Shown here one piece after another: positions 1-64,000 of a stretch of 64,000 nucleotides of DNA (positions within the stretch are counted from its first letter, which is position 1; every line of letters starts with the position of its first letter). A program made the position numbers and the translations under genes. Origin of the DNA: a virus (taxonomy: Duplodnaviria; Caudoviricetes); the IMG/VR virus record IMGVR_UViG_3300037067_011041, positions 1-64,000 of that record; one strand, written 5' to 3'. The notes below the pieces were generated by a model. The model ran no database searches and had not been told where the DNA came from. It saw only the letters and a program-made list of their open reading frames with translations.

Positions 1-1
1 G

Positions 2-35
2 CGAACGGCCGACGAAACCGCCACCCGCAAGAGGG
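2..35 (+). repeat. 34-bp leader repeat, copy 1 (CGAACGGCCGACGAAACCGCCACCCGCAAGAGGG)
   Basis: Identical to 764-797; both copies end in GAGGG a few nt before an ATG. Confidence 0.9.
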
Positions 36-42
36 TATTCCG

Positions 43-186
43 ATGGTAGGGTTTATTCTGAAACGTCACGCGATAACGAATTTTCGGGAATTGCGGGCCA
101 TCGGTGGGATTAGGCTGGTTGTAGCGGTTCTCCTGGCAAAGCCGGGAACTCCGTTTCTGACGGTTTTTACTTCTGTGTGCCGTTGA
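43..186 (+). CDS. small hypothetical protein (47 aa, MVGFILKRH...)
   Basis: Hand-translated ORF directly after the leader repeat and its GAGGG RBS-like site; below the ORF-track cutoff. Confidence 0.45.
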   Translation: MVGFILKRHAITNFRELRAIGGIRLVVAVLLAKPGTPFLTVFTSVCR

Positions 187-242
187 ACGATCGTGACGAT
201 TGATCCGATAATTCCACCTGAAGCGATTGGAGCGACTGTATC

Positions 243-461
243 ATGAAAACCAACGAAATCAACTGGAACGATTTTGCCGATTGTGTCGAGAATGAGGATG
301 GTGCGGCCGATATGCTTTGTGACCTTTTGACCGAATGTGACCCCTGTCCGGTCTGCGGCTACAATTACGATTGTGCCGATTGTATCGGTGACGCCTTCGA
401 TATCGATTTTGACGATCTTGTCGACGATGACGATGCCGATTTTGACGATCTTGACGGGTGA
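243..461 (+). CDS. very acidic Cys-rich small protein (possible DNA mimic)
   Basis: GGAG RBS upstream; 25 D/E, 1 K, 0 R, 7 C in 72 aa. Confidence 0.7.
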   Translation: MKTNEINWNDFADCVENEDGAADMLCDLLTECDPCPVCGYNYDCADCIGDAFDIDFDDLVDDDDADFDDLDG

Positions 462-699
462 CGTCGTCAGCGGGCCAGCGGGCCAGCGGGCCAGCGGGCC
501 AGCGGGCCAGCGGGCCAGCGGGCCAGCGGGCCAGCGGGTGACGTCGTCAGCGGGCCAGCGGGCCAGCGGGTGACGTCGTCAGCGGGTGACGTCGTCAGCG
601 GGCCGGAGGCCAGCGGGCCGGAGGCCAGCGGGCCGGAGGCCAGCGGGTGACGTCGTCAGCGGGCCGGAGGCCAGCGGGTGACGTCGTCAGCGGGCCGGA
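456..699 (+). repeat. modular tandem array 1 of blocks A=GGGCCAGC, B=GGGCCGGAGGCCAGC, C=GGGTGACGTCGTCAGC
   Basis: Parsed as C A8 C A2 C C B3 C B C + partial B. Confidence 0.95.
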
Positions 700-719
700 A
701 AATATTTCCGGAATTCCGT

Positions 720-747
720 TTGACTTTCGTGCGGGCGCATGCATACT
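720..747 (+). promoter_or_regulatory. sigma70-like early promoter TTGACT-N16-CATACT
   Basis: Same architecture as five other promoters in the window; lies upstream of leader repeat copy 2. Confidence 0.7.
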
Positions 748-763
748 TCAATTGACGGCCGAA

Positions 764-797
764 CGAACGGCCGACGAAACCGCCACCCGCAAGAGGG
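764..797 (+). repeat. 34-bp leader repeat, copy 2
   Basis: Identical to 2-35. Confidence 0.9.
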
Positions 798-805
798 AGA
801 ACGAA

Positions 806-982
806 ATGACCGTCATGACCGATACAACCGGCAAGGACCATGAAATCCATGCGATCGGCAACGTGGTCACACTCCGAAAAATCGGCTGGACCGTCAAAGC
901 CGTCACAACCGAAACGACCGTCAAAGTCGCCAAAGTCCCTACACCCGAAACCGAATGGGACGCCGTATTCGGCCGCCGGTAA
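806..982 (+). CDS. small hypothetical protein (58 aa, MTVMTDTTGK...)
   Basis: GGGAG RBS then ATG at 806, within ORF 647..982. Confidence 0.7.
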   Translation: MTVMTDTTGKDHEIHAIGNVVTLRKIGWTVKAVTTETTVKVAKVPTPETEWDAVFGRR

Positions 983-1007
983 AATCCGCACAACTAGGAA
1001 AATCGCC

Positions 1008-1112
1008 ATGACCCCTACAACCGTCACAACCGCCATAATCCCTCTTTCCCTCCTTTGGTGGTCCTGCCGTCAATTTGCGAACGGCCGGACGTGGACAGCA
1101 CAATCCCTCTAA
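1008..1112 (+). CDS. small hydrophobic hypothetical protein (34 aa)
   Basis: AGGA upstream of ATG 1008; C-terminal part of ORF 840..1112. Confidence 0.4.
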   Translation: MTPTTVTTAIIPLSLLWWSCRQFANGRTWTAQSL

Positions 1113-1171
1113 CCGGAGCAACCGGATGATTAGGGCGCCGCCCGTACAATCCTCACAAAGTGAATATGCTG

Positions 1172-1196
1172 AGCCCCTCGCAAGAGGGGCTATTTC
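1172..1196 (+). terminator. hairpin terminator AGCCCCTC-GCAA-GAGGGGCT
   Basis: 8-bp stem, GNRA loop, short ATTT tail. Confidence 0.6.
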
Positions 1197-1242
1197 ATGC
1201 GCCGAAAACGAGGTGCGATTGTAACGATTGCGCCGAATAATT

Positions 1243-1538
1243 CGTCGTCAGCGGGCCGGAGGCCAGCGGGCCGGAGGCCAGCGGGCCGGAGGCCAGCGGG
1301 TGACGTCGTCAGCGGGCCGGAGGCCAGCGGGTGACGTCGTCAGCGGGCCAGCGGGCCAGCGGGCCAGCGGGCCGGAGGCCAGCGGGTGACGTCGTCAGCG
1401 GGTGACGTCGTCAGCGGGTGACGTCGTCAGCGGGCCGGAGGCCAGCGGGCCGGAGGCCAGCGGGCCAGCGGGTGACGTCGTCAGCGGGCCAGCGGGCCAG
1501 CGGGCCAGCGGGCCAGCGGGCCAGCGGGCCAGCGGGTG
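1243..1538 (+). repeat. modular tandem array 2 (same A/B/C blocks)
   Basis: Parsed as partial C, B3 C B C A3 B C3 B2 A C A6. Confidence 0.95.
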
Positions 1539-1934
1539 CCGACTCCCTACAACCCGCAAACCCGCCCGAATCGGTGCAATAGTGTACATACGTTTTATTT
1601 GCATAGGTGCGCCCCCTCACCGGAGGTAGACTCCGGAATTCCGGCGGATAATCGGAACGATTGACGTAAACCCTTTGACCGTAACAAGTTGAATGGCCTG
1701 TACCCCCTAGTGGCGGGGTGGTTGACGTAAACCCTTTATACGGAACAAGTTGCGTAAAACCCCCCACCGGAGATATTGTCAAATACCTCCGAAGTAGTAG
1801 AATCGATAAGTCTATACGTGGCCGGTATTTACGGAATTCCCCCCACCGGAGGTATTCGATACCCCCTCCTAGTAGTCCTTGGGGGTGTCATCGGCCCACT
1901 TGGGGGATGTACCCCCCATGACTACTAGCGAAAT

Positions 1935-2115
1935 CACCGGAATGGCGCACACGTTCCGTCCCCTCCGGTGGGGGGCGAGCAGACGCAAGTCGTTTGTCGG
2001 TATAAACATAACGATAGGTAAAAACCCCAGCACCGGAACCGGAGCTACAAAAGAGTTCCCCAAGAAAATCGTGCAAAGTGTCATATTTAGTATAGGCCCG
2101 TTTTTCCGACTCCGG
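1935..2115 (+). repeat. dispersed ~180-bp element, copy 1 (copy 2 at 42410-42587)
   Basis: Six collinear conserved blocks, including identical 20-mer and 31-mer, at near-constant offset. Confidence 0.9.
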
Positions 2116-3213
2116 CGCACGACCGATATAGTCGTCAGTCCCCACCCTGGAGGGGGCATGCGATTGGACGTGTTCTACCGCATTTATCGGCAGATCCCGT
2201 CCTGTCACATGTATCGATCGTGACGGATATATCGATCGTGACACCTGTACTGGTAGGCTAGCGGGTAGCGGGTGCACTAATTGTAGTGATTATACGTACA
2301 GTACAATCTGCGTCGTCACAACCCGCACAGTTACTACAATCAATATCCTCGTCATCATCGATACAATCGGCATACCCGCCATAACCATACCATCCAATTC
2401 CCTTGCTACAAGAGCGCTAACCCCTACCATCCATGCAACCAATTGCACTGCATATAGGGGTCATGGCAGGTATGCGGGTTGTAACGATTGTGACCATTGT
2501 GTCACATGTACGGACACCCCCCAGTAGAGTGAGATCAGATTGATACCACCCCGATCGGGTGGTGTAGTCATATTGACGACACCCGCTACAACCCCACCCA
2601 CCCGAATGGGGTATGTATCGAAACGATACACCAGTACGATTGTATGGTATGTATCGATTGTATTTGTTGGTGTGGTTGTGTGGATCTTGTGTGTTGGATG
2701 AATTGGATATCGAGTAGGGATGGTAGCGGGTGGGGTGGTTGTATCGGTGGTAGGGGTGGGTCTAATTGTAGCGAGTGTGAGGGTCGTAGGGATTGGCGGT
2801 CCGTCGCGCCCTTTCGACTGTCCGCTGCCTATTTTCTAAGCGTTGACGCGTCAAGATGTCGTAAGTCGTTATACAGTAAGAGGTTATGACGAGCCCGAGA
2901 ACGCCTAAAGAGTGAGCAACCAGCCCGCTTCCGTGCATGAACCCACCAGCCACAATAATGACCGGCCGGTCACCGAGAAATCACACGGTCAAACCACCCA
3001 AAAGAGTGTATCATAACGATACACTCCCCCAGGAAGAGGGGCAGGTGGTAGGTCAGGAATATGACCGGCCAGTCATAAACGCAAATTGAGTCATGCGAAG
3101 GATTTACGCCGATCCGAGGACGCCAGCGGGTGTCGAAGAATTCCACGCGGCCAAGCGGGTGGTTGACGCGTCAGGGCCGGTTGTGACTATTTTGACGATT
3201 TTTCCGGATTTTA

Positions 3214-3251
3214 CGGGAAATTTCCCCTATTTTGGCTACAATAGGTGTAGA
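3214..3251 (+). promoter_or_regulatory. phage promoter class II: CGGGAAATT-N11-GGCTACAATAGGTGTAGA
   Basis: Same motif and spacing at 42653-42690 (+) and 42221-42258 (-); sits at the head of the late operon. Confidence 0.75.
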
Positions 3252-3266
3252 AGGAATGATTTCAAT

Positions 3267-3779
3267 ATGCAGTGCGAGTATGTCACATCCGTTGGTCAGT
3301 GCAGCAAGCAAGCGACTCCGCCGAGTCGTTTTTGCGACGCTCATTCCGCGACCAACGCGGAGCGCGTAATCAATCAATACCGGATTACCAACTCGCTTCT
3401 TGGCGACCCGATCGACCGGCATGCTCGTGCCAACGAGATCAAGTCGATTCACACCGAGATCGCCATTCTCCGCTCCCTGCTCGAACGCAGGATCAACCAG
3501 TGCGAGACCGAAGCCGACGTCGTCGCAAACACGGCCGTCTTCCAATCCTTGGCCCTGGCAATTGACAAACTGGCCACCTCCTGCCACACGATGGACGTGA
3601 AACTGGGCAACTCGCTCAGCAAGCAGGCAGTCATGAGCCTCGCTCAGAAACTCATTGGAATCATCGACGCCAACGTGCGACCGCTTGCGAACACGACGCC
3701 GTCCACCGAACTGGTCGACGAAACGATCGAGAACATCGGACTGCAAATCGCCTCAGCAATTGCCGCACAAGAGAACTAA
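3267..3779 (+). CDS. probable terminase small subunit (N-terminal Cys/His Zn motif, helical C-terminus)
   Basis: First gene of the late region; C-x7-C-x9-C-x2-H then helical EIAILRSLL segment; positional inference. Confidence 0.5.
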   Translation: MQCEYVTSVGQCSKQATPPSRFCDAHSATNAERVINQYRITNSLLGDPIDRHARANEIKSIHTEIAILRSLLERRINQCETEADVVANTAVFQSLALAIDKLATSCHTMDVKLGNSLSKQAVMSLAQKLIGIIDANVRPLANTTPSTELVDETIENIGLQIASAIAAQEN

Positions 3780-3801
3780 ACCCAAACGAAAAGGTGCTAC
3801 A

Positions 3802-4005
3802 ATGCAAACTGTTGTCGAAACCAAGTCCGTTCTCGCCTCGAAAATGGTGTGGCTGAACCTCGTGACCCTCGCCGCCGGTATTGCCGGGTATGTGGCTGGT
3901 GCCGAAGTCATGCAGGACTATGCTTCCGTCGTCGCCATCGCCGTCGCGGTGCAAGGCGCCCTCAACATCGTGCTGCGGTTCCTCACGACCCAGCCGATCA
4001 ACTAG
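3802..4005 (+). CDS. holin-like two-TM membrane protein
   Basis: KSVLASKMVWLN...NIVLRFLTTQPI pattern typical of small phage holins; two hydrophobic segments. Confidence 0.6.
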   Translation: MQTVVETKSVLASKMVWLNLVTLAAGIAGYVAGAEVMQDYASVVAIAVAVQGALNIVLRFLTTQPIN

Positions 4006-4021
4006 CCAGAAACTCAAGCCC

Positions 4022-4054
4022 ATGAACGGCAGTTCACCATGAACTGCCGTTCAT
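4022..4054. terminator. perfect 15-bp hairpin ATGAACGGCAGTTCA-CCA-TGAACTGCCGTTCAT
   Basis: Perfect inverted repeat after the holin-like gene; no U-tract. Confidence 0.55.
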
Positions 4055-4196
4055 CATTCACCAAGGTTTAACATGCTTCGCCAACTTCGACTCCGCTTCC
4101 TGGACCTGCGACTCGCCATTCTCATGTGGCGAATCAACCGTCTGCTCAATCGGTACGAACGGCTCTGCAAACGCTACAACAGGCTTTCAGACTGAC

Positions 4197-4349
4197 ATGG
4201 ACAAAGAACAAGAAATCGCCCGACTTCGAGAACAAGTCGCGCAACACATGTACGCCGGGAACTACTACCTCGCTTCCCGATACCTGAGTCTCATCGAAGA
4301 TGTTGAACGTGACGGGCAAGACGGAGTCTGTGCCTGCAACCCGTACTAG
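4197..4349 (+). CDS. small hypothetical protein (MDKEQEIARL...)
   Basis: Hand-translated, packed between neighbouring short ORFs. Confidence 0.4.
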   Translation: MDKEQEIARLREQVAQHMYAGNYYLASRYLSLIEDVERDGQDGVCACNPY

Positions 4350-4359
4350 TCGGTGAACC

Positions 4360-4545
4360 ATGAACCAAGCTTTCTGCGAATGCGGACGCGAGTGTGAATG
4401 GCCGGAGAAGTCTCTTCAGGCCGTCTGCAAATGCGGAAAGATCTTGGACCCAATGACCCGCAGTGAGTTGATAATCGCACAACGAGTGCACTTTGAACGG
4501 CGTGCCTGGATTATTGTGCACCATCCTGACTGCTTCCGCCTCTGA
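4360..4545 (+). CDS. small Cys-rich hypothetical protein
   Basis: ORF track; CECG...CKCG. Confidence 0.45.
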   Translation: MNQAFCECGRECEWPEKSLQAVCKCGKILDPMTRSELIIAQRVHFERRAWIIVHHPDCFRL

Positions 4546-4554
4546 GGACCAATT

Positions 4555-5028
4555 TTGGAGACAAAGCGACCCGTCCCTCCAGAACATTGCGGTGAATTAT
4601 ACCTGCCTTGCGGACCTTGTGTTACCACTGAAACACACAAACGATGCAGCCGATGTGGAGAATGGCTCCTTCACGTTGAATTCGGCAGGTCAAAGAACAG
4701 GCCATTCGGCATAAAGGATCTATGCCGTCAGTGCGTGAAAAGCGAATCAATCAGTACGAAAGTACAAAGGGCAAACGCACTAATAAAACGAAAGTACGGC
4801 ATAACCTTGTCTGATTACGACAAGATGCTGGAAAAACAAAACGGCCAATGTGCCATTTGTGGCACGCGAAAAGTTCCTAACTGCGGACGTTTCGTTGTAG
4901 ACCATGACCACAGTAGCGGGAAAATACGCGGTTTGCTTTGTTCAAACTGCAACACCGGGCTTGGCTTGCTTGGCGACGACCCGCAAACCCTAGAAAGCGC
5001 CTTAACCTATCTGAGGAAACATACATGA
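4555..5028 (+). CDS. endonuclease VII-family (HNH-type) nuclease
   Basis: KYGIT...Q.G.CAIC...VDHDH.SGKIRGLLC.NCN.GLG motif. Confidence 0.9.
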   Translation: METKRPVPPEHCGELYLPCGPCVTTETHKRCSRCGEWLLHVEFGRSKNRPFGIKDLCRQCVKSESISTKVQRANALIKRKYGITLSDYDKMLEKQNGQCAICGTRKVPNCGRFVVDHDHSSGKIRGLLCSNCNTGLGLLGDDPQTLESALTYLRKHT

Positions 5029-5720
5029 ACCGCTACCTCGCCTCGTTCACTCTCTTGCTATGCCTTGCCAGTGCCACCCTTCTTGGTGCCCAGGACAAAA
5101 CCCCTGTCGCGAAAGCGACCGTCCCAGCCAAGGTCGAGGCGAAAGTCGTGCTTTCTGCACCGTCTGTCTGTCGTATTGGAGAACTGGTACGCCTGGATGT
5201 CTCTGAGTCTGTAGCCGATTCTTTCAAATGGCTCCTTGTTCCGCAGTCTCAAGATTGGCTTACATACGAGGGCGGAGCGAAAGCCGTTTTTTCTGCAAGA
5301 ACTGCCGGTGATTACCAATTCATTGTTGCCGTGGCAAAGGACGGGTCCGTCGATGTTGTTACGTGGGTTGTGAAGGTCATGGAGCCGCCCAGCGAGCCCG
5401 CTGTTGACGCTTCGCTCGTCGAGTGGATTCCTTACTGGAACTGGACTCTCGGCCTTCCCCAGGACGAATGCAAGGCCCTCGCGGCAAGTTTTGAAGCGAT
5501 CGCTGCAAATGTCAATGACCTTGACGACCCCCAGGAATGGATCAAGGCCACGGCCAAAGCAAACCGAGAGGTATTGGGCGAACGCCTAGACGCATGGAAA
5601 CCGATGCTCGACAAAATCGGCGCAGTTTTGCTTGAGCGGGCACAATCCGGCGCTCTCGCGACGCCCGAAGACCACGCGAAAATGTGGAAAGAGATCGCAG
5701 CGGGCCTTAACGCCTGCTAA
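5025..5720 (+). CDS. exported hypothetical protein (Sec signal, Ig/PKD-like plus helical domain)
   Basis: MNRYLASFTLLLCLASATLLGA signal; ATGA overlap with the previous gene. Confidence 0.7.
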   Translation: MNRYLASFTLLLCLASATLLGAQDKTPVAKATVPAKVEAKVVLSAPSVCRIGELVRLDVSESVADSFKWLLVPQSQDWLTYEGGAKAVFSARTAGDYQFIVAVAKDGSVDVVTWVVKVMEPPSEPAVDASLVEWIPYWNWTLGLPQDECKALAASFEAIAANVNDLDDPQEWIKATAKANREVLGERLDAWKPMLDKIGAVLLERAQSGALATPEDHAKMWKEIAAGLNAC

Positions 5721-5763
5721 AACAGCCGAAAATCAGCCGAAAATCAGTCAAAAACAGCCAAAA
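5719..5763 (+). repeat. imperfect 11-bp tandem repeat (AAAA[T]CAGCCG-like) x4
   Basis: AAAACAGCCGAAAATCAGCCGAAAATCAGTCAAAAACAGCCAAAA. Confidence 0.7.
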
Positions 5764-5783
5764 GGGCAGCGGGAGAGTTGAAA

Positions 5784-7802
5784 ATGGACCGACGAACCGT
5801 CTTGAAGAACCTCGCTCTGTCTGCGAGCGCCCTTCTTCTGCCGCGATCTGTTCAGGCCGCGTTGAGAGACACTGTCTCGGACGTTGGCGACCAGTATGGC
5901 TGGAATGACGACCAGGAAAGTTTGAAGTCGTTCATTCGACGGCACCGATATCCGTTCGTTGCACAGCAAAATCAAGCAATCAGAGGCTCTGGAAAGGGCA
6001 AATCGGCCTTTCTGCACCTCGCTTTTGAGCGTGTGACGGGAAAACCGTACGTTCCGCACCGTCAAGGGGCCCCAGATTGTGTGTCGCAAGCCGCCGCACT
6101 CGGGGTAGACTTCCTTTCGGCCGTGCAAATCGTACTGAAACGAATGCCGCAGAGGTGGGTAGCCAAGGCCGCCACCGAGCCGATTTACGGTGGCTCACGT
6201 GTTGAGATCGGTAACCCGCGAGGCCCCGGATCGACCGGACACTGGGCCGCCGAATGGCTGGTCAAGTATGGAGTCCTCCTTCGACAGCAGTACCCTGGTG
6301 ACTTCGATTTCACCGTCTACGACGCCAAGAAGGCCGTTGCGATGGGGAATACGGGCTGTCCGGACGCCCTTGAGCCAATTGCGAAGCTTCATCCGGTCAA
6401 AGAGACGGCAATTTGCACGTCTTATGCCGACCTGTGCGACCTGATTTACAATGGTTCTCCCGTAATGGTGTGCTCGAACGTCGGCTTTGGCCCCACGGGC
6501 GGCGTCCCGCTGAAGAGAGACTCGCAAGGCTTCCTTACCCGCAAGCGACGCGGCTGGTCGCACGCCATGCTGTTCGCTGGCTATGACGATGAGTTTGAGC
6601 GTCCTGGCGCCTTGTGCTTCAATTCCTGGGGCTGCTTTGACGAGCAGACAGAAATCCTAACCGACCAAGGTTGGAAGCTTTTCAAAAATCTCAATCGAAC
6701 CGAGAAAGTGGCCACACTGAACAAGCAACATGAGTTGGAATATCAACTGCCAACTCAATATCACAGATATCCCTATGCTGGGCATCTTTGGCATTACAAA
6801 TCAAGAGACATCGATTTTGCGGTCACGCCGAATCACAATTTGTACTGTGCTACTCGCGGAAGCGATAAATGGGTGCACAAACGTGCTGACGAATGTCACA
6901 AAAGCGTCAAATTCAAGAAGAACGCAAAGAACACAAACCCAGATGTAAAATGGCATAATGTCGGAGGCACCCAAGTTGAAATGGATTTGTGGCTTGAATT
7001 TCTTGGCTACTGGCTGGCAGAAGGCTCAGCCAGTGAGAAGCAAGCCTGGAATAAAGGCAAAAAGTGGGGCTTTCGACGCGTAGTTTCAGTTGCTCAGAAA
7101 AAGAAACACAACAGAAAAACCATTTGGAAATGTCTTCAACGGCTTCCATTTAAGTTCACTAAGCATAGACGTCACTTTTCACACACACAAAAGTCCTCGC
7201 TGGTTCGTGAATTGATTCCATTCGGTTATTCCCATGAAAAGTACATTCCCGATTATGTGTGGCGATGTTCAGATCGACAGTTGAAAATCTTCTATGCCGC
7301 TCTAATGCGTGGCGACGGAACACAAAGCAAAGGGCCTACAGGAGTCAAGCGTGCCTACTATACGTCGTCCAAGCAACTGGCAAGTGATTTTCAACGCCTT
7401 CTCTTGCACTGCGGCCTGTGTGGAGATATTTCGTCTACCAACCGGGTTGGACGAAAGGCGGGAGAAAACAACACAACTCGACACATTGAATACCGGGTCG
7501 GAATAAAGGTCAAGGCTTTCGAGCAGGCAGTGAGATACACACCTATTTTACTGCCTTATGAAGGCGAAGTATTCTGTGTCTCCGTGCCAAATCGCACAAT
7601 ATACACTCGTCGCAACGGCCGCGCGGTTTGGATGGGTAACTCAGACTGGGTCACAGGGCCGACGAGAGGCCCGCAACCAGCAAGCACTTTTTGGATCGAC
7701 GCAACAACTGTCGACAGCATGCTGAGAGTCGGGGATTCCTTTGCGTTCAGTGCATACGTCGGGTTTCCGCGAGTAGTAATTTCACCCTATGTCCTTCACT
7801 AG
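5784..7802 (+). CDS. Tat-exported papain-like (C1) cysteine peptidase containing an intein
   Basis: DRRTVLK twin-arginine signal; Q-G-x3-C (QGAPDC), WSHAM and NSWG catalytic motifs. Confidence 0.85.
   Translation: MDRRTVLKNLALSASALLLPRSVQAALRDTVSDVGDQYGWNDDQESLKSFIRRHRYPFVAQQNQAIRGSGKGKSAFLHLAFERVTGKPYVPHRQGAPDCVSQAAALGVDFLSAVQIVLKRMPQRWVAKAATEPIYGGSRVEIGNPRGPGSTGHWAAEWLVKYGVLLRQQYPGDFDFTVYDAKKAVAMGNTGCPDALEPIAKLHPVKETAICTSYADLCDLIYNGSPVMVCSNVGFGPTGGVPLKRDSQGFLTRKRRGWSHAMLFAGYDDEFERPGALCFNSWGCFDEQTEILTDQGWKLFKNLNRTEKVATLNKQHELEYQLPTQYHRYPYAGHLWHYKSRDIDFAVTPNHNLYCATRGSDKWVHKRADECHKSVKFKKNAKNTNPDVKWHNVGGTQVEMDLWLEFLGYWLAEGSASEKQAWNKGKKWGFRRVVSVAQKKKHNRKTIWKCLQRLPFKFTKHRRHFSHTQKSSLVRELIPFGYSHEKYIPDYVWRCSDRQLKIFYAALMRGDGTQSKGPTGVKRAYYTSSKQLASDFQRLLLHCGLCGDISSTNRVGRKAGENNTTRHIEYRVGIKVKAFEQAVRYTPILLPYEGEVFCVSVPNRTIYTRRNGRAVWMGNSDWVTGPTRGPQPASTFWIDATTVDSMLRVGDSFAFSAYVGFPRVVISPYVLH
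6633..7640 (+). mobile_element. intein with LAGLIDADG homing endonuclease (336 aa)
   Basis: CFDEQTEILTDQGW N-terminus, TPNH block B, LGYWLAEGS and LMRGDG LAGLIDADG motifs, ...GRAVWMGN followed by +1 Ser. Confidence 0.92.
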
Positions 7803-7814
7803 GTGGCAACACCA

Positions 7815-8309
7815 ATGAAAAAGAGAGCCATTCATGTCGCAGCGACAATTTATGTCATCGCGGCCCTACTTATCGCTCATACCTCTTTGGCTTCGTCTAA
7901 AGCGGCTACTGCGAAACGTGTTGACAACCAAGCCAACGTGGCAACATCTTCGGGACTTGTACGGGATTGTCAACGATTGGATCAGCCTCACGCGAAAGCC
8001 GGTGACTCCTACTTCGACGGAATCTTCCCCATCCCCGTCCCAAAATACAACGGATACATCGTCAGGATCTGGTCCAGCGACATGTGTTCCGCCTGCACCC
8101 AGTACGAACGAGAAGAACTACCCGCTCTACTGAAGCTGAAGTACAAAGTCGAACAAAAAGACTATCACGAGGACAGTCCTCCAGCAGAAGTGAAATCGCT
8201 ACCTACAATTCAGCTTGTCCTTAACGGAAAAGTTGTTGCCACGGAAGTCTATTGGAAGGCGAAAGACATCGACAAGTTCGTCAAGGATGTCAACAAACTA
8301 AAGAAATAA
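7815..8309 (+). CDS. exported thioredoxin-like protein (CSAC)
   Basis: Signal/TM segment, CxxC, VKSLPT cis-Pro motif. Confidence 0.75.
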   Translation: MKKRAIHVAATIYVIAALLIAHTSLASSKAATAKRVDNQANVATSSGLVRDCQRLDQPHAKAGDSYFDGIFPIPVPKYNGYIVRIWSSDMCSACTQYEREELPALLKLKYKVEQKDYHEDSPPAEVKSLPTIQLVLNGKVVATEVYWKAKDIDKFVKDVNKLKK

Positions 8310-8331
8310 CTCCAATAGGTATAACACACCC

Positions 8332-8796
8332 ATGGCAGTAAAGAAACCACTCGTCATTACCAACGGTCAAATCGAACGCTTGCAAGCGGGCGACACAATT
8401 GATCTTGGCAACACCGTCAGCAAAGACAACATGTCCGGCAGCACGATTCCGAAGTGCACTCCCGTCTATGTGTCCAGCAACAACATGATTCCGGCACAGG
8501 CCGACGCGCAAAGCACCGTGGCAGTGGCCGGGCTTGTCGACGCAGACACAACGAACAACTCGGCAGGAAACGTCGTGACAGACGGCGTGTTTGAAGCCGA
8601 CGCCGCCGACTGGGACGCCGTTACAGGTCAAACTGGCGGCTTGACAGTTGGTGCCGATTACTGGCTTTCGGCTGCGGCAGCCGGAATGTTGACGGCGACG
8701 GCCCCTGACGCAGACGGTGACTTCGTGAAGAAAGTCGGCCATGCTTTGACGGCCACGCAAATGGATGTCGAGATCGGCCAGACGGTAAAGCTATGA
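8332..8796 (+). CDS. virion minor/decoration protein (capsid-cement-like)
   Basis: T/A/G-rich beta protein; paralogous to the C-terminus of 17847..18584 (PVYVS, ADW..V.G..L..G..Y.L, G.LT.TAP..DG..V.K.G.A). Confidence 0.6.
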   Translation: MAVKKPLVITNGQIERLQAGDTIDLGNTVSKDNMSGSTIPKCTPVYVSSNNMIPAQADAQSTVAVAGLVDADTTNNSAGNVVTDGVFEADAADWDAVTGQTGGLTVGADYWLSAAAAGMLTATAPDADGDFVKKVGHALTATQMDVEIGQTVKL

Positions 8797-9125
8797 GGCA
8801 TCCTCTTGTGATGGTCGGAGGATTGATGCAATCCTCTGCCGGAACAAAGGTCACAATACCGATCTTCAATCTGGGTGCTTCAACAACCATCGGAGTATCC
8901 AGCACAACGATAACTGTCAACTCAACCGTTCATCAACTGGTTCAAGCGGGATCGAATCAGATACTGACGATACTTGGCGGAGAAGAAGGAGATCTTCTCC
9001 TCCTGACTGGAAACAACATCTGGTTGCGACCGGGCGGAAACATCAATATCACAACTGCCCGCCGCGTAGTAGTAAACAGCGTAACGTCTCTCCTGCTTAT
9101 AAACGGGCTCTGGGTGCCATGGTAG
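8793..9125 (+). CDS. hypothetical virion-associated protein
   Basis: ATGA coupling; beta-rich composition. Confidence 0.55.
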   Translation: MRHPLVMVGGLMQSSAGTKVTIPIFNLGASTTIGVSSTTITVNSTVHQLVQAGSNQILTILGGEEGDLLLLTGNNIWLRPGGNINITTARRVVVNSVTSLLLINGLWVPW

Positions 9126-9385
9126 AACTTGTTCTTACCGCGTTCATGCATGCGGCGGCCGTCGGAGTTCTTGCGTGCTTGATTAGTGAGAGCGAAATCA
9201 TGGCACCCCTCCGGACACTGCTTGGCTGGCGAGTTCTTCTTTGTCCTATCTGTCTTGCGTTTTGGATTGCTTTGCCATCGTTACTGTGTGGGGTGTTCTA
9301 CTACTTCCTTGTGGTGGCCGCCTCGAACGTGTGGATGCTTGTCATCCTAAAAGTCTACGAGTCCCTTGAATCAACTGGAGAGTAA
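9119..9385 (+). CDS. membrane protein, DUF1360-like (CPxCxxxW)
   Basis: LLCPICLAFW flanked by TM segments. Confidence 0.55.
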   Translation: MVELVLTAFMHAAAVGVLACLISESEIMAPLRTLLGWRVLLCPICLAFWIALPSLLCGVFYYFLVVAASNVWMLVILKVYESLESTGE

Positions 9386-9386
9386 C

Positions 9387-9959
9387 ATGGCAATGCCCGT
9401 GCTGATTAGCGATGGTGAGCGACTCGCCACTATTGATCCGGTGTCGCGATCTTTGCAGTCGATCGACCATCCTCACCATGAAATTCACGAAGGGGTGAAT
9501 TACCGTGCGTCGCTTACAGCAAGCGTCGGCAGCGGAAACTCGATCACGCTGACAATTACTACCCCGGCCGCTCCCAAGCAATGCCATATGTTGCTTGAAG
9601 TTACTACCGGTAACTCGGCAAACGCAGTTGTGTATGAAGCCACTGCACTCACCGCCAACACCGGAAATGCGATCACACCCAGAAACGCCAACAGGAATTA
9701 TCCTGACAACAGCACAGCCACTGTGGTAGCAAATGCCACCGTAAATACAACCAACCGAACTCAACTTGTCAACACGTTCATTGGTCAGCCAGGAGCCAAT
9801 CCATTTCAGTCGGATCTAGGCGGACAAATCGCGTCGAGGCATGAATGGGTTTTGAAGCCCGCCACGTCCTACACTGTTCAACTTACTGAGACTGGGGCCA
9901 CAACTCAGTTGATGCACATCGGAATGGACTGGTACGAACATTCACCTGGGGAGGCGTAA
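9387..9959 (+). CDS. hypothetical virion-associated protein with a sequon cluster
   Basis: GGAG RBS; HHEIHEG; DNSTATVVANATVNTTNRT. Confidence 0.7.
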   Translation: MAMPVLISDGERLATIDPVSRSLQSIDHPHHEIHEGVNYRASLTASVGSGNSITLTITTPAAPKQCHMLLEVTTGNSANAVVYEATALTANTGNAITPRNANRNYPDNSTATVVANATVNTTNRTQLVNTFIGQPGANPFQSDLGGQIASRHEWVLKPATSYTVQLTETGATTQLMHIGMDWYEHSPGEA

Positions 9960-10113
9960 GCGTGCCACTGAAATCCTGCAAGACGGCCTCTGGTAAGGCC
10001 GGGACAAAATATGGCGATAGCGGAAAGTGCTATGCCAATTCACAAGGTGGCAAAAAGAAAGCCATCAAACAAGCTCTCGCAATCGCCCACAGTCAGGGCA
10101 GAAAGCCACACCT

Positions 10114-10431
10114 ATGACAAATGCCAAACTGGCACGTAAAGTCGCTGCTCAAGCCCGTCGAGCCCATCGTCGCGGCGAGATGACCGACGAACAATACAAG
10201 TCCGCGATGGACGTCGCCAACAGCGACAAGGCACTCACTGAACTGAATGCCAAGATCGAGGAAGCACAACTTGATCCTTACAAGTATCCCAATCGACTGA
10301 TTGGACTGGACTGGAAGGAAAGGCTCAAGAACCTGTGGGATTGGTTCGTCGAGAACTGGCCCAAAATTCTTCAGTTCATTTTGACGATCGCCCCGTTGTT
10401 CTTGATGGAGACCGAGAATGAAGATTCCTAA
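10114..10431 (+). CDS. hypothetical protein
   Basis: ATG at 10114 in ORF 10027..10431. Confidence 0.6.
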   Translation: MTNAKLARKVAAQARRAHRRGEMTDEQYKSAMDVANSDKALTELNAKIEEAQLDPYKYPNRLIGLDWKERLKNLWDWFVENWPKILQFILTIAPLFLMETENEDS

Positions 10432-10843
10432 TCCGTGGCCGTGGCATCAACACACCCGCTGCAACGTCAACAACGGCGAGTGCATTTGCGTGCTCCCCAG
10501 TGGACAGGAGTTGGAAGTCCCTGACAACGCCGTCGAAGTTGTGATCGAACCTGTGGAAAAGGGCCGAAGCGACGCAAAGGTGATTGCACAGGGGCGGATC
10601 TGGTCCAAGACATGGGGTCTGCTTGACTTGGAAGACCATCTGAAAAAGATGGAGATGCAGAAGGAAGAAGCCGACTTGCGAAAGCGGCAGGAAAAAGAAC
10701 GGAAGCGAAGAGAAAAGGAAGCAAGGGAAAGGACAGGGCCAAAGTTGGACCTGCTTGTTCACGATGGTAAGCTGGAATCCGAGCCAACGTTGGACCTGCT
10801 TGTTCACGATGGTAAGCTGGAATCCGAACCAACGTTGGACTGA
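10418..10843 (+). CDS. hypothetical protein with a C-terminal 15-aa duplication
   Basis: LDLLVHDGKLESEPT x2, encoded by a 45-bp tandem repeat at 10745-10840. Confidence 0.65.
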   Translation: MKIPNPWPWHQHTRCNVNNGECICVLPSGQELEVPDNAVEVVIEPVEKGRSDAKVIAQGRIWSKTWGLLDLEDHLKKMEMQKEEADLRKRQEKERKRREKEARERTGPKLDLLVHDGKLESEPTLDLLVHDGKLESEPTLD

Positions 10844-10857
10844 ACCACGAGAGACGC

Positions 10858-12519
10858 ATGGGACTGCTTACTGATTTTGGCGATGTGCTCCACCAGGGAC
10901 TGGTATCGCGCACCCTGAATACATGCAGTCGTTGGGTTCAACATCGCCGCATAATGGGCGAGCCCTTTCCCGGACCGTATAGCTTCAAGTACCACCCATG
11001 GTGCAAAGAAGTACATGACTCGTCCGCGTCTTTCAACACGATAATGAAGGCAGCCCAAATGGGGCTGACAGAAGTCGCCATCAATGTGGCATTCTTTACG
11101 GTAGACATCAAGAAACGAGATGTTTTGTATGTTCTGCCCACACAGTTGAATGCGAGCGACTTTAGCAAATCACGTTTCAATACTGCGTTGCTGCACAGTG
11201 ACTACCTCAAAGAGTTATTCACTGACACCAATACGGTGGGACTGAAACAGGCTGGCGGAGTCAACCTGTATATTCGCGGATCACGCGGCGACTCGAACCT
11301 GAAGTCAATTCCAGTTTCAGTTCTGGTACTTGACGAAGCAGACGAAATGGATCAGCGAGCTATTTGGCTTGCTCTTGAACGTCTGTCAGGTCAGTTGCAC
11401 AAGTTTGTGTTCTCGCTGAGCACACCAACTATTCCGCAATTCGGAATTCACAAACTGTACCTGCAAGGAACGCAGGAACACTTTTACTTCAAGTGTCCTC
11501 GATGTGGCCGTTCGACAGAGTTGATTTTTCCAGACTGCCTGGAGGTATGCGGAGAGTCAATCACTGACCCGGATGTCCGACGATCATTCTTGAAGTGCAA
11601 GGAATGCAAGCAAGAGATAAAGCACGAAGAGAAGCCTACGTTCCTGGCAAATGCGTTCTGGGAACCAACTGTGCATGTCGATGAAGACCACAGAAGCTTC
11701 TACGTCAACCAGATGTACTCCTACACTGTCACGCCCGCTGATTTGGCGTTGGCATATTTTCGGGGAGTCGGCGATGAAGCCGCCATGGTTGAATTTTTCA
11801 ACTCGAAGCAGGGCCTTCCTTATATTCCGGACGGAGGGCAAGTAACTGATGGAGAGCTTGAACACGCCATAAGGAACTATTTCAAAGAGAAACAGCGCCC
11901 GAATATCGGCACCGACCGGCTTATCGTTATGGGCGTCGACCAGGGCAAAATGAACAACGTGGTTGTTCTTGAGTTTCTGCTGGCTGGAAATGGAATTGAT
12001 TTGAACGCATCAGCCCACGCAAAGTTGCTGTGGGAAGGAAAATTGCCCGGAGACGACTTCAAAACTTTGGACCCGCTTATGCGGGAGTGGCAAGTTCGAG
12101 CGTGTGTCATTGACGCTGACCCACAAATCAATGATGCTCGTAGATTTGCCCGTAGATTTCCCGGTTACGTGTATCTTTGTCGGTACAGAAGAGGTGTCAC
12201 AGGCAAGGAAATACAATTGTCTGAGGAAGATGGCAGTGCACCTATCGTAACAGTTGATAGGACGAACTGGCTTGATGCCTCAATGGGTCGGTTTCATTCA
12301 GACCGCATCCACCTGCCAGCCGACACGTCACTGGAATTCAAAGATCACATCAAAGCGTTGGTAAGGACGTACGAAAAAGACGACCAAGGAAATTCAAAAG
12401 CTGTCTATCTGAGCACAGGGCCAGACCACTTTGCACACGCTTTGAATTACGCTGAAATCGCTCTACCTCTGGCCGCTGGTATCGTATCTGGCGGGGATGT
12501 AACGGACAAGGTAATCTAA
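10858..12519 (+). CDS. terL: terminase large subunit (lambda gpA-like)
   Basis: KAAQMGLTE Walker A-like, VLVLDEADEM Walker B, STPT, CPRC..CKEC, MGVDQG nuclease motif, DH.AHA. Confidence 0.92.
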   Translation: MGLLTDFGDVLHQGLVSRTLNTCSRWVQHRRIMGEPFPGPYSFKYHPWCKEVHDSSASFNTIMKAAQMGLTEVAINVAFFTVDIKKRDVLYVLPTQLNASDFSKSRFNTALLHSDYLKELFTDTNTVGLKQAGGVNLYIRGSRGDSNLKSIPVSVLVLDEADEMDQRAIWLALERLSGQLHKFVFSLSTPTIPQFGIHKLYLQGTQEHFYFKCPRCGRSTELIFPDCLEVCGESITDPDVRRSFLKCKECKQEIKHEEKPTFLANAFWEPTVHVDEDHRSFYVNQMYSYTVTPADLALAYFRGVGDEAAMVEFFNSKQGLPYIPDGGQVTDGELEHAIRNYFKEKQRPNIGTDRLIVMGVDQGKMNNVVVLEFLLAGNGIDLNASAHAKLLWEGKLPGDDFKTLDPLMREWQVRACVIDADPQINDARRFARRFPGYVYLCRYRRGVTGKEIQLSEEDGSAPIVTVDRTNWLDASMGRFHSDRIHLPADTSLEFKDHIKALVRTYEKDDQGNSKAVYLSTGPDHFAHALNYAEIALPLAAGIVSGGDVTDKVI

Positions 12520-12520
12520 T

Positions 12521-14383
12521 ATGGCTCGCGACGCTAAGTTCCTTACGGCTATTCGACACCCAGACTATCTCGAAGACGAGATGTACTGGTTCGATTGGCG
12601 TGACACCTATAATGGCGGTCCGAACTTCGTTCGACGGAACTTGAGGAAATTCAGCAACCGAGAAAGCAACGCTGATTTCAACACTCGTAAGTTCTACACT
12701 CCCATTCCGGCCCATGCCAAGGCAGCCGTGAATGATATTCGCAATTCAATTTTCCAGCGGCTTCGTGACGTTACTCGTCGAGGCGGCAGCGAGAATTACA
12801 TGCGTGCCGCAGCCGGTGAAATCGGCGGAGTGGATAACAAAGGTGCATCGATGCAATCGTTCCTTGGCATCGAGGTGCTCACCGAATTGCTTGTGATGGG
12901 CCGTTCCGGTGTCTATATCGACATGCCTGAGTTGGCTGGTCTGAGGACTATGGCCGATGAAGGGAATGCGCGCCCGTACTGCTACAAGTATGCTGTTGAA
13001 GACATTCTCTCGTGGGCCGTCGCCAAGCCGGAAGAGCCGGGCAATTTCACTGCTGTGTTGCTTCGAGATCGCGGCGTAGACTACAACCAGGGATTTGCCA
13101 ACGGCGCCTACCTTCCGAGCGGCGGCTTCAATCGATATCGGTTCATTTGGATCGACCCGTTTGACCGGACAGTAAAGATGCGGATGTTTGATGAGAATGA
13201 CAACCTCATCAATCTTCGCGGCGGCATCATCATGGATCGCGAAACGTTCAATGGAAATGTTGAATCTGATGCAGGCGTAATCCGACTCGAACTTGAGAGA
13301 ATTCCATTCACGATGCTTTCTATCGGTGGAAGTATTCTCAAGGACGTGTACAAGCATCAGGTCGCGTTGCTGAATTTGGTGTCGGCCGACGTGTCGTATG
13401 CTATCAAAGCAAACTTTCCAATTTACATCGAACAGCGTGATGTCAGGGCGGTGGGCAGCCACTTGAAGATCGGGTCCGTCGATGACGACGGCACCTCCAA
13501 TACATCAGACAATAGCGAAGTCGGCACAGAACAGCGTATGGGCATTTCCCATGGCCGGTTCTACGACCTTAAAGCCAACCCTCCAGGGTTCATCAATCCC
13601 AGTTCTGAACCGCTGGAAGCGTCCATGAAACTTCGTGAAGCCCTTGAGGATGAGATTCGTAAACTGGTGAATCTTGAAGTCCAGAACAAAACTGGACAGA
13701 GGGCTATCTCGGCCGAAGCCATGAAGCTGTCGGACCAGGGACTGGAAGCTGGTCTGTCCTACATCGGCCTTGTGTTGGAAAGCGCAGAGCGAGAGATCGC
13801 TGCCCACTGGGCCGCATACGAGAACAAAGATCCAGAGCAACGAAAAGTTGCCACAATCAAATACCCGGATCGGTACAGTCTGAAGAACGACGAAGACCGG
13901 ATCAAAGAAGCCAGCGAACTCGCGAAGCTGATGTTCACTGTGCCGGGTAAGGAAGTCAAGAAGGAAATCGCGAAAGCGATCGTCGCTTCTCTTCTGGCTG
14001 GAAAAGTCAACAACGCCACTCTTGATAAAATCTACAGGCAAATTGACGACGCCGGGTACGCAACGTCTGACCCAGAGACAATTCGTTCGGCGGTAGAGTC
14101 CGGCTTGTGTGGCGAAAAGACTGCTTCCATTGCCATGGGCTTCGATGATAACGAATACTTGCAGGCCAGGAAAGATCACATTGCGAGAGCGGAGGCAGTA
14201 GCAAAAGCGCAAGCTGCCGCCAAACCAGCCCCGAACATGGCCGCCAGAGGAGTTCCGGATCTTGATGATGACCCTGACTCTGGTGAAGATGAGCGTGAAG
14301 AAGCAAATGACACCACTTTGAGTGATGACAAGAACGAACCCGTGCGAGGCAAAGGTAAAAACCTCGATAAAGGAGACAGATAA
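12521..14383 (+). CDS. portal protein
   Basis: Follows terL; RHPDY...W...Y.GG...Y.R.ES pattern; 620 aa with acidic tail. Confidence 0.85.
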   Translation: MARDAKFLTAIRHPDYLEDEMYWFDWRDTYNGGPNFVRRNLRKFSNRESNADFNTRKFYTPIPAHAKAAVNDIRNSIFQRLRDVTRRGGSENYMRAAAGEIGGVDNKGASMQSFLGIEVLTELLVMGRSGVYIDMPELAGLRTMADEGNARPYCYKYAVEDILSWAVAKPEEPGNFTAVLLRDRGVDYNQGFANGAYLPSGGFNRYRFIWIDPFDRTVKMRMFDENDNLINLRGGIIMDRETFNGNVESDAGVIRLELERIPFTMLSIGGSILKDVYKHQVALLNLVSADVSYAIKANFPIYIEQRDVRAVGSHLKIGSVDDDGTSNTSDNSEVGTEQRMGISHGRFYDLKANPPGFINPSSEPLEASMKLREALEDEIRKLVNLEVQNKTGQRAISAEAMKLSDQGLEAGLSYIGLVLESAEREIAAHWAAYENKDPEQRKVATIKYPDRYSLKNDEDRIKEASELAKLMFTVPGKEVKKEIAKAIVASLLAGKVNNATLDKIYRQIDDAGYATSDPETIRSAVESGLCGEKTASIAMGFDDNEYLQARKDHIARAEAVAKAQAAAKPAPNMAARGVPDLDDDPDSGEDEREEANDTTLSDDKNEPVRGKGKNLDKGDR

Positions 14384-14562
14384 TGGTCGCAACCACGAAT
14401 GGCAAGGGCCCGGTCAATCAAAAAGGTGGCGCAAAGCCAGATGGCCAGCCAGTGAATCTTCCCGTGAAGAAGATTGAATCGCCCTACTCGAAAGCGAAGA
14501 AAGAAGGCGGGACGGCCGCCATCAACGGCTGCTGCTACCCAATTCCTCCGATGCCCCTATAA
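14383..14562 (+). CDS. small hypothetical protein (MVATTNGKGP...)
   Basis: TAATG coupling with the portal stop and AGGAG RBS; hand-translated. Confidence 0.55.
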   Translation: MVATTNGKGPVNQKGGAKPDGQPVNLPVKKIESPYSKAKKEGGTAAINGCCYPIPPMPL

Positions 14563-14570
14563 GGTGACCC

Positions 14571-15116
14571 ATGGCTTACTACGGAACTCTTGCTGGCGCT
14601 AACTCGTACTTTGCCAATCGACTCCATTCGGATTCGTGGGCTAATTCTGCGCCAGCAGATCGTCCGAAAGCCTTGCTCGAAGCTACCAGACTGATTGACT
14701 CATTGAGCTATCGTGGTGTGAAACACGCCGTCTGGTCTATCATGTACGAGTACGACACAGACACTGAGATCGAAGAAAAGATCCTCGACACTCCTCCAAG
14801 TCGGGACGAGGTGATCGCCGCCGACGCGACGCAGGAACTGGAATTCCCGCGTGGAAAGGATACTGTTCCGCCACAAGAAATCGAGTGGGCTTGCTATGAA
14901 ATTGCATTCGCACTCATTGAAGGCTTTGACCCAGAAGACGCAATCGATCGACTTCGCGTCACACAACAAACTTATGCTGCCGTTCGGACCACCTACGCCA
15001 ACGACATCGCCGCAATGGAATACCTTGTTTATGGAATTCCTACCGCCCGAGTATGGAGATGGCTATTGCCATATCTGAAACTCGACGGTCTCATCAAAAT
15101 CAGTAGGGCTGACTAA
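14571..15116 (+). CDS. head-tail adaptor/completion protein (DnaT-like ssDNA-binding family)
   Basis: YYGTL..ANSYF..R...W...KAL..ATRLID....G.K...Q.LEFPR pattern. Confidence 0.65.
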   Translation: MAYYGTLAGANSYFANRLHSDSWANSAPADRPKALLEATRLIDSLSYRGVKHAVWSIMYEYDTDTEIEEKILDTPPSRDEVIAADATQELEFPRGKDTVPPQEIEWACYEIAFALIEGFDPEDAIDRLRVTQQTYAAVRTTYANDIAAMEYLVYGIPTARVWRWLLPYLKLDGLIKISRAD

Positions 15117-15131
15117 CTTAAAGGTTAGGAA

Positions 15132-15920
15132 ATGAGAACCAGTTTCAATCCCGTCTCCATTTTGTGCTACGACAACGAAGACACCAACGGAACTCCCCCG
15201 GCGACGCCCCCGGCGACGCCCCCGAAGAACCCGCCCGGCGGAAACGGGAACGAAAGAATGTTCACTCAGGAGGATGTGAACAAGTTCATGGCGGAGGAAA
15301 AGAGGAAGGAACGTGAAAAATACTCTGCTCTCGAAACCAGCTATCAGGAACTGTTGCAGAGCAACAACCTAACCAAGGAACAACGCGACAATCTTCAGTC
15401 CCGGCTTGAAGACGTTCAGAAGTCGCAACGCACGAAAGAGCAGCAAGCCGAATTCGAGCGAAAGCAATCCGAGGAGAAGTACAAAACGGAATTGGAATCC
15501 GAGAAAGCCCGCGCCAATCACTGGGAAAATCTCTTCAAGCGTGAGACAGTGGTGCGGTCGCTACAGGATGCGGCTGGAACGGCCGACGCTTTCAATCCGA
15601 ACCAGATCGTCGGGCTCCTGAAGCCCATGACCGAGTTGAAGGACATTGAAGGCACCTTGACTCCGATGGTCGATTTCCCGGATATCGACGAGAAGACCGG
15701 CGAAGAGATCAAGACTCTGTGCTCGCCAGCCGACGCCGTCAAGAGAATGCGTCAATTGCCCAAGATTTGGGGCAACCTTTTCAAGAGTAACGTGGTTAGC
15801 GGCGTCGGGGCCGGTCAGGGAACCATCCATGACCCGTCCGATATCGACTATTCCACAATGGATGCTGAGACGTATCGCAAGAATCGTGCCGCGATCAAAG
15901 CACGCGTCTCAGGTCGATAA
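15132..15920 (+). CDS. capsid scaffolding protein
   Basis: FTQEDVNK coiled coil; LFKS...G.G; immediately before the capsid gene. Confidence 0.8.
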   Translation: MRTSFNPVSILCYDNEDTNGTPPATPPATPPKNPPGGNGNERMFTQEDVNKFMAEEKRKEREKYSALETSYQELLQSNNLTKEQRDNLQSRLEDVQKSQRTKEQQAEFERKQSEEKYKTELESEKARANHWENLFKRETVVRSLQDAAGTADAFNPNQIVGLLKPMTELKDIEGTLTPMVDFPDIDEKTGEEIKTLCSPADAVKRMRQLPKIWGNLFKSNVVSGVGAGQGTIHDPSDIDYSTMDAETYRKNRAAIKARVSGR

Positions 15921-16075
15921 GCGAATTAGCTGCCCAGCTTGATTGTCCGCGCCTTCAAGCCAACGGGCCTACCGGTAAGACCGGGTTTCTTTGCCGTGAC
16001 GTATACCAGGGACACACGGTGCGATCATACCTGGGAGTCAGTTTTGTAAACTAACTCGAACACAGGAGTTCAGAA

Positions 16076-17464
16076 ATGAACCAATACTTCCTCTGCTTTG
16101 CGAATGACAACGACGCCCTTATCCCCGAACTGTGGGCCCAGGAGTCCCTCGCGATCCTCGAAGAGAACATGGTGATGGCCAATCTGGTGCACCGTGACTT
16201 TTCGCCCCTCGTTGCCAGCTATGGCGATGTGGTCAACACCCGTCGTCCGAGCGAGTTCTCGACCAAGCGTAAGGCCCAGTCGGATACCGTCGTGAATCAG
16301 GACGCCGTCAGCACGAACGTTCAGGTTCCCCTGAACCAGCACGTCTACGTGTCCTTCACGATCAAGGACGAAGAGGCCAGCCTCTCGTTCAAGGAACTGA
16401 TCTCGTACTACATGGAGCCCGCTGCCATGCAGATGGCCCGGTCCGTGGACCGCATTTTGGTCGGCCAAGTGTGGCGGTTCTTCGCCAACGCCGCTGGCAA
16501 GCTGGGTGGCATGTCCTCGTCTACGGCCAAGGATGACATCCTTGAGACTCGCGAGATCATGAACATCAACAAGGCTTACCCGAACGGCCGAAATCTCGTG
16601 ATTAGCCCCCAGGCCGAGACCGAGATGTTGAAGACCGAATTGTTCATCGCCGCGAATCAGCGTGGTGACGGCGGCACGGCGTTGGAGAACGCCCGCCTCG
16701 GTCGCGTCCTCGGATTCGACACCTACATGGACCAGAACGTGAACTACCGCGATCTTCTGAACGCGGACACGGCTACCCTGAACCATGCCACCGGTGCCGC
16801 AGCCGGAGCCACGGGAAATATTGCCATTACGTCGGCCACCGAGGTCACCAATGGCTCGTTTGTGTGGTTCACTGGCGATCAGCAGCCGCAAGTGGTTTCG
16901 GCTCATACCGGCTCTGGCTCGACGACTGGCATCACGCTTGTCGACGCATACAAGTACGCTGTTTCGGCCAACGCTGTCGGGTACGCTTTCTTGCCCGCCA
17001 CGATCGGCGCCAGCTACGCAGTTGGCTACGACAAGGGCATCACGCTGAACACCATCACGGCAAACAAGCTGCCCATCGTTGGACAGTTGCTGGCGACTGG
17101 CACCGGTGCCACCCGCAAGACGTACACGATCATCGAAGTTGACGCTGTCAGCACGACGAGCGTGATCGTTTGGCTCGATCGGCCGCTTGAGGCTGCTGTC
17201 ACTGCTGCCGACTTGGCGTTCCCCGGACCGCACGGCTCGATGTGCCTCGCGTTCCATCGTGACGCTCTGGCGTTGGTCAGCCGTCCTCTTGCCGTTCCGG
17301 CAAACGCGCTGGGTGTGCAGGCCGCTGTTGGCATGTACAACGATCTCGCCATGCGAGTCGCGATGCAGTACGACATCTCCAGCCAGGGCACGATTGTGAC
17401 CCTCGACATGCTGTGCGGAGTCGCTCTGCTCGACGTCAACCTCGGTGCTGTTCTCTACGCCTAA
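16076..17464 (+). CDS. major capsid protein (P22 coat-like) with a T/A-rich insertion domain
   Basis: AGGAG RBS; strong C-ending codon bias; PELWA.E.L..LEEN...GDVVN...LAFHRDA..L.SRPL...LDMLCG pattern. Confidence 0.9.
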   Translation: MNQYFLCFANDNDALIPELWAQESLAILEENMVMANLVHRDFSPLVASYGDVVNTRRPSEFSTKRKAQSDTVVNQDAVSTNVQVPLNQHVYVSFTIKDEEASLSFKELISYYMEPAAMQMARSVDRILVGQVWRFFANAAGKLGGMSSSTAKDDILETREIMNINKAYPNGRNLVISPQAETEMLKTELFIAANQRGDGGTALENARLGRVLGFDTYMDQNVNYRDLLNADTATLNHATGAAAGATGNIAITSATEVTNGSFVWFTGDQQPQVVSAHTGSGSTTGITLVDAYKYAVSANAVGYAFLPATIGASYAVGYDKGITLNTITANKLPIVGQLLATGTGATRKTYTIIEVDAVSTTSVIVWLDRPLEAAVTAADLAFPGPHGSMCLAFHRDALALVSRPLAVPANALGVQAAVGMYNDLAMRVAMQYDISSQGTIVTLDMLCGVALLDVNLGAVLYA

Positions 17465-17499
17465 AGCACCTCCGGCTTCGGCCGGATTCTTGATAGCGG

Positions 17500-17539
17500 T
17501 CCCGGCGGGCTTTCCCGCCCGCCGGGGCTTTTCTTTCTT
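17500..17539 (+). terminator. rho-independent terminator after the capsid gene
   Basis: CCCGGCGGG...CCCGCCGGG stem plus TTTTCTTTC; preceded by a UUCG hairpin at 17470-17487. Confidence 0.8.
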
Positions 17540-17553
17540 CGGAGACAATTCAC

Positions 17554-17847
17554 ATGGCCCCATTTGCTGACCGCTTTTATGCCGATGCAGCCGTAGAACC
17601 GGCTGGCTACAGGCAAATCACCGACCTGTCGACTGCGAAAGGCGTGCAGATCGGAGTTGGTCGTGTGGCCCTTATTCAAGTGCTCAATCAAAACGTTCGA
17701 TATCGCGACGACGGTGTTGATCCCGATGCCTCAACGGGAGTCAGAATCCACGCTGGAGAATCAATTTGGTATACCGGCGACTTGCGATCAATTCGGTTTA
17801 TTGAGGAAGCAGTCGGGGCAGAAGTCAACCTCTTGGCGTACAAATAA
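17554..17847 (+). CDS. hypothetical virion protein
   Basis: GGAG RBS; QNVRYRDDG.DP....G pattern. Confidence 0.7.
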   Translation: MAPFADRFYADAAVEPAGYRQITDLSTAKGVQIGVGRVALIQVLNQNVRYRDDGVDPDASTGVRIHAGESIWYTGDLRSIRFIEEAVGAEVNLLAYK

Positions 17848-18584
17848 TGAGACTGTCTGTAACCAACGTGCGAAATCCAATGCTGCCCACAGGAGGTGGA
17901 AGCGGCGTCGGACTATTGGAGAAGCGACTGCTCGCTGTCTCTTCGCTTGGGTTGGATCAGGCCGTTTCGTATCTTGGAGATTGGCTCCGGTACACATCCG
18001 ACTACATGCTGCTGGATCAGGACGCTGATTTACATAACAATCACGCGAGCGACCCAGCCACCCACACACTCTCTGTGCTAGATATCGCCACGTTTGCCAT
18101 GGATCGAGCCAGGAGCATTGAGTCAGTCATGTCGCTGACTGATTATGCTCACGCGTCTCTCGATGGCTATCATCCTCCTGGAACAGGAAATGAAACAGGC
18201 GATCCAGATCTTAGCAAGCACGACGTAACAGCAAATGAAACGGTGCTCGTAGGACAGCCTGTCTACGTATCTGGAAACAACACCGTCAACCTAGCCGACG
18301 CATCGTCAGTAAACACGTCAGATGCTATTGGCTTGGTGCTTGCTGGTGCTTCAGCTAACGAAACTGCCACCATTTTGACGGAAGGAAGCGTCAATCAAGC
18401 TGATTGGACAAATGTAATTGGTGCCACATCGCTGTCCCCAGGGTCTCTTTACTTCCTTGATACAACAGCAGGTAAGATGTCTACAACGGCACCGAGCGTA
18501 GACGGACAAGTAGTGGTCAAGATGGGTACGGCTATCACGATCACAAAGTTTGACATCGAAGTAAACAAGGTCGCCATTCTATGA
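17847..18584 (+). CDS. virion decoration protein (paralog of 8332..8796)
   Basis: TAATG coupling; shared C-terminal domain. Confidence 0.65.
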   Translation: MRLSVTNVRNPMLPTGGGSGVGLLEKRLLAVSSLGLDQAVSYLGDWLRYTSDYMLLDQDADLHNNHASDPATHTLSVLDIATFAMDRARSIESVMSLTDYAHASLDGYHPPGTGNETGDPDLSKHDVTANETVLVGQPVYVSGNNTVNLADASSVNTSDAIGLVLAGASANETATILTEGSVNQADWTNVIGATSLSPGSLYFLDTTAGKMSTTAPSVDGQVVVKMGTAITITKFDIEVNKVAIL

Positions 18585-21500
18585 CAACGTATGCTCCGCT
18601 AGTACAAATTGCGGGCGAAGTACATCGGCTTGATGCTGCCGATGCACTTGCAATATCGACTATCGATGTTGCTACGCTTCTATTGACCGGCAACATGCAA
18701 ATCAACGGCACTGCCATCACTGTGAATGGCAGCAGCATCACATCAAACTTGATTTCAAACTGGAATACGGCGTACGGCTGGGGCAACCACGCTGGCTTGT
18801 ATGATCCTATCAATGAAGCATCTGGGATCATGTCAAACCATGAGAGCACGTACAATCACACCCACTACAACACTGCGTATAGTTGGGGTGACCATTCTGG
18901 CTTGTATGACTTGCTTGGGACCGCTGCTAGCGCTGTCACTACGCACGAGTCTACCTACAATCACAACAGCTTCGGGCTGTCGATTGGGGCTCCGACAACT
19001 GCCAATCAAATATACCAAGCCACTGGAAATGGAACTGGCGCGTGGACGACCAATATCGTCGGGCTTACTTCGCTCACCGTAGACAACATCACTATCGATG
19101 GAAGCAAGATCACTGGTCTTGGCACAATCGATTTTGATGACGAGAATCTTTGGACTCTTGGATGGATAAAAGTAGGAAACTGGACCATTCCGAATGGGTC
19201 GGCGCCAGCCAATTCTCTATTGATTACAGCTACAGCCAACACGCCTGCCTGGCAGGCATCGAGCGCAAACACCCTTCTCACAGCCAATGCCACAGGCATC
19301 ATTCAGTGGTCATCGCAGCCGTGGAATTTTAGTGACCCAGGGCCAACAACCGACAACCAGATACTCCAGGCAACCGGCGCTGGCACAGCAGCATGGACCA
19401 CAGACGTGCAAACACTCACGTCATTGCAGGTTGACAACCTGACTATTGATGGCAGTGGGATTACATCTACTGGCGATCTGTACCTCACTGTGGCCGTTGG
19501 CAGTAACATTCATTTTGACGGAAGCGGGCTACTCAAGATCAGGGATTTAAGTGATGGTTCAAATATACGAATTCAGGTAAACCTCACAAATACGCGGACA
19601 CAATTCTATGGTCCGGATGAAGTCGAGTATGTCATAATAGAGCCTTATTCTGGCGGGCAGGTCTGGTCAAAAGTTCCAGTGCGCATTACAGCGAACAATG
19701 TGGCCGCCACGTATGGTACGGCTAACAATGCCTCGGTGTACTATGACGGTACAAATTTTGTCATTGATCCAGACACAGTAGGCAGTGGAAATTTGGTGGT
19801 AGGGGGTAATGAGACCGTTAATGGAGTTCTCAAGACCGCAGGAACCCACGTGTCAGTGAGACGCCATGTGTTCGATTACTATCAGAACAGCGCGACACTT
19901 ATTGGCACGATGAAGATTCGCTTGCCTTTTGGCTTTGACAATATCCATCACACCATCAGAATTCGTGGCTATCAATATACCTCGGGAGACAATGACGGCG
20001 CGTGGGAATGTACTTTGGGCGGCTACCCATACTCGACCATGACGTGGTACGCGATGGGCGGTTTTGAGTCGAAGGCACCATTTACCACAGTGAGAGCCGC
20101 CCACGATGGCACAGATTGTTGCTATCTGCTAGGAACGGAATCGACTGTCTGGTCATATCCACATATCGAAATAGAGATATCCTATCATCCGTCGCGTGAC
20201 AGCGTTTTCAACGGAAGTTGGAACATCGCCTTCTCATCAAATGAGGCTGGCGACTGGTCACTGACGAGTGTCGCGGACGTTCCAATGTACCATGCGTCAG
20301 GTACTATCATTCCACGATGCACGGCTGACAATCAGATTCTTCAGGCCACGGCTACCGGCATAGCTGCATGGACTACAGACGTGCAGACACTTACGTCGTT
20401 GCAGGTCGACGATCTCGCAATCAATGGGCAGTCGATAATATCGGCTGGCGCATTATACTTGTATAGTGACACTGCTAATATCATTTTGCGGGCCCAAACG
20501 TCTGGCGGCGTGTACATAGATACGTCTAGTAAGTTTTGGGTACGCACTGAAGGTAGTTACACGACACGTTTTACTGTAAACGCCGTAGACGGCTCTGTAG
20601 GCATCGGAAGCGACAATCTGTCGAACACTGGTGCTTACATGAACGTTTGGACAACTGGCACCGGGATAGCTTCTCAGTTCCTTGTGACGGGACAAGCTTA
20701 CTCATCTGATAGCGGTGCATATTCAATGCGTGTGGCAACACAGGCATACCCGGCCAACGGACAACAGGCGCGGCAAATTAACATAGAGGGTAGTGTAAAA
20801 GTAGACACTGGTAATACGGTCTCCTGGTTGATTGGTGAAATGATAAATCCAATCACCAAGAGCGGAAACGGCACCATCACGAACGCCGCCAGCCTCTATG
20901 TATACCCACAAACAGTAGGCGCAACGAACTACGCTATCATTGTGACTGGGGGTGTGTCCCGATTCAATGACTCTGCTGTGTTGTCATTCGGTTCAAGCTC
21001 GGATGCTACCATAACTTACGATGGCTCCGATTTGATAGTTGATCCTGACGCTATTGGCAGTGGGCACCTCAAGATAAATGGTGCGACTGATATTGTCGGC
21101 GGCTTGACTGTTGACGGCATAAGTGTCTCTGGTACGCTACAGATTGGTAGTAGTGATGTATGCCGCGTGTTGAGCGAGAACAAGACCTACTACGTGCGAA
21201 CTACAGGGAATGACACAACCGGCGATGGGAGTTCAGGAACTCCATGGCTAACGGTTAGTAGAGCCCTTGACGAAATCTACAAATGGGTAGCCGATGAAAA
21301 CACAATCACAATTGACGTAGGTGAAGGCACATTCAATGAATCCACACTGTCACCAACCTACGCGTACGGGTCCAATTTGTATGTAGTAGGCGTTTCTGAG
21401 ACTCACAATGCTGGTTGTGCAGTGTCAGCCATTGGCAGTATAACAGCATTGGAAAGTGGTTTGGAGTACATTGATTTCACAATCACGCTTCCAGTTGGTT

Positions 21501-22264
21501 ACACATCAGCAACGGGCCAGTACATTATTTGCAAAACCGCGAGCGGCGGCACAAATGAACACCTTACTCTTGGTGTTCATGAAGTAGTTGGTTGGGACTC
21601 CGGTAATCGCGCCGCCACAGTTCGATGTGTTCGTCGAGCCGGTGTAACTGCTGTTCCTAGTGGCGCCATTTCATTGACAGACATTCGAGTCATCAAGACT
21701 GTGTTGTCATTTTCATCTGGTCATGGTGTCTCAATGACTGGCGCATACCATGGCGGTAATTGGAACTCTCTTGTGCTTAAAGGAAACGCATCTGGTTATG
21801 CGTTGAATTTGCTTAGCGGTGCATCGTTTTCTGCCGACACAAGTTTTGGAACCAGTAATTGGAACTATACTATCTATTGTGCGGGCAATGGGAATTTCTT
21901 TGGCGATTCCACTTGCCATTCATTTTGTCGAGGCTCGTTAGTTCGAGTGCAAAATGGTGGTATTGCACAACTAAGATACAACGCTGTTCTTACTGGAGCT
22001 AGAACTCAGGGTATTTTCTGCTTTGTTGGCGGGACTGTGGCCGCATATCAGGTTCAAATGGCGACGTGTGGTAATGCCGACGGAGTTCTTTGTTACCAGG
22101 GAGGCTTCGTTGATATCAGCAGCGGGTACATTCGTGATGGTAACCCCACTGGAACTGGATGCAATGCAAATCGAGGCGGTGGCATCGACGCTACATCTGC
22201 TACCATTTCTGGTTACACTAGCAGCACAAGCACGGCAACAAACGGCTATATTATAGGACCATAA
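18581..22264 (+). CDS. long fibre/spike protein with internal repeats and a C-terminal beta-helix-like domain
   Basis: 1227 aa, T/S/G/N-rich; WNTAYGWG.H x2, NQILQAT..G.AAWTT x3, YYVRTTGND.TGDG. Confidence 0.8.
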   Translation: MTTYAPLVQIAGEVHRLDAADALAISTIDVATLLLTGNMQINGTAITVNGSSITSNLISNWNTAYGWGNHAGLYDPINEASGIMSNHESTYNHTHYNTAYSWGDHSGLYDLLGTAASAVTTHESTYNHNSFGLSIGAPTTANQIYQATGNGTGAWTTNIVGLTSLTVDNITIDGSKITGLGTIDFDDENLWTLGWIKVGNWTIPNGSAPANSLLITATANTPAWQASSANTLLTANATGIIQWSSQPWNFSDPGPTTDNQILQATGAGTAAWTTDVQTLTSLQVDNLTIDGSGITSTGDLYLTVAVGSNIHFDGSGLLKIRDLSDGSNIRIQVNLTNTRTQFYGPDEVEYVIIEPYSGGQVWSKVPVRITANNVAATYGTANNASVYYDGTNFVIDPDTVGSGNLVVGGNETVNGVLKTAGTHVSVRRHVFDYYQNSATLIGTMKIRLPFGFDNIHHTIRIRGYQYTSGDNDGAWECTLGGYPYSTMTWYAMGGFESKAPFTTVRAAHDGTDCCYLLGTESTVWSYPHIEIEISYHPSRDSVFNGSWNIAFSSNEAGDWSLTSVADVPMYHASGTIIPRCTADNQILQATATGIAAWTTDVQTLTSLQVDDLAINGQSIISAGALYLYSDTANIILRAQTSGGVYIDTSSKFWVRTEGSYTTRFTVNAVDGSVGIGSDNLSNTGAYMNVWTTGTGIASQFLVTGQAYSSDSGAYSMRVATQAYPANGQQARQINIEGSVKVDTGNTVSWLIGEMINPITKSGNGTITNAASLYVYPQTVGATNYAIIVTGGVSRFNDSAVLSFGSSSDATITYDGSDLIVDPDAIGSGHLKINGATDIVGGLTVDGISVSGTLQIGSSDVCRVLSENKTYYVRTTGNDTTGDGSSGTPWLTVSRALDEIYKWVADENTITIDVGEGTFNESTLSPTYAYGSNLYVVGVSETHNAGCAVSAIGSITALESGLEYIDFTITLPVGYTSATGQYIICKTASGGTNEHLTLGVHEVVGWDSGNRAATVRCVRRAGVTAVPSGAISLTDIRVIKTVLSFSSGHGVSMTGAYHGGNWNSLVLKGNASGYALNLLSGASFSADTSFGTSNWNYTIYCAGNGNFFGDSTCHSFCRGSLVRVQNGGIAQLRYNAVLTGARTQGIFCFVGGTVAAYQVQMATCGNADGVLCYQGGFVDISSGYIRDGNPTGTGCNANRGGGIDATSATISGYTSSTSTATNGYIIGP

Positions 22265-22277
22265 AGAGGAGCACACA

Positions 22278-22541
22278 ATGGAATTCGCGGACCTTATTAA
22301 AGATTTCGGCCCACTTGTCGGTATTGTGTTGTTCTTCATCTGGCGAGACTGGAGACGCGAACAAGATTTGGTAGACCGGGTCACCAAATTGGAGGACTTC
22401 AATACTTCTGTGCTAACGAATATTGTGCAAGAGCAAGCGTCCGTCATTGCCACTAACACGGAAGTTATCAAAGCAAATACTGCACAGTTTCGTCTCATCA
22501 GTGAAACAATGGCCCTTTGTAAGGCAAGGCAGAATGGTTAG
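22278..22541 (+). CDS. single-TM membrane protein (holin-like)
   Basis: GAGGAG RBS; N-terminal TM followed by a coiled coil. Confidence 0.55.
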   Translation: MEFADLIKDFGPLVGIVLFFIWRDWRREQDLVDRVTKLEDFNTSVLTNIVQEQASVIATNTEVIKANTAQFRLISETMALCKARQNG

Positions 22542-23031
22542 ACCAAACTACAATTTGATTCGCCTTATTCGTCGGTGCATCCGACAAATGAAGCAAGAGT
22601 ACGGCGGGCCAATCACTGTTTACAGGCTCACCTCTGTTGACACCGACCTGCAAACAGGCGCGAAGACAGTTACCAGGGAGTCTATCTTTGTTCCACGGGC
22701 TGTGGTTTTGCCTTGCGTATTGTCGCGTTTTCGAGTTCAGACCATCTCTGTCATTTCTGCCAACAAGCAAATTGTTCAAGGTGGCACCTATGATCCTGGG
22801 ATGCGTACGTTCATTATCGATCGCAACGATGTCCCGTCTTGGGAGTTGCAGAAGGATGACTGGATCGTCTATGATTCAAAGAGATATGAACTAAAGACGA
22901 TCGAAGAATATGAATACAAGACGGCGTGGGTGATCGTGGCCAAAGAAGTGGAAGGCATGGCATCTCAACAAGATCACTACGTTACAGCCAGTGATCTTAT
23001 CGGCTTATCTGACAGCACACAGGAAGCGTAA
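22534..23031 (+). CDS. head-tail joining/closure protein
   Basis: Position in the neck module; DDWIVYD.KRY pattern. Confidence 0.55.
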   Translation: MVRPNYNLIRLIRRCIRQMKQEYGGPITVYRLTSVDTDLQTGAKTVTRESIFVPRAVVLPCVLSRFRVQTISVISANKQIVQGGTYDPGMRTFIIDRNDVPSWELQKDDWIVYDSKRYELKTIEEYEYKTAWVIVAKEVEGMASQQDHYVTASDLIGLSDSTQEA

Positions 23032-23032
23032 C

Positions 23033-23590
23033 ATGAAAAATCTACCGAGATGGATATTCGCTTCTGTTGCAAGCCACTTTGAGACGATATCGCTCGCCAA
23101 CAGCATTCCCTATTTCGTTGAGAGTGCCAACGAGAGAAGCGATGAGTCGATGGAAGTCAGTCACGCTGAGATACGAATGACTGGCCCGTACATCAAGGAA
23201 GTGAGCCGAGATCAGTTTCATGTTGAGACTGTCATCAATGTTCTTTTGACTTCCATTATGGACATCTCTGGCAACGCTTACGAGATCATTCAGTGGGCAG
23301 GGATTTTTCAAAGTGCTATGTTGGACCCAATACCGGTGTACAAACTTGGGAACGGGGCGGATGACACCGGACATCTCATAGGGTGTCTTCGCAACAAGAA
23401 AAGCAGATATGATATGGTAAAGGTGTACCATTTCGGCCAATCCGATATTACCGATCGAGTTAGCCAGTCTGAAGTTGACGCGATTTATGAATTCGACGTC
23501 ACCAGAAACGTTCTTGAGCAAGGCGGCATATTGCTAGGGGACGTTACTTCAAATCTGTCGCTTACTCAGACCAATGTAAACACCGTATAA
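23033..23590 (+). CDS. tail terminator-like protein
   Basis: Immediately precedes the tail tube gene. Confidence 0.5.
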   Translation: MKNLPRWIFASVASHFETISLANSIPYFVESANERSDESMEVSHAEIRMTGPYIKEVSRDQFHVETVINVLLTSIMDISGNAYEIIQWAGIFQSAMLDPIPVYKLGNGADDTGHLIGCLRNKKSRYDMVKVYHFGQSDITDRVSQSEVDAIYEFDVTRNVLEQGGILLGDVTSNLSLTQTNVNTV

Positions 23591-23714
23591 CGAAACACTT
23601 CTTCTGCATTCGTCGCGCGGACTGTGCTGAAGATTTGAACTACCGCCTCGGGCGGGCTCCAAGGTCTCGCGGAAGACCACTGTTACTTACAATCAACCTT
23701 CGAGGAGTAACCAA

Positions 23715-24473
23715 ATGGCTCGAATCGAAATGCGTGACGTTACCATCTATGTCATGGATGGTCTTAGCGGGACGGCAAACTTGACCTCCAACGCCACCGC
23801 AAACGACACGACCCTGAACATCAACACGGTCGCGTTGAATACCACTGCCAATACCCTGGTGCCCATTGGTGCCCGGCTGACAATCAACGGCGAAACTACC
23901 CAGACGGTTCACACTGTTACGGCGCGTACGCCCACCGACAACGGTCCCACGACCAACATCACCATTACCCCGGCTGTTGGAGCGGGAACTTTCAATAGCG
24001 GCAACGCTGAAGGGCAGCTTACCTTCCTGCCGCAGAGAATCGAGATCAAGATCGGCGAGGGTAACCTCACTTGGACCGAGACGAAGGAATATGAGTACCT
24101 TCGGGAACGCGGTGATCTTGACTCCGTCAAGGAAGGCGACGAGCAACCGGTCGAGATGTCCCTTGAGTTCATCTACGACTACATCAAGACTCAATCGGGT
24201 CAGGCCATTACCCCGGTCGACGCCCTGAAGCAACTTGGCGAGGCGTCCGAGTGGGTGTCGAGTTCGGCCGATTTGTGCGAGCCCTACGCCGTCGACATTC
24301 TCGCGAAGCACTGCGTTCCGTGCGGAACCGACTATGACGAAGACGTGCTGTTTACCGATTTCCGGTACGAATCGCTGGATTTCGATATGGGTGCTGCCAC
24401 CGTTGCCGTCTCCGGACGTTGCAACGCAAGCTCGCCCACTGTCACTCGATCGAATGACGCCGAGTGCGCGTAA
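23715..24473 (+). CDS. major tail (tube) protein with a T/N-rich insertion
   Basis: GAGGAG RBS; high-expression codon bias; precedes the chaperone and tape measure genes. Confidence 0.75.
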   Translation: MARIEMRDVTIYVMDGLSGTANLTSNATANDTTLNINTVALNTTANTLVPIGARLTINGETTQTVHTVTARTPTDNGPTTNITITPAVGAGTFNSGNAEGQLTFLPQRIEIKIGEGNLTWTETKEYEYLRERGDLDSVKEGDEQPVEMSLEFIYDYIKTQSGQAITPVDALKQLGEASEWVSSSADLCEPYAVDILAKHCVPCGTDYDEDVLFTDFRYESLDFDMGAATVAVSGRCNASSPTVTRSNDAECA

Positions 24474-24484
24474 TCAACTTACCA

Positions 24485-24514
24485 TCGCAGAGTGGCTGAA
24501 AAGCCACTCTGCGA
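24485..24514. terminator. perfect 13-bp hairpin with GAAA loop after the tail tube gene
   Basis: TCGCAGAGTGGCT-GAAA-AGCCACTCTGCGA. Confidence 0.65.
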
Positions 24515-24553
24515 CGGTACCTCGTTTCCAAGCCTCAACTAGGAGAAAATACA

Positions 24554-25009
24554 ATGAAGGTCGGTGGAGTAGAAGTAAGTCCATGTGAAGAACTGCTGGT
24601 TCTTCCTCGTTCCAATGGTTCCGATATCCCGTTTCGGGCCCGAGCAGTTTCCATTAGCAAGGAGTTCAATGAGAAGGTGCCGATGCCTGTGGCACCCATG
24701 CTTCAAACAAAGGACGGTAACAAGCACGACTTCAAAGACCCGGCGTACAAAGCCGCCCTTCAGCGGAGAGATGAGCAAAGATTTGCATTGATGTGCTTGC
24801 GATCTCTAGAGCCGAGCAACATTGAATGGGAGACCGTCGACATCGATGATCCCGGCACATGGTTGAACTGGGATGTCGAACTGAAAGCGGCTGGCATTTC
24901 TGATGTTGAAGGTCAGCGTATCATCAACTTGGTGATGGCCGCAAATTCTCTCGACGAGAAAAAGGTCGAAGAAGCCCGGCAGGCTTTTCTACTTGGTCAG
25001 GTAGCGTAG
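24554..25009 (+). CDS. tail assembly chaperone (gpG-like)
   Basis: AGGAG RBS; between tube and tape measure; ends ...ARQAFLLGQVA. Confidence 0.75.
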   Translation: MKVGGVEVSPCEELLVLPRSNGSDIPFRARAVSISKEFNEKVPMPVAPMLQTKDGNKHDFKDPAYKAALQRRDEQRFALMCLRSLEPSNIEWETVDIDDPGTWLNWDVELKAAGISDVEGQRIINLVMAANSLDEKKVEEARQAFLLGQVA

Positions 25010-25212
25010 CCCGGAAGCTTATCTGGCCGCCAAATCGAACCTCTGAATACGTGATATGGGCAGCTTGTCGCGAATTCGGTATTCTTCCTCCGGGATTCTT
25101 GAAAGAAAGCCAATTGGGCTGGGATGAGTTGGATGCGTTACAACAAGCCCGACTCATCGCGTTTCATCAGACCGCCGAACACGATCGAGCCATGTGTTGG
25201 CCGAGGCTCTAA
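24985..25212 (+). CDS. probable -1 frameshift extension (gpGT-like)
   Basis: -1 frame is open from GCT TTT CTA to TAA at 25210-25212, which overlaps the next ATG (TAATG); no RBS-linked start seen. Confidence 0.6.
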   Translation, partial: FSTWSGSVARKLIWPPNRTSEYVIWAACREFGILPPGFLKESQLGWDELDALQQARLIAFHQTAEHDRAMCWPRL

Positions 25213-25718
25213 TGGAATTCACAACTGACTTCTACTGGCTTGATTTAAGCCTGTCCGAATATCAAAAAGTCCTGCTGAATACTCTCCGGTATTACAATGA
25301 GAAAGCAGGTCAAGCGTGGATAGATGCTGCCATCAACAAGACTCCTATCCCGACTTGGTCAGGTGCATCAAGGGCCACGTTCCAAAAGTTAGCTGAAGAA
25401 CTTGGAACTTCTGTACCCATCGGGCCGCTTAAAACAAGAAGTCGTGTGGCACTTGGCAAAAGCGTGTCTACAAGCAGCGGAGTAGTGGAGGATGCTCAGA
25501 CGTCGTTTGTTGGATTCGTTTATGAGACTGATTTGAGATATCTGGCTTACAACGAATACAATCTAGCTACTGCCGGTCCGCCTCCACAGCCTTTCTCAAA
25601 TAACGTTCGCTTCACCCCTTACAACTTCCAATCCCGTGCCATGCAGGCATGGCTAGCTGTAGCCAAGACGGCACAACTTCCTAACCCCTACAACTATCTG
25701 AAGAAGTGGAAGATATAA
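25212..25718 (+). CDS. putative tail completion protein
   Basis: TPIPTWSGASRA resembles the TPVxTG motif of neck/tail proteins. Confidence 0.55.
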   Translation: MEFTTDFYWLDLSLSEYQKVLLNTLRYYNEKAGQAWIDAAINKTPIPTWSGASRATFQKLAEELGTSVPIGPLKTRSRVALGKSVSTSSGVVEDAQTSFVGFVYETDLRYLAYNEYNLATAGPPPQPFSNNVRFTPYNFQSRAMQAWLAVAKTAQLPNPYNYLKKWKI

Positions 25719-28700
25719 ATGGCCGAGATCACCCAGAAGCTAGGATTTGATGCTGGCGACGCCATCAGGAACTTGTCTTCCTTGACTGATGCTATTCTCA
25801 AAGCCAACTCGGCTATGACTAGCATGAAGTCGGCATCTAAAGGCGCTGCTGCTTTGGCCGCCGCTGAGAAGCAGATAGTCAAGACTAAGAATTCCGCCAA
25901 AGACTTCACCATTTCATGGCAGACGTTGGTTCGAGTTCTTGAGACCCAGCTTATTGTGCGAAGTCTCAACTTGGTGACCCAAGCCCTGCAAGATTCGGTT
26001 GAGCAGGCTCGTTTACTCGGGCTGGCAATCGAAGAAATTCGCACCATTGATGAAAAGGGGCGGGGCGCCGCCAGTCTGTCTGCTGACATCCTTGCTTTGT
26101 CTGATGCCATTGGTAAGACCCCTGTGGACGTCGCGGAAGGCGTTTATCAGACATTGTCCAACCAAGTAGTTGAGGCGGGTGAAGCTTTCAATTTCACATC
26201 CACTGCTGCCAAGCTGGCCGTAGTGACGGTAGCTGAGACCGGCGAAGCTGTAGACGCATTGTCGTCTATCATGAATTCGTACGGGTTGGAAGCGTCTGAG
26301 ACAGAGCGGATTGCCGGAACTTTGTTCCGTACAGTAGACTTGGGACGCTTGCGTCTTGGAGAGTTGGCGGACATTATTGGTCGTGTCACCCCAATCACAG
26401 CCCAACTGGGAATAACTTGGGAAGAGACTGCCGCTTCGATCGCCACCATGACTCAACAGGGCGTTCGAGCCGACACCGCCATCACGCAGTTGCGAGCGGT
26501 AATCACCCGCCTAATCAAGCCTACAGATGACGTCACAGCGATCTTCCATAAGTGGGGTGTTGTAGACGGCAAGCAAGCCATCGAGACATTCGGCGGCCTG
26601 CGAGGCGTTCTGGCAAAGTTGCAAGACGAAACAGGTAACAGTTCCGAAGAGATGGCGGAATTGTTGCGAAACGTCCGCGCCATTACCGGCGCGTTCGGCA
26701 TCATGGTTGACGGCGGAAAAACCGTCGAGTCCGTGCTGAGAGAAATTGAAGGCAGTTCCAACGCGGCCAATGTCGCATGGGAACAGTTCGCACAGTCTGA
26801 TGCACAGCGTCTGACTCAGTCTACTCAGGAATTCAGCAATCAGATAACACGCCTTGGACAAATAGGTCTTCCGGCTGTCGCTGGTTCTCTGGAAGCTGTA
26901 AACTACTTCCTTGAAGTGCAGGCTGACGGCTGGAGCACTTTGCTTGGCTTGTACAGTGAAGCAGAAAAATCGGCTCGCCTGTTTTCTATGACCATCGAGG
27001 CGGGCAATGATCGCGCTAGCCAACTGCAAAAAACTCTTGACGATGTTCAGAAGGGCGCCTACGATAATCTTCGTAAAGCTTCAAATCTGTATTACACTGA
27101 AGCCAATAGGAAAGAGCAGCAGCTTGCTCAAGTAAGAGCAAACTCGGTAAGACAGGCAACGGCCGTTCTTGAAGACGCTGCTGATTCCTTGACTGACTTT
27201 TACAAAGACAGCTTGAAGGGTGTCGAGCAGTTTGCCGATAAAGCTTCAGATCGTGTTAAGCAGGCATTCGAGAAAATCGCCGACGTTCAACGAGACGTTC
27301 AAGACCAGACTCTTGAATATCGCCTTGACAATGAAGAGGACGGTCTTCGCAGGCTTACCATTCTTGATGAAGAGTTTGCCAAAGCCCGCGAGGCTCGTAA
27401 CAGAGCGATCTCGAACATTGGCGCCGACCCATCATCGTTGGATGAAGCAGAGGCTGCCAATGCTAGGTTGGTAGACCTTGGAAAGCAGCGGGTGGCGCAG
27501 GCCAAGGAACTCGGCTACGAAGGACGACAGCTTGCTAGATACCAGGACGACGTTGTTAAGTCTGTGTCGGCCGGTGTTCCGATTCTGAAGTCATTCGCAG
27601 ATATTCAGAAGAGCGCTGAAGTGTCCGCGCGACAACAAGCGAAGGTTCTGGAGGACAACTTTGCAAGAACCGAGGCTATTGGAAAGCGAATCAAGGAGAT
27701 CTTCAAGGACGGTCTGATCGATCCAAAAGAGAAGGTGGAACTCGAAGCTCTTCGTATTGAGCAAGAGCGACTGAATGCCACCTCTAAAGAGGGCATGGAG
27801 ACTCTCAAAGCCTTTGGCCTCGATATCAACTTCAACAAGGTAGTCGATGGTCTCACCTTGGCATTAAACAAAGCCCAGAAGGATTGGGATGCCGAAGTAA
27901 AAAGAGCCGAGGCAGCCTTCCAACGGGCACTCATTCCGATCAAAGTCAAACTCGAACTCTCTGAGGGCGGGCTCCGCAAGCAAATCGCTGATGAGTTCAA
28001 TCTTGAGCAGTTTGAAGGTGAGACACTTGATTCGTTTGCCAGGAGAATTGATTCGTTTGCCGCCGACACTTTGGATGGGGTGCGAACGGGCTTCAATGAT
28101 ATTGCCATAGCAGAGTCGAAAGTGGCCGCTCCTCTGGCAGTGATAAACAGAAGCTTGAAGGAGATGCAGGCACTGACAGCGCAAAATCTGTCACAGGCGT
28201 TGCGCGAACAGCAGGCCGAGAATTCCTTTACCGTAGTACGCAGTCTTGAAGAGCGCCAACGTCTTGAGGCTCAGATCATTGAGGCTGCAAAGGCGGATAT
28301 CGCGGTAAACACACTGCTTGACCAAAAGTTCAGAGAGGCAAACACGCTTCTTCAACAGCGTGGCTCGCTTCAGGAAGGCACTATTGCGGCTCTTCGTACT
28401 CAGTATGATGAGGCTTTCAAAGCCGGTGAGATTACGAAGTCTCAGTTGAATTTGTACACAACGATGGCCGACGAAATCGCGGCCGTCGCTGAAAAGCTTC
28501 GGGCAAACAATGAGCTACGGGCTCAGATGCCAGAACAGACACAGGTTCTTCTTCTTGAGCAGTTGTCGGCCAAGCAAAATGAACTTGCGGCCCAGAAGAA
28601 GGTCGAGGCCCAAGTAACCGCCGAAATGTCTGGCGACTATGCCAGAATCAACAGCATGGCGGACGACTTGTCTGGCGCTACTCAAACTATTGGAGACAAC

Positions 28701-29198
28701 TCAGCTAACACAGCCGCCAGCACCGGCACAGCAGCCACTAACATGGGGCAAGTCAGTCTGTCGTCTGGTACTGCCGCTACAAATCTTAGTAGCGGGGCCA
28801 TGTCAGCCGCAGCAATGGCAGCCAATCTTGAACGAGCCGCAGCAGCAGCAGCCGCAGTTCAAGCCGCTGGAGGCAGAGGGGCCCTTACTGTGACCAACCC
28901 GTATGTCGGAGGAAACTACGCCGACGGCGGGCTAGTCAGAGGCAAGGACAGAACCTTAGTCTCGGCAGCAAATGACGAGATGATTGTAAACGCCAAGAGT
29001 TCACGTAGATTCTTCTCGGAACTCAACGCGATGAACCAAGGCAACCGACCTGTCTTCCGTGAACAGGGCGGCCCAGTCACCAATGTCGGTGACGTCAATG
29101 TCACGGTAAACGGTGGAGACTCCTCGCAGCAAACGGTGCGCGAGATCGGCCACGCTCTCCGTCGCCAGATTCAGCGTGGCAACATAAAGCTTCGATAA
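25719..29198 (+). CDS. tape measure protein (TP901-like core)
   Basis: 1159 aa, Ala-rich helical; G....EE..A.IAT.T..G....A.T.LR motif; YADGGLV C-terminus. Confidence 0.9.
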   Translation: MAEITQKLGFDAGDAIRNLSSLTDAILKANSAMTSMKSASKGAAALAAAEKQIVKTKNSAKDFTISWQTLVRVLETQLIVRSLNLVTQALQDSVEQARLLGLAIEEIRTIDEKGRGAASLSADILALSDAIGKTPVDVAEGVYQTLSNQVVEAGEAFNFTSTAAKLAVVTVAETGEAVDALSSIMNSYGLEASETERIAGTLFRTVDLGRLRLGELADIIGRVTPITAQLGITWEETAASIATMTQQGVRADTAITQLRAVITRLIKPTDDVTAIFHKWGVVDGKQAIETFGGLRGVLAKLQDETGNSSEEMAELLRNVRAITGAFGIMVDGGKTVESVLREIEGSSNAANVAWEQFAQSDAQRLTQSTQEFSNQITRLGQIGLPAVAGSLEAVNYFLEVQADGWSTLLGLYSEAEKSARLFSMTIEAGNDRASQLQKTLDDVQKGAYDNLRKASNLYYTEANRKEQQLAQVRANSVRQATAVLEDAADSLTDFYKDSLKGVEQFADKASDRVKQAFEKIADVQRDVQDQTLEYRLDNEEDGLRRLTILDEEFAKAREARNRAISNIGADPSSLDEAEAANARLVDLGKQRVAQAKELGYEGRQLARYQDDVVKSVSAGVPILKSFADIQKSAEVSARQQAKVLEDNFARTEAIGKRIKEIFKDGLIDPKEKVELEALRIEQERLNATSKEGMETLKAFGLDINFNKVVDGLTLALNKAQKDWDAEVKRAEAAFQRALIPIKVKLELSEGGLRKQIADEFNLEQFEGETLDSFARRIDSFAADTLDGVRTGFNDIAIAESKVAAPLAVINRSLKEMQALTAQNLSQALREQQAENSFTVVRSLEERQRLEAQIIEAAKADIAVNTLLDQKFREANTLLQQRGSLQEGTIAALRTQYDEAFKAGEITKSQLNLYTTMADEIAAVAEKLRANNELRAQMPEQTQVLLLEQLSAKQNELAAQKKVEAQVTAEMSGDYARINSMADDLSGATQTIGDNSANTAASTGTAATNMGQVSLSSGTAATNLSSGAMSAAAMAANLERAAAAAAAVQAAGGRGALTVTNPYVGGNYADGGLVRGKDRTLVSAANDEMIVNAKSSRRFFSELNAMNQGNRPVFREQGGPVTNVGDVNVTVNGGDSSQQTVREIGHALRRQIQRGNIKLR

Positions 29199-29219
29199 CC
29201 CTTTTCAGGAGATTCCAAG

Positions 29220-29714
29220 ATGAATCAGAAAGCCAAGTTGGCAGGCCGTTTTGTCGTCGAGCACCGGGACCGCGATGACAATCTCAAGGCGATTTACGAG
29301 TTCCCGAACGGCATCGTCGATGAGGGTCTGAACCACATCCTTGACACCCAGTTCCATGGTGGCACGCAGGTCGCGACGTGGTACATTGGGCTAGTCAACA
29401 ACGTTGGCTATTCGGCCTTCGCTGACGCCGACACCTTGTCCTCTCACGCTGGTTGGGCTGAGTTCACCAGCTACACTGAGGCCAATCGAGTGACGTGGGC
29501 TGAGGACGCCGCCGCTACCCGATCGATCAGCAACTCGACCACGGCCGACTTCTCCATCAATGCTTCGGGCAACCTGAAGGGAATCTTCGTGTCCAGCAAC
29601 AATGTGAAGTCCACCGGCAACACCGGTACGTTGTGGTCGACTGCTGCGTTTTCGTCTGTCGTCGCCACAGCGAATGGCGACACGCTGAAAGTGACTTACA
29701 CGGTCAGCGGCTAA
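29220..29714 (+). CDS. tail protein
   Basis: N.IVDEGLNHILD...GDTLKVTY pattern of phage tail proteins. Confidence 0.7.
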   Translation: MNQKAKLAGRFVVEHRDRDDNLKAIYEFPNGIVDEGLNHILDTQFHGGTQVATWYIGLVNNVGYSAFADADTLSSHAGWAEFTSYTEANRVTWAEDAAATRSISNSTTADFSINASGNLKGIFVSSNNVKSTGNTGTLWSTAAFSSVVATANGDTLKVTYTVSG

Positions 29715-29782
29715 GTTTCTGTCTAGGGAGGCGGCCACGGATGGCCTCCTCCCTATGGGCCAGTGCGGATGCGAGGTTTGAA

Positions 29783-30847
29783 ATGTCACTTCTGTTCTTT
29801 GATGGCTTTGAATCAATCGGCGCTGATAACACAGACCCGACTGATGCAGTTGTATCCCGTCGCTGGTCAACATCTGCCCCCGAAAGTTTTTACATGGTTG
29901 ATGGCAGGTTTGGCGGGACAGCGCTGCGGTTTGCCAACGCCGCTGACTATTTTGTCATCTCGTCTGGGCATGGGGGTGTGAATTCGACTGATACCACCAA
30001 GATTTGGGGGTTATCGGTTCTTTTTCCTGCCTCTATAACTTATGCCACATCTTATTGGTTCATGCGATTCGCCACTGACACAAGTCAATGGGCGGCCGGG
30101 CTTAGAATATGGAACGACGGCACCATTTCTTTAGAAGACAAGGGCGATGCCATTCAGGCTATCTCTACTAAAGGCGCTCTCAGACTTGGTATATGGAACG
30201 ACATCCAGGTAAAGCTGTACTATCACACGTCAAATGGGTCGTGTCAAATAAAGGTGGGTGGAAACGTTGTATTGAACAAAACCGGCGTAGACACTGGAGG
30301 CACATCAGGCAACTATCACGACCGAGTGTTTGTCTACTCACCTACAGGCACGACTGGTTATGCCCCGCGTTTTGATGACATCTTTGTTCTTGACACAACT
30401 GGCAACACAAACAACGATTTTCTGCCTTCTTCAAGAGTCACGGCCCAGTTTCCAACGTCCGACATAACGACTAACTGGACACCGTCAACCGGAAACGATC
30501 ACTACGCGTTAGTGGACGAAACTTTGCCAGATGATAACACTTCCTACATCACTGGAAACTCAGCAAATGACATAGACCAGTTTGAGGTTACGGATATTTC
30601 GGCGAACGCGCTGACTATCCATGGGGTGAAGTTGTCAATTGACTCGTCAGTCAATGAAGCTGGTTCAAGAGAAATTAGGCAAGTTCTTGACTCAAGTGGT
30701 AACAACTACGCCGGAGACACCCATACAATCAATACTACAAACTATGTATTTGATTCAGATTACTGGGAGACAGACCCGGCCACATCGAACGCGTGGACTG
30801 TCAACAACTACAACGCATCAAAGCCAGGAGTGGAGGTAGTTACATAA
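29783..30847 (+). CDS. tail-associated lectin/ConA-like protein A
   Basis: MSLLFFDGFE...GRFGG.AL..FDDIFV; paralog of the next gene. Confidence 0.65.
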   Translation: MSLLFFDGFESIGADNTDPTDAVVSRRWSTSAPESFYMVDGRFGGTALRFANAADYFVISSGHGGVNSTDTTKIWGLSVLFPASITYATSYWFMRFATDTSQWAAGLRIWNDGTISLEDKGDAIQAISTKGALRLGIWNDIQVKLYYHTSNGSCQIKVGGNVVLNKTGVDTGGTSGNYHDRVFVYSPTGTTGYAPRFDDIFVLDTTGNTNNDFLPSSRVTAQFPTSDITTNWTPSTGNDHYALVDETLPDDNTSYITGNSANDIDQFEVTDISANALTIHGVKLSIDSSVNEAGSREIRQVLDSSGNNYAGDTHTINTTNYVFDSDYWETDPATSNAWTVNNYNASKPGVEVVT

Positions 30848-31914
30848 TGTCTCTCATACTGGTTGAAGGTTTTGATAGTTACTCGTCTGCAAGCGAGACT
30901 ATCACTGCCGAGCTATTGAAAACGCACGTTGTATCTGATACGACAGACGATTTCGCTACGTCAACAGGCCGCTACGGAGGGAAGAGCCTCCGGCTGCCAA
31001 CATCAAGTAATGACTGGTGGGTATGGTTGATCCCGCCTGGAAAAGAAGAGCATCAGAAATGGACAGTCGGCTTTAACTATTACAGCCCGTCCTCTGTTGC
31101 CGCTGCAAATCCATTTTTACGGATCTCCCAGTCAAATACCGGCGGTGCATCAGACACAATCCGTCTACAGGCCACCAGCAATTACGCATTCAATGTAACT
31201 GATAACAGCGGAACGGTGCTGGCCGCTACCACGAATAATGCGTTCACTTTCAATACGTGGTATCACATTGAGTTGCAAGTCTTTTGCCACACAACAAATG
31301 GAACAGTAGAACTGAGAATCAATGGGTCTACAGTAGCATCTGCTACAGACGTAAATACAGCTACCGTCAGCGCTATTTTGACCTATTCCGCACTGATTAT
31401 CTCCTCTCCTGGGAATGTCTTATACACCCCTCTAATTGATGACGTGTATATATGTGACGGGTCCGGATCAACAAACAACACGTTTCTGGGTGTGTGCAAA
31501 GTAGTAACACTTCGACCGACATCTGATGCAGCCCCAAACAATGGCACGCCGTCAACTGGAAACGATCACTATGCCCTGTTGGATGAAGTGAAACCAGACT
31601 ACAGCACGTCATACATTTCTCTCACCGGCAATGGAGATCAAGAAATGTTTGGCTATGAAAATCTTGTCTCCACTTCTCCTGTGAAAGGTATTTGCCTTAC
31701 AACTCTTGCTGCGACCGCTGGGGCTCAAGACACCAAACTAAAATCGGTGATGAAATCTGGTAATAGCAGTACATCCTTCACTTCCAAACCAATTTTAGGC
31801 AGCGGCTACTACACTGCTGTGCAGCACATAAGCGAGACTAACCCGGCGACATCTGCTTTGTGGACGGCATCTGAAGTTGATGCTGGAACATTTGGCTGTG
31901 AACTAGAAGTATAG
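30847..31914 (+). CDS. tail-associated lectin/ConA-like protein B
   Basis: MSLILVEGFD...GRYGG.SL..WYHIE..IDDVYI; shares PSTGNDHYAL.DE with the previous gene. Confidence 0.65.
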   Translation: MSLILVEGFDSYSSASETITAELLKTHVVSDTTDDFATSTGRYGGKSLRLPTSSNDWWVWLIPPGKEEHQKWTVGFNYYSPSSVAAANPFLRISQSNTGGASDTIRLQATSNYAFNVTDNSGTVLAATTNNAFTFNTWYHIELQVFCHTTNGTVELRINGSTVASATDVNTATVSAILTYSALIISSPGNVLYTPLIDDVYICDGSGSTNNTFLGVCKVVTLRPTSDAAPNNGTPSTGNDHYALLDEVKPDYSTSYISLTGNGDQEMFGYENLVSTSPVKGICLTTLAATAGAQDTKLKSVMKSGNSSTSFTSKPILGSGYYTAVQHISETNPATSALWTASEVDAGTFGCELEV

Positions 31915-31930
31915 AAAGGCGGCAGCCTCC

Positions 31931-33283
31931 ATGGCCGATATAAGAGTCACACGCCAAGTCTCTGAGGCGTTGTTCACTGATACACCTAATGTGTATGCAA
32001 CTCAGCAGTATTTGATGGTGCTGCAACTATTGACTGATCCTATGGCTCAGTCAGTAACAGACACATTAGCGCTGACCGATGAAGTTATGACATCGGGCGC
32101 AACGCTGCCCACATCTAGCAACATGGCCTTAGTTAGTTCGGCCGTGGCGATAAGAGATCTTCCCGTAAGCGTTGGTCACACTATCACTTTCACATCTCTT
32201 GGTGGCAGGGTAGTCACCTTTGATGGTTCCAACGTTCTTGTGTTGTCGCACTTGATCGCCCACTTCAATTACGTTGCTGATCGGGCCCCGGTCGGTAATG
32301 TATTGGCTCTCGTTCAGACCGTAACCTCTCTGTCAAGCCTGGACACTACGAGTAATCTCGGGCTGGTTCAAACTGTAAACGTACAGGCGCCGATCAAGCC
32401 GGTTATCATTCAGCCGCTTGGCTTATCCAGCCGCACGAGCACTCCTCACAGGGCGTTCATTACTGACACCCTCGGCATTGATGATTTTCTCGTCACCCCC
32501 CTGCCAACGCAGCATGTGTCCCACACGATATCATTCGTACAGGATTCGCCTATTGGCATGGTGGATGACACTATTAACTTCACACAGTCTGTGACGTTCT
32601 CGTTCTCGCTTACGGCGTCGAACACGATGAACCTGACGGATCAACTTGTGATGACAGCGATTTGGCTGAGGGCCGTCGAGCACGACAATGTCGTCGGGCA
32701 TTCGATGACTTGGTATGAAGACACTCCATGCGGCAAAAAGAACTACACCCCATTCCAAGGTGAGAATACAGTTGCCCTTGACGTAGCTATGCCAAGAAAT
32801 ACCTTGCAAGATCCGCAAGGTGATACAGGCAATTTCTCATTGTACACGCCCTATCTTGGTGTGGCGTCCAGCAAGGTGACACTTCGTAAGCCGGAACTTG
32901 ACAACCGAGATCGAAACGCCTACTCACGAGTCAGTCAAGAGACCCGTGGCGGAAAGATGATTGTGTACGCTGATCCTACTTGGCCTAAAGTGCGGACGCT
33001 AGCTGTAACAATCATCGGACTTACTGAGACACAAGTAGACGAATTCCAAGACTTCATGCAGGCTACAGTCGGACAAGAGATTGGCCTCACCGACTGGGAA
33101 GGAAGACTCTGGAAAGGCTTCATCAGAAATCCTAACGAGCCTGCAATACAAGACGGACGGAATATGTGGACCGTGTCCTTCGAGTTTGAAGGCGAGATGC
33201 TCGACGTTGAGCAGCCAGGGAACGAGAACGGAGACGGAATGGCAATGAACCTTTCTCAAGCAGTTACGGCGGTGATAGTATGA
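31931..33283 (+). CDS. tail protein (repeat-rich N-terminus, distal-tail-like C-terminus)
   Basis: Position after the tape measure gene. Confidence 0.6.
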   Translation: MADIRVTRQVSEALFTDTPNVYATQQYLMVLQLLTDPMAQSVTDTLALTDEVMTSGATLPTSSNMALVSSAVAIRDLPVSVGHTITFTSLGGRVVTFDGSNVLVLSHLIAHFNYVADRAPVGNVLALVQTVTSLSSLDTTSNLGLVQTVNVQAPIKPVIIQPLGLSSRTSTPHRAFITDTLGIDDFLVTPLPTQHVSHTISFVQDSPIGMVDDTINFTQSVTFSFSLTASNTMNLTDQLVMTAIWLRAVEHDNVVGHSMTWYEDTPCGKKNYTPFQGENTVALDVAMPRNTLQDPQGDTGNFSLYTPYLGVASSKVTLRKPELDNRDRNAYSRVSQETRGGKMIVYADPTWPKVRTLAVTIIGLTETQVDEFQDFMQATVGQEIGLTDWEGRLWKGFIRNPNEPAIQDGRNMWTVSFEFEGEMLDVEQPGNENGDGMAMNLSQAVTAVIV

Positions 33284-33666
33284 GTTTCATCTTGAAGGCG
33301 CCCTATCCGGGAGTCGTAACAACCACTCTTCTTCCATCGCCTGCTTGGGGGGACTCCAAAGCCTTGACGGCAACGGTGCAGAGTCAGCGATCCATGAACG
33401 GCACGCTGTACACCTACGTCAAGCCCAGAAACGGCAGGAAGAGATTTCAATGGCAGTTTGAGATCGCCCGGCATAAAGCCCTTGAACTGCGCGAGTTTAT
33501 CAACTCGTACTTTGGAAAACTCATCCAGATTATTGACCACGACGGCGACACATGGATAGGGTATCTTCGCAGCAACCCGTTCGAGTTCTTAGGTGCGGGG
33601 CACGCCGGTGCAAACTGGCCGGGCGGAGAAACCATGTCCATCCAACTGGAGTTTGAAGAACGATGA
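33280..33666 (+). CDS. distal tail-like protein
   Basis: RSMNGTLYTYVK pattern; ATGA couplings. Confidence 0.55.
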   Translation: MSFILKAPYPGVVTTTLLPSPAWGDSKALTATVQSQRSMNGTLYTYVKPRNGRKRFQWQFEIARHKALELREFINSYFGKLIQIIDHDGDTWIGYLRSNPFEFLGAGHAGANWPGGETMSIQLEFEER

Positions 33667-36600
33667 GAACGATAACAGCAAATGCCCAGGCTCTACTTTC
33701 CCAGAACATGGGGACAGAGTTGATGGTCATCTTGGAAATTGAGTGGGTCGATGGCGGCACCTTCTATTACTCAGATCAGGTAGTGGCCGGTTGTCAGCCG
33801 AAGATTCTAACCATGGGCGGATTTGATTCGTCCATGATTCTAGAAGGTGCAGCCGACTCGCAAGAACTGAGCATCATTCTCGATGACACTGATGGAACAG
33901 TGCGAGAAATCTACAATGCGAATGACACCCACAAGCGACCAGCGAGGGTCTACCTACTTCACAAAGGTCTGACCCTTGTCGACAAGATCCTTGTGTTCAA
34001 AGGCGAACTCGTAACACCGATCGAGTGGGACGAGGCTCAACGCAGCATTTCATTCAATTTGCTCTCGAAGCTGAACTCCACGCAGGTAGGCTTCAGCATG
34101 GAAGAGGGTGACTTTCCGAACATCCCAGAAGAGGCGCTGGGGAAGGCGTGGCCGCTCGTATTTGGTCAGGTTTGCCACCTGCCCGCCGTCAAAGTACGGG
34201 CGCCTCGCCGAGGTTATCTTGAGAGTGGCACGGGCATTCATGACTTCACGCTTGAGCCAAGGATTTGCCAAGCGGTTCAGATCCAATGCCCCAGCCAGTC
34301 TACCGGTAAGCAGTGGGTCGACGACCCCAGCTACAATGCTGGTGGCTACACGACAAATACTGTTGGCCCGGATCTTGAGTGCGTAAACCGTCGATTCGGC
34401 GAGATATGCAAGCTGAAAGATCTGTACGAACAGCAGATCGCCTATGAGACAGCTACTCTGAACATCTACAATGGTGTCTCGTTCCCTCAGAGTCAGCGGC
34501 TCACCATCTATGTTGACGGGGCCACTTTCAACGGCACGTTCAGCGGCAACACGTTCAACATCTACTCCCGTCAGCATCCTGAGTGGGCGACATTCAACCA
34601 TCAGCCTTGTCGACAAGTGCCCGGAGTAAGCTACAGCACCGTCCCAGGCCAGCCGCAGATCGGTGGCACCAACAATGTGCGTCAAGGGGCTGGCGGGTAT
34701 GTACCCGTAAGCAGCAACTTCCACACGACGCCAGAAGGGCAAGCCTATTACATTGCAAACAAGGCTTGGATTCCGAACGATGAACTTGTTTCTTTCGCTC
34801 CTAACCAAACTCAGACGCAGGCGTTCGCGTCTTGCGATGAGGCGTTGGTAAGTGCGCCCGGCATGACCGGCGGTCCGAAAGATTCGTGGGCGTTCTACGA
34901 TGAGATGGACGAGTCTCAGTTCTGGTGGGCCCCGGCCGGTTCAGAAGTCTACATGGAAGACGAGTCAGAAGTCCTTTACATCGTGTCGTTGCTTCCTGGA
35001 ACTGTCGACGGCGTCGCCGCATTTCGACAGGCCCCCAACGGCTTCCGATACTTGACCGAAGTACCGGCTGACAGATACACTGTGTACGAGACCGATTACG
35101 ATGGTTATGACGTTGTCGAGATCGGGCTCAATAAGGAACTGTCTCACTACATCGATCCGGTAACGAATGCCAGCGAAGGATGGGAAGACCAGATCTATGT
35201 TTCCTTCACCTCGACGGTAGGGCCGAATCCTTGTGACATTATTGAGTGGTTGATCGACAAGTACACCAACTTGACTGTGGACGCGGCTTCGTTTGCGGCA
35301 GTCAGTGCGTACATGACCAACTATCCAAACAACTTCTACCTGACAACGCGACCGGATGTCTATGATTTGATCCGCGATATCGCGTACCAATCGCGGTGCG
35401 CAGTTTATGTCCGCAACGGTGTTGTGTACATCAAGTATCTGTCGCTGGAGCCAACATCAGTTCGCACGCTTACTGAAAGCGACATCCTTGCCACCTCGTT
35501 CAAAGAGTATCTCAGCGAGACTGAGGACGTTTACACTACCCACACAGTTCGATGGAGCAAGGCCGGGGCGGCGGTCCGCAGCGACCAGACACCGGACCGA
35601 ACCATCATTCTGAAATACAACGTGGCCAAGTACGGGACGGTTGAGTCCGATTGGGACTACTACACCTACAACCTGTACGATCTGGTGCTGAAGTCGAGCA
35701 CGTTCTGGCTCATCCGAAAAGCCAACTGCTGGAAGAAGCTGGCGTTCCAACTTCCGATCAAGCATATCGACCTTGACGTGGGCGACTGCGTCACGATCAA
35801 TGTCGCTCAGTTCGGTGCGGCTGTGAAGGTCGTTATCGAGGCCATGAACGTCAACCCAGACGAGAACGTCATAGACGTGGTTTGCTGGACCCCGATCCGC
35901 TCTGGCGAGACAACCCCTTACTACTGGGCTTGGCCGTCGCAGCAAGCGGCCCATCAGATTTGGCCACTGTCCGATGACACGAACGGCGGAGCCGGACACA
36001 ACTTCTCTGTTACCCCTCCTTTGGGGCACATCCTTTTGGGGGGTGCTCACAGGGATGACCAGATCGTAATCACGACAGGAGATCTCCATCCAAGCGACTT
36101 GGACGATGCCCTCCCTACCGTTTTGTGCGAGTTGAGCGACTACATCAACTTCAATGAGAAGCCACCAGAGATCGTGGCGAAAGAGATCGCTCAGACGGCC
36201 GCCCGGCAGGCCATGGAAAGCAACATGTCCGGAGGCGGCAACCCAGGGGCTGGCGGCGAGATCAAGACCGAGACCGACAAGTGCGGTAAGAGCTACGCAG
36301 GCTGCGGCTACAAGGTTGTGGTCACATGGCACATGTCGACGTCACAGGGTCAGGCGACGTCACTGGGCGGTGCCGAGCATGGTGGGCCGTGCGGCGGACC
36401 CTGCCAATGCTACGGTGGCTGCCCGTCGTGCACAGGGCCCATTTGGCAGACCTGCCACACATTTGGCGCTGCTTGGGCCGCCAAGTATTTCGAGGCTTAC
36501 ATGGAGACCACCTACGGGGCCCCAGAGGACGATTACTGGGAATGCAACCAGACCGCCGTCCTGTGGGCAACCGCGTCGAACGGAACTCATGCGGCCGAAT

Positions 36601-36737
36601 ACACCAACAATGGGGCCGACTGCCCTGATATCTCGTCTTCTGGCTCCACGTCACCTGACGGATCGGCTGCCACCGAAACGGCGGCGCCTACTGGTGCCAC
36701 CGGCAACGAGCCGTGGGGTGATAGGTACGGGGAATGA
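33663..36737 (+). CDS. tail tip/baseplate hub protein with a Cys-rich C-terminus
   Basis: GKAWPLVFG, NPCDII, LDVGD.V patterns of central tail proteins. Confidence 0.75.
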   Translation: MRTITANAQALLSQNMGTELMVILEIEWVDGGTFYYSDQVVAGCQPKILTMGGFDSSMILEGAADSQELSIILDDTDGTVREIYNANDTHKRPARVYLLHKGLTLVDKILVFKGELVTPIEWDEAQRSISFNLLSKLNSTQVGFSMEEGDFPNIPEEALGKAWPLVFGQVCHLPAVKVRAPRRGYLESGTGIHDFTLEPRICQAVQIQCPSQSTGKQWVDDPSYNAGGYTTNTVGPDLECVNRRFGEICKLKDLYEQQIAYETATLNIYNGVSFPQSQRLTIYVDGATFNGTFSGNTFNIYSRQHPEWATFNHQPCRQVPGVSYSTVPGQPQIGGTNNVRQGAGGYVPVSSNFHTTPEGQAYYIANKAWIPNDELVSFAPNQTQTQAFASCDEALVSAPGMTGGPKDSWAFYDEMDESQFWWAPAGSEVYMEDESEVLYIVSLLPGTVDGVAAFRQAPNGFRYLTEVPADRYTVYETDYDGYDVVEIGLNKELSHYIDPVTNASEGWEDQIYVSFTSTVGPNPCDIIEWLIDKYTNLTVDAASFAAVSAYMTNYPNNFYLTTRPDVYDLIRDIAYQSRCAVYVRNGVVYIKYLSLEPTSVRTLTESDILATSFKEYLSETEDVYTTHTVRWSKAGAAVRSDQTPDRTIILKYNVAKYGTVESDWDYYTYNLYDLVLKSSTFWLIRKANCWKKLAFQLPIKHIDLDVGDCVTINVAQFGAAVKVVIEAMNVNPDENVIDVVCWTPIRSGETTPYYWAWPSQQAAHQIWPLSDDTNGGAGHNFSVTPPLGHILLGGAHRDDQIVITTGDLHPSDLDDALPTVLCELSDYINFNEKPPEIVAKEIAQTAARQAMESNMSGGGNPGAGGEIKTETDKCGKSYAGCGYKVVVTWHMSTSQGQATSLGGAEHGGPCGGPCQCYGGCPSCTGPIWQTCHTFGAAWAAKYFEAYMETTYGAPEDDYWECNQTAVLWATASNGTHAAEYTNNGADCPDISSSGSTSPDGSAATETAAPTGATGNEPWGDRYGE

Positions 36738-37309
36738 CCATGCAACCATGTAACAAACGGCAGACAATTGTAAAGCGGTCAGAGGGCTTGACCCTCTACC
36801 GCTGTATCAATACGAAGTGCGGCATGCACGGGGACAACGTCGACGAAGGCATTTGCTCAAGATGCCCAGTCAGATCTGTTCCTCACAAGCCACCGTGCAA
36901 GAGCCCTAATCAAGAGAGGCCCGCCACAGCGAACGTTGTTACCGTCCAAGAGATGATGAACTTCTCTGACGAGGATGTCAAAGCCATGATGGCAGAGGTG
37001 GGTCTTGAGCCGGAAGATTTCGACCATCCCTTGGTGGACGTCGAACTGATGCCGCCTAACTACCCGCCGCTGTCTATGCAGATGTGGACCTACAAGGAGG
37101 CCCTTATTCGTTGGAGCAAGGCGGGCTGGCCTTCTCGTACCAAAGAGGAGATACAAGAGATCCTTGACACCCATTGTCACTCGTGTGACTGGTACGACGC
37201 GAATCAGAAACGATGTCGCGGATGTGGGTGCAAGGTCACTGAAAGTTCCATCGCCATCTTCAACAAACTGAAGATGGCTACGGAGCATTGCCCGAAGGGA
37301 CTATGGTAA
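36734..37309 (+). CDS. Cys-rich hypothetical protein
   Basis: C-terminal CHSC...CRGCGC...KLKMATEHCP.G.W. Confidence 0.65.
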   Translation: MTMQPCNKRQTIVKRSEGLTLYRCINTKCGMHGDNVDEGICSRCPVRSVPHKPPCKSPNQERPATANVVTVQEMMNFSDEDVKAMMAEVGLEPEDFDHPLVDVELMPPNYPPLSMQMWTYKEALIRWSKAGWPSRTKEEIQEILDTHCHSCDWYDANQKRCRGCGCKVTESSIAIFNKLKMATEHCPKGLW

Positions 37310-37866
37310 TGGAAACTGCACTTGGTTGGCTTGGACAGATATTCGAGGCGTTGCTTCAGCTTGTTCCTCGACGTGTGATTATCAAAGCCACCGAGGGCGG
37401 CGTCAAATGGTCGTTATGGCGAGAGCCAAAAGAAATGAAGCCAGGAATCAGATTCTATTGGCCCCTAATAACCGCCATAGAAGTGATCGTTACCGCACGT
37501 CAAACGATCAACACGCCCACCCAATCTCTGATGACCAAGGATGGAAAGACGGTGGTGGCAAGCGGCGTGGTCGTGTACAGAATCAACGACATTGTGCAGG
37601 CGATAGGCAAGCAGAATTGGTCGCCTGAAGAAACGGCCCGTGATATAACGCAAGCCGCAATTGTGAAGATCGTATCGAAATGGGATTGTACTGCCCTGCT
37701 CGAAAACATCAGCGATGACGTTGAACGCCAGTTGACGGACTCTTGCAGGAAGCAACTTCGTCAATACGGCATCTATGTCGGCCGGGCCGCGTTGGTCGAC
37801 TTCTCGACCGTCCGTCAACTCAATCACTCTGGAATTAACATAGGAGCGTCACATGGCCAAATGTAG
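37303..37866 (+). CDS. SPFH/band 7 domain membrane protein
   Basis: PGIRFYWP...QSLMTKDGK.V...VVYRI.D motif. Confidence 0.85.
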   Translation: MVMETALGWLGQIFEALLQLVPRRVIIKATEGGVKWSLWREPKEMKPGIRFYWPLITAIEVIVTARQTINTPTQSLMTKDGKTVVASGVVVYRINDIVQAIGKQNWSPEETARDITQAAIVKIVSKWDCTALLENISDDVERQLTDSCRKQLRQYGIYVGRAALVDFSTVRQLNHSGINIGASHGQM

Positions 37867-37996
37867 AAAGCCGTGCAAGAACTGCCGTCAGAAGCCACAC
37901 AATATGGCGGCTTCGCCCGCCCGCCCGCCTCGCGGATCAATCCGCAAGGCCAAGCGAGACGAGATGCGAAAGCAAAAGAAGATCAACATGTCTGCC

Positions 37997-38602
37997 TTAG
38001 CCACCAAGGAAACGCATCAACTCAGCGTAGAGCCGGGCTGTGGCGAGGCAATCAGCTAACGCGTTGTGTGCATTATCAAGCTGAATGTCGAATCGCTTGC
38101 ACAAGGCCGTCAAACTAAGCAGGTGGAATGGGTGCTTCCTTCCATGCCACACGTACAGGTCATTTACCGTTGCGGCCAAGGCCATGGTGTCCCTTGGATG
38201 CACGTGCCAATATGCGTTGAAGCCGTCCATCCCAAGCATGTGAATTAGGAAGGCTCTCTCAAAGCCCCAATTGTGAGCTAGAGGAACAAGTCGCTTACCG
38301 AAAGGCAGATTCAGTTTGTGCCACCACTCCTCGAAGAGTTCTACTCCTCGTTCTTGTGTTGGGCACCCCTGAAGAGAGTCCAGTGTTATTCCGTGCTTGC
38401 GGGTGGCTTCTTCGCTTATTCGATCTGGGTAGTCCGGCATCAGGCCGGGCATGTAATAAAACCGAAGATCTGGATGCGGTTCAAAGTGTTGGTTGAGCGG
38501 GACGCATGCGATCTGAACAATCTCATGGTATCCCGCCAACACGCCAGTCGTCTCCACATCAACGGCACACAAGATGTTGCCGTTCATATTGAGAAGACTC
38601 AT
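37997..38602 (-). CDS. DEDDh 3'-5' exonuclease
   Basis: VDVETTG, AHNWGFE, HNALAD. Confidence 0.9.
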   Translation of the reverse strand: MSLLNMNGNILCAVDVETTGVLAGYHEIVQIACVPLNQHFEPHPDLRFYYMPGLMPDYPDRISEEATRKHGITLDSLQGCPTQERGVELFEEWWHKLNLPFGKRLVPLAHNWGFERAFLIHMLGMDGFNAYWHVHPRDTMALAATVNDLYVWHGRKHPFHLLSLTALCKRFDIQLDNAHNALADCLATARLYAELMRFLGG

Positions 38603-39420
38603 GATTGATCCTCTTGCGGCAGTGTGGCGCCGTCAACAAGGGCCTGAACAATGTCGTTAATTCGATCTCGCAGTTCATTGTCTTGCGGCATGCTCAAGAG
38701 ATAGAATTGAACATTGTTCTCGGGGACGATGATCTCTTCGATGTACACGTCTCCTTCCCCATCGGCCGGGACGATCGGGAGCCCGAAAATCTCTCCACAG
38801 TCGGGGCACTCAAAGCCCCCGTCTTCCAGCGAAATGCAATTCGTCTCATCGCATTGTGGGCATACCAACAGGTCAAAGACATGCCCGCATTCGCACTCTT
38901 TTCCAAAGTCGGTTTCCCATACGATTTCCGAGCCACATAGCGGGCAGTGGGTATCTTTGAGCAGGGGCACTGGCGTAGATTGGAATTCGATTGTCATCGA
39001 ATCAACGTCGGCTAGTTTCGCTCCGTTGACATAGATCTCGCCAACAGGTTCCAGTTTGGCTTCCCGCTTGGCCTTCTCGGCCGCCCAGTATGCCATGCGA
39101 GCGTAGAACACTTCCTTGTCGATGAGCGGGCCAGTGGTGTTCAGTTCCATCCAGGCACACAGGTTCCAGATGGCGTGCCCGAGATGATGGCAGCCAGAGT
39201 CCTGGTCGTATACCTCTCCGCCCAGATAATAGTCAAGGTGACGGCACATGGAATCGAGGTATTCCTCGTCGGGCTTGCCTCCTTTCTTCCAGTTTCCTTC
39301 GTTGTACTTGTTGGCGCCGAACTCTTTCACTCGGGCCACGGCCTCAAGGGCTCGACGGAAACTTCGCATGAAATATCCAAGCTTCGGTTTGCCTTCATTG
39401 AATCGCAATGCGCCGCTCAT
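38599..39420 (-). CDS. DUF5664-type dATP/dGTP diphosphohydrolase fused to Zn ribbons
   Basis: RFNEGKP...FGANKY...NWKKG...DSMCRH...DSG.HHLGHA.WN; C-terminal CPLC/CECG/CPQC/CPDC. Confidence 0.8.
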   Translation of the reverse strand: MSGALRFNEGKPKLGYFMRSFRRALEAVARVKEFGANKYNEGNWKKGGKPDEEYLDSMCRHLDYYLGGEVYDQDSGCHHLGHAIWNLCAWMELNTTGPLIDKEVFYARMAYWAAEKAKREAKLEPVGEIYVNGAKLADVDSMTIEFQSTPVPLLKDTHCPLCGSEIVWETDFGKECECGHVFDLLVCPQCDETNCISLEDGGFECPDCGEIFGLPIVPADGEGDVYIEEIIVPENNVQFYLLSMPQDNELRDRINDIVQALVDGATLPQEDQS

Positions 39421-42158
39421 ACTTCATCCTCTTTCACTAGGTTGCCACCATTCTTGGTGTAGGGAGTTCCTGGTTTCGTATTTGGTTCAAACGACAGGTT
39501 TCCAATTATTTGCTGGTTGTGCTTCAAGCACCTGCCAACAAGGAAACGCTCAGACAACACACTGCGAATCACCCGCTCTTTCCACTCTGTCTGCTGATAC
39601 ACTTCCAGGGTGGCAAGGAATCTTGCTTTGAAGTCCGTGAACTTTATCGCTGCTCCCGGAATCTCATAGCAATTCTCAGTGATGAATCGTTCCAGTTCGT
39701 CGACACTGTCGGCAGCCGCGTCAAGCTTTCCTTGTGTCTCAATCACTGGAAGCATGAGTCGCCCAACAGCGGGCTGAATCTCAAAGTCCATCAAGGTCCG
39801 CATAAAATGCGGGCCTTCCGCTCGCAACAAATCATGAAAACGGTCACGAGGGATCTCGTCTTCAAGGGCGGGCACATTCATGGCAGTGATGCGGGTATCA
39901 CCCGGAAACACCGGCAGGCTACGGCGACTGTTGGCCATCTGAACAAAGTGCAGCGTGCTGGTGACGTCTTGCACCTGCTTGTACTTTGCATGGATGGACA
40001 CGGTGATGCCTGTCACCCATTCCTTCAACTTGTTGTACACCTCCGAGCCCGCTTTGGCAATATCGACTTCGTCGACAACCGCCAGCACCGTATCAATCAA
40101 CTCGCCGTTGTAACCTTGAGTCGATGTCAATGCCCTGTCGGCTTTCTCTACGCCATTAGTTAGAAGCAAAGCGATTGCTTCATGGAATGACGACTTACCT
40201 GAGTTCTGAGGGCCGTACATGAACAAGTAGGGCAACTTACCAAATGGGTTTTGGAACATGCAAGCAACCCACGCAGTAAGATAGTCACCGCCGGTGGTGA
40301 TGCCCCAGTCCTTACACCAAGGAAGGTCAGGGATGTACTCATTCAGTTCCACCCCGCAATGGGCCATAAGCCTATTCCAGGTTGGATGTTCAGGGGACTC
40401 GTCTTCTCCTAGCTCGATCGGTGCATACACAAATTGTGGTGCATCACGGTTCCACACACGTCCGCCCGGATATTCAGCTTGAAATGGCTCATTCACAATT
40501 GTCCACGATTTATAGATCGCGCCTCCAAGAACCAAGTCAGGTTTGTTATGGCCGGTCGAAACGAGATACGACTTGATGTTCTCTCGCGGGTGGGTTGTCC
40601 ACCCGCCACCCTCGTCGCGCAGCACCCAGGAATCAAACGAGGCTCCTTTGGAGCCGTCCGTCTTCAAGGCCCTCATTTTGTCATCGAGTTCGGTCCATAG
40701 CTTCTCTTCGTCGATTTTCACGTCGGGAGTTTCTATGGCGTCCCTGATCCAGATTTCCCATCCTCTCGACGTCTTTACGTACCGAGGGAAGTCTGTCTTC
40801 TCATCGTTGCGTTTTCGCTCAATGACGAGGATCACTTTTCCATCGTCACCATTGTGAAGGGCAAGGGCCCGGTCATCTGTCTTCTTTGGCAGCTTCAAAG
40901 CCGATCCAAGAAGAACGAGGGCCGCTTTCAGGCTTTCGACGTCATCAAACAAGTAGCCTTGTTTTTCGTCGGTTCCTTCATAACCGCCGCACGAGAGGCA
41001 GATTTGCTTCAGTGTGGCTGGAAAGTTGTAGGTAGTGTGAGTCCACTTACCTTGGCTGTCCCAGAGCGAACACTCTTCTGTGCCTTCTCCAAATCGATAG
41101 ACATCCCATGCCCCGTCCGGCTTAGGCCGCATGAAGCAATTGGGCTTGCCTGGATCTTGATCGAGCGAGTTGGTATCGAACAGGCCCCTCATCGGGTGCC
41201 CTCTCTCGGCCCAGTCGTCGAAGACTTGCTTCAGGCCGCCAGTATGCCCCTGCCACAGGTGGTGGTCTGTGACCCACAAGGCGGTATGACCGGTGCCTTC
41301 CAAATCTTCCAAGATCTTCAGGTGGGTCTCGTCGAGTTGAACCTTGGCGTACGCCTCGGTCATCTCGTCAAGTTCATCACCCTTCGTCGCTGTACCATCG
41401 GCGGTCCATCCTTGGACACGCACTTTGGTTCTGCTGCCGGAGACGACTTCTAAATGATCTCTCCAGTTGGGAGGAACATGGTCGGCAGTCAGAATTTGTG
41501 TTGCTGGTTTCACCACGGAGTACCCATTGCCGGATGACTCGACGTGGTGTATCCACATCACACCGCCGCAGACATCGATGTTCTCAGCGATGTCAAGCTT
41601 GGTATGTTGTGTGATGAGTGGAATGAATGAGCGCGCAATCGCGGCGTGCTCAGTGTGGTTCATGGTTACCGGATAGGGCTCCTGAAACCAGATATAGATG
41701 TGGCGACCGTTTCCGCGAGTAGACCGGATCACCTCCAGCCACGGAACGTCAATCAGGTCTAGCATAGCTAGCTGATCGTCGTCGATGCCTACACCTTCGG
41801 CATGCCCTATCTTAGAGTCGAAGTCGTAGCCCAAACCAACAGTGCGTTTGTTCTTCCAGTCCCACCATGTGGTCCCGATGGCTTTCATTCGGGTTTCAAT
41901 CACATAGGGGATCGGCGGGTCACTGTAATTTGGCTCGCCTGCCGGATCATAAGGCCATCGATGCGGCCCAAAGACTTCACCGTCACATTCATACTTACCG
42001 TTGTCTAGCTTGACACCGGTTTTATGACACATGACTTGTGTCTCAAACCGACTTGGGTCGACGCCCCACCTATCAATGAGGGCGGGATTGTTGTGCTTGC
42101 CTTTGATCCGGTTTTCGTAGTAGAGTTTGTAGGCTTCAGTTGTGCGCGTGTTTCTCAT
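39417..42158 (-). CDS. primase-helicase (AEP-like N-terminus, SF3/D5-like helicase)
   Basis: GYDFD, RSTRGNGRHIY, GPQNSGKS Walker A, VVDE, MAN. Confidence 0.85.
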   Translation of the reverse strand: MRNTRTTEAYKLYYENRIKGKHNNPALIDRWGVDPSRFETQVMCHKTGVKLDNGKYECDGEVFGPHRWPYDPAGEPNYSDPPIPYVIETRMKAIGTTWWDWKNKRTVGLGYDFDSKIGHAEGVGIDDDQLAMLDLIDVPWLEVIRSTRGNGRHIYIWFQEPYPVTMNHTEHAAIARSFIPLITQHTKLDIAENIDVCGGVMWIHHVESSGNGYSVVKPATQILTADHVPPNWRDHLEVVSGSRTKVRVQGWTADGTATKGDELDEMTEAYAKVQLDETHLKILEDLEGTGHTALWVTDHHLWQGHTGGLKQVFDDWAERGHPMRGLFDTNSLDQDPGKPNCFMRPKPDGAWDVYRFGEGTEECSLWDSQGKWTHTTYNFPATLKQICLSCGGYEGTDEKQGYLFDDVESLKAALVLLGSALKLPKKTDDRALALHNGDDGKVILVIERKRNDEKTDFPRYVKTSRGWEIWIRDAIETPDVKIDEEKLWTELDDKMRALKTDGSKGASFDSWVLRDEGGGWTTHPRENIKSYLVSTGHNKPDLVLGGAIYKSWTIVNEPFQAEYPGGRVWNRDAPQFVYAPIELGEDESPEHPTWNRLMAHCGVELNEYIPDLPWCKDWGITTGGDYLTAWVACMFQNPFGKLPYLFMYGPQNSGKSSFHEAIALLLTNGVEKADRALTSTQGYNGELIDTVLAVVDEVDIAKAGSEVYNKLKEWVTGITVSIHAKYKQVQDVTSTLHFVQMANSRRSLPVFPGDTRITAMNVPALEDEIPRDRFHDLLRAEGPHFMRTLMDFEIQPAVGRLMLPVIETQGKLDAAADSVDELERFITENCYEIPGAAIKFTDFKARFLATLEVYQQTEWKERVIRSVLSERFLVGRCLKHNQQIIGNLSFEPNTKPGTPYTKNGGNLVKEDEV

Positions 42159-42220
42159 AACGGCGCACCCTCAGCGTACTTGTTCCATCGTTCCATGAAA
42201 TCCTCCGAAATTTAGAAGTG

Positions 42221-42258
42221 TCTACCACTATTGTAGCCAAAAGGCCGCCAATTTCCCG
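42221..42258 (-). promoter_or_regulatory. class II promoter driving the primase operon
   Basis: Reverse complement CGGGAAATT-N11-GGCTACAATAGTGGTAGA. Confidence 0.75.
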
Positions 42259-42262
42259 TTCG

Positions 42263-42317
42263 CTCGCCGGAATCTCGCCGGAATCTCGCCGGAATCTCGC
42301 CGGAATCTCGCCGGAAA
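42263..42317 (+). repeat. 11-bp tandem repeat CTCGCCGGAAT x5 (iteron-like)
   Basis: Four perfect copies plus one with a 1-nt change. Confidence 0.9.
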
Positions 42318-42409
42318 TTTCCAACCGGGGGCCCCATAATAGGTGGTGCAATAACCCTTATGGGGACCATGCAAACTCCCTATACGGTTGGTGGTATGAC
42401 CAAACCACC

Positions 42410-42587
42410 CACCGGAATTTCTCGCACGTTCCGTCCCCTCCGGTTGGTGGTATGTAACGCAAGTCCTTGCACACTAGTTGTTTATAACTTGAGATTCAGT
42501 CTCACCGGAACCGGAGTCCAAAAAGAGTTCCCCAAGAAAATCGTGCAAAGTTGCAAAGTTTCGCAGGGACCGGTTTTGGAACTCCGG
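42410..42587 (+). repeat. dispersed ~180-bp element, copy 2 (putative origin)
   Basis: Matches 1935-2115; lies between divergent replication operons. Confidence 0.85.
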
Positions 42588-42652
42588 ACTCCGGAACAGT
42601 TCCCATCTCTGAACCTTGCCCTGGAAAATTCGTTTGAAAATCCGGCAGACGG

Positions 42653-42690
42653 CGGGAAATTCACGTCAAACCGGCTACAATAGGTGTAGA
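42653..42690 (+). promoter_or_regulatory. class II promoter driving the ParB/SSB operon
   Basis: CGGGAAATT-N11-GGCTACAATAGGTGTAGA. Confidence 0.75.
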
Positions 42691-42693
42691 GCG

Positions 42694-43698
42694 ATGAATA
42701 ACAACCTGCAAACCATCCCGATTCAACACATCAAACGGCCGAAGATTTCCCTCCGGCCGGTTCGGCGCAACTCGCCCGAGTATGCCGAATTAGTAGAGTC
42801 CATTCGGAAAGACGGTGTTCTTCAGCCAGTCCTTGTTCGTCCTTATTACTGTGTGGGTTGCCCACACAAGGAATGTATCAAGGAAGCCTGTGAATGCCGT
42901 AAGGAGAATGAAGACTATGATATGGTTGAGGGCTGGCACCGGTTAGAGGCGTCGAAAGAAGCAGGCAGACCTGACATTCCCGTAATGATTCGCGAGATGT
43001 CAGACGATGAAGTCTTGATCTTCCAGATCAAGTGCAACGCAATAAGACCGAAGACAGCAACGTTCGAGTACGCTCGCCGCCTCAAGAAATTGATGGAGAA
43101 CGGGTACACACTGGATCAGCTTAGCGCGTTGATCGATAAGAATCAGAAGTGGATCAGGGATCAACTTCAACTGAATCGATTATGCGAGGACGCAAGGGCG
43201 CCAGTAGAGCGAGGTGAGATCAGGATGAGTTCGGCTTTGGCATTGGCCAATCTTCCTGAAGACTTGCAGACAAAATTCATCGACGACGCGATCGCGATGA
43301 AGCCCGGCGAATTCAACGAAAGAGCCAAGGCCGCCTTACGAGATTTCAAGACCTTCTTACTCAATGAGCAACAGAAGAATAGAGAGATCGGCGCAACGGC
43401 GGTGCCCACACTGAGGGCAATCAACGTACTGAAACGTGAAGCGGTCAAACCAAAAGAAGCCCGCGCGATACTGAAAGCAATGAAAGCCAAGACGGCTCTT
43501 GATGGTTGGAACGCCGCCCTGGCCTGGGTATTCAAACTTGACCCCGTATCGGTCGAAAAGAGAAAAGCTGGATATCAGGAGAAAGAAAACAATGAAGCAG
43601 TAGCAACACAAGAAGAGTTTCGCGCTCTGAACAGAGAGATGATCCGTAAGTTTGTAATTCCTCAATCCGAATCTGGAGACTATCGAAATGGCAAATGA
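42694..43698 (+). CDS. ParB/Srx-like protein with HTH and a Cys-rich insertion
   Basis: LVESIRKDGVLQPVLVR...VEGWHRL.A. Confidence 0.85.
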   Translation: MNNNLQTIPIQHIKRPKISLRPVRRNSPEYAELVESIRKDGVLQPVLVRPYYCVGCPHKECIKEACECRKENEDYDMVEGWHRLEASKEAGRPDIPVMIREMSDDEVLIFQIKCNAIRPKTATFEYARRLKKLMENGYTLDQLSALIDKNQKWIRDQLQLNRLCEDARAPVERGEIRMSSALALANLPEDLQTKFIDDAIAMKPGEFNERAKAALRDFKTFLLNEQQKNREIGATAVPTLRAINVLKREAVKPKEARAILKAMKAKTALDGWNAALAWVFKLDPVSVEKRKAGYQEKENNEAVATQEEFRALNREMIRKFVIPQSESGDYRNGK

Positions 43699-44389
43699 AC
43701 TTGCTCCCTTCAAAGTCAGCCTTCCCACCGTCAGTGCCGCCGAGATGCAGACCCTCGATGAGGTCGCAAAGGGCTCTGAGTTCCTCCCTCGTATCCAACT
43801 CGTGACGAAGGGAAAGTACGTCGACCAAGGAAAGATCAAGCCCGGTCACTGGGGCGTTCCGCTCCCCGGCGGCGAGGAGATCGAAGATCTTGGAGAAAAG
43901 ATCGACGTCGTTCCGTTCTGCTATCGTCCGAAGGCGTTGGACATGTCCGACAAGGAAGCCATCGTCGCAGTGTACGATGTGGCCGACCCTGAGTTCCAGC
44001 GCATCAAGAACGCGCCCAAGAACACCGGCTGCATGTGGGGCCCGTCCTTCCTTGTCCTTCTGCGGCAGACCGGGAAGTTGTACGAGTTGTTCTTCGGGAA
44101 CAAGTCCGGCCGAAACGAGGCAGGCAAGCTGAAGCCGTTCCTTCCCACCGAAGAGAATGGCGGCCAGCCGTCGCCCGCGACGCTCGCGATCCGGTACAAG
44201 AAGACGCCCGAGTACGGGTGGCACGTGCCGGTTATCTCGAAGTGCTCCGAGCCGATCGACCCGAAGTCCGTGAAGTTCACGGCCGAGCAGTTGCAGGAAG
44301 AAGTCGAGAAGTTCCGCAACCCTGAGAAGGGTGCCGAGAAAGTTGTCGACGACGAGGGCAACGTCAAGACCAACAAGCGAGCCCGCTAA
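43688..44389 (+). CDS. putative ssDNA-binding protein (highly expressed)
   Basis: GGAG RBS; extreme C/G-ending codon bias; FLPRIQL...YGWHVPV pattern; followed by a hairpin. Confidence 0.5.
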   Translation: MANELAPFKVSLPTVSAAEMQTLDEVAKGSEFLPRIQLVTKGKYVDQGKIKPGHWGVPLPGGEEIEDLGEKIDVVPFCYRPKALDMSDKEAIVAVYDVADPEFQRIKNAPKNTGCMWGPSFLVLLRQTGKLYELFFGNKSGRNEAGKLKPFLPTEENGGQPSPATLAIRYKKTPEYGWHVPVISKCSEPIDPKSVKFTAEQLQEEVEKFRNPEKGAEKVVDDEGNVKTNKRAR

Positions 44390-44411
44390 CTCGTTCGCTG
44401 AAGTTTCATAA

Positions 44412-44445
44412 CCTCCGGATCGGGCAATCGTTCCCGGTCCGGAGG
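44412..44445 (+). terminator. hairpin after the putative SSB gene
   Basis: CCTCCGGATCGGG...CCCGGTCCGGAGG. Confidence 0.6.
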
Positions 44446-44464
44446 CCATCTTTCTGAGGATCAC

Positions 44465-44809
44465 ATGGGAGACGAAACACAACTGGATTTCGACCTAGAA
44501 AAGACATTGAGGTGGTGTGCAGAAAATGGTGTCACCTTCAATGTAAAGTCTGAAGTAGGGCTGATGTCTATCGCTGCGAGATGCGAAAACGTATCTTCAG
44601 ACTATGTTGTAGAGCCGCCTTATTCAGCGGCATCTGTCGGCAACGCCATGTGGGCCGCTTTGTTTGCCGTAAAGCACGGCACCGAGTTTCATAGGAGGAT
44701 GGGCTACTTTCCTCCGATACTTACAAAAGCACACAAACCAGCAAGCGGAAAAGATCGCGATTCAAAGTCGCCTCCTCTTCCTTCTTCTTCAGGAATCAAA
44801 GTAGTATGA
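44465..44809 (+). CDS. hypothetical protein
   Basis: GAGGA RBS; ORF track. Confidence 0.65.
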   Translation: MGDETQLDFDLEKTLRWCAENGVTFNVKSEVGLMSIAARCENVSSDYVVEPPYSAASVGNAMWAALFAVKHGTEFHRRMGYFPPILTKAHKPASGKDRDSKSPPLPSSSGIKVV

Positions 44810-45318
44810 GTGGAGTTGCTCTTGTTCAGTTCTCGTCAGTAGATCTGAAAACCTTGCTGCCGCTAGGCCGCCAAGCGTTTGATCGCAACCTAGCTGAGAG
44901 AGCAGACTCGGCTGGACATGAGCCTCCGTTGCATCACATGCTGTGTGTTGCTGCGATGAAAACCCCAAACGCAAGGACGTCCGAAGACATTGCACCCTAT
45001 GTGAACATGTTCCATGCGGGTTTCCTTGTGGCGGCAGAAGAAAGAGATTGTGCCGAAATCCTTGAACTGGCGGGCATGCCCAGCATAAGAGTTGAGACGG
45101 TAGAGAGGGACATCTACGCCATGTTCATCAGCGGCAACTTGACACAGTGGCGTGATGCTGTGTTGCGAGGATGCCAAAGCAACGCACGACGCGAGACCCG
45201 TCACGTCTACAACCAGATCTATACAAAATTCAACGACATGGGCCTCGCCGGAATCTTCAGCGTAAAGTCAAAGCCACATCCTCGCGATCATACATTTCTC
45301 CTGGAATACAAGCCGTAG
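44806..45318 (+). CDS. hypothetical protein, possibly a degenerate ThyX-fold
   Basis: SGNLTQWR...C...ARRETR resembles the ThyX C-terminus, but the RHR signature is absent. Confidence 0.4.
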   Translation: MSGVALVQFSSVDLKTLLPLGRQAFDRNLAERADSAGHEPPLHHMLCVAAMKTPNARTSEDIAPYVNMFHAGFLVAAEERDCAEILELAGMPSIRVETVERDIYAMFISGNLTQWRDAVLRGCQSNARRETRHVYNQIYTKFNDMGLAGIFSVKSKPHPRDHTFLLEYKP

Positions 45319-45322
45319 CCAC

Positions 45323-45350
45323 TTGACATTTGGAATCCATAAGGTATACT
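45323..45350 (+). promoter_or_regulatory. sigma70-like promoter TTGACA-N16-TATACT (leaderless)
   Basis: ATG 6 nt after the -10 box. Confidence 0.85.
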
Positions 45351-45356
45351 TGAGCT

Positions 45357-47276
45357 ATGCGTGAGAATATCAAGCTGATTACCGAGACCAGCAAGGGCAC
45401 TCGTTTACTTGTGCCAGCGGTCATCGAAAGGGAAGACGGCCGCATATACTTCGTGCAATCCCCGTACGCATTGAAGAACGAAATCAAGGCGATGAAAGGG
45501 TCACGATGGCACGGCTTTGTCCCTGACGACGAGCGAAAGATCTGGTCGGTAGACGATTGCACACGCAATAACTTCCAGCTTGAATACATGACGGGCGGAA
45601 ACCCCTATGCAAATTGGGATCAGCCCCTCAAGAACTTTGGCTACTCACGCCCACTGTTCGGCCATCAAAAGCTGATGGCCGACCACTGCTTGACGTACCA
45701 CTACGAGATTCTTGCGGCTGAGATGGGTGTGGGTAAGTCGCTTTCGGCCGTAGAGGTAATGGAGAAGTCAGGCTTCTACGATTGGTGGTATGTTGCTCCC
45801 AAGTCTGGCCTAGCGGCGGTGGACCGAGAGTTCACCAAATGGGGGTTGAAATTCCAGCCAAAGGTAATGACGTACGAGCGGCTTCGCATTGACATCGAGC
45901 GGTGGGAGAAAGGTGCCCCGGCCCCGAGAGGTGTGATCTTCGACGAGTCATCTCGATTGAAGTCGCCCAACTCAAAGCGTACCAAAGCCGCCCAACATTT
46001 GGCCGACGCTATTCGGGCCGAGTATGGTTGGGATGGTTTTGTCATTTTGATGTCTGGAACACCTGCCCCCAAGTCCCCAGCGGACTGGTGGTCGCAGTGC
46101 GAGATCTGCTACCCTGGCTTCATAAAGGAAGGATCGTATCAGGCGTTTGAATGGCGACTAGGCATCTTTGAACAACAGGAAACGGACCAGGGCAAGTTCT
46201 GGAAGCGGCTGACGTGGCGGGACGACGAAAAGAAATGTGACGTGTGCGGGCAGTACGCCGACCATGAGAACCACAGCACAGACGATCTATTTGGAGCAGG
46301 TGACAACGCGCACGTCTTCGTGCCAAGCAAAAACGAAGTCTCATATCTCTACGACCGTCTCAAAGGACTTGTGCTGCCCCTGGCAAAGAAAGACTGCCTT
46401 GATATTCCCGACAAGGTTTATCGGGAGATCATTCTTGAGCCGTCCTCTACAATTAAGCGGGTGGCTCAAGCGCTGGCAAAGTCTGCTCTTACAGCGATCC
46501 AAGGGTTGACTTGGCTACGCGAACTGTCAGACGGCTTCCAGTACCGAGAGGTACAAAGCGAAGAAGAGCCGTTCATCCCTTGCCCGGTGTGCAAGGGCAC
46601 CGGTGAGACCGGTCAGTGGTTCAATGTCCATACGGACGAGGCCGTTCATATTGATGCTGAACTGGCCATCGACGACGACGATTACCATTTCAGATCGGCC
46701 GAATGCCCTAAGTGCCATGGCAAGTGCAACATCCCGAACATGATTCGGGAGACGAAGGAAATCAAGAGCCCGAAAGATCAGGCTCTTCGTGACTTGCTTG
46801 AAGAGAATGAAGACCAAGGCCGCATCGTTGTGTTTGGCGGCTTCCAGGGTACCATCGATCGGGTAGTCAATATCTGCCACAAGCAGCAATGGGACGTGGT
46901 GAAAGTCGATGGTCGCGGCTGGAAGATACTGAAACACGACGGCGAGAAGACGCCAAGAGACGTAAAGCCCCTCGACTACTGGGCCAACATGGACAACGAG
47001 CGAGTTGCATTTGTTGCCCACCCAGAGTCTGGCGGCATGGGCTTGACTCTTACTGAGGCCCGAATGTCTGTGTTCTTCTCGAACGACTTCAAGCCTGAAT
47101 CACGCTCACAAGCTGAAGACCGTATCCATCGCCCCGGCATCGACATGAATAAAGGGGCAACGATAGTCGACTTATTCCACCTTGGAACAGATAGGAAAGT
47201 GCTAAACGTGCTCCGCGACAATCGTCGCCTAGAGCAACTCACCCTTGGAGACATGAGAGAAATGCTATGCGACTAG
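45357..47276 (+). CDS. SNF2-like SF2 helicase with Zn-finger insertions
   Basis: EMGVGKS, FDESS, MSGTP, GGMGLTLT, QAEDRIHR. Confidence 0.9.
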   Translation: MRENIKLITETSKGTRLLVPAVIEREDGRIYFVQSPYALKNEIKAMKGSRWHGFVPDDERKIWSVDDCTRNNFQLEYMTGGNPYANWDQPLKNFGYSRPLFGHQKLMADHCLTYHYEILAAEMGVGKSLSAVEVMEKSGFYDWWYVAPKSGLAAVDREFTKWGLKFQPKVMTYERLRIDIERWEKGAPAPRGVIFDESSRLKSPNSKRTKAAQHLADAIRAEYGWDGFVILMSGTPAPKSPADWWSQCEICYPGFIKEGSYQAFEWRLGIFEQQETDQGKFWKRLTWRDDEKKCDVCGQYADHENHSTDDLFGAGDNAHVFVPSKNEVSYLYDRLKGLVLPLAKKDCLDIPDKVYREIILEPSSTIKRVAQALAKSALTAIQGLTWLRELSDGFQYREVQSEEEPFIPCPVCKGTGETGQWFNVHTDEAVHIDAELAIDDDDYHFRSAECPKCHGKCNIPNMIRETKEIKSPKDQALRDLLEENEDQGRIVVFGGFQGTIDRVVNICHKQQWDVVKVDGRGWKILKHDGEKTPRDVKPLDYWANMDNERVAFVAHPESGGMGLTLTEARMSVFFSNDFKPESRSQAEDRIHRPGIDMNKGATIVDLFHLGTDRKVLNVLRDNRRLEQLTLGDMREMLCD

Positions 47277-47485
47277 ACGAATTCCTCGACGAATGCGAAC
47301 TGTACGGCGACAATGAATCCGAAGTGTTCATTGAGTTCAACGGGGTTGTGTACGACATCAGTGACATCCAAGGCACGTCGCAAGGAGTCATTTTGATCGT
47401 CGACACGCAGGACGAAGATCGTGACATGCACGGGCTCGCAGATATCGATGACTGCATTGATGTGGAGTGGGAACCCCATGTCTGA
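47267..47485 (+). CDS. small acidic hypothetical protein
   Basis: ORF track; D/E-rich. Confidence 0.55.
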   Translation: MRLDEFLDECELYGDNESEVFIEFNGVVYDISDIQGTSQGVILIVDTQDEDRDMHGLADIDDCIDVEWEPHV

Positions 47486-47622
47486 AGACGACCTTCCACG
47501 ACTCGTATCCAGGATGTTCAAGGTGATAACTGCTATCATCGTTGCATCATTTGTCATTTCGATCTGTACTTTGACGGCCGCCGTCGCCGGACTGATCTAT
47601 CTTTTCTTTCAATGGACCTGAT

Positions 47623-48813
47623 ATGAAAACTTGCCCAGCCTGCCAGTCTACCAGCACAGAGCCCATGTTCAACATGGGCAAGCAACCCTTGTCGCTGGCG
47701 GCCATGACGCCTGATCCTATGGAGTCTTACTGCCTAGAGACGTACTCGATCAACCTGATGATTTGCAGGCATTGCAGCCACGTCTTCAACGCCGATTTCA
47801 ATCCTGACAATGTCACTTATAGCCAAGCGGGTTGTCGAATGTACAACAGCGGGGCGGGCTGGCAAGATCACATCGAAGAAGTTTACGCGATGTTGAAAAA
47901 CATCCCGGTCGACTTGGTCGTCGAGATAGGCGCCGGCGACTGTGAATTCCTGTCAGGTCTTGATGCTGTGGACGCCGGTGGCCAGCCGTCTGTCAAGCTA
48001 GCCGTCGACCCGTGCGAAGCTGTTCTTAGGGCTGAAGAACTCGGCCTGCAATTTGATCGGGACTACTTTGTTCCTGAAGAGCACATGCCTAGCGGCGACG
48101 GGGCCGTCTTAATTGTCATGCGGCATCTTCTTGAGCACATGGAACGGCCGCGAGAAATCATCGAGGACATTTGCCATCGAGCACTCTCAAGAAGCAAAGA
48201 CAAGACTTGGGTGTATATCGAAGTACCCAACTGCGAAGTGGCCCTTCGCAAATGCCGAATCGAAGATTGGACGTATGAGCACGTTCAACATTTCACGTCG
48301 AAGAGTATGGCTTGCTTATTGCGAAACTGCGGAATAAGCCAGTTTGCCATTCTCCCAAAGTACGGTAGCGAAGTCCTAAGCTGCTTTGCTTGTATCAACC
48401 CGGCCGAGGAACGAAAAGACGAAATCGACGTCGAGGCAGTAATCGAAAGCTACCGCAAAACCGAAGGCGGCATTTCGCGCGAGCGACAGTGGATGCACGA
48501 TTCACTGGGGCAGATCGCCTTGTGGGGCGGCGCTGGTAAGTCGGCAATGTTTTTGAGGAAGTTCAACCTGCCGCCTCACGCCACTGTGGTTGACAGCCAT
48601 AGTGAGAAGTGGCTTATGTGTGTTCCAGGAACTAAGATCAAGATCTCTGATCCCAGCGTGCTGTTGCGATATCCAGTGCAATACATTGTTGCCACCACGT
48701 CGTGGCGCGCAGAGGATATCGCGAAGGAGATCGTTGAACGAAACATACCGTGCAAAGGACTACTGAAGTTCGAGGGCGGGCAACTTGTGGAGGTGCCTCT
48801 TGGCCGCGAGTAA
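47623..48813 (+). CDS. SAM-dependent methyltransferase, NDP-sugar C-methyltransferase-like
   Basis: N-terminal CPAC...CRHC Zn motif, VEIGAGD, RHLLEH, IEVPN, YEHVQHF, C-terminal LWGGAGK...VVD. Confidence 0.8.
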   Translation: MKTCPACQSTSTEPMFNMGKQPLSLAAMTPDPMESYCLETYSINLMICRHCSHVFNADFNPDNVTYSQAGCRMYNSGAGWQDHIEEVYAMLKNIPVDLVVEIGAGDCEFLSGLDAVDAGGQPSVKLAVDPCEAVLRAEELGLQFDRDYFVPEEHMPSGDGAVLIVMRHLLEHMERPREIIEDICHRALSRSKDKTWVYIEVPNCEVALRKCRIEDWTYEHVQHFTSKSMACLLRNCGISQFAILPKYGSEVLSCFACINPAEERKDEIDVEAVIESYRKTEGGISRERQWMHDSLGQIALWGGAGKSAMFLRKFNLPPHATVVDSHSEKWLMCVPGTKIKISDPSVLLRYPVQYIVATTSWRAEDIAKEIVERNIPCKGLLKFEGGQLVEVPLGRE

Positions 48814-50677
48814 GAATCGGTTGAAGCAGTTGGAAAAGCAGCGTAGGCAGAAACTTCTCAAGGAGAAGAAGGAAGCCGAAAAGGCGGCTCTTGTTGTCGC
48901 CCCGGCCGACGCATCGAAGCAGGTGCCAACAATGAATGTTGATGCCTTCATGCTTGCCGTCGCCAATCGTGACGGCAAGGCGTGGGATGCTCTCATGCAG
49001 TTCATGGGCTTCTTTGAGCGCCATCACTATCGTCATTTTGGAACGCCCGACATTAAGCGACTGAACGAATTCGCTTTCTGTGTATCGGCAGCCATGCTGC
49101 GAGAGGATTTCCTTCCCACTCCTGCCCAAGCTGGCAAGCTTGTTCAGATGGGTCATTTGATGCAGGCCCTATTCGCCTCGTCTTGCTATCGTAATACCAA
49201 CACGCTACTTGACTGCGTGATTCCGATGTCAGGCAACGTCCCGAAGATTCTCACCCTGATGAATCCCCGGTGCGAGATTCAAATCGACCAAGCAAAGTTG
49301 TTCGACGCCGATCCGATTCTTTCTTCGGTGTGGTACATGTCATATCTTCTCGGCTTGTCGTCTCCGACAGGCTTGATTCAGAAGAACATGTATCGGCATC
49401 TGCACAACATGGATTATCGGTGGATTCCTACGTCGCATGTCATGTCCGGATTGTATTTCTCTTGCACCTACCACAATCCGGATAGTGTCCGGCGGGTCAA
49501 GAGCATCATCAATCGAGGCATCAAGTCGCGTGGCAACGCCCCCGCGATAATCAACACTCCCGATCCGAAGTCGATTGCGATCGTCACCAGCCGGTGGCAT
49601 CGCAACCATGCCGTGTACAAGTCAGCGTCGCCCCTTGTTGAGCAGTTGGTCGGCAAGTATCGTTTGACGCTTGTGTGGACGGCCCCGAAAGCCAACATGC
49701 CGAAGACAGCCGTCACCAGCTATTTCGATAAGGTGGTGAATGCCCACTTCCTGCAAAACGGTGAACTGGTGCTTCCTCCAGAGGTTGTGAACAATGACTT
49801 CCAGATGGTGTACTTCCCGGATATCGGGATGAGCGACGAATCGATCTGGATGTCCAACATGCGAATGGCTCCGATTCAAGCCGTAGGCTACGGGCACCCC
49901 GACACAACCGGCGACGGCAATGAGATCGACTACTTCATTGGCGGCGACGTTGAGAAGGACGCCACCGACGCGTATTCCGAGACCATGGTGTTGCTGCCCG
50001 GCCTAGCTCAAGAGCCCGCGTGGCCGACCGCCGAACGCAAGCACAATTACAAGGACGATGGAATCGTTCGAGTGAACTGTGTCTGGGGCCCTGACAAATA
50101 CAACTTCTCACTACTGAAGGTTCTGGAAGAGATCAACAAGCGTACACGCGAGATCAACCCGGAATCGAAACATGAGATTCATTTGTTCGGCAGCCCCGGA
50201 ATGAATCGGCACGCCGCACTGCCGCCCTTCATTCGGGAAGTCACTCAACTGCTTCCTAACGCAGTAGTACACGCCGAGCAGGAATACTACGACTACATGG
50301 AGAACGCAGAGATGCACGACTTCTCCCTGAACTCGTTTCCATTCGGCTGCTACAACGTGCTGATTGAAAGCCTCTACCTGGGGCTGCCCTTCCTGACAGT
50401 GGTAGGTAGCAGGTTTTACAGCCGTGCTGGCATGTATTTGAACCAGCAGATCGGCATGGAAGAAAACAACTTTGATGATGCCAATGGAATGATCGACAAG
50501 GCCGTCAAGTTGATTACCGATCCGATCGAGTTGCGTCGGCAGCGCGACCGCCTCGCTTCTATCGATCTGAAAGAACGCCTCTTCACACTGAAAGGAAACC
50601 ATTTCCTAGAAGCCGTCGAATACATCATCGCAAATCACCCATTCAAACAAACGAAGATCATCGGAGCAAACCAATGA
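48800..50677 (+). CDS. HMW1C/ApNGT-like (GT41) protein glycosyltransferase
   Basis: YFSCTY, HAVYKS, YFPDIGM, RMAPIQAVGYGHPDTT, FPFGCYN...LGLP; TTG start with GGAGG RBS; no TPR repeats. Confidence 0.85.
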   Translation: MAASKNRLKQLEKQRRQKLLKEKKEAEKAALVVAPADASKQVPTMNVDAFMLAVANRDGKAWDALMQFMGFFERHHYRHFGTPDIKRLNEFAFCVSAAMLREDFLPTPAQAGKLVQMGHLMQALFASSCYRNTNTLLDCVIPMSGNVPKILTLMNPRCEIQIDQAKLFDADPILSSVWYMSYLLGLSSPTGLIQKNMYRHLHNMDYRWIPTSHVMSGLYFSCTYHNPDSVRRVKSIINRGIKSRGNAPAIINTPDPKSIAIVTSRWHRNHAVYKSASPLVEQLVGKYRLTLVWTAPKANMPKTAVTSYFDKVVNAHFLQNGELVLPPEVVNNDFQMVYFPDIGMSDESIWMSNMRMAPIQAVGYGHPDTTGDGNEIDYFIGGDVEKDATDAYSETMVLLPGLAQEPAWPTAERKHNYKDDGIVRVNCVWGPDKYNFSLLKVLEEINKRTREINPESKHEIHLFGSPGMNRHAALPPFIREVTQLLPNAVVHAEQEYYDYMENAEMHDFSLNSFPFGCYNVLIESLYLGLPFLTVVGSRFYSRAGMYLNQQIGMEENNFDDANGMIDKAVKLITDPIELRRQRDRLASIDLKERLFTLKGNHFLEAVEYIIANHPFKQTKIIGANQ

Positions 50678-51945
50678 CGATACTTAACAACCAAACCGTT
50701 GCCCAGATAAAGGACCATCTGCTGCGAAAGGACATGACGCAGAAGGAGATTGGCAAGAAATACGGCGTCAGCCGTTCGGTCGTCAGCGACATTGCGTGCG
50801 GGCGGGTGCACAAGGACGTTAAGCCCGAGAACGAGGCCACTGTAGAAGAGACGGAGATCTTCCACCTGCAAGCCGAGATCGCGCACCTACGAGAAGAGAG
50901 AAACGATGCGCACAGAAAGTTGAAGCAAGCTGCCAAGACGCAAGGCTTGTTCCAGGCCATCGTTGAAGAGATGGAAGAGCGGGTCCAGCCGATGCCCGAA
51001 CTTCCTTCCGCCCGGCCCGTCTACAGTAAGCCCGAGTCCGGGGTGGTCGAAGAGCATCTTGTGATGCACCTGTCAGATGGCCACCACGATCAAGTTATCA
51101 CTCGGGATGACACCGGCGGACTTGAGCAGCACAGCTTTCCCATCAGCATGTGCCGGGCCGAGTGTCTTGTTGACACGACCCTGAAATGGACTCAGGAAAC
51201 GCTGGCGCCTCAGTTCAGATTTCCGTCTCTCACGGTTCTGGCCTACGGGGACCACACATCCGGTGAAATTCACGGTGCGGTTCAGCGTAGCTACTTCCGA
51301 AATTGCTTCAAGAACTGCCACGCGATCGGACAGCTTCATGGATTGATGTTCCGCGACATGGCCCCGTACTTCGAGCAAGTGAACGTCATTTACGTCCCCG
51401 GAAATCATGGACGAAGAAGCACACAGAAAGACTACCACGGGGCGCACGACAATTGGGACTACCTCATTGGAAAGACGGCCCAGTTGTACTGCCGGGATAT
51501 CAGCAACATCACCTTCATGATTCCGAATTCGTTCTCTGCCAACGTCGATATTGGCGGCATCGGATTCCATGTCTTTCATGGTGACGATGTTCGATCGCAA
51601 CTCGGCATCCCCTGGTACGGGCTGGAAAAGCGACGCCACCGTCTCATGGCTCTTGATGGTGTCCGGCAAGGCGTTCCCATCCGCTACTACTGCTGCGGGC
51701 ATTTCCATCGCCCCGGCACTACGAGCGAAGTGAACGGCGAAATGCTTATCAATGGCTCGTGGGTAGCCAGCGACGCATACTCTTACAACTCATTCGGCGG
51801 CTTCACTGAGCCGACGCAACTGATCCACGGTGTCAACAAGAAGTACGGCATCACATGGCGACTCCCAGTGAAGATTCGCTGCGAGTACGAGCAACAAGGA
51901 CCGAAACGATACAAACTAGTCGACATGGATGACGTCAGCATCTGA
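50674..51945 (+). CDS. HTH plus calcineurin-like metallophosphoesterase
   Basis: QKEIGKKYGVSRS HTH; SDGH, GD, PGNHG, HGD, GHFH. Confidence 0.85.
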   Translation: MTILNNQTVAQIKDHLLRKDMTQKEIGKKYGVSRSVVSDIACGRVHKDVKPENEATVEETEIFHLQAEIAHLREERNDAHRKLKQAAKTQGLFQAIVEEMEERVQPMPELPSARPVYSKPESGVVEEHLVMHLSDGHHDQVITRDDTGGLEQHSFPISMCRAECLVDTTLKWTQETLAPQFRFPSLTVLAYGDHTSGEIHGAVQRSYFRNCFKNCHAIGQLHGLMFRDMAPYFEQVNVIYVPGNHGRRSTQKDYHGAHDNWDYLIGKTAQLYCRDISNITFMIPNSFSANVDIGGIGFHVFHGDDVRSQLGIPWYGLEKRRHRLMALDGVRQGVPIRYYCCGHFHRPGTTSEVNGEMLINGSWVASDAYSYNSFGGFTEPTQLIHGVNKKYGITWRLPVKIRCEYEQQGPKRYKLVDMDDVSI

Positions 51946-52017
51946 CGGACACGGAACGTGGTGGCCGGGCATACCGGCCACCGTACAAATTACCACCTTT
52001 TACTTGGAGTTTTGATT

Positions 52018-52752
52018 ATGGCAGGTGCCATCGCTACCCTTCTTACCACCGCGAAAACAATCTCGAAAGTCGCCACAGACATGCGTGCCAATCTACGGCA
52101 CACCTACAATGAACTAGTGGCTCTTCAGGGATTGGGCGATCCTACGTTGGCGGCCCCGTACTTGAAAGCGTCGCACGTGGAAACCATCCCGGCCCATCTC
52201 GACACGATTGCGTCCGGCAATTTCACAGTGACCATCAACTTCCCGAATTACGGCGTTGCCGTCACGACTGGAAACATTGCCTTCGACGCGGCCGAAGCCG
52301 CTATCCAGACGGCGATCGACACCGCATTGGACACCCAGGTTATCGTCGCCACGTACAATGCGGGCGACGTCGATGTTGCTCTCACAGGCAACCTGACTGA
52401 AAACGCAGCTACGATTACCGCCAACGGCGCGACCGTGAACGGCGCCTATATGCTCGTCACCACAGCAAACGCTGGCGATCTGGACGCCGACGAGTTGGCC
52501 ACACCCGTCGCTGCCACCGTGGGCACGATGAATCGGCCAGCAGAGGCCATCCTGGCTATCTATAACTGCATCACGCCTGCTGCGGCGGTAACCCCGCAAG
52601 GTCTCACGCCTGCTGTCGCTGATTATGTGACAGGCGATAACCCCCTTTCGATCAGCCCTGCTCTCAAGGCCCTGCTGATTAGCGAAGTCGAAGCCAGCGA
52701 GAACGCTGTTCTCGGGGCGGCCCTGCGAGCCATTCCCGACTGCGTGGAATAG
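52018..52752 (+). CDS. T/A-rich hypothetical protein (virion-like composition)
   Basis: GGAG RBS; flanked by a hairpin and a terminator. Confidence 0.7.
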   Translation: MAGAIATLLTTAKTISKVATDMRANLRHTYNELVALQGLGDPTLAAPYLKASHVETIPAHLDTIASGNFTVTINFPNYGVAVTTGNIAFDAAEAAIQTAIDTALDTQVIVATYNAGDVDVALTGNLTENAATITANGATVNGAYMLVTTANAGDLDADELATPVAATVGTMNRPAEAILAIYNCITPAAAVTPQGLTPAVADYVTGDNPLSISPALKALLISEVEASENAVLGAALRAIPDCVE

Positions 52753-52779
52753 GAAACATCTTCGTTACCGATGGATCGG

Positions 52780-52809
52780 AGGCGGCGGCACCGTGCCGCC
52801 GCCTTTTTT
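52780..52809 (+). terminator. rho-independent terminator
   Basis: GGCGGCGGCAC-C-GTGCCGCCGCC plus TTTTTT. Confidence 0.85.
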
Positions 52810-52830
52810 CGTATATTCAGGGAATTCCGC

Positions 52831-52858
52831 TTGACTTTTCAGCCGCGTGTTGTATACT
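52831..52858 (+). promoter_or_regulatory. sigma70-like promoter TTGACT-N16-TATACT
   Basis: Conserved promoter family in this window. Confidence 0.8.
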
Positions 52859-52886
52859 TGAGGTATGCACCAATGAAAGGGACGCA

Positions 52887-53138
52887 ATGAAGACTGCCTT
52901 TTTGTTCAACGAGTTTGATTACGGCGTTTCGTTTTTCATCCTTGATGGCGACTATACCCATCTCGATGGAGTCTATGTCAACAGCGTCGATTGCGAGGAA
53001 GACGCGTCCAGCGAACTGACGAACCTGATGTATGACCCGGTCGACGGCCACATGTTGCATAGAAAGGCAACAAAGGACGAATTCGTGCAAGCCATCCAGA
53101 ATGGAGCCGCAATGATTGTTTGCGGGTTCATTCCATGA
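52887..53138 (+). CDS. hypothetical protein
   Basis: ORF track; follows the promoter. Confidence 0.7.
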   Translation: MKTAFLFNEFDYGVSFFILDGDYTHLDGVYVNSVDCEEDASSELTNLMYDPVDGHMLHRKATKDEFVQAIQNGAAMIVCGFIP

Positions 53139-53476
53139 GTGACTCTGTTCAGTTTCAGGCCCGTATGGTGGTGTACGACGGGCTGATTCAAGACCTCGAC
53201 GTCTTCGTTTGGGAACTGGAGCCGGTTGACACAACCCGCCGAAGTGCCCGAGAGTGGGTGTATGAGCACATCACCAGTCGTCAGATACTTGACTACCTTC
53301 TCAATGATCTAGGCTGGGATGGCGAGTGCGTAGCCTTTGAAGCTGTGTTCAAAGGACGCATCGAAGGCCGGTTTGACTACTTCGATGAATGGGACGAGGA
53401 ACTTATCGTAGAAGAGCACATTTCACAGCCTCTTCCTGAGAAGTGGTTTGAATCACCCTTTGGAGACGGGCTATGA
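53135..53476 (+). CDS. acidic hypothetical protein
   Basis: ATGA coupling. Confidence 0.6.
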   Translation: MSDSVQFQARMVVYDGLIQDLDVFVWELEPVDTTRRSAREWVYEHITSRQILDYLLNDLGWDGECVAFEAVFKGRIEGRFDYFDEWDEELIVEEHISQPLPEKWFESPFGDGL

Positions 53477-53859
53477 GCAACCTTCCGCATCCTTTCAACG
53501 CCGCTGATTACTACGGCCTTGTATTCATGGCCGAGTATTCGGTATGTTCTCAAGCGTCTCAGATTTGGATCGCTCGACGAGAGCCAGAGCCGCCTTATAG
53601 TAGCAGCGTCACTACTAGCGTCGCCAGACTGGTGTGGGATAAGGTCGACCCTGGAAATCAGTGGCCAGAGGCCACGATCGTTTGCCGGGACAGAGATAGC
53701 TACAACGGCACCAACCAGCTTCAATTCCTCTTCGACGCCCTTTGGCAGTTGGGCTTTCGCCCAAAGAAGAGCGATCCGTCAGGCGAAGTGCTGGCCGCCA
53801 AGGACCAGAACCTATCCGACCTGCGCACCATCCTTTTCAATCAACTGGGTATCCAATGA
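53473..53859 (+). CDS. hypothetical protein
   Basis: ATGA coupling; LFDALWQLGFRP. Confidence 0.65.
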   Translation: MSNLPHPFNAADYYGLVFMAEYSVCSQASQIWIARREPEPPYSSSVTTSVARLVWDKVDPGNQWPEATIVCRDRDSYNGTNQLQFLFDALWQLGFRPKKSDPSGEVLAAKDQNLSDLRTILFNQLGIQ

Positions 53860-54539
53860 ACACAAACAGAGTTTTTGCCTATACGCTTTTTATGCTTGGT
53901 GTGTGGCTGCTCATCTTGGTGCTGGCCCGCCTGTGCTTTTGTGCCGAGCCTCAGCCCCTGCAACAATGTGTGAAGATACACACTGAGGACAAAGGTGGCA
54001 TGAGCAGCAGAGGGACAGGAACCTACGTCGGTCTCAGGCTTGTGGCCTCGTGCGCTCACAATGTTCGCGACCGACTGAGCGACGACAGTGTGGAAATCGA
54101 GTTCCCAAGTGGTGAGTCGCTGGCAGGTAAGGTTTTGTATTTCGATGAGACCTACGACCTGTCTCTCATTGAATTGTCCGGCACGCCGCATTGCAAGCCT
54201 CTGTACATGACGCCTGAACTAACTGAGGGCGAGCCGCTGTCGATTCAAGGGTACGCGAGCGGCTACAGGAAAGTGTGGGGAACTCTCAGTGAGAAACGAT
54301 ACGGTAAGACCGGACAATGGCGAACCATAGACGGGGCCGCTTCGCTTCAAGGCGAGTCTGGCGGCCCCGTGAGCAACAAGCATGGCGAATTCTGCGGCGT
54401 CCTTTGGGGATCAGACGGCGGCCAAACTTACTTCACTCCCGGCCGCGTGGTGATTGAGAAAATCAAGGAACTTTCCTTGCCTGTCCCGCCCATCACACCC
54501 CCCGAAAATCCGCCCAACCTTTATGGAGATATCGAATGA
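53856..54539 (+). CDS. exported/membrane trypsin-like serine protease
   Basis: N-terminal TM; SCAH, YDLSLI, GESGGP catalytic motifs. Confidence 0.85.
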   Translation: MNTNRVFAYTLFMLGVWLLILVLARLCFCAEPQPLQQCVKIHTEDKGGMSSRGTGTYVGLRLVASCAHNVRDRLSDDSVEIEFPSGESLAGKVLYFDETYDLSLIELSGTPHCKPLYMTPELTEGEPLSIQGYASGYRKVWGTLSEKRYGKTGQWRTIDGAASLQGESGGPVSNKHGEFCGVLWGSDGGQTYFTPGRVVIEKIKELSLPVPPITPPENPPNLYGDIE

Positions 54540-55192
54540 ATTGGAAACATTGTGACGAGCTAAGGCCAGAGTTGCCATCGCAAGGCTTCGGCCCGGTGAT
54601 CGACGACTTGGAACGGCACTCCAACTCTGGGCACCCTATGAGGAATCGTCGAGATCCCGGCAACTGGGCACACGAGTTGTGCCACTGGGTGAACAGCCTG
54701 CTGCGGGTCGACGGGTACAACAGCTTCTACGTGCTGGGAGGCCGATATCTTACCCTACCAGAACCAAAGGTTACCATCGAGCAGGTGGCCGACAACGTCC
54801 CGGCAGACCAGCGAGGAAAAGGCTACAAGCTGTATCTCGTCACGATGCGGCGGTATTGGAACAACCAGCCGCTCTACATTCTGGATGAGGCAACGGCTTA
54901 CACGACTGGCTTGGCGCACCACGTCGAGCTAGGACAAAAGGACAATTCGCGAATGATGAGTGCCAACGAGTTTGTAGTGTACAGTAGAGTTCTACTGGAA
55001 ACTGTAAAGAGGTTGGTGCCGTCCTACGTCGACATGCCCGACCTTGAAGAGTACATCAACTGGAACGCAGGCCGCGTCGCCAGCCTTACTCGTTGTCACA
55101 ACGGGGAACGACTGGTCAAACCACCGGTAACACCCGAGATTAAACCGGCAGTCAAACCGACAGTCAAGCCAGACGACTTCAAACTCTACTAG
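54536..55192 (+). CDS. putative zinc metallopeptidase (HExxH)
   Basis: WAHELCH plus downstream LDEATAY. Confidence 0.6.
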   Translation: MNWKHCDELRPELPSQGFGPVIDDLERHSNSGHPMRNRRDPGNWAHELCHWVNSLLRVDGYNSFYVLGGRYLTLPEPKVTIEQVADNVPADQRGKGYKLYLVTMRRYWNNQPLYILDEATAYTTGLAHHVELGQKDNSRMMSANEFVVYSRVLLETVKRLVPSYVDMPDLEEYINWNAGRVASLTRCHNGERLVKPPVTPEIKPAVKPTVKPDDFKLY

Positions 55193-55202
55193 AAAGGCCC
55201 AG

Positions 55203-55490
55203 ATGATCGAAACAATTTGCATCTCCGCTATACTGCTTGCCATCGTTTTGCTTGTGCTCGCCGCGCTCGTGCGGCTGGTTCAAAGCATGGAAGCCTGCCT
55301 GCTTTGGGCAGCCGAACCTGATCTCGAATTCAAGGCCACTCACATCCTGGCCGTCACACCCGGAACCAAGATGGAGGTGATGGTCGTTGAAGGCCACGTC
55401 ATTTATCAGTCGCCTTTCACGAATGACATTACCGATCTTGGCCTTGTGGAAGACTTCCCCGAGATCCTTTTTCCACTGGAGGCCAAGTGA
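55203..55490 (+). CDS. membrane hypothetical protein
   Basis: N-terminal TM. Confidence 0.55.
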   Translation: MIETICISAILLAIVLLVLAALVRLVQSMEACLLWAAEPDLEFKATHILAVTPGTKMEVMVVEGHVIYQSPFTNDITDLGLVEDFPEILFPLEAK

Positions 55491-55604
55491 CAACTGCTCT
55501 CATCATTTTCTTTTGTGTCATGGTGGGCGGGCCTATGATAGGCTTATGGGTGCTCGCCATGGCAGGTATCGTTCGTCTTATTTCAGATGTTTGGAGGAAG
55601 TAGC

Positions 55605-55820
55605 ATGGGCTGGTCCGGCGGCAGCAGGGTGATGAGCGGAATCATCGAAGCATTGAACTGCGATAATGTTGGTTTGCATCCGCTTCAACGCAGTTGGCTT
55701 TACATGGAAATCATTCCGATCTTGGAAGACGAGGATTGGGACACGATCGACGAATGCATGGGCACCGACGCTGTGTTCGATCAGGTTGTCCAGGAACTTC
55801 ACCCGGAGTGGTTTGAGTAA
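55605..55820 (+). CDS. acidic hypothetical protein (MGWSGGS...)
   Basis: GGAGG RBS before the internal ATG. Confidence 0.6.
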   Translation: MGWSGGSRVMSGIIEALNCDNVGLHPLQRSWLYMEIIPILEDEDWDTIDECMGTDAVFDQVVQELHPEWFE

Positions 55821-56107
55821 TGAGAGAAACTAAACCAAGCTTCCACCGACCAGTTACCCGGCGGCTCATCAACTTGACGAACGACGAGTTGTCCCTGCTA
55901 TTCAAGCTGCGGGCCGACGAAGTGGCCGACAGTCTGAAGGGGCATGAATTCTGGGACGACAATCGAATTGTCTACTGGAATAAATTTATCCTCTTGCAAG
56001 ACCGTCTGTTTGAGGTTATGATGGAGATACAAAGCCGGTACCCTGCAAAGGAAGTTCGTGACTATCAGCGATTGTTGCCGGTCATGGAGCCCAACGAAGA
56101 GGTGTGA
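55820..56107 (+). CDS. hypothetical protein
   Basis: TAATG coupling. Confidence 0.6.
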   Translation: MRETKPSFHRPVTRRLINLTNDELSLLFKLRADEVADSLKGHEFWDDNRIVYWNKFILLQDRLFEVMMEIQSRYPAKEVRDYQRLLPVMEPNEEV

Positions 56108-56373
56108 CTATGATCTTTCGATATTGGGACGTGGGCGAATCCCCTTCCGGCCACCTGCCTAATCTAGGTAAGGCGTCAACCGCTCGCGTTATGCAAGCCA
56201 TTCTTATCACCGGGTCTCAATTGAGCGATCACTGTGTCGACGGCGGACAGTATGATTCTGCATCTATACGCCCTGTGTCCTATCGAGTAGCTGTGCCAAT
56301 AGGATCTGAGAAACAGTTCGAGAGTATTTCCGGGTATAGGTTGGAGGAGCCATCAGTGGTGAGCGGCCAATGA
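56104..56373 (+). CDS. hypothetical protein
   Basis: GTGA coupling. Confidence 0.5.
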   Translation: MTMIFRYWDVGESPSGHLPNLGKASTARVMQAILITGSQLSDHCVDGGQYDSASIRPVSYRVAVPIGSEKQFESISGYRLEEPSVVSGQ

Positions 56374-56508
56374 ACAGGAAACGTCTGATGTCGATAATGC
56401 TGCGACCTGGAACTGACTCGCGGTGTTATGACCACAAGCACAAATACTCGCATCAAGGCAAGCGTACTGGCGCCAAGCGGGTCCGGCAAGCGATAAAAAG
56501 GGATTTGA

Positions 56509-56706
56509 ATGAGCAAAGCTGTGAATAATGGCCCGTCTGTGTGGCGGCCAAAGATCAAGATTTGCAACTCTTGCAAACACCTGAATCGATCAGGTTGCGC
56601 CAGGTGCAATGCGACGCCCTCGTCTTGCAACAACCTGATTGGCTACGAGTACATCAACAGCCAGTGTGTATACCTTACACCTGACTGGTGTCCGGAGGAC
56701 AAATGA
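56509..56706 (+). CDS. small Cys-rich protein
   Basis: CNSCKH...TPDWCP. Confidence 0.55.
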   Translation: MSKAVNNGPSVWRPKIKICNSCKHLNRSGCARCNATPSSCNNLIGYEYINSQCVYLTPDWCPEDK

Positions 56707-59282
56707 GATTTCGCGAAGACGTCTACTACATTGACACGGAAACCCTTGGTTTTCACGGACTCGCCACGCTCATCCAGTGGGCCTTCGAGGACGGCGACGT
56801 TCACTTGCACAATCTCTGGGACGTGCCGGTAAAGGACACGCTTGCCCTGATTGAAGAGTTCACGCAACATACATGCGTGTTCTTCAACGCTGCGTACGAT
56901 TGGTTCCACTTGTGCAAGATCTACACAATGTGGTTGTTGCTTCCTCCGGACGCAATCCCATGCAAGCTGCCTATCGACATGCTTGTCAAGGCCGAGGATG
57001 AAGCCCGTGACGGCCCTTGCTTGAAGCCAAAGAACGTGATGGATCTTATGCTCCATTCACGCAAAGGTGAATTCCAAACCCTCATGTCGCGACATGATGT
57101 GAAGGTGACAAAGGTTCCAACCCCGCTTGCCGAGCCTTTGCGAAACAAGCTGGAAGACATGATCGAATTGGATGGCATCTTGTTCGCCAAGAGGGCCAAT
57201 CCAAATGCGCCGAAGTGGGGCGTGTACGACAGGATCAAACGTGGCAAGGAAGACACGATCGATCCGAATTTCAAAGACGTGATTCTCAAGTTCAAGCCCG
57301 CTCGCGGGTTGAAATATCTAGCCCAACACTGCCTTGGTCTGGACCCGGAGTTCCACTCATTCAAGGATGTGTATCCGGAACGAGACGGCAAGTTGTTCGA
57401 GTTGGGATACGCCCCATTCGCCAACGCCATATCGTCGGCCGAGAAAGAGTGGAAGGTATGGGACAAGAACGGAAAGCTGAAAGGGCGGGCGTGGCCCGCA
57501 TACATTTACGGAGATGTCGAACACTGGAGAACGAATGAAGAGGCACGAAGGTACGCTAGAGACGACGTCACTTACACAAGATTGCTTGACGAGTATTTCG
57601 GATTCCAGCCCGCCGGTGATACCGACTCGGTGCTCGCCTGCATGGTTGCAGCAGTCAGATGGCATGGCTTTGTCGTCGACGTTGACGCAGTCACCGAACT
57701 ACTTTCAAAATCCAGGGAGGTGCTTGCGGCATCCCCTGTAAACATCAACAAGCCGCAACAAGTAAAGCGATACATTCGTGCAGTGATGGCCGAGGAAGAG
57801 GCTATCCTGATTGACAAGTCCACAAAGAAAGCCAACCTGGAGAAGATTCGATCCGATTATGTTGTCAACCCAGACGATGTTGATCCTGATCTTGGCGGCG
57901 AGCTATGCATACGCTGCTTGGGCGAGGGAGAAGAGGCTTCTGGCCCTTGTCCGCGATGTGAGGGAAGAGGTTATCTTCCTGTCGGCCCAACTCTGGCCTC
58001 AAAACGGGCAGACGAAATCCTCAAGTGCAAAGTTGCCGCAAAGGAAAACGAACTCTATGAAAAGCTTCTCAAGGCAAGGCGCTTTCACGCAGCGTTCAAA
58101 GTCATCGGCACCTTGTCTTCGCGTATGGCGGGAGGAGAAGGACTGAATGCCCAAGGCATCAAGGGCAGCAAGGAAGTTCGTGGTGCCTTCCCGCTGAAGT
58201 GGGATGGAATGGTATTGTGTGGCGGTGACTTCGACGGATTCGAGGTTACGATCGCTGACGCTGTGTTTGGTGACGCGAAGCTTCGCGAGAACCTCCTTGC
58301 AGGTATCTCGATCCACGTCATGATGGCCGAGAAGATCTATCCGGACAAGACTCGCGAGCAAATCAAGGCCAGTAAGGGGATGGCTGATGGTGGCGACATT
58401 GACATGTACACTCGTGGTAAGCAAGCGGTGTTTGCCACGTTGTACGGCGGCGACGCCAACACGATTAACAAGAAGCTGTCCATTCCGAAGAAGATCGCTG
58501 AGGCGGCCTTCGACGCGTTCCAGGAAGAGTATCCAGGCATCAAGGAGACACGCGAGAACATCGCAAAGTCGTTTGAAGCCTTGAAGCAGCACGGTGAGAT
58601 CGGCACGGGCCATATCAGCTACACCGAACCCGCAGAGTATGTCGAGACCTTCCTTGGGTTCCGCCGATACTTCACGCTGGAAAACAAGATCGCCAAGGCC
58701 CTTTTCGATCTCGCACATGACACGCCGAAAGCTTGGCGCAAGCTTGACTGGAAAGTTGTCCGACGCGACCGAGAGCAGACGCCTGCCGGAGCGGTGTCTT
58801 CTGCCTTGTATGGGGCGGCGTTTCAGATCCAGGCCAGCACGATTCGTGCCGCCAACAATCATCTCATCCAATCCCCTGGGGCGATGATTACAAAGGACTT
58901 GCAACGGAACATCTGGGAAGTGCAACCGTACGGCGTGAACGAGTGGCGGGTGGCCCCGATGAATATTCATGACGAAGTTCTTAGCGTAACGGCGCCAGCG
59001 TATGTCGACGCAGTTACGGGCATCACCGTCAAGACTGTCGAATCGTTCCGCGATCGCGTCCCGTTGATCGGAATGTCGTGGGTCAAGTCAATGGAGAACT
59101 GGGCTGGCAAAAAGGGCGGTGAGGAAGACCTTGAGGTGCATATCACCCCAGAAGGTGTAACTGGATGGGTGAGTCTTCAAGACGATTGCTATGTCGAGCC
59201 CATCGACATTACTGAACTGGAAGCCCTCGACGAAGAGGACGACCCATGTCCAGACACAAGTTACTTAGACAGTCTTATTTGA
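56703..59282 (+). CDS. polA: family A DNA polymerase with 3'-5' exonuclease domain
   Basis: IDTET, FNAAYD, YARDD exo motifs; GGDFDGFE (A), RGKQAVFATLYG (B), NHLIQS, NIHDE (C). Confidence 0.92.
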   Translation: MRFREDVYYIDTETLGFHGLATLIQWAFEDGDVHLHNLWDVPVKDTLALIEEFTQHTCVFFNAAYDWFHLCKIYTMWLLLPPDAIPCKLPIDMLVKAEDEARDGPCLKPKNVMDLMLHSRKGEFQTLMSRHDVKVTKVPTPLAEPLRNKLEDMIELDGILFAKRANPNAPKWGVYDRIKRGKEDTIDPNFKDVILKFKPARGLKYLAQHCLGLDPEFHSFKDVYPERDGKLFELGYAPFANAISSAEKEWKVWDKNGKLKGRAWPAYIYGDVEHWRTNEEARRYARDDVTYTRLLDEYFGFQPAGDTDSVLACMVAAVRWHGFVVDVDAVTELLSKSREVLAASPVNINKPQQVKRYIRAVMAEEEAILIDKSTKKANLEKIRSDYVVNPDDVDPDLGGELCIRCLGEGEEASGPCPRCEGRGYLPVGPTLASKRADEILKCKVAAKENELYEKLLKARRFHAAFKVIGTLSSRMAGGEGLNAQGIKGSKEVRGAFPLKWDGMVLCGGDFDGFEVTIADAVFGDAKLRENLLAGISIHVMMAEKIYPDKTREQIKASKGMADGGDIDMYTRGKQAVFATLYGGDANTINKKLSIPKKIAEAAFDAFQEEYPGIKETRENIAKSFEALKQHGEIGTGHISYTEPAEYVETFLGFRRYFTLENKIAKALFDLAHDTPKAWRKLDWKVVRRDREQTPAGAVSSALYGAAFQIQASTIRAANNHLIQSPGAMITKDLQRNIWEVQPYGVNEWRVAPMNIHDEVLSVTAPAYVDAVTGITVKTVESFRDRVPLIGMSWVKSMENWAGKKGGEEDLEVHITPEGVTGWVSLQDDCYVEPIDITELEALDEEDDPCPDTSYLDSLI

Positions 59283-59287
59283 GGAAC

Positions 59288-59584
59288 ATGATGGACGTAG
59301 CTATACGCGATATCTGGCGACGAATGTCCAAGCCCCCTTGGGTGACGTTGCATTGGAATGCTGGCAGTCACTGTTATGACCACATAGTGTTCTACCAGAT
59401 AGAGAACCAGAAGCGACGGCGGCGTCAAGTCGTCAAGTTTGAGGCGTGCCATATGTACAAGGCCGACGACTCGCACACAATCAGGTACATAGCAAGCGTG
59501 CTTCAAGACGGGTTGGAAGACGTCATGCGAAACACGGTTGACGCCGCTGTTGGCTCGATCGACGTTTATAGGGATGATGACTGA
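59288..59584 (+). CDS. hypothetical protein
   Basis: GAGGA RBS. Confidence 0.55.
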   Translation: MMDVAIRDIWRRMSKPPWVTLHWNAGSHCYDHIVFYQIENQKRRRRQVVKFEACHMYKADDSHTIRYIASVLQDGLEDVMRNTVDAAVGSIDVYRDDD

Positions 59585-59802
59585 TGGACACGATTATCTA
59601 CTTCCTTCGGAAGAAGAACACAACAGACCAATACTATCTCCGAAGAGGAGGCAGAAAGAATCTCTACGGCGATAAACGCGGCACCAGGGAGCCTGTGTGG
59701 GGATCAATGAAAAAGGCGGCCTGTTGGACTTCTCCGAACGGCCCTCGCCCGATTCGAGGTGACAACGACATCGTAGGTTTCAAACTCGGAATTGAGATAT
59801 GA
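59584..59802 (+). CDS. basic hypothetical protein
   Basis: TGATG coupling. Confidence 0.55.
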   Translation: MDTIIYFLRKKNTTDQYYLRRGGRKNLYGDKRGTREPVWGSMKKAACWTSPNGPRPIRGDNDIVGFKLGIEI

Positions 59803-60224
59803 GTGACTCAAACACAACTACCCGGCCGCACTGGTTAATTGAACACATACTTGGAGAGAAAATGAACGACTATCACATCGCTGCTCACAAAGCCACGAAT
59901 TACTTTGACATCCCTCGCACACTCGGCAGCTATGAGTGTGGCTGGTGGCTTCGCGGTCTTCCCCCGATGATGTATCAGCACTACGCCCAGTCGCTGGCGG
60001 TCGAGGCCGCCTTCGAGTGGAACGGAAACGACATCGATGACTTGGTCGACATCATTTACGAAAAGTTCGATGCGGCCCGGCCGGATATCGTATACACCTG
60101 CGAAGGCGCCAAGCACTTGCACGAAGAGATCGCCCTGCTTCAGCAAGAGGTAGTCCTTCTGTCCGATGGCGTGAAGATCGCCACTGCATACATCAACGCC
60201 TTGCAAGAAGTTATGGAAGGCTGA
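59799..60224 (+). CDS. hypothetical protein
   Basis: ATGA coupling. Confidence 0.6.
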   Translation: MSDSNTTTRPHWLIEHILGEKMNDYHIAAHKATNYFDIPRTLGSYECGWWLRGLPPMMYQHYAQSLAVEAAFEWNGNDIDDLVDIIYEKFDAARPDIVYTCEGAKHLHEEIALLQQEVVLLSDGVKIATAYINALQEVMEG

Positions 60225-60227
60225 ACC

Positions 60228-60446
60228 ATGGGTCAAGACATTCCAAGCGAATATCCAGACAACAATCATCTCTGTACCGAGTACAAGTTCTACGCCCCGC
60301 CTCCGATTCAAAGCCGACTATTCCTATCGGGCGACGCGTACGGTCTGGTATTTGATCTGCGACACCCGGTTCCGAGTAGATGGTGTCAGTGGTGGCAACG
60401 CGTGTTTTTCGGTTTCCGCTGGGAAAAAGTTCGGAAACCTTCTTGA
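60228..60446 (+). CDS. hypothetical protein
   Basis: PSRWCQWWQRVFFGFRW motif. Confidence 0.6.
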   Translation: MGQDIPSEYPDNNHLCTEYKFYAPPPIQSRLFLSGDAYGLVFDLRHPVPSRWCQWWQRVFFGFRWEKVRKPS

Positions 60447-60470
60447 CTTTTGCATATCTTGTGGTATACT
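60443..60470 (+). promoter_or_regulatory. sigma70-like promoter TTGACT-N16-TATACT with TGTGG extension
   Basis: ATG 7 nt downstream of the -10 box. Confidence 0.85.
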
Positions 60471-60477
60471 TGTAGAT

Positions 60478-60783
60478 ATGCGTAACCCAACGGAGACGAA
60501 GACGGAGACGAACATGAACGAAAACAACCGAAGAACACTCAGGGCTCTCTTGGATATCCTAAGCGATGCCCACTTGGCAATCACTGAGCAAGGGGCCAGC
60601 GTCAATGGTGCGTTCCTCAAGTTGGATGAGAGTATCGAAGCTTCGATCGGCGTCGCTATTTATGCCAAGCGACCAAGCAGCCAAATCGATACCCTCATTG
60701 CTCTCCTGCAAGAGCAGGCACAGCGGTGCATCCGGATCGCCGAGGAACTGGAAACAGTGAAAAATAATGTGAAAGTCCCTTGA
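60478..60783 (+). CDS. hypothetical protein
   Basis: Leaderless ATG at 60478, or RBS-led ATG at 60514. Confidence 0.6.
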   Translation: MRNPTETKTETNMNENNRRTLRALLDILSDAHLAITEQGASVNGAFLKLDESIEASIGVAIYAKRPSSQIDTLIALLQEQAQRCIRIAEELETVKNNVKVP

Positions 60784-60807
60784 CTTTCTCTTTGCGTGTG
60801 GTATACT
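60780..60807 (+). promoter_or_regulatory. sigma70-like promoter for the tRNA region
   Basis: TTGACT-N16-TATACT with TGTGG. Confidence 0.85.
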
Positions 60808-60897
60808 TGAGTGTATTCAGAGCATCTTCGATAAAACGCAGAACTCGAAGACAGGAGACTCAGCTATGCCACGGGCGGGCTAAAGACCTGCTGGCAC

Positions 60898-60970
60898 TGT
60901 GCGGTAGCTCAACCGGTAGAGCAACAGATTGTTAATCTGTGGAGTGTAGGTTCAAATCCTACCCGCGCAG
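60898..60970 (+). tRNA. tRNA-Asn(GTT), no encoded CCA
   Basis: Full cloverleaf: TGTGCGG/CCGCGCA, GCTC/GAGC, ACAGA-TTGTTAA-TCTGT, GTAGG-TTCAAAT-CCTAC. Confidence 0.93.
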
Positions 60971-60972
60971 CT

Positions 60973-61094
60973 TCGGGAGCGGCCAAATGGAGCCACAGTT
61001 GTTTCGCCGGGGAGTCAACCCCGTGCAGGGTGGTTGGCCGGTCGACTGCAAACGGCGAATGCTTCAGCGGTGCAGCGCTGATTAAGACTCCCGA
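60973..61094 (+). ncRNA. structured RNA downstream of tRNA-Asn (HDV-ribozyme-like features)
   Basis: Closing stem TCGGGAG/CTCCCGA, several internal stems, GGCCAA/TTGGCC pseudoknot, GGCGAAT motif. Confidence 0.45.
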
Positions 61095-61113
61095 TAACAC
61101 AAGGAGAAGAGAA

Positions 61114-61350
61114 ATGAAGTGGGCGGCAGCCGTCATAATCGAGACATCAGAGGAGTTACTCCTTCGGGCCATGTACATACGGGCCAGCAGCCGTTATGAG
61201 GCACTTGGAAAGGCGTATGACACTGCATGTAGACTGTGGCCCGGCAGCCTGCGTGTACACGTCAACATTTGCCCAGCCGACGAGAGGCATTTAATCAACG
61301 ACCCAGAACAAGCAGAGATAGAGCCGAATGAAAATCAAAGAACTTCGTGA
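61114..61350 (+). CDS. hypothetical protein
   Basis: AAGGAG RBS before MKWAAAV. Confidence 0.6.
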   Translation: MKWAAAVIIETSEELLLRAMYIRASSRYEALGKAYDTACRLWPGSLRVHVNICPADERHLINDPEQAEIEPNENQRTS

Positions 61351-61555
61351 CGCACTGAATAGGGTCGATGGCGATGCCGAGTTGACGCTGTGGTTCCACG
61401 AGAGGGGCGAGAGAGTCGAACTCGCACTCACCGAATTGGCTGTAACGGGAATGTGGCAGGCCCCAGAGAAGGGGCGGCTAACTACTGCCATATCCGATCT
61501 TCCCCTGTACGCCGAACTTACCTTCGAGATGAAATCAGATGAAGAAGAAGACTAA
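61328..61555 (+). CDS. hypothetical protein
   Basis: MKIKELRDAL pattern. Confidence 0.6.
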   Translation: MKIKELRDALNRVDGDAELTLWFHERGERVELALTELAVTGMWQAPEKGRLTTAISDLPLYAELTFEMKSDEEED

Positions 61556-61784
61556 GCGGCACGGCAGGAAGAAGCCGTACACCATTGACGGTGTAAAGAG
61601 GCTGCCGTGCGTGCGGTGTGGCAAGCCTGCCCATGCACAATGGAACACCTGCGCCGACGGTCTTCAACGGCCAATCTGCAAGGAGTGCGACGTGCTGTTG
61701 AACTTCATTGTCTTGATGTTCATGGAAGACCCGGACATCGACGAGAAGATCGAGAAGTACGCAGCGGGCATGGAGAAGGAATAA
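61539..61784 (+). CDS. Zn-finger hypothetical protein
   Basis: CVRC...C...CKEC. Confidence 0.65.
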   Translation: MKKKTKRHGRKKPYTIDGVKRLPCVRCGKPAHAQWNTCADGLQRPICKECDVLLNFIVLMFMEDPDIDEKIEKYAAGMEKE

Positions 61785-61789
61785 TACAC

Positions 61790-61861
61790 AGTGGACGGGA
61801 GGCAAGGCGTCTTGCGGGCCTCATAAGCCCGTAGAGGTGGGTTCGATTCCCACGTCCACAA
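61790..61861 (+). tRNA. tRNA with CAT anticodon (Met/fMet/Ile2)
   Basis: GTGGAC/GTCCAC acceptor with A1:A72 mismatch, CGGGC-CTCATAA-GCCCG, GTGGG-TTCGATT-CCCAC. Confidence 0.85.
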
Positions 61862-61863
61862 CT

Positions 61864-61933
61864 TGGAGGGGCATGGCGCGACCGGGTGGATGCTAGCGGC
61901 CCGGCATGGGTGGTTCAAATCCACGCCCTCCAG
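61864..61933 (+). ncRNA. D-armless tRNA-like RNA
   Basis: TGGAGGG/CCCTCCA+G acceptor, GTGG-TTCAAAT-CCAC T-arm, CCGGGT/GCCCGG stem, no D-stem. Confidence 0.65.
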
Positions 61934-61969
61934 TTTCACTTTTACCTTTTCACTTTTCAGGAGTCACAC

Positions 61970-62215
61970 GTGCCAACAACTTTGAAGCCAGCGACAGACG
62001 GTGTTATGTTCGACGAACTTGACGACGGCCAGCTTGTTGTCGTCTTGAGTTCCGACCAAGATTACGATATCGGCAAGATCGCTCAGCGGCATGGCGACTG
62101 GCTGGTCATGGTCGGCGAGCCAGAGTCGGAAACTTACATGGAACCCGATGAACATGAACTGACCTTCCGAGTGCTGGCCGATGGTGAGTTGATCGCCGTA
62201 ACTGACAACGGCTAA
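61970..62215 (+). CDS. acidic hypothetical protein
   Basis: AGGAG RBS before GTG. Confidence 0.6.
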   Translation: MPTTLKPATDGVMFDELDDGQLVVVLSSDQDYDIGKIAQRHGDWLVMVGEPESETYMEPDEHELTFRVLADGELIAVTDNG

Positions 62216-62239
62216 ACATACCGAACACGAGAGCAAGCC

Positions 62240-62533
62240 ATGAGTGACAATGATAGACAAACGATAATGACAATCGGCCTTGTTGCTGTGTTTCTTTGTG
62301 TGCTTGCTCTCATGTTCGGCATCACTTACTTACAGCATTACAACGCTGTGACGGCCGACAAGCTTGAAGACATCAAGATGTGGGTTCGAGACACTCCGGA
62401 ACTTCAGGAACACGTTTGTAAGGCGGGCGCCGATGGTGAGTTTGACAACTGGGATTACATCCGTCTGCAACAGCTTCACTCAGAACTCAGGTATGACAGC
62501 AACGTCAAACAACTAACCACTTCGTGTGACTGA
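62240..62533 (+). CDS. membrane hypothetical protein
   Basis: N-terminal TM. Confidence 0.6.
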   Translation: MSDNDRQTIMTIGLVAVFLCVLALMFGITYLQHYNAVTADKLEDIKMWVRDTPELQEHVCKAGADGEFDNWDYIRLQQLHSELRYDSNVKQLTTSCD

Positions 62534-62534
62534 C

Positions 62535-62720
62535 ATGAGCCGAACACGTAAAGGCAGCAAAGGACCGGGATACGAGTATTGGTCGAGGCGGCCGGTGTCG
62601 CGTAAGTTCGGTACCTCTCCAGGGCCCTACTCGAAGAAGCGAACCCACTCGATTGAACGGGACGAGGAGAAGGAACTTCTCAGGAAAGAGGCAGAGGAAC
62701 TTGACGAGGATAAGGAATGA
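62535..62720 (+). CDS. small basic protein (MSRTRKGSKGPGYEYWSRRP)
   Basis: ORF track; motif seen in small phage proteins. Confidence 0.65.
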   Translation: MSRTRKGSKGPGYEYWSRRPVSRKFGTSPGPYSKKRTHSIERDEEKELLRKEAEELDEDKE

Positions 62721-63202
62721 GAGATCATCACCGAGGACACAAGATTGAATGGAATGGACGCACCACATGGACGTACGCGCACTTCACCCCTTCACTGCTC
62801 AAATATGGCAAGGAGAGGCCATGCACGAAATGCGGAAAGGTGTCACGTGGGCCCGATCAATGTCTCGGGAAGCTTCCTGGTGTCAAGGCTGCATGCTGTG
62901 GACATGGCGTTGACGAAGACGCCTACATCACATTTGATAGTGGGCTCACTGTTAGAGGCCGGGACGTTCTCAGGCTGCGAGAATGTTGGATGCACCACGC
63001 CGTCGACCCAGGAACCGCCATTGCGATCTACCAGAGGCTGTCGTTCAATGTCGAGGCGACATACAAGCTTTGTCAGGCTGGAGACAGGGGAATACACAAC
63101 CTTGTGGAAATCGCCGCCATCCTGGAGATGCTTGTGCGAAAGTCGGTAGACGTTGCCGGAATCGGCGACGATCTTTTGTACTCTCGTAGAAATTTCACTT
63201 GA
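62717..63202 (+). CDS. Cys-rich hypothetical protein
   Basis: CTKC...CLGKLPGVKAACCGHG. Confidence 0.65.
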   Translation: MRDHHRGHKIEWNGRTTWTYAHFTPSLLKYGKERPCTKCGKVSRGPDQCLGKLPGVKAACCGHGVDEDAYITFDSGLTVRGRDVLRLRECWMHHAVDPGTAIAIYQRLSFNVEATYKLCQAGDRGIHNLVEIAAILEMLVRKSVDVAGIGDDLLYSRRNFT

Positions 63203-63226
63203 CAAACCCGTTTTCTGTGGTATACT
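63199..63226 (+). promoter_or_regulatory. sigma70-like promoter TTGACA-N16-TATACT (leaderless)
   Basis: ATG 6 nt after the -10 box. Confidence 0.85.
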
Positions 63227-63232
63227 TGTAGT

Positions 63233-63781
63233 ATGAACGCATACTTAGCCATCGACATCGAGACCAGCGGACTCAGTCCCGAAAGGAATCAAATCCTTGA
63301 GATCGGGGCGGTGCTGAACGTGCTGGATAAGCCGATAATGGAGTGTCCGACGTTCTATGCCACGGTGTGGCATGAAACTATCGTAGGTAGCTTGTATGCA
63401 CTCAAGCTGAACGCAAGTCTTATTGCGCGACTAGCCGATGGTGAAGGAAAGTCGCCGGGAGACGTAGGGACCGGCTTTCGTAGCTGGTTGCATAACCTTC
63501 GGGCTGCTTTCAATATTGAACAGTTCCATCTGCTAGGAAAGAACGTAGGAAGTTTCGACAAGCCGTTTCTTGAGGCGAGCCTTCCTTACTGGCCGTTCGA
63601 GTGGTTCTCATACCGATGTTTGGAAGTCGGCTCCATGTATGCCACGCCCGAAGGAATTCCAAGCCAGTCGGTATTGGCAAGGACTCTTACTGGATGCTTT
63701 CCAGGTGAAGAACACAACGCGTTGTACGATGCTCGTGTGTCTCTTGCCTTGGCCCGCGACAAATGGGGGATTGCGATATGA
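63233..63781 (+). CDS. second DEDDh 3'-5' exonuclease
   Basis: IDIETSG, GKNVGSFD, HNALYDA. Confidence 0.88.
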   Translation: MNAYLAIDIETSGLSPERNQILEIGAVLNVLDKPIMECPTFYATVWHETIVGSLYALKLNASLIARLADGEGKSPGDVGTGFRSWLHNLRAAFNIEQFHLLGKNVGSFDKPFLEASLPYWPFEWFSYRCLEVGSMYATPEGIPSQSVLARTLTGCFPGEEHNALYDARVSLALARDKWGIAI

Positions 63782-64000
63782 AACCTACTCAGGAACAACT
63801 TGATCGACTGCCGAAGTGGGCCAAAGAGCACTTTGCCAAGCTGCAATACGAGCGTGATTCGGCCGTCGAGCAACTGAATTCACTGCACGACGAGCAAACG
63901 CCGACAGACATCTGGGTGGCGCATATCGAATACTCTACAGGGGAGTTCAAGGAGCGAAAGCAGTACATTGGCGGCACCCGCATTGAAGCCGAGTGCAAAG
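63778..64000 (+). CDS. hypothetical protein, truncated by the window end
   Basis: ATGA coupling; MKPTQEQLDRLPKWAKE... Confidence 0.6.
   Translation, partial: MKPTQEQLDRLPKWAKEHFAKLQYERDSAVEQLNSLHDEQTPTDIWVAHIEYSTGEFKERKQYIGGTRIEAECK

Follow-up and report, generated by a model that had tools for sequence, protein, structure and literature searches.

Fast-evolving modular repeat arrays adjoin the early promoters of an uncultured phage and may act as duplex-DNA binding platforms

Results

Two large arrays of interleaved modules lie among small early genes

The window, by which we mean the whole stretch of 64,000 nt that was analyzed, belongs to a 117-kb phage genome contig, and its beginning carries small ORFs, early-promoter elements and two large repeat arrays (Table 1). 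Both arrays consist of perfect, interleaved units of three modules, namely unit A (GGGCCAGC, 8 bp), unit B (GGGCCGGAGGCCAGC, 15 bp) and unit C (GGGTGACGTCGTCAGC, 16 bp), each of which starts with GGG and ends with CAGC. The original prediction of three-block arrays of this design was borne out in 20 and 23 perfect units, the order in array 2 being BBBCBC AAA B CCC BB A C A6; order and copy number were taken from a short-read metagenome assembly, in which smoothing or mis-ordering is possible. The predicted count of about 44 co-oriented CAGCGGG motifs also held, since 52 copies were observed on the plus strand of the window and 6 on the minus strand, 44 of these being within arrays 1 and 2. Positions 590–696 and 1243–1349 constitute an exact repeat of 107 bp. 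As read from the sequence, unit C contains a perfect palindrome (TGACGTCGTCA) and unit B contains GGCC-GGA-GGCC, which is capable of forming a hairpin with GGA in the loop; folding of the arrays was predicted to be strong (fold z-scores of -3.1 and -5.2). The possibility that the arrays are coding sequence was rejected because units of 8, 15 and 16 bp shift the reading frame and the upstream ORF stops within the first unit.

Table 1. Features of the locus and related repeat sites (window coordinates unless marked genome)
Feature	Position	Strand	Description
Leader repeat	2–35	+	34 nt at contig start; identical to 764–797
Early ORF	243–461	+	72 aa, very acidic, Cys-rich; TGA stop inside first unit of array 1
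Array 1	456–691	+	C A8 C AA CC BBB C B C; 20 perfect units, then partial B at 692–699
UP-like element	695–717	+	AT-rich; palindromes CCGGAAAATATTTCCGG and CGGAATTCCG; also weak terminator-like hairpin
Early promoter	720–747	+	TTGACT-N16-CATACT; family TTGACTTTC...TATACTTCAA
Leader repeat	764–797	+	identical to 2–35
Cargo ORF	806–982	+	58 aa, in cassette
Candidate ORF	1008–1112	+	34 aa, hydrophobic (read from sequence)
Intrinsic-terminator-like hairpin	1173–1198	+	GCCCCTC-gcaa-GAGGGGC then TATTTCAT
Array 2	1243–1541	+	partial C; 23 perfect units at 1253–1533; partial C
(TAGCGGG)x2 mini-array	2259–2272	+	two-copy tandem at site of large arrays in relatives
Single B-to-C-junction-like copy	3118–3135	+	GGACGCCAGCGGGTGTCG; upstream of 170-aa gene
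Origin-like site	42263–42316		11-bp repeats, 4.9 copies, between primase and parB genes
ParB gene	42616–43698		sequence-specific DNA binder
BBB mini-array	genome 114599–114643		three B units
Degenerate mini-array	genome 115393–115420		two degenerate copies
Array 3	genome 117149–117327		A B C B C C B C B C B + partial C; runs off 3' contig end

The arrays form part of early-promoter cassettes

Within a block of early genes that are small and for the most part acidic, four of the five arrays adjoin a sigma-70-type early promoter with its AT-rich UP-like element. Each cassette opens with its array, continues with the AT-rich UP-like palindrome and a sigma-70 promoter of the TTGACTTTC type, and ends with the shared leader and a small cargo gene. 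About 10 copies of the promoter family were found in the genome, and the UP-like element next to array 1 recurs upstream of the other early promoters. Array 1 stands in front of the promoter at 720, whereas the two mini-arrays are upstream of other early promoters: the BBB mini-array precedes the one at 114669, and the two degenerate copies belong to the one at 115439, with an inverted copy in the spacer. Array 2 is followed by no canonical early promoter and adjoins an untranslated zone of about 2 kb. The leader copy at the contig start implies that array 3 ends, and that a promoter has been lost, just upstream, across the contig break.

Neither the cargo ORF nor the 72-aa ORF had relatives among viral contigs or a Pfam or PHROG family. 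Repeated promoter modules were found around unrelated small ORFs, together with two exact repeats, one of 34 nt and one of 107 bp, that would be able to recombine. In T4-type phages, the promoter-early stem-loop (PeSL) modules are single elements of about 50 bp that serve as recombination substrates. The likeness lies in a hyperplastic region whose small early genes, unrelated to one another, stand between repeated early-promoter modules; the PeSLs, however, are single elements and not tandem arrays, and recombination in the present genome is suggested by exact repeats rather than seen in its products. The suggestion that recombination shuffles the flanking small genes is compatible with the exact 107-bp and 34-bp repeats and the non-conserved cargo genes. 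Titration of a DNA-binding protein, also suggested at first, stays a candidate role.

Further copies of the units and the contig end

The A, B and C units are common to five array sites of the genome (arrays 1–3 and the two mini-arrays), and large short-unit arrays are restricted to the region from 114.6 kb of the genome to 1.5 kb of the window. Approximately 56 co-oriented CAGCGGG motifs occur across the three large arrays. Since array 3 breaks the contig at its 3' end, the apparent genome end is an assembly break inside this array, and the proposal that the locus lies near a genome end was not upheld. Outside the arrays, CAGCGGG was found genome-wide 17 times on the plus strand and 12 times on the minus strand, against Markov expectations of 15.6 and 11.6. 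The extra AGCGGG copies remarked upon earlier hence occur at chance level genome-wide, although those at 2259–2272 and 3123 are still notable by their site: the latter falls in the single copy of Table 1, which lies within a family-conserved element, GAATCCGAG-N7-9-GYGGGT.

With 8-, 15- and 16-bp units, the arrays depart from replication-origin iterons, which measure about 17–22 bp in helical phase and are expected together with an adjoining rep gene and an AT-rich unwinding element; an origin-like site was located elsewhere in the genome (Table 1).

Relatives retain the site of the arrays but not the sequence

Related phages (TerL 53–87% identical) carry modular arrays at equivalent sites, mostly with different units, so that the array motif did not prove to be conserved among relatives as had been anticipated; what is conserved is the site and not the sequence. 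Arrays directly upstream of promoters recur among TerL relatives down to about 65% identity, and all six of the relatives' arrays inspected by eye, a small number, lead directly into AT-rich sequence and a -35 box. In G003, an array (L067:607–757) is the reverse complement of another (7052–7290), and both are upstream of plus-strand promoters. At the site aligned to 2259–2272, large arrays of other units were observed in L056, L137, L015 and others, approximately 45–70 nt upstream of a conserved block (CAACCCGCACAGTTACTACAA). Among different relatives, copy number ranges from 2–3 (L024 and L025) to more than 20, with different units, and composition varies from G-rich to C-rich to AT-rich. Units containing AGCGG were present in 4 of about 30 non-coding arrays versus a rough expectation of about 1.4, and in L152 the AGCGG core is on the opposite strand.

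The TerL is 24–27% identical to the SPO1-, K- and CP-51-type terminases, its nearest cultured relatives. Phages of these types package long terminal repeats (LTRs), the support cited below being for the kayviruses only. The host of the present phage is probably a member of the Planctomycetes. Among contigs retrieved via the conserved 170-aa gene, assembly ends 0.15–2.6 kb upstream of this gene in 19 of 20; these contigs start at many homologous positions, not at one nucleotide.

An exact-unit search using GGGTGACGTCGTCAGCGGG returned one match, an unrelated viral contig, and a search of metagenome contigs for the B/A-to-C junction returned none, so that these searches yielded no close relative sharing the units against which their order might be compared. 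Runs of (GGGCCAGC)n were identified in three other viral contigs, two of which represent one phage type. Control 8-mers of the same composition also match, in one contig each, and recurrence of the A unit was not counted as evidence for shared function. In an unrelated phage type, the terS-terL genes are preceded, at a distance of about 200 bp, by modular arrays of 8-bp units.

Search for a protein that might bind the arrays

Ribbon-helix-helix (RHH) proteins such as Omega of pSM19035 and ParG of TP228 (acting at parH) bind operator or centromere arrays of heptad or 8-bp units in either orientation. The present arrays resemble these in offering 7–10 or more contiguous units of 7–8 bp directly upstream of promoters, which would act as duplex DNA. 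They differ in that units of mixed length occur and that a search of the genome with the RHH/Omega-repressor families PF01402 and PF07764 gave no match; HTH_3 matched only below the cut-off. The one clear sequence-specific DNA binder in the genome is ParB, and 11-bp repeats of its own adjoin the gene. These repeats represent a more natural ParB site than the arrays, for which ParB is a candidate ligand.

A search of positions 1–5000 against Rfam gave nothing above threshold and one sub-threshold match, to DicF. The 170-aa protein, a putative zinc-ribbon protein encoded at 3267–3779, had no Pfam or PHROG match; its AlphaFold model (pLDDT 76) displayed long helices and, at the N terminus, a Cys/His region with a beta-hairpin, and neither PDB nor BFVD contained a matching fold. 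A function as small terminase thus received no support from Pfam, PHROG or fold searches.

The motif is not a polar signal in the phage or in the host lineage

AGCGG is the established Chi site of B. subtilis, and the arrays had originally been regarded as a polar, Chi-like signal that would show strand skew in the host chromosome. As a proxy for the candidate host lineage, two Planctomycetia MAGs holding TerL genes of relatives were examined. CAGCGGG was rarer in these MAGs (2059 and 2811 copies) than its reversed control (3028 and 3344), and 139 copies were observed versus 161.5 expected in a 379-kb sample. Strand heterogeneity in this first 379 kb reached the 99.9th percentile and was unexplained by coding strand; part of the signal was traced to a repeat-protein gene, and it was rejected when independent sets (363 kb and 400 kb) gave only the 18th and 13.5th percentile, the pooled values being the 57th and 66th. 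The anticipated skew was hence not reproducible, and a Chi-like role is not supported, in view of the lack of phage-wide enrichment or skew and of host-lineage enrichment or reproducible skew. Nor is a fixed motif orientation shared by related phages, as evidenced by the L152 core and the inverted G003 array. Outside the arrays, GTGACGTC, GGAATTCC, CCGGAAT, GGCC, CCGG and GACGTC were neither enriched nor avoided.

For G-quadruplex (G4) capability we required at least four G3 runs with loops of 1–7 nt, and a G4Hunter-type score of about 1.2 or more, the usual threshold. The pattern was matched only by the runs of GGGCCAGC in arrays 1 and 2 and not in array 3, which is as much of the predicted G4 capability as survived; the score was low (maximum 0.88, mean 0.59) and the capability is not conserved.

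Discussion

The interpretation that we favor, tentatively, is that the arrays are fast-evolving, minisatellite-like repeats of early-promoter cassettes, which would serve as a binding or decoy platform on duplex DNA and as homology for cassette exchange. They may have grown by slippage or unequal recombination from one B-like element immediately before the UP-like element, and may have spread along with the cassettes through homologous recombination. Their action would be on duplex DNA, whatever their orientation. In their likeliest role, they would present many binding or decoy sites to a sequence-specific protein, and this protein would tune or time the early promoters against the late ones; one related site (CCAGCGGGTG) is found in the conserved element that precedes the initial gene of the downstream conserved module. 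As a secondary role, the arrays could provide homology tracts that enable cassette exchange. The region is probably in or beside a putative LTR.

The closest documented analogue is the variable LTR-adjacent repeat of the kayviruses. In kayvirus 812, a 35-bp repeat next to the LTR varies in copy number from 2 to more than 20, and the viable 812h1 lacks it; in 812 and phage K, the repeat disturbs read coverage and assembly (PMC6445280). Both systems have a non-coding tandem repeat beside early host-takeover genes and a TerL of the same broad group. However, the kayviruses have one 35-bp unit at one site and a known LTR, whereas three interleaved modules of 8, 15 and 16 bp are found here at five sites by early promoters, and the LTR is putative, being deduced from a distant TerL and the gene layout.

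Among the alternatives, the best placed, though we consider it somewhat unlikely, is neutrality: the arrays would be hypermutable minisatellites, a by-product of slippage and unequal crossing-over in an intergenic zone that is prone to recombination and under weak constraint, and would provide only incidental homology. This would account for close relatives that differ in their units and in copy number, for the control 8-mers, whose arrays are about as frequent in viral contigs, and for the self-complementary blocks that, given the fold z-scores, favor slipped hairpins. Since the kayvirus repeat can be lost harmlessly and L024 and L025 have only 2–3 copies, a selected array function is not required. 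Partial units flank the arrays, as they do the perfect tandem repeats of Borgs, which evolve fast and originate independently (PMC9879509). Further points of likeness to Borgs are rapid independent birth, contigs ending in repeats and intergenic unit lengths not divisible by three, but the Borg repeats are single-unit, A-rich and scattered genome-wide, whereas those of this phage are GC-rich, built of several modules and restricted to the region of the early promoters. Neutrality does not readily explain why arrays recur directly upstream of promoters in relatives of such distance, why the same three modules, which are not related by point mutation, are kept at five genome sites, why AGCGG units exceed expectation in relatives' arrays, or why a related motif is also present as a conserved single site.

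A second alternative, that the arrays are cis signals of an LTR involved in its boundary, in packaging or in staged DNA entry, is unlikely. In its favor is a layout like that of T5 and the kayviruses, in which small early genes are followed by about 2 kb of untranslated repeats and palindromes and then by a conserved module (10.1101/866236; PMC6445280), along with the kinship to LTR-type terminases, the clustered assembly ends upstream of the 170-aa gene and the arrays before terS-terL in the unrelated phage type. Analogues would be T5 Repeat Region 3 (the injection stop signal zone), the short-repeat arrays of T7 and the kayvirus repeat. The left terminal repeat of T5 contains the untranslated Repeat Regions 1–3, with the injection stop signal and nine tandem DRD copies (10.1101/866236). 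In T5-like phages, however, both the sequence and the order of these repeats are conserved, and DnaA boxes occur in them, whereas the present units are not conserved, and A1/A2-type genes were not recognized among the early ORFs scanned. Against this alternative, furthermore, TerL identity to the phages in question is low, the varied start positions of related contigs agree better with repeats and variation among strains than with a fixed end, the small-terminase assignment is without support, and the arrays sit between early genes and not at one boundary only.

Returning to the binding platform, a more elaborate proposal, which we regard as quite improbable, is that of a decoy timer, in which a regulator conserved in the family would have to fill the more than 55 amplified array copies upstream of the early promoters before acting at the single site (GAATCCGAG-N7-9-GYGGGT or CCAGCGGGTG-type) before the first conserved downstream gene. 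The filled copies would shut or tune the early cassettes and delay action at the single site. If this were true, array length would be a rapidly evolvable dial for infection timing.

A role at the RNA level, with arrays 1 and 3 as structured 3' UTRs that stabilize early mRNAs or sponge an RNA-binding protein, is very unlikely. No terminator separates the upstream stop codons from these two arrays, folding is predicted to be strong and unit B could expose GGA in a hairpin loop, but array 2 comes after a terminator, G003 carries the same array in both orientations, the relatives' units share no common RNA motif and Rfam gave no match above threshold in positions 1–5000. Equally slight is the likelihood of a polar Chi-like signal for host RecBCD/AddAB and/or a G4 tract: the co-oriented CAGCGGG motifs, the G3-N5 runs of unit A and the return of the B. 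subtilis Chi core in some relatives are outweighed by the absence of enrichment, skew and shared orientation described above, by other units in most relatives, by G4Hunter-type maxima below 1.2, by C-rich or non-G arrays among relatives and by competition from Watson-Crick hairpins.

The phage represents a widespread, uncultured group that probably infects Planctomycetes. Because 19 of 20 contigs break off in the untranslated zone, no more than 2.6 kb before the 170-aa gene, the early region of this group is systematically missing from public contigs, and its recovery needs long reads. If the arrays are bound by a regulator, they would offer a simple and quickly evolvable means of tuning or timing host-takeover genes; even if neutral, they mark where the hyperplastic early region gives way to the conserved module of genes downstream.

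Phage genome and organization of the repeat arrays

The window covers bases 1-64000 of a 117,327-bp IMG/VR virus record, rated complete by CheckV and classified as linear by IMG/VR. The gene complement of the record resembles that of siphoviruses, and a primase, a helicase, a family-A polymerase and two tRNAs are also encoded. The large terminase (TerL) is only distantly related to SPO1-, K- and CP-51-type terminases (24-27% identity). Two MAGs, one of Thermoguttaceae and one of Planctomycetia, include contigs that encode relatives of TerL at 67% (L072) and 56% (L073) identity, respectively, and the GC contents of these contigs match those of the MAGs; the phage group thus has a candidate host lineage among planctomycetes. 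A 45-bp repeat (2.3 copies, 96% match) occupies positions 10738-10840, directly 5' of the TerL start, and coding-type repeats are found at the equivalent place in relatives.

Coordinates and composition of the arrays and associated features (window positions unless marked as genome)
Feature	Position	Composition
Unit A		GGGCCAGC (8 bp)
Unit B		GGGCCGGAGGCCAGC (15 bp)
Unit C		GGGTGACGTCGTCAGC (16 bp)
Acidic ORF	243-461	
Array 1	456-691	C A8 C AA CC BBB C B C
Terminator-like hairpin	1173-1198	
Array 2	1253-1533	BBBCBC AAA B CCC BB A C A6
170-aa gene	3267-3779	
TerL	10858-12519	
Portal	12521-14383	
Tape measure	25719-29198	
Repeats between primase gene and parB	42263-42316	five perfect 11-bp repeats (CTCGCCGGAAT)
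parB	42616-43698	ParB_N + HTH_ParB
Mini-array	genome 114599-114643	BBB
Second mini-array	genome 115393-115420	two degenerate unit copies
Array 3	genome 117149-117327	A B C B C C B C B C B + partial C
Array, contig L015		GGAGCCGGGCGGGT and GGAGCCGGGCGGAAGTCCAGCG, then (GCCT)n
Array, contig L021	at array 1 position	GGCGGGCGTGTGGAGCCCT-type units
Array, contig L046		GGAGCAGT variants
Array, contig L056		(CACAACCTG)x11
Arrays, near-complete relative G003	both sides terminate in arrays	AT-richer; about ten arrays

Arrays 1 and 2 are exactly the three-block structures described in the original prediction, with 43 of 43 units perfect and all 44 CAGCGGG motifs on the + strand; their unit order and copy number derive from a short-read assembly. 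A perfect 5-1-5 palindrome (TGACGTCGTCA) is present in unit C and GGCC-GGA-GGCC in unit B, and a 107-bp stretch closing array 1 recurs unchanged where array 2 opens. With units 8, 15 and 16 bp long, a coding role was ruled out. The stop codon of the acidic ORF upstream of array 1 is supplied by the first unit of that array. Apart from array 3 and the two mini-arrays, no large short-unit arrays were found elsewhere in the whole genome.

The genome end near which the arrays had been placed is an assembly break inside the third array, since the units of array 3 run off the opposite contig end, stopping within an incomplete C, and the leader at 764-797 is repeated in the first 35 bases of the contig. 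We infer that the record closes on itself over a short gap, in which array 3 would be completed and a further promoter would lie, the seventh + strand copy of the family described below.

Association of the arrays with early promoters

One promoter family (TTGACTTTC-N-TATACTTCAA) occurs in about 10 copies in the genome, and a UP-like element that is AT-rich and partly palindromic (…AAATATTTCCGGAATTCC…) lies ahead of every copy. On the + strand there are six complete ones, from 112.7 kb across the contig break to position 720. The predicted promoters head small ORFs, several of them acidic, for which no family matches were found. Array 1 and both mini-arrays run directly into the UP-like element of an early promoter, and array 3 probably ends at one as well. 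A degenerate single B-like copy 5' of the promoter at 115439, which also carries an inverted CCCGCTGG in its spacer, and three B units 5' of the promoter at 114669 look like unexpanded and early states.

Array 2 is preceded by the terminator-like hairpin and marks the start of a repeat- and palindrome-rich zone that lacks convincing genes over about 2 kb. The first gene beyond it encodes a 170-aa protein that is conserved in the family (46 homologue clusters at 47-60% identity). Its N-terminal beta-hairpin region, in which C3, C12, C23 and H26 are invariant, leads into long helices; Pfam, PHROG and fold searches gave no match. About 130 nt upstream of this gene (3100-3135), ten relatives share the conserved element GAATCCGAG-N7-9-GYGGGT, whose second half in the present phage, CCAGCGGGTG (3123), is a single copy of the array junction motif. 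Other non-coding blocks kept across relatives are ACAACCCGCACAGTTACTACAA, GGTGGTAGGGGTGGGTCTAATTGTAGCGA and two TTGACGCGTCA(A) palindromes (2318-2340, 2747-2775, 2843-2854 and 3163-3173). A long imperfect inverted repeat opposes a C/A-rich left arm (2300-2450) to a G/T-rich right arm (2640-2780), the latter having the highest G4Hunter-type scores of the region.

Arrays in related phages

IMG/VR contains many TerL relatives (53-87% identity), and modular short-unit arrays occur in them wherever contigs reach the region. The arrays are not conserved as such: units are mostly different and orientation varies. Two G003 arrays are reverse complements of each other, both with + strand promoters downstream, so orientation is not a family constant. 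What recurs is position, as an AT-rich stretch and a -35 box immediately followed the array in all six arrays of relatives inspected by eye. The arrays of L056, L137 and L015 align to the two-copy (TAGCGGG)2 at 2259-2272. In G003 (L067, 7290-7460), the -10 box of a TTGACTTTC promoter marks the start of an array (GTAAATG)x18, and the predicted transcript would thus begin within the repeat.

Among 20 related contigs retrieved with the 170-aa protein, 19 end 0.15-2.6 kb upstream of its gene, several inside an array or a G-rich block. These ends fall at many different homologous positions, a pattern better explained by repeats and strain variation than by a single fixed physical end.

Possible function of the arrays

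Position is conserved while sequence and orientation are not, which suggests that the arrays probably act on duplex DNA. Our preferred mechanism is a putative multi-copy binding or decoy platform, favored by the conserved position, the self-complementary blocks in units B and C, and the single conserved site with the junction motif. Profile searches of the genome for a binder found neither RHH nor Omega families, and HTH_3 matched only below cut-off; ParB, which is genuine, is the one clear specific DNA binder, and it adjoins its own 11-bp repeats. The latter form an origin- or centromere-like site, and CCGGAAT is common to them and to the UP-like element. A purely neutral origin of the arrays is nearly as likely as the binding or decoy platform. 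Both strands of array 1 fold well into hairpins (z = -3.1 and -5.2) because the units are made of small self-complementary blocks; such folding would favor slippage and compete with G-quadruplex folding.

The proposed G-quadruplex capability held only insofar as A-unit runs, and these alone, satisfy the G3-N1-7 pattern. Overall it is unsupported, as G4Hunter-type scores of the arrays peak at 0.88 versus the customary 1.2 and the arrays of relatives span G-rich, C-rich and AT-rich sequences.

The Chi-like reading, with its anticipated strand skew in the host, is not supported either. CAGCGGG counts in the phage genome outside the arrays match the Markov expectation (17 vs 15.6 and 12 vs 11.6 on the two strands), and the motif is rarer than its reversed control in both MAGs, which represent a candidate host lineage and may not be the true host. 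Within a first 379-kb MAG sample it showed the strongest strand heterogeneity among the 7-mers in its abundance class, with coding strand offering no explanation; no such heterogeneity was seen in two independent samples, one of 363 kb and one of 400 kb (18th and 13.5th percentile), pooled values were ordinary, and the skew was rejected for this candidate lineage. The first signal was inflated in part by a repeat-protein gene of a Planctomycetia MAG (…DGKMIDLGTLGG…INASGEVVG…; L087 12400-14500, G006:C4 32.4-34.5 kb), in which a 2-kb stretch has eight CAGCGGG on a single strand. Of about 30 non-coding arrays in relatives, 4 have AGCGG-containing units, in one case on the opposite strand, against a rough expectation of about 1.4; this recurrence is suggestive at most.

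Relation to known systems

The closest documented case is kayvirus 812, in which a 35-bp repeat beside the long terminal repeat varies from 2 to >20 copies and a viable derivative lacks it (PMC6445280). The layout is also reminiscent of T5, whose terminal repeat contains untranslated repeat regions (10.1101/866236), and perfection, partial-unit flanks and contig breaks are shared with Borg tandem repeats (PMC9879509). In an unrelated type of viral contig, 8-bp modules (GGCCAGCG, GGCCATCA, GGCCACCA) are interleaved in 45-80 copies about 200 bp upstream of terS-terL (L010 2330-2780; L012 1380-2010, reverse strand). No literature counterpart was found for a three-module mosaic reused at five sites, nor for tight coupling of arrays to early promoters across a phage family. 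The arrays are most likely fast-evolving minisatellites belonging to early-promoter cassettes, and exchange of cassettes through homologous recombination would be consistent with the exact 107-bp and 34-nt repeats and the non-conserved cargo.

Follow-up and report, generated by a model that had tools for sequence, protein, structure and literature searches.

A phage glycosylation module that is real, hitherto undescribed and core to its lineage is carried by the window, that is, the whole stretch of DNA analysed here (64,000 nucleotides, positions 1 to 64,000 of IMG/VR record IMGVR_UViG_3300037067_011041, from an uncultured phage with a complete genome of 117 kb). The module consists of two adjacent genes. 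Judged from sequence and predicted structure, the product of the first (MT) is a homologue of the NDP-hexose 3-C-methyltransferases of the TylC3/MtmC/TcaB9 type and that of the second (GT) is a three-domain homologue of the HMW1C/ApNGT glycosyltransferases. Both enzymes look complete, GT having an intact nucleotide-sugar site and MT a Glu-His catalytic dyad. The gene pair probably sugar-coats some protein. In the reading that we prefer, whose chances we place slightly short of even, MT and GT would form a translationally coupled, lineage-core, two-enzyme cytoplasmic module attaching either a C-methyl sugar or a plain hexose to protein. The genes and signals concerned are the following.

45323..45350, + strand: putative sigma70-like promoter, TTGACA-16-TATACT (11/12 match), heading the operon that contains the pair
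45357..47276, + strand: SNF2-type helicase, operon gene 1 (Pfam Helicase_C, SNF2-rel_dom)
47623..48813, + strand: NDP-hexose 3-C-methyltransferase homologue (MT), with Cys4 zinc ribbon, SAM domain and C-terminal nucleotide-sugar domain
48789..48793, + strand: putative GT ribosome-binding site GGAGG, within the 3' end of the MT gene
48800..50677, + strand: HMW1C/NGT-like GT41 glycosyltransferase (GT), 625 aa, all-alpha domain plus GT-B, no TPR
50674..51945, + strand: HTH and metallophosphatase exonuclease of the same operon (phrog_284, E 2.5e-33)
52018..52752, + strand: 244-aa Ala/Thr/Asn-rich protein, final operon gene, kept within the closer clade
52778..52806, + strand: intrinsic-terminator-like hairpin at the operon end (13 bp, 9 GC, T-run)

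Rather than being linked to or co-expressed with structural genes, as in a phage virion cassette, the pair belongs to a sigma70-type replication operon (45323-52806), about 11 kb from the last tail gene; the next sigma70-like site is found at 52831. Co-transcription of the pair with a helicase and an exonuclease from a sigma70-type promoter is no less compatible with a role early in infection, for instance in taking over the host or in modifying nucleic acids, than with an action on structural proteins. Of the 40 loci scanned, 38 keep the helicase upstream of the pair and 38 the exonuclease downstream; the two lacking the exonuclease end soon after GT. The neighbours in these 40 loci being helicase, methyltransferase and exonuclease, no linkage to an adhesin substrate (HMW1/TPS or autotransporter) is observed. 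The last protein of the operon has no match in PHROG and a weak one, to DUF3383, in Pfam.

GT is immediately preceded by MT in 40/40 related loci, with GT identity going down to 30%, and the pair is present in 6/6 genomes rated 100% complete (G000-G005). The presence of MT upstream makes a two-gene glycosylation module plausible. A relative without GT, as needed for a with/without comparison, was not found, the sole candidate (G006) being a contig that ends inside the MT gene. The GT start proposed in the first-pass annotation is upheld: the TTG at 48800 follows GGAGG (48789-48793) and the same start occurs in an 89%-identical homologue (P0002). Measured from this TTG, the MT stop codon ends 14 nt further on, at 48813, and the position of the ribosome-binding site inside the MT gene implies translational coupling. 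Prediction of a physical MT-GT complex gave a score of 0.00 (mark 0.32), which speaks neither for nor against such a complex. Furthermore, the pair diverges much faster than its neighbours. GT identity is 30-36% where the terminase is 60-67% identical and, in the same loci, phmmer E-values are ~1e-50 for MT versus ~1e-215 for the helicase.

Searches of the region and of GT against 50,697 GenBank phage records (blastn and tblastn) gave no match, and BFVD contains no NGT-like viral structure (best TMq 0.35, a generic GT-B). A pattern scan of bacterial genomes returned two distant MAG matches only, and the possibility of a prophage cargo gene of a known species was rejected on this ground. Literature searches on phages and HMW1C/GT41/N-glycosyltransferases and on virion glycosylation returned no paper describing a phage NGT.

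The homology of GT to HMW1C/NGT enzymes, first suggested by short motifs, is real. All these motifs are found in the translation of the ORF 48785/48800-50677: YFSCTY (224-229), HAVYKS (275-280), YFPDIGM (343-349), RMAPIQAVGYGHPDTT (360-375), FPFGCYN (518-524) and LGLP (532-535). A Pfam search finds no TPR, in agreement with the claim that GT has no TPR array. GT is matched by NCBIfam NGTferase (E 8.6e-25) and by PDB 3q3e, with E 3.9e-22 for the single sequence and 4e-41 for the family profile. The AF2 model (pLDDT 92) comprises an N-terminal all-alpha domain and two Rossmann lobes, the architecture of HMW1C, ApNGT and AaNGT (GT41; 3Q3E, 8J30, 8P0Q). Foldseek aligns it over its full length to 3q3e/8p0q, with TM 0.72-0.76 for 3q3e/8j30/8p0q (ApNGT/AaNGT). 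In contrast, SPY/OGT enzymes give TM ~0.5 with the model and, with the profile, E-values of 1e-15 to 1e-9 restricted to the C-terminal lobe. Because the best matches in sequence and in structure are ApNGT/AaNGT and not SPY/OGT, the enzyme assignment stands against a SPY/OGT-type alternative; membership of the OGT/SPINDLY group (TPR-GT41) was rejected, the TPR array being absent and the OGT/SPY catalytic domain not being the best match. Nevertheless, GT is a remote relative of the known enzymes, with only ~20% identity. It scores far below the curated NCBIfam equivalog cut-off (NF049992, 87.4 versus 1000 bits) and below those of Pfam (HMW1C_N, 14.2 versus 27; Glyco_transf_41, 13.9 versus 25).

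MT was characterised in the same way. Pfam gives Methyltransf_23, _13 and _14, only _23 being above the cut-off with the single sequence. Against PDB the single sequence yields noise only, whereas the family profile (A2) retrieves MtmC (4rv9, E 1e-28), TcaB9 (4e-21) and KijD1 (5e-19), with alignments covering positions 11-379 of MtmC and 14-380 of TcaB9. These three proteins are also the top three Foldseek matches of the AF2 model (pLDDT 93.5). MT shares with TylC3/MtmC/TcaB9/KijD1 the zinc ribbon (C4, C7, C48 and C51 are conserved), the SAM domain, the C-terminal nucleotide-sugar domain, and the Glu-His dyad with a second His. Indeed, the invariant E219/H220 align with the catalytic dyad E224/H225 of TcaB9, and H172 coincides with the MtmC His and is offset by at most one column from TcaB9 H181. 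An equivalent of Tyr76 (TcaB9 numbering) is not evident in the alignment. On the other hand, identity to these enzymes is about 18% and the domain orientation of the model differs (Foldseek TM about 0.5). Moreover, the phage enzyme is paired with a protein-type glycosyltransferase instead of a natural-product one, and it is not accompanied by the dehydratase, aminotransferase and ketoreductase genes encoded alongside its counterparts. In the 117-kb genome, no SDR dehydratase/epimerase or NTP_transferase was found, and no ketoreductase was seen. C-methylation needs a 4-keto sugar, and we assume its supply by the host.

Residues of GT were mapped by alignment of 45 family members against ApNGT numbering. 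The Lys, Tyr, Asn and acidic residues involved in UDP contact and catalysis (K441->K438, Y501->Y504, N521->N524, D525->E528), whose roles are documented in ApNGT (PMC10466321), are invariant (45/45). The paired His motif (H274/H277->H272/H275) and the GHP loop (G370-H371-P372), which faces the acceptor Asn in HMW1C/ApNGT/AaNGT, are likewise kept in all 45. Acceptor reading is another matter. In NGTs, Arg177 and Asp215 are critical and conserved, and they read the +2 Ser/Thr of N-X-S/T (PMC10507012, PMC10466321). Neither is retained in any of the 45 aligned family members: the Arg177 position holds Tyr (41) or Phe (4) and the Asp215 position Gly (23), Ser (11), Cys (5), Ala (3) or Val (2). The mapping of Asp215 is anchored by a conserved Y-x-x-C-x-Y just after it; that of Arg177 is less firmly anchored. 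The His214 position is also changed, to Ser/Thr, and a small residue (A/G/P/T/C) takes the place of Q469, a situation found also in the relaxed mutant Q469A of ApNGT. It should be noted that the ApNGT mutants D215G/A/S lose sequon stringency (PMC10466321). In its all-alpha domain, the phage family has its own set of residues, with near-invariant Y187 and D210, invariant R212 and H205, and S/T221. Since Arg177 and Asp215 are gone throughout the phage family, N-X-S/T is not the expected acceptor motif.

Considering these properties, the following scheme may be envisaged. MT would act on an NDP-4-keto-6-deoxyhexose to produce a C-methyl-branched sugar donor. Its substrate would come from the host, since genes for a sugar nucleotidyltransferase and for a dehydratase are both missing from the phage. 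GT, predicted to be soluble and cytoplasmic like HMW1C/ApNGT/AaNGT, would then transfer the branched sugar, or a plain hexose, to a protein side chain in the infected cell. The acceptor would be read by a family-specific groove of the all-alpha domain replacing the Arg177/Asp215 pair; with such a groove the motif would not be N-X-S/T and the linkage could be N or O. As to the acceptor, our committed guess, drawn from analogy, points to structural proteins of the phage itself that are exposed at the surface and produced later in infection. Glycosylation of virion proteins is possible; nothing here points to them specifically. We know of no GT41 enzyme using dTDP or branched-chain sugars. A bolder version, in which GT would bring a viral enzyme into the class of soluble NGTs for the first time and, with a rebuilt acceptor groove and a dedicated C-methyltransferase, would place a methyl-branched deoxyhexose on phage or host proteins, is regarded as a tentative possibility.

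Several known systems invite comparison. Known NGTs are associated with an adhesin/TPS system or with an alpha-1,6-glucosyltransferase, whereas GT is phage-encoded and has a sugar C-methyltransferase as its partner. In the flagellin glycosylation islands of enterobacteria, methyltransferase domains are fused to almost every GT41 enzyme (PMC4875605). There, as in the phage pair, the function of a GT41 catalytic domain is linked to that of a SAM methyltransferase, and what is modified in the cytoplasm is a structural protein that polymerises and is exposed at the surface (PMC4875605). However, the island methyltransferase is a simple fused AdoMet domain and the phage one a separate three-domain enzyme of the TcaB9 type. 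Where flagellin glycans of other bacteria have been characterised, they are O-linked. Finally, in work attributed to Freeman and co-workers (2023), the mycobacteriophages Che8, Corndog and Myrna reportedly possess virion glycosylation cassettes thought or shown to modify their own capsid or tail proteins. Those cassettes also comprise phage-encoded soluble glycosyltransferases, some with methyltransferases, but they use other GT families, make O-linked glycans and have no NGT-like enzyme, whereas the present pair is located in a replication operon.

Other acceptors have to be weighed. The pair could act early in infection on a protein of the host or on a phage protein without structural role, for host take-over or counter-defence, by analogy with phage ADP-ribosyltransferases and bacterial effector glycosyltransferases. 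Sharing an operon with replication genes under a sigma70-type promoter is in line with such a role, and so is the fact that the pair is core to the lineage yet fast-evolving, as at an arms-race interface. However, variable virion surface substrates would predict fast evolution equally, and the gene neighbourhoods yielded no candidate target. To our knowledge, glycosylation of host proteins by a phage has no precedent, and we regard this possibility as unlikely.

Alternatively, the acceptor would be a nucleic acid (phage DNA bases, tRNA or other RNA) and the pair a hypermodification module. GT-B enzymes that glucosylate DNA do exist, such as the T4 glucosyltransferases, and genes for replication and nucleotide metabolism surround the pair. 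An RNA ligase (PF09414) adjoins MT-GT in 22/40 loci, RlaP and an RNase T-like gene are near some, and in one relative (L002) MT is directly preceded by a DNA-modification gene of the Mom family. Against this, Mom occurs in that one locus out of 40, and the present phage and its closer clade keep the pair without the RNA ligase. The genome also lacks a ThyA-like hydroxymethylase, TGT/DpdA, Mom and PurZ to create a glycosylatable base, and the characterised enzymes having the architecture of GT all act on proteins. A nucleic-acid acceptor is decidedly improbable.

The first-pass annotation had favoured a classical NGT that would place hexose on Asn within N-X-S/T sequons, in the tail tube, the fibre and the decoration proteins. 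It is true that the closest solved relative of GT is an NGT. Besides, the hand counts behind this idea were nearly exact: 7 sequons for 15 Asn in the tail tube (23715-24473), 1 in the major capsid protein, 4 in the 9366/9387 protein, 5 in the 17847 protein, 7 in the 29633 protein (placed at 29783) and 6 in its paralogue, the 30793 protein (placed at 30847). The fibre (18581, 1227 aa) is sequon-rich as stated, with 22 sequons instead of about 19. In tail-tube orthologues, three N-x-S/T sites are conserved while their middle residue varies (A3, columns 27, 121 and 241), and the tail set 17847-37866 has 78 sequons versus 59 expected (z 2.8, or 2.4-2.6 with local block shuffles). However, the view that sequons are dense beyond chance did not hold when about 150 ORFs were compared with shuffles that preserve composition: nominal enrichment is confined to the tail tube (7 versus 2.8, p=0.01, for one ORF among these), and the genome-wide count equals expectation (169 versus 173). 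In the same tail set the mirror motif [ST]-x-N shows a larger excess than the sequon, with 110 occurrences versus 59 expected (z about 7). Composition, together with a polar alternation at i/i+2 from which the mirror motif profits even more, explains the sequon numbers. The tail set of T5, a control phage with no known NGT, reaches z 2.0 (lambda, 0.2), and five complete GT-carrying relatives with homologous tails give -0.5, 0.8, 1.2, 0.9 and 2.6. The T-x-N excess was also considered as a reverse acceptor motif; it was rejected as a family feature because the five GT-carrying relatives do not show it (z -0.7 to 1.5). With Arg177/Asp215 replaced in 45/45 family members, statistics, relatives, residues and gene position all fail to support sequon-directed N-glycosylation of the tail, and a classical NGT is very unlikely. 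More generally, raw N-X-S/T counts in Asn/Ser/Thr-rich phage tail proteins are no evidence of glycosylation.

Lastly, an action on a small molecule, lipid or polysaccharide precursor (an envelope-glycan remodelling AMG pair or a methylated glycoside) can hardly be expected, since the all-alpha plus GT41 architecture has so far been linked to protein acceptors, the enzymes are soluble and flippase, polymerase and lipid-carrier genes are absent nearby, even if TcaB9-type methyltransferases are best known from natural-product and surface-glycan deoxysugar pathways and bacterial GT relatives adjoin an SDR epimerase in a chromosomal cluster.

Soluble NGTs are prized tools in glyco-engineering, and the handful characterised come from Pasteurellaceae-type bacteria. 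If the phage pair acts on proteins, as we prefer to think, it would widen the scope of phage-encoded glycosylation beyond the O-glycosylation cases of mycobacteriophages and may be a source of enzymes with new acceptor and donor specificities. Should the transfer of a methyl-branched deoxyhexose prove true, protein glycosylation would gain a new chemistry, shared as a core trait by a whole lineage of environmental phages of 100-180 kb. In the phages examined, GT is always coupled to a sugar C-methyltransferase. GT also exposes a very large, uncharacterised sister family of the NGTs, with an intact catalytic core and a different acceptor-reading surface: 615 clusters (50% identity) are collected at E<=1e-30, more than 150 of these at E<1e-84. 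In keeping with a protein-glycosylation context, some relatives in the wider family are fused to methyltransferase, GT4, sulfotransferase or GT14 domains.

Two adjacent genes of this phage form a real and apparently undescribed glycosylation module. It consists of an NGT-like GT41 enzyme whose acceptor-reading residues are altered and of its obligatory partner, a sugar C-methyltransferase of the TcaB9 type. The glycosyltransferase gene (GT, 48800-50677, +) had been assigned to the HMW1C/NGT type in the first-pass annotation. The motifs quoted for it are all found in the translated ORF and the start at 48800 is correct, a TTG six bases after GGAGG also used by the 89%-identical homologue P0002. 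Searched as a single sequence, the protein gave sub-threshold Pfam matches to GT41 and HMW1C_N, with no TPR, and an E-value of 8.6e-25 with the NCBIfam NGTferase model, at 87 bits, far under the equivalog cut-off of 1000. In the PDB, phmmer placed ApNGT (3q3e, 3.9e-22), ApNGT Q469A/M218A (8j30) and AaNGT (8p0o/q, 1e-20) at the top, far ahead of XcOGT (1.7e-7) and SPINDLY (3e-5). A1, a profile built from 45 members of the family, matched ApNGT across residues 70-601, including most of the all-alpha domain (E 4e-41). The AlphaFold2 model (pLDDT 92, pTM 0.89) aligned with ApNGT/AaNGT over about 625-655 columns (TM 0.72-0.76, E about 1e-27). Because sequence, profile and model all rank these enzymes over SPY/OGT, the NGT-type call holds. 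An OGT/SPY-type identity is ruled out, as the A1 matches there are weaker and limited to the C-terminal lobe (1e-15 to 1e-9), with a TM of about 0.5.

The residues reading the acceptor were defined in two papers of 2023. In the AaNGT-peptide-UDP complex, the +2 Thr is held by two residues of the all-alpha domain, Arg177 and Asp215; both alanine mutants (R177A, D215A) are inactive, and the two residues were termed critical and conserved among NGTs (PMC10507012). In ApNGT, the +2 Ser/Thr is anchored by Asp215 of the 215-DVYM-218 motif, sequon stringency is lost in D215G/A/S, and UDP is contacted by K441, H495, Y501, N521 and D525 (PMC10466321). Positions were mapped by HMMER alignments, for which the native numbering was confirmed with 8j30, and columns were checked in A1. 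The catalytic side is unbroken, K438, Y504, N524, E528, G370-H371-P372 and H272/H275 being invariant across A1. The Arg177 position is occupied by Tyr (41 members) or Phe (4), that of Asp215 by Gly, Ser, Cys, Ala or Val and never by Asp or Asn, that of His214 by Ser or Thr, and that of Q469, where alanine broadens the specificity of ApNGT, by a small residue in all members. The Asp215 mapping is firm, being anchored by a conserved Y-x-x-C-x-Y just after; that of Arg177, anchored by a Gly three residues on, is less certain. Near the acceptor side, the family has conserved residues of its own (H205 and R212 invariant, D210 nearly so). With the catalytic residues kept and Arg177/Asp215 replaced, the enzyme is probably active, and its sequence gives no reason for expecting N-X-S/T specificity.

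The methyltransferase gene (MT, 47623-48813, +) carries Methyltransf_13 (zinc ribbon), Methyltransf_23 and Methyltransf_14 signatures in Pfam. A profile of 34 orthologues (A2) matched MtmC (4rv9, 1e-28), TcaB9 (4e-21) and KijD1 (5e-19) over all three domains, and the same enzymes came first in structural searches with the model (pLDDT 93.5). The four zinc cysteines, the Glu-His dyad (E224/H225 of TcaB9, here E219/H220) and the equivalent of TcaB9 His181 (H172) are conserved. MT belongs to the NDP-4-keto-hexose 3-C-methyltransferase family. Neither a sugar nucleotidyltransferase nor an SDR dehydratase was found in the 117-kb phage genome, so that any 4-keto sugar used by MT would have to be supplied by the host. 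The prediction for an MT-GT complex (score 0.00, mark 0.32) speaks neither for nor against one.

Metagenomes contain more than 230 homologues (90% clusters), the longest of the contigs reaching 117 kb. Forty loci were scanned, three protein-database contigs and 37 from IMG/VR. In all 40, at GT identities down to 30%, MT lies directly upstream of GT, within a constant block (ParB - helicase - ... - MT - GT - ... - exonuclease). The pair is also present in five of five distant phages that are rated 100% complete and share the tail module and a terminase of 60-67% identity, and the one relative that seemed to lack GT is a contig ending within MT. The pair is therefore a core element of a phage lineage with genomes of roughly 100-180 kb, even though its evolution is much faster than that of the genes around it. 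Eight loci (L023, L024, L026, L028, L030, L034, L035, L036) have a second, tandem full-length GT paralogue after a single MT, which points to glycosylation that is sequential or of dual specificity in these phages.

The IMG/VR record, of which the window covers the first 64 kb, is a siphovirus-like genome of 117,327 bp (CheckV completeness 100%), whose structural block is as follows.

10858-12519, terminase
12521-14383, portal
between portal and major capsid, scaffold
16076-17464, major capsid
after the major capsid, head-closure
23715-24473, putative tail tube, named from position, with no PHROG or Pfam match
25719-29198, tape measure
up to about 37866, distal tail proteins

Next comes a replication block (primase, ParB, SNF2 helicase, exonuclease, DNA polymerase). 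Helicase, MT, GT, exonuclease and a gene for a 244-aa protein lie between a TTGACA-16-TATACT promoter (45323) and a strong hairpin terminator (52778-52806); thus, the pair belongs to a replication-type regulon. The last product (52018-52752) is rich in Ala, Thr and Asn and has no family match; G-N-x-T (x = F/L/I) is invariant in its ten orthologues (A4). That it might be a co-transcribed substrate of the pair is pure speculation.

It had been proposed that GT glycosylates sequon-rich tail proteins. The hand counts were accurate on recount, and each of about 150 proteins was compared with 1000 composition-preserving shuffles. The tail tube alone was nominally enriched (7 sequons vs 2.8 expected, p 0.01), and the whole genome has 169 for 173 expected. 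Pooled tail proteins (17847-37866) have 78 vs 58.8 (z 2.8; lambda and T5 tail sets, 0.2 and 2.0). As z stays at 2.4-2.6 when shuffles are confined to 10-50-residue blocks, this mild excess of an i/i+2 pattern is real. In the same set, [ST]-x-N, the mirror motif, exceeds expectation by much more (110 vs 58.6, z about 7). Among the sequon tests, the most decisive is the comparison with the homologous tail modules of the five complete GT-carrying relatives, where z is -0.5, 0.8, 1.2, 0.9 and 2.6 for sequons and -0.7 to 1.5 for the mirror motif. Sequon density thus follows Asn/Ser/Thr content rather than the presence of GT, an outcome that by the proposal's own terms counts against it, and the specific claim that tail proteins are N-glycosylated at sequons is not supported.

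Both motifs are raised in 14 of 14 tail-tube orthologues (mirror 4-10 vs about 2.5, sequon 4-9 vs 2-3). Three sequon positions with a variable middle residue are conserved in their alignment (A3), which is suggestive, yet at 77% identity is indistinguishable from ordinary conservation. At column 85 (N83), otherwise conserved, the Asn of NIT is unusually exchanged for Cys in five orthologues (CIT/CVT). The [ST]-x-N excess in the tail module proteins (17847-37866), noted also at 9366-9959, is about twofold over composition and persists under local block shuffles; T-x-N reaches 75 vs 31. This excess does not occur in the phage's non-structural or head proteins, in the tail sets of lambda and T5 or in the homologous tails of the five relatives. 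The 1227-aa "fibre" (18581-22264) is flanked by the major capsid and head-closure genes, within the head module. In four relatives (G001-G004), this position holds a 570-aa protein or three to five tandem paralogues of ~220 aa, none of which matched the "fibre" when scanned with phmmer. Instead of a tail fibre, the 1227-aa protein may be a variable fibre or decoration of the head.

Because the pair sits in a replication operon, DNA modification was also tested. A nucleic-acid acceptor would agree with this setting and with the RNA ligase flanking the pair in 22 of 40 loci, some of which also have RlaP and RNase T-like genes. However, Mom, ThyA-type hydroxymethylase, TGT/DpdA and PurZ are all missing from the phage genome, and the closer clade, including this phage, keeps the pair without the ligase. 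A nucleic-acid acceptor is therefore a minority possibility. A Mom-family gene (PF25680) directly precedes MT in one of 40 loci (L002:8196-8807). The ligase (PF09414 with a PHA02142 OB domain, e.g., L022:11809-12891) occurs in the distant clade L018-L040, directly downstream of GT in most loci and upstream of MT in L018/L019. Two further genes were noted.

38599-39420 (-), N-terminal domain of MazZ-type dATP/dGTP diphosphohydrolases (PF18909, E 4e-24), of the kind present in 2-aminoadenine (Z-genome) phages; no PurZ/adenylosuccinate-synthetase homologue in the 117-kb genome
5778-7802 (+), 674-aa ORF with a LAGLIDADG domain at residues 505-572 and weak PHROG matches to families of thymidylate synthase, RNR and terminase; the ORF resembles none of these enzymes so much as a shared segment of homing-endonuclease or intein type

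No NGT-like GT was found in GenBank phages or in BFVD, and no description of a phage enzyme of this kind was found in the literature. An exhaustive profile search returned 615 clusters (50% identity, E<=1e-30), including bacterial chromosomal genes; at L058, three tandem GT41-like copies adjoin an SDR epimerase. Cellular relatives (P0132, P0157, P0156, P0222, P0200) are fused to methyltransferase, GT4, sulfotransferase or GT14 "Branch" domains, typical glycan-tailoring partners. In enterobacterial flagellin glycosylation islands, GT41 enzymes almost always have a fused methyltransferase domain (PMC4875605). This recurrent coupling of GT41 and methyltransferase, in the cytoplasmic glycosylation of a structural protein, is the best parallel to the phage pair.
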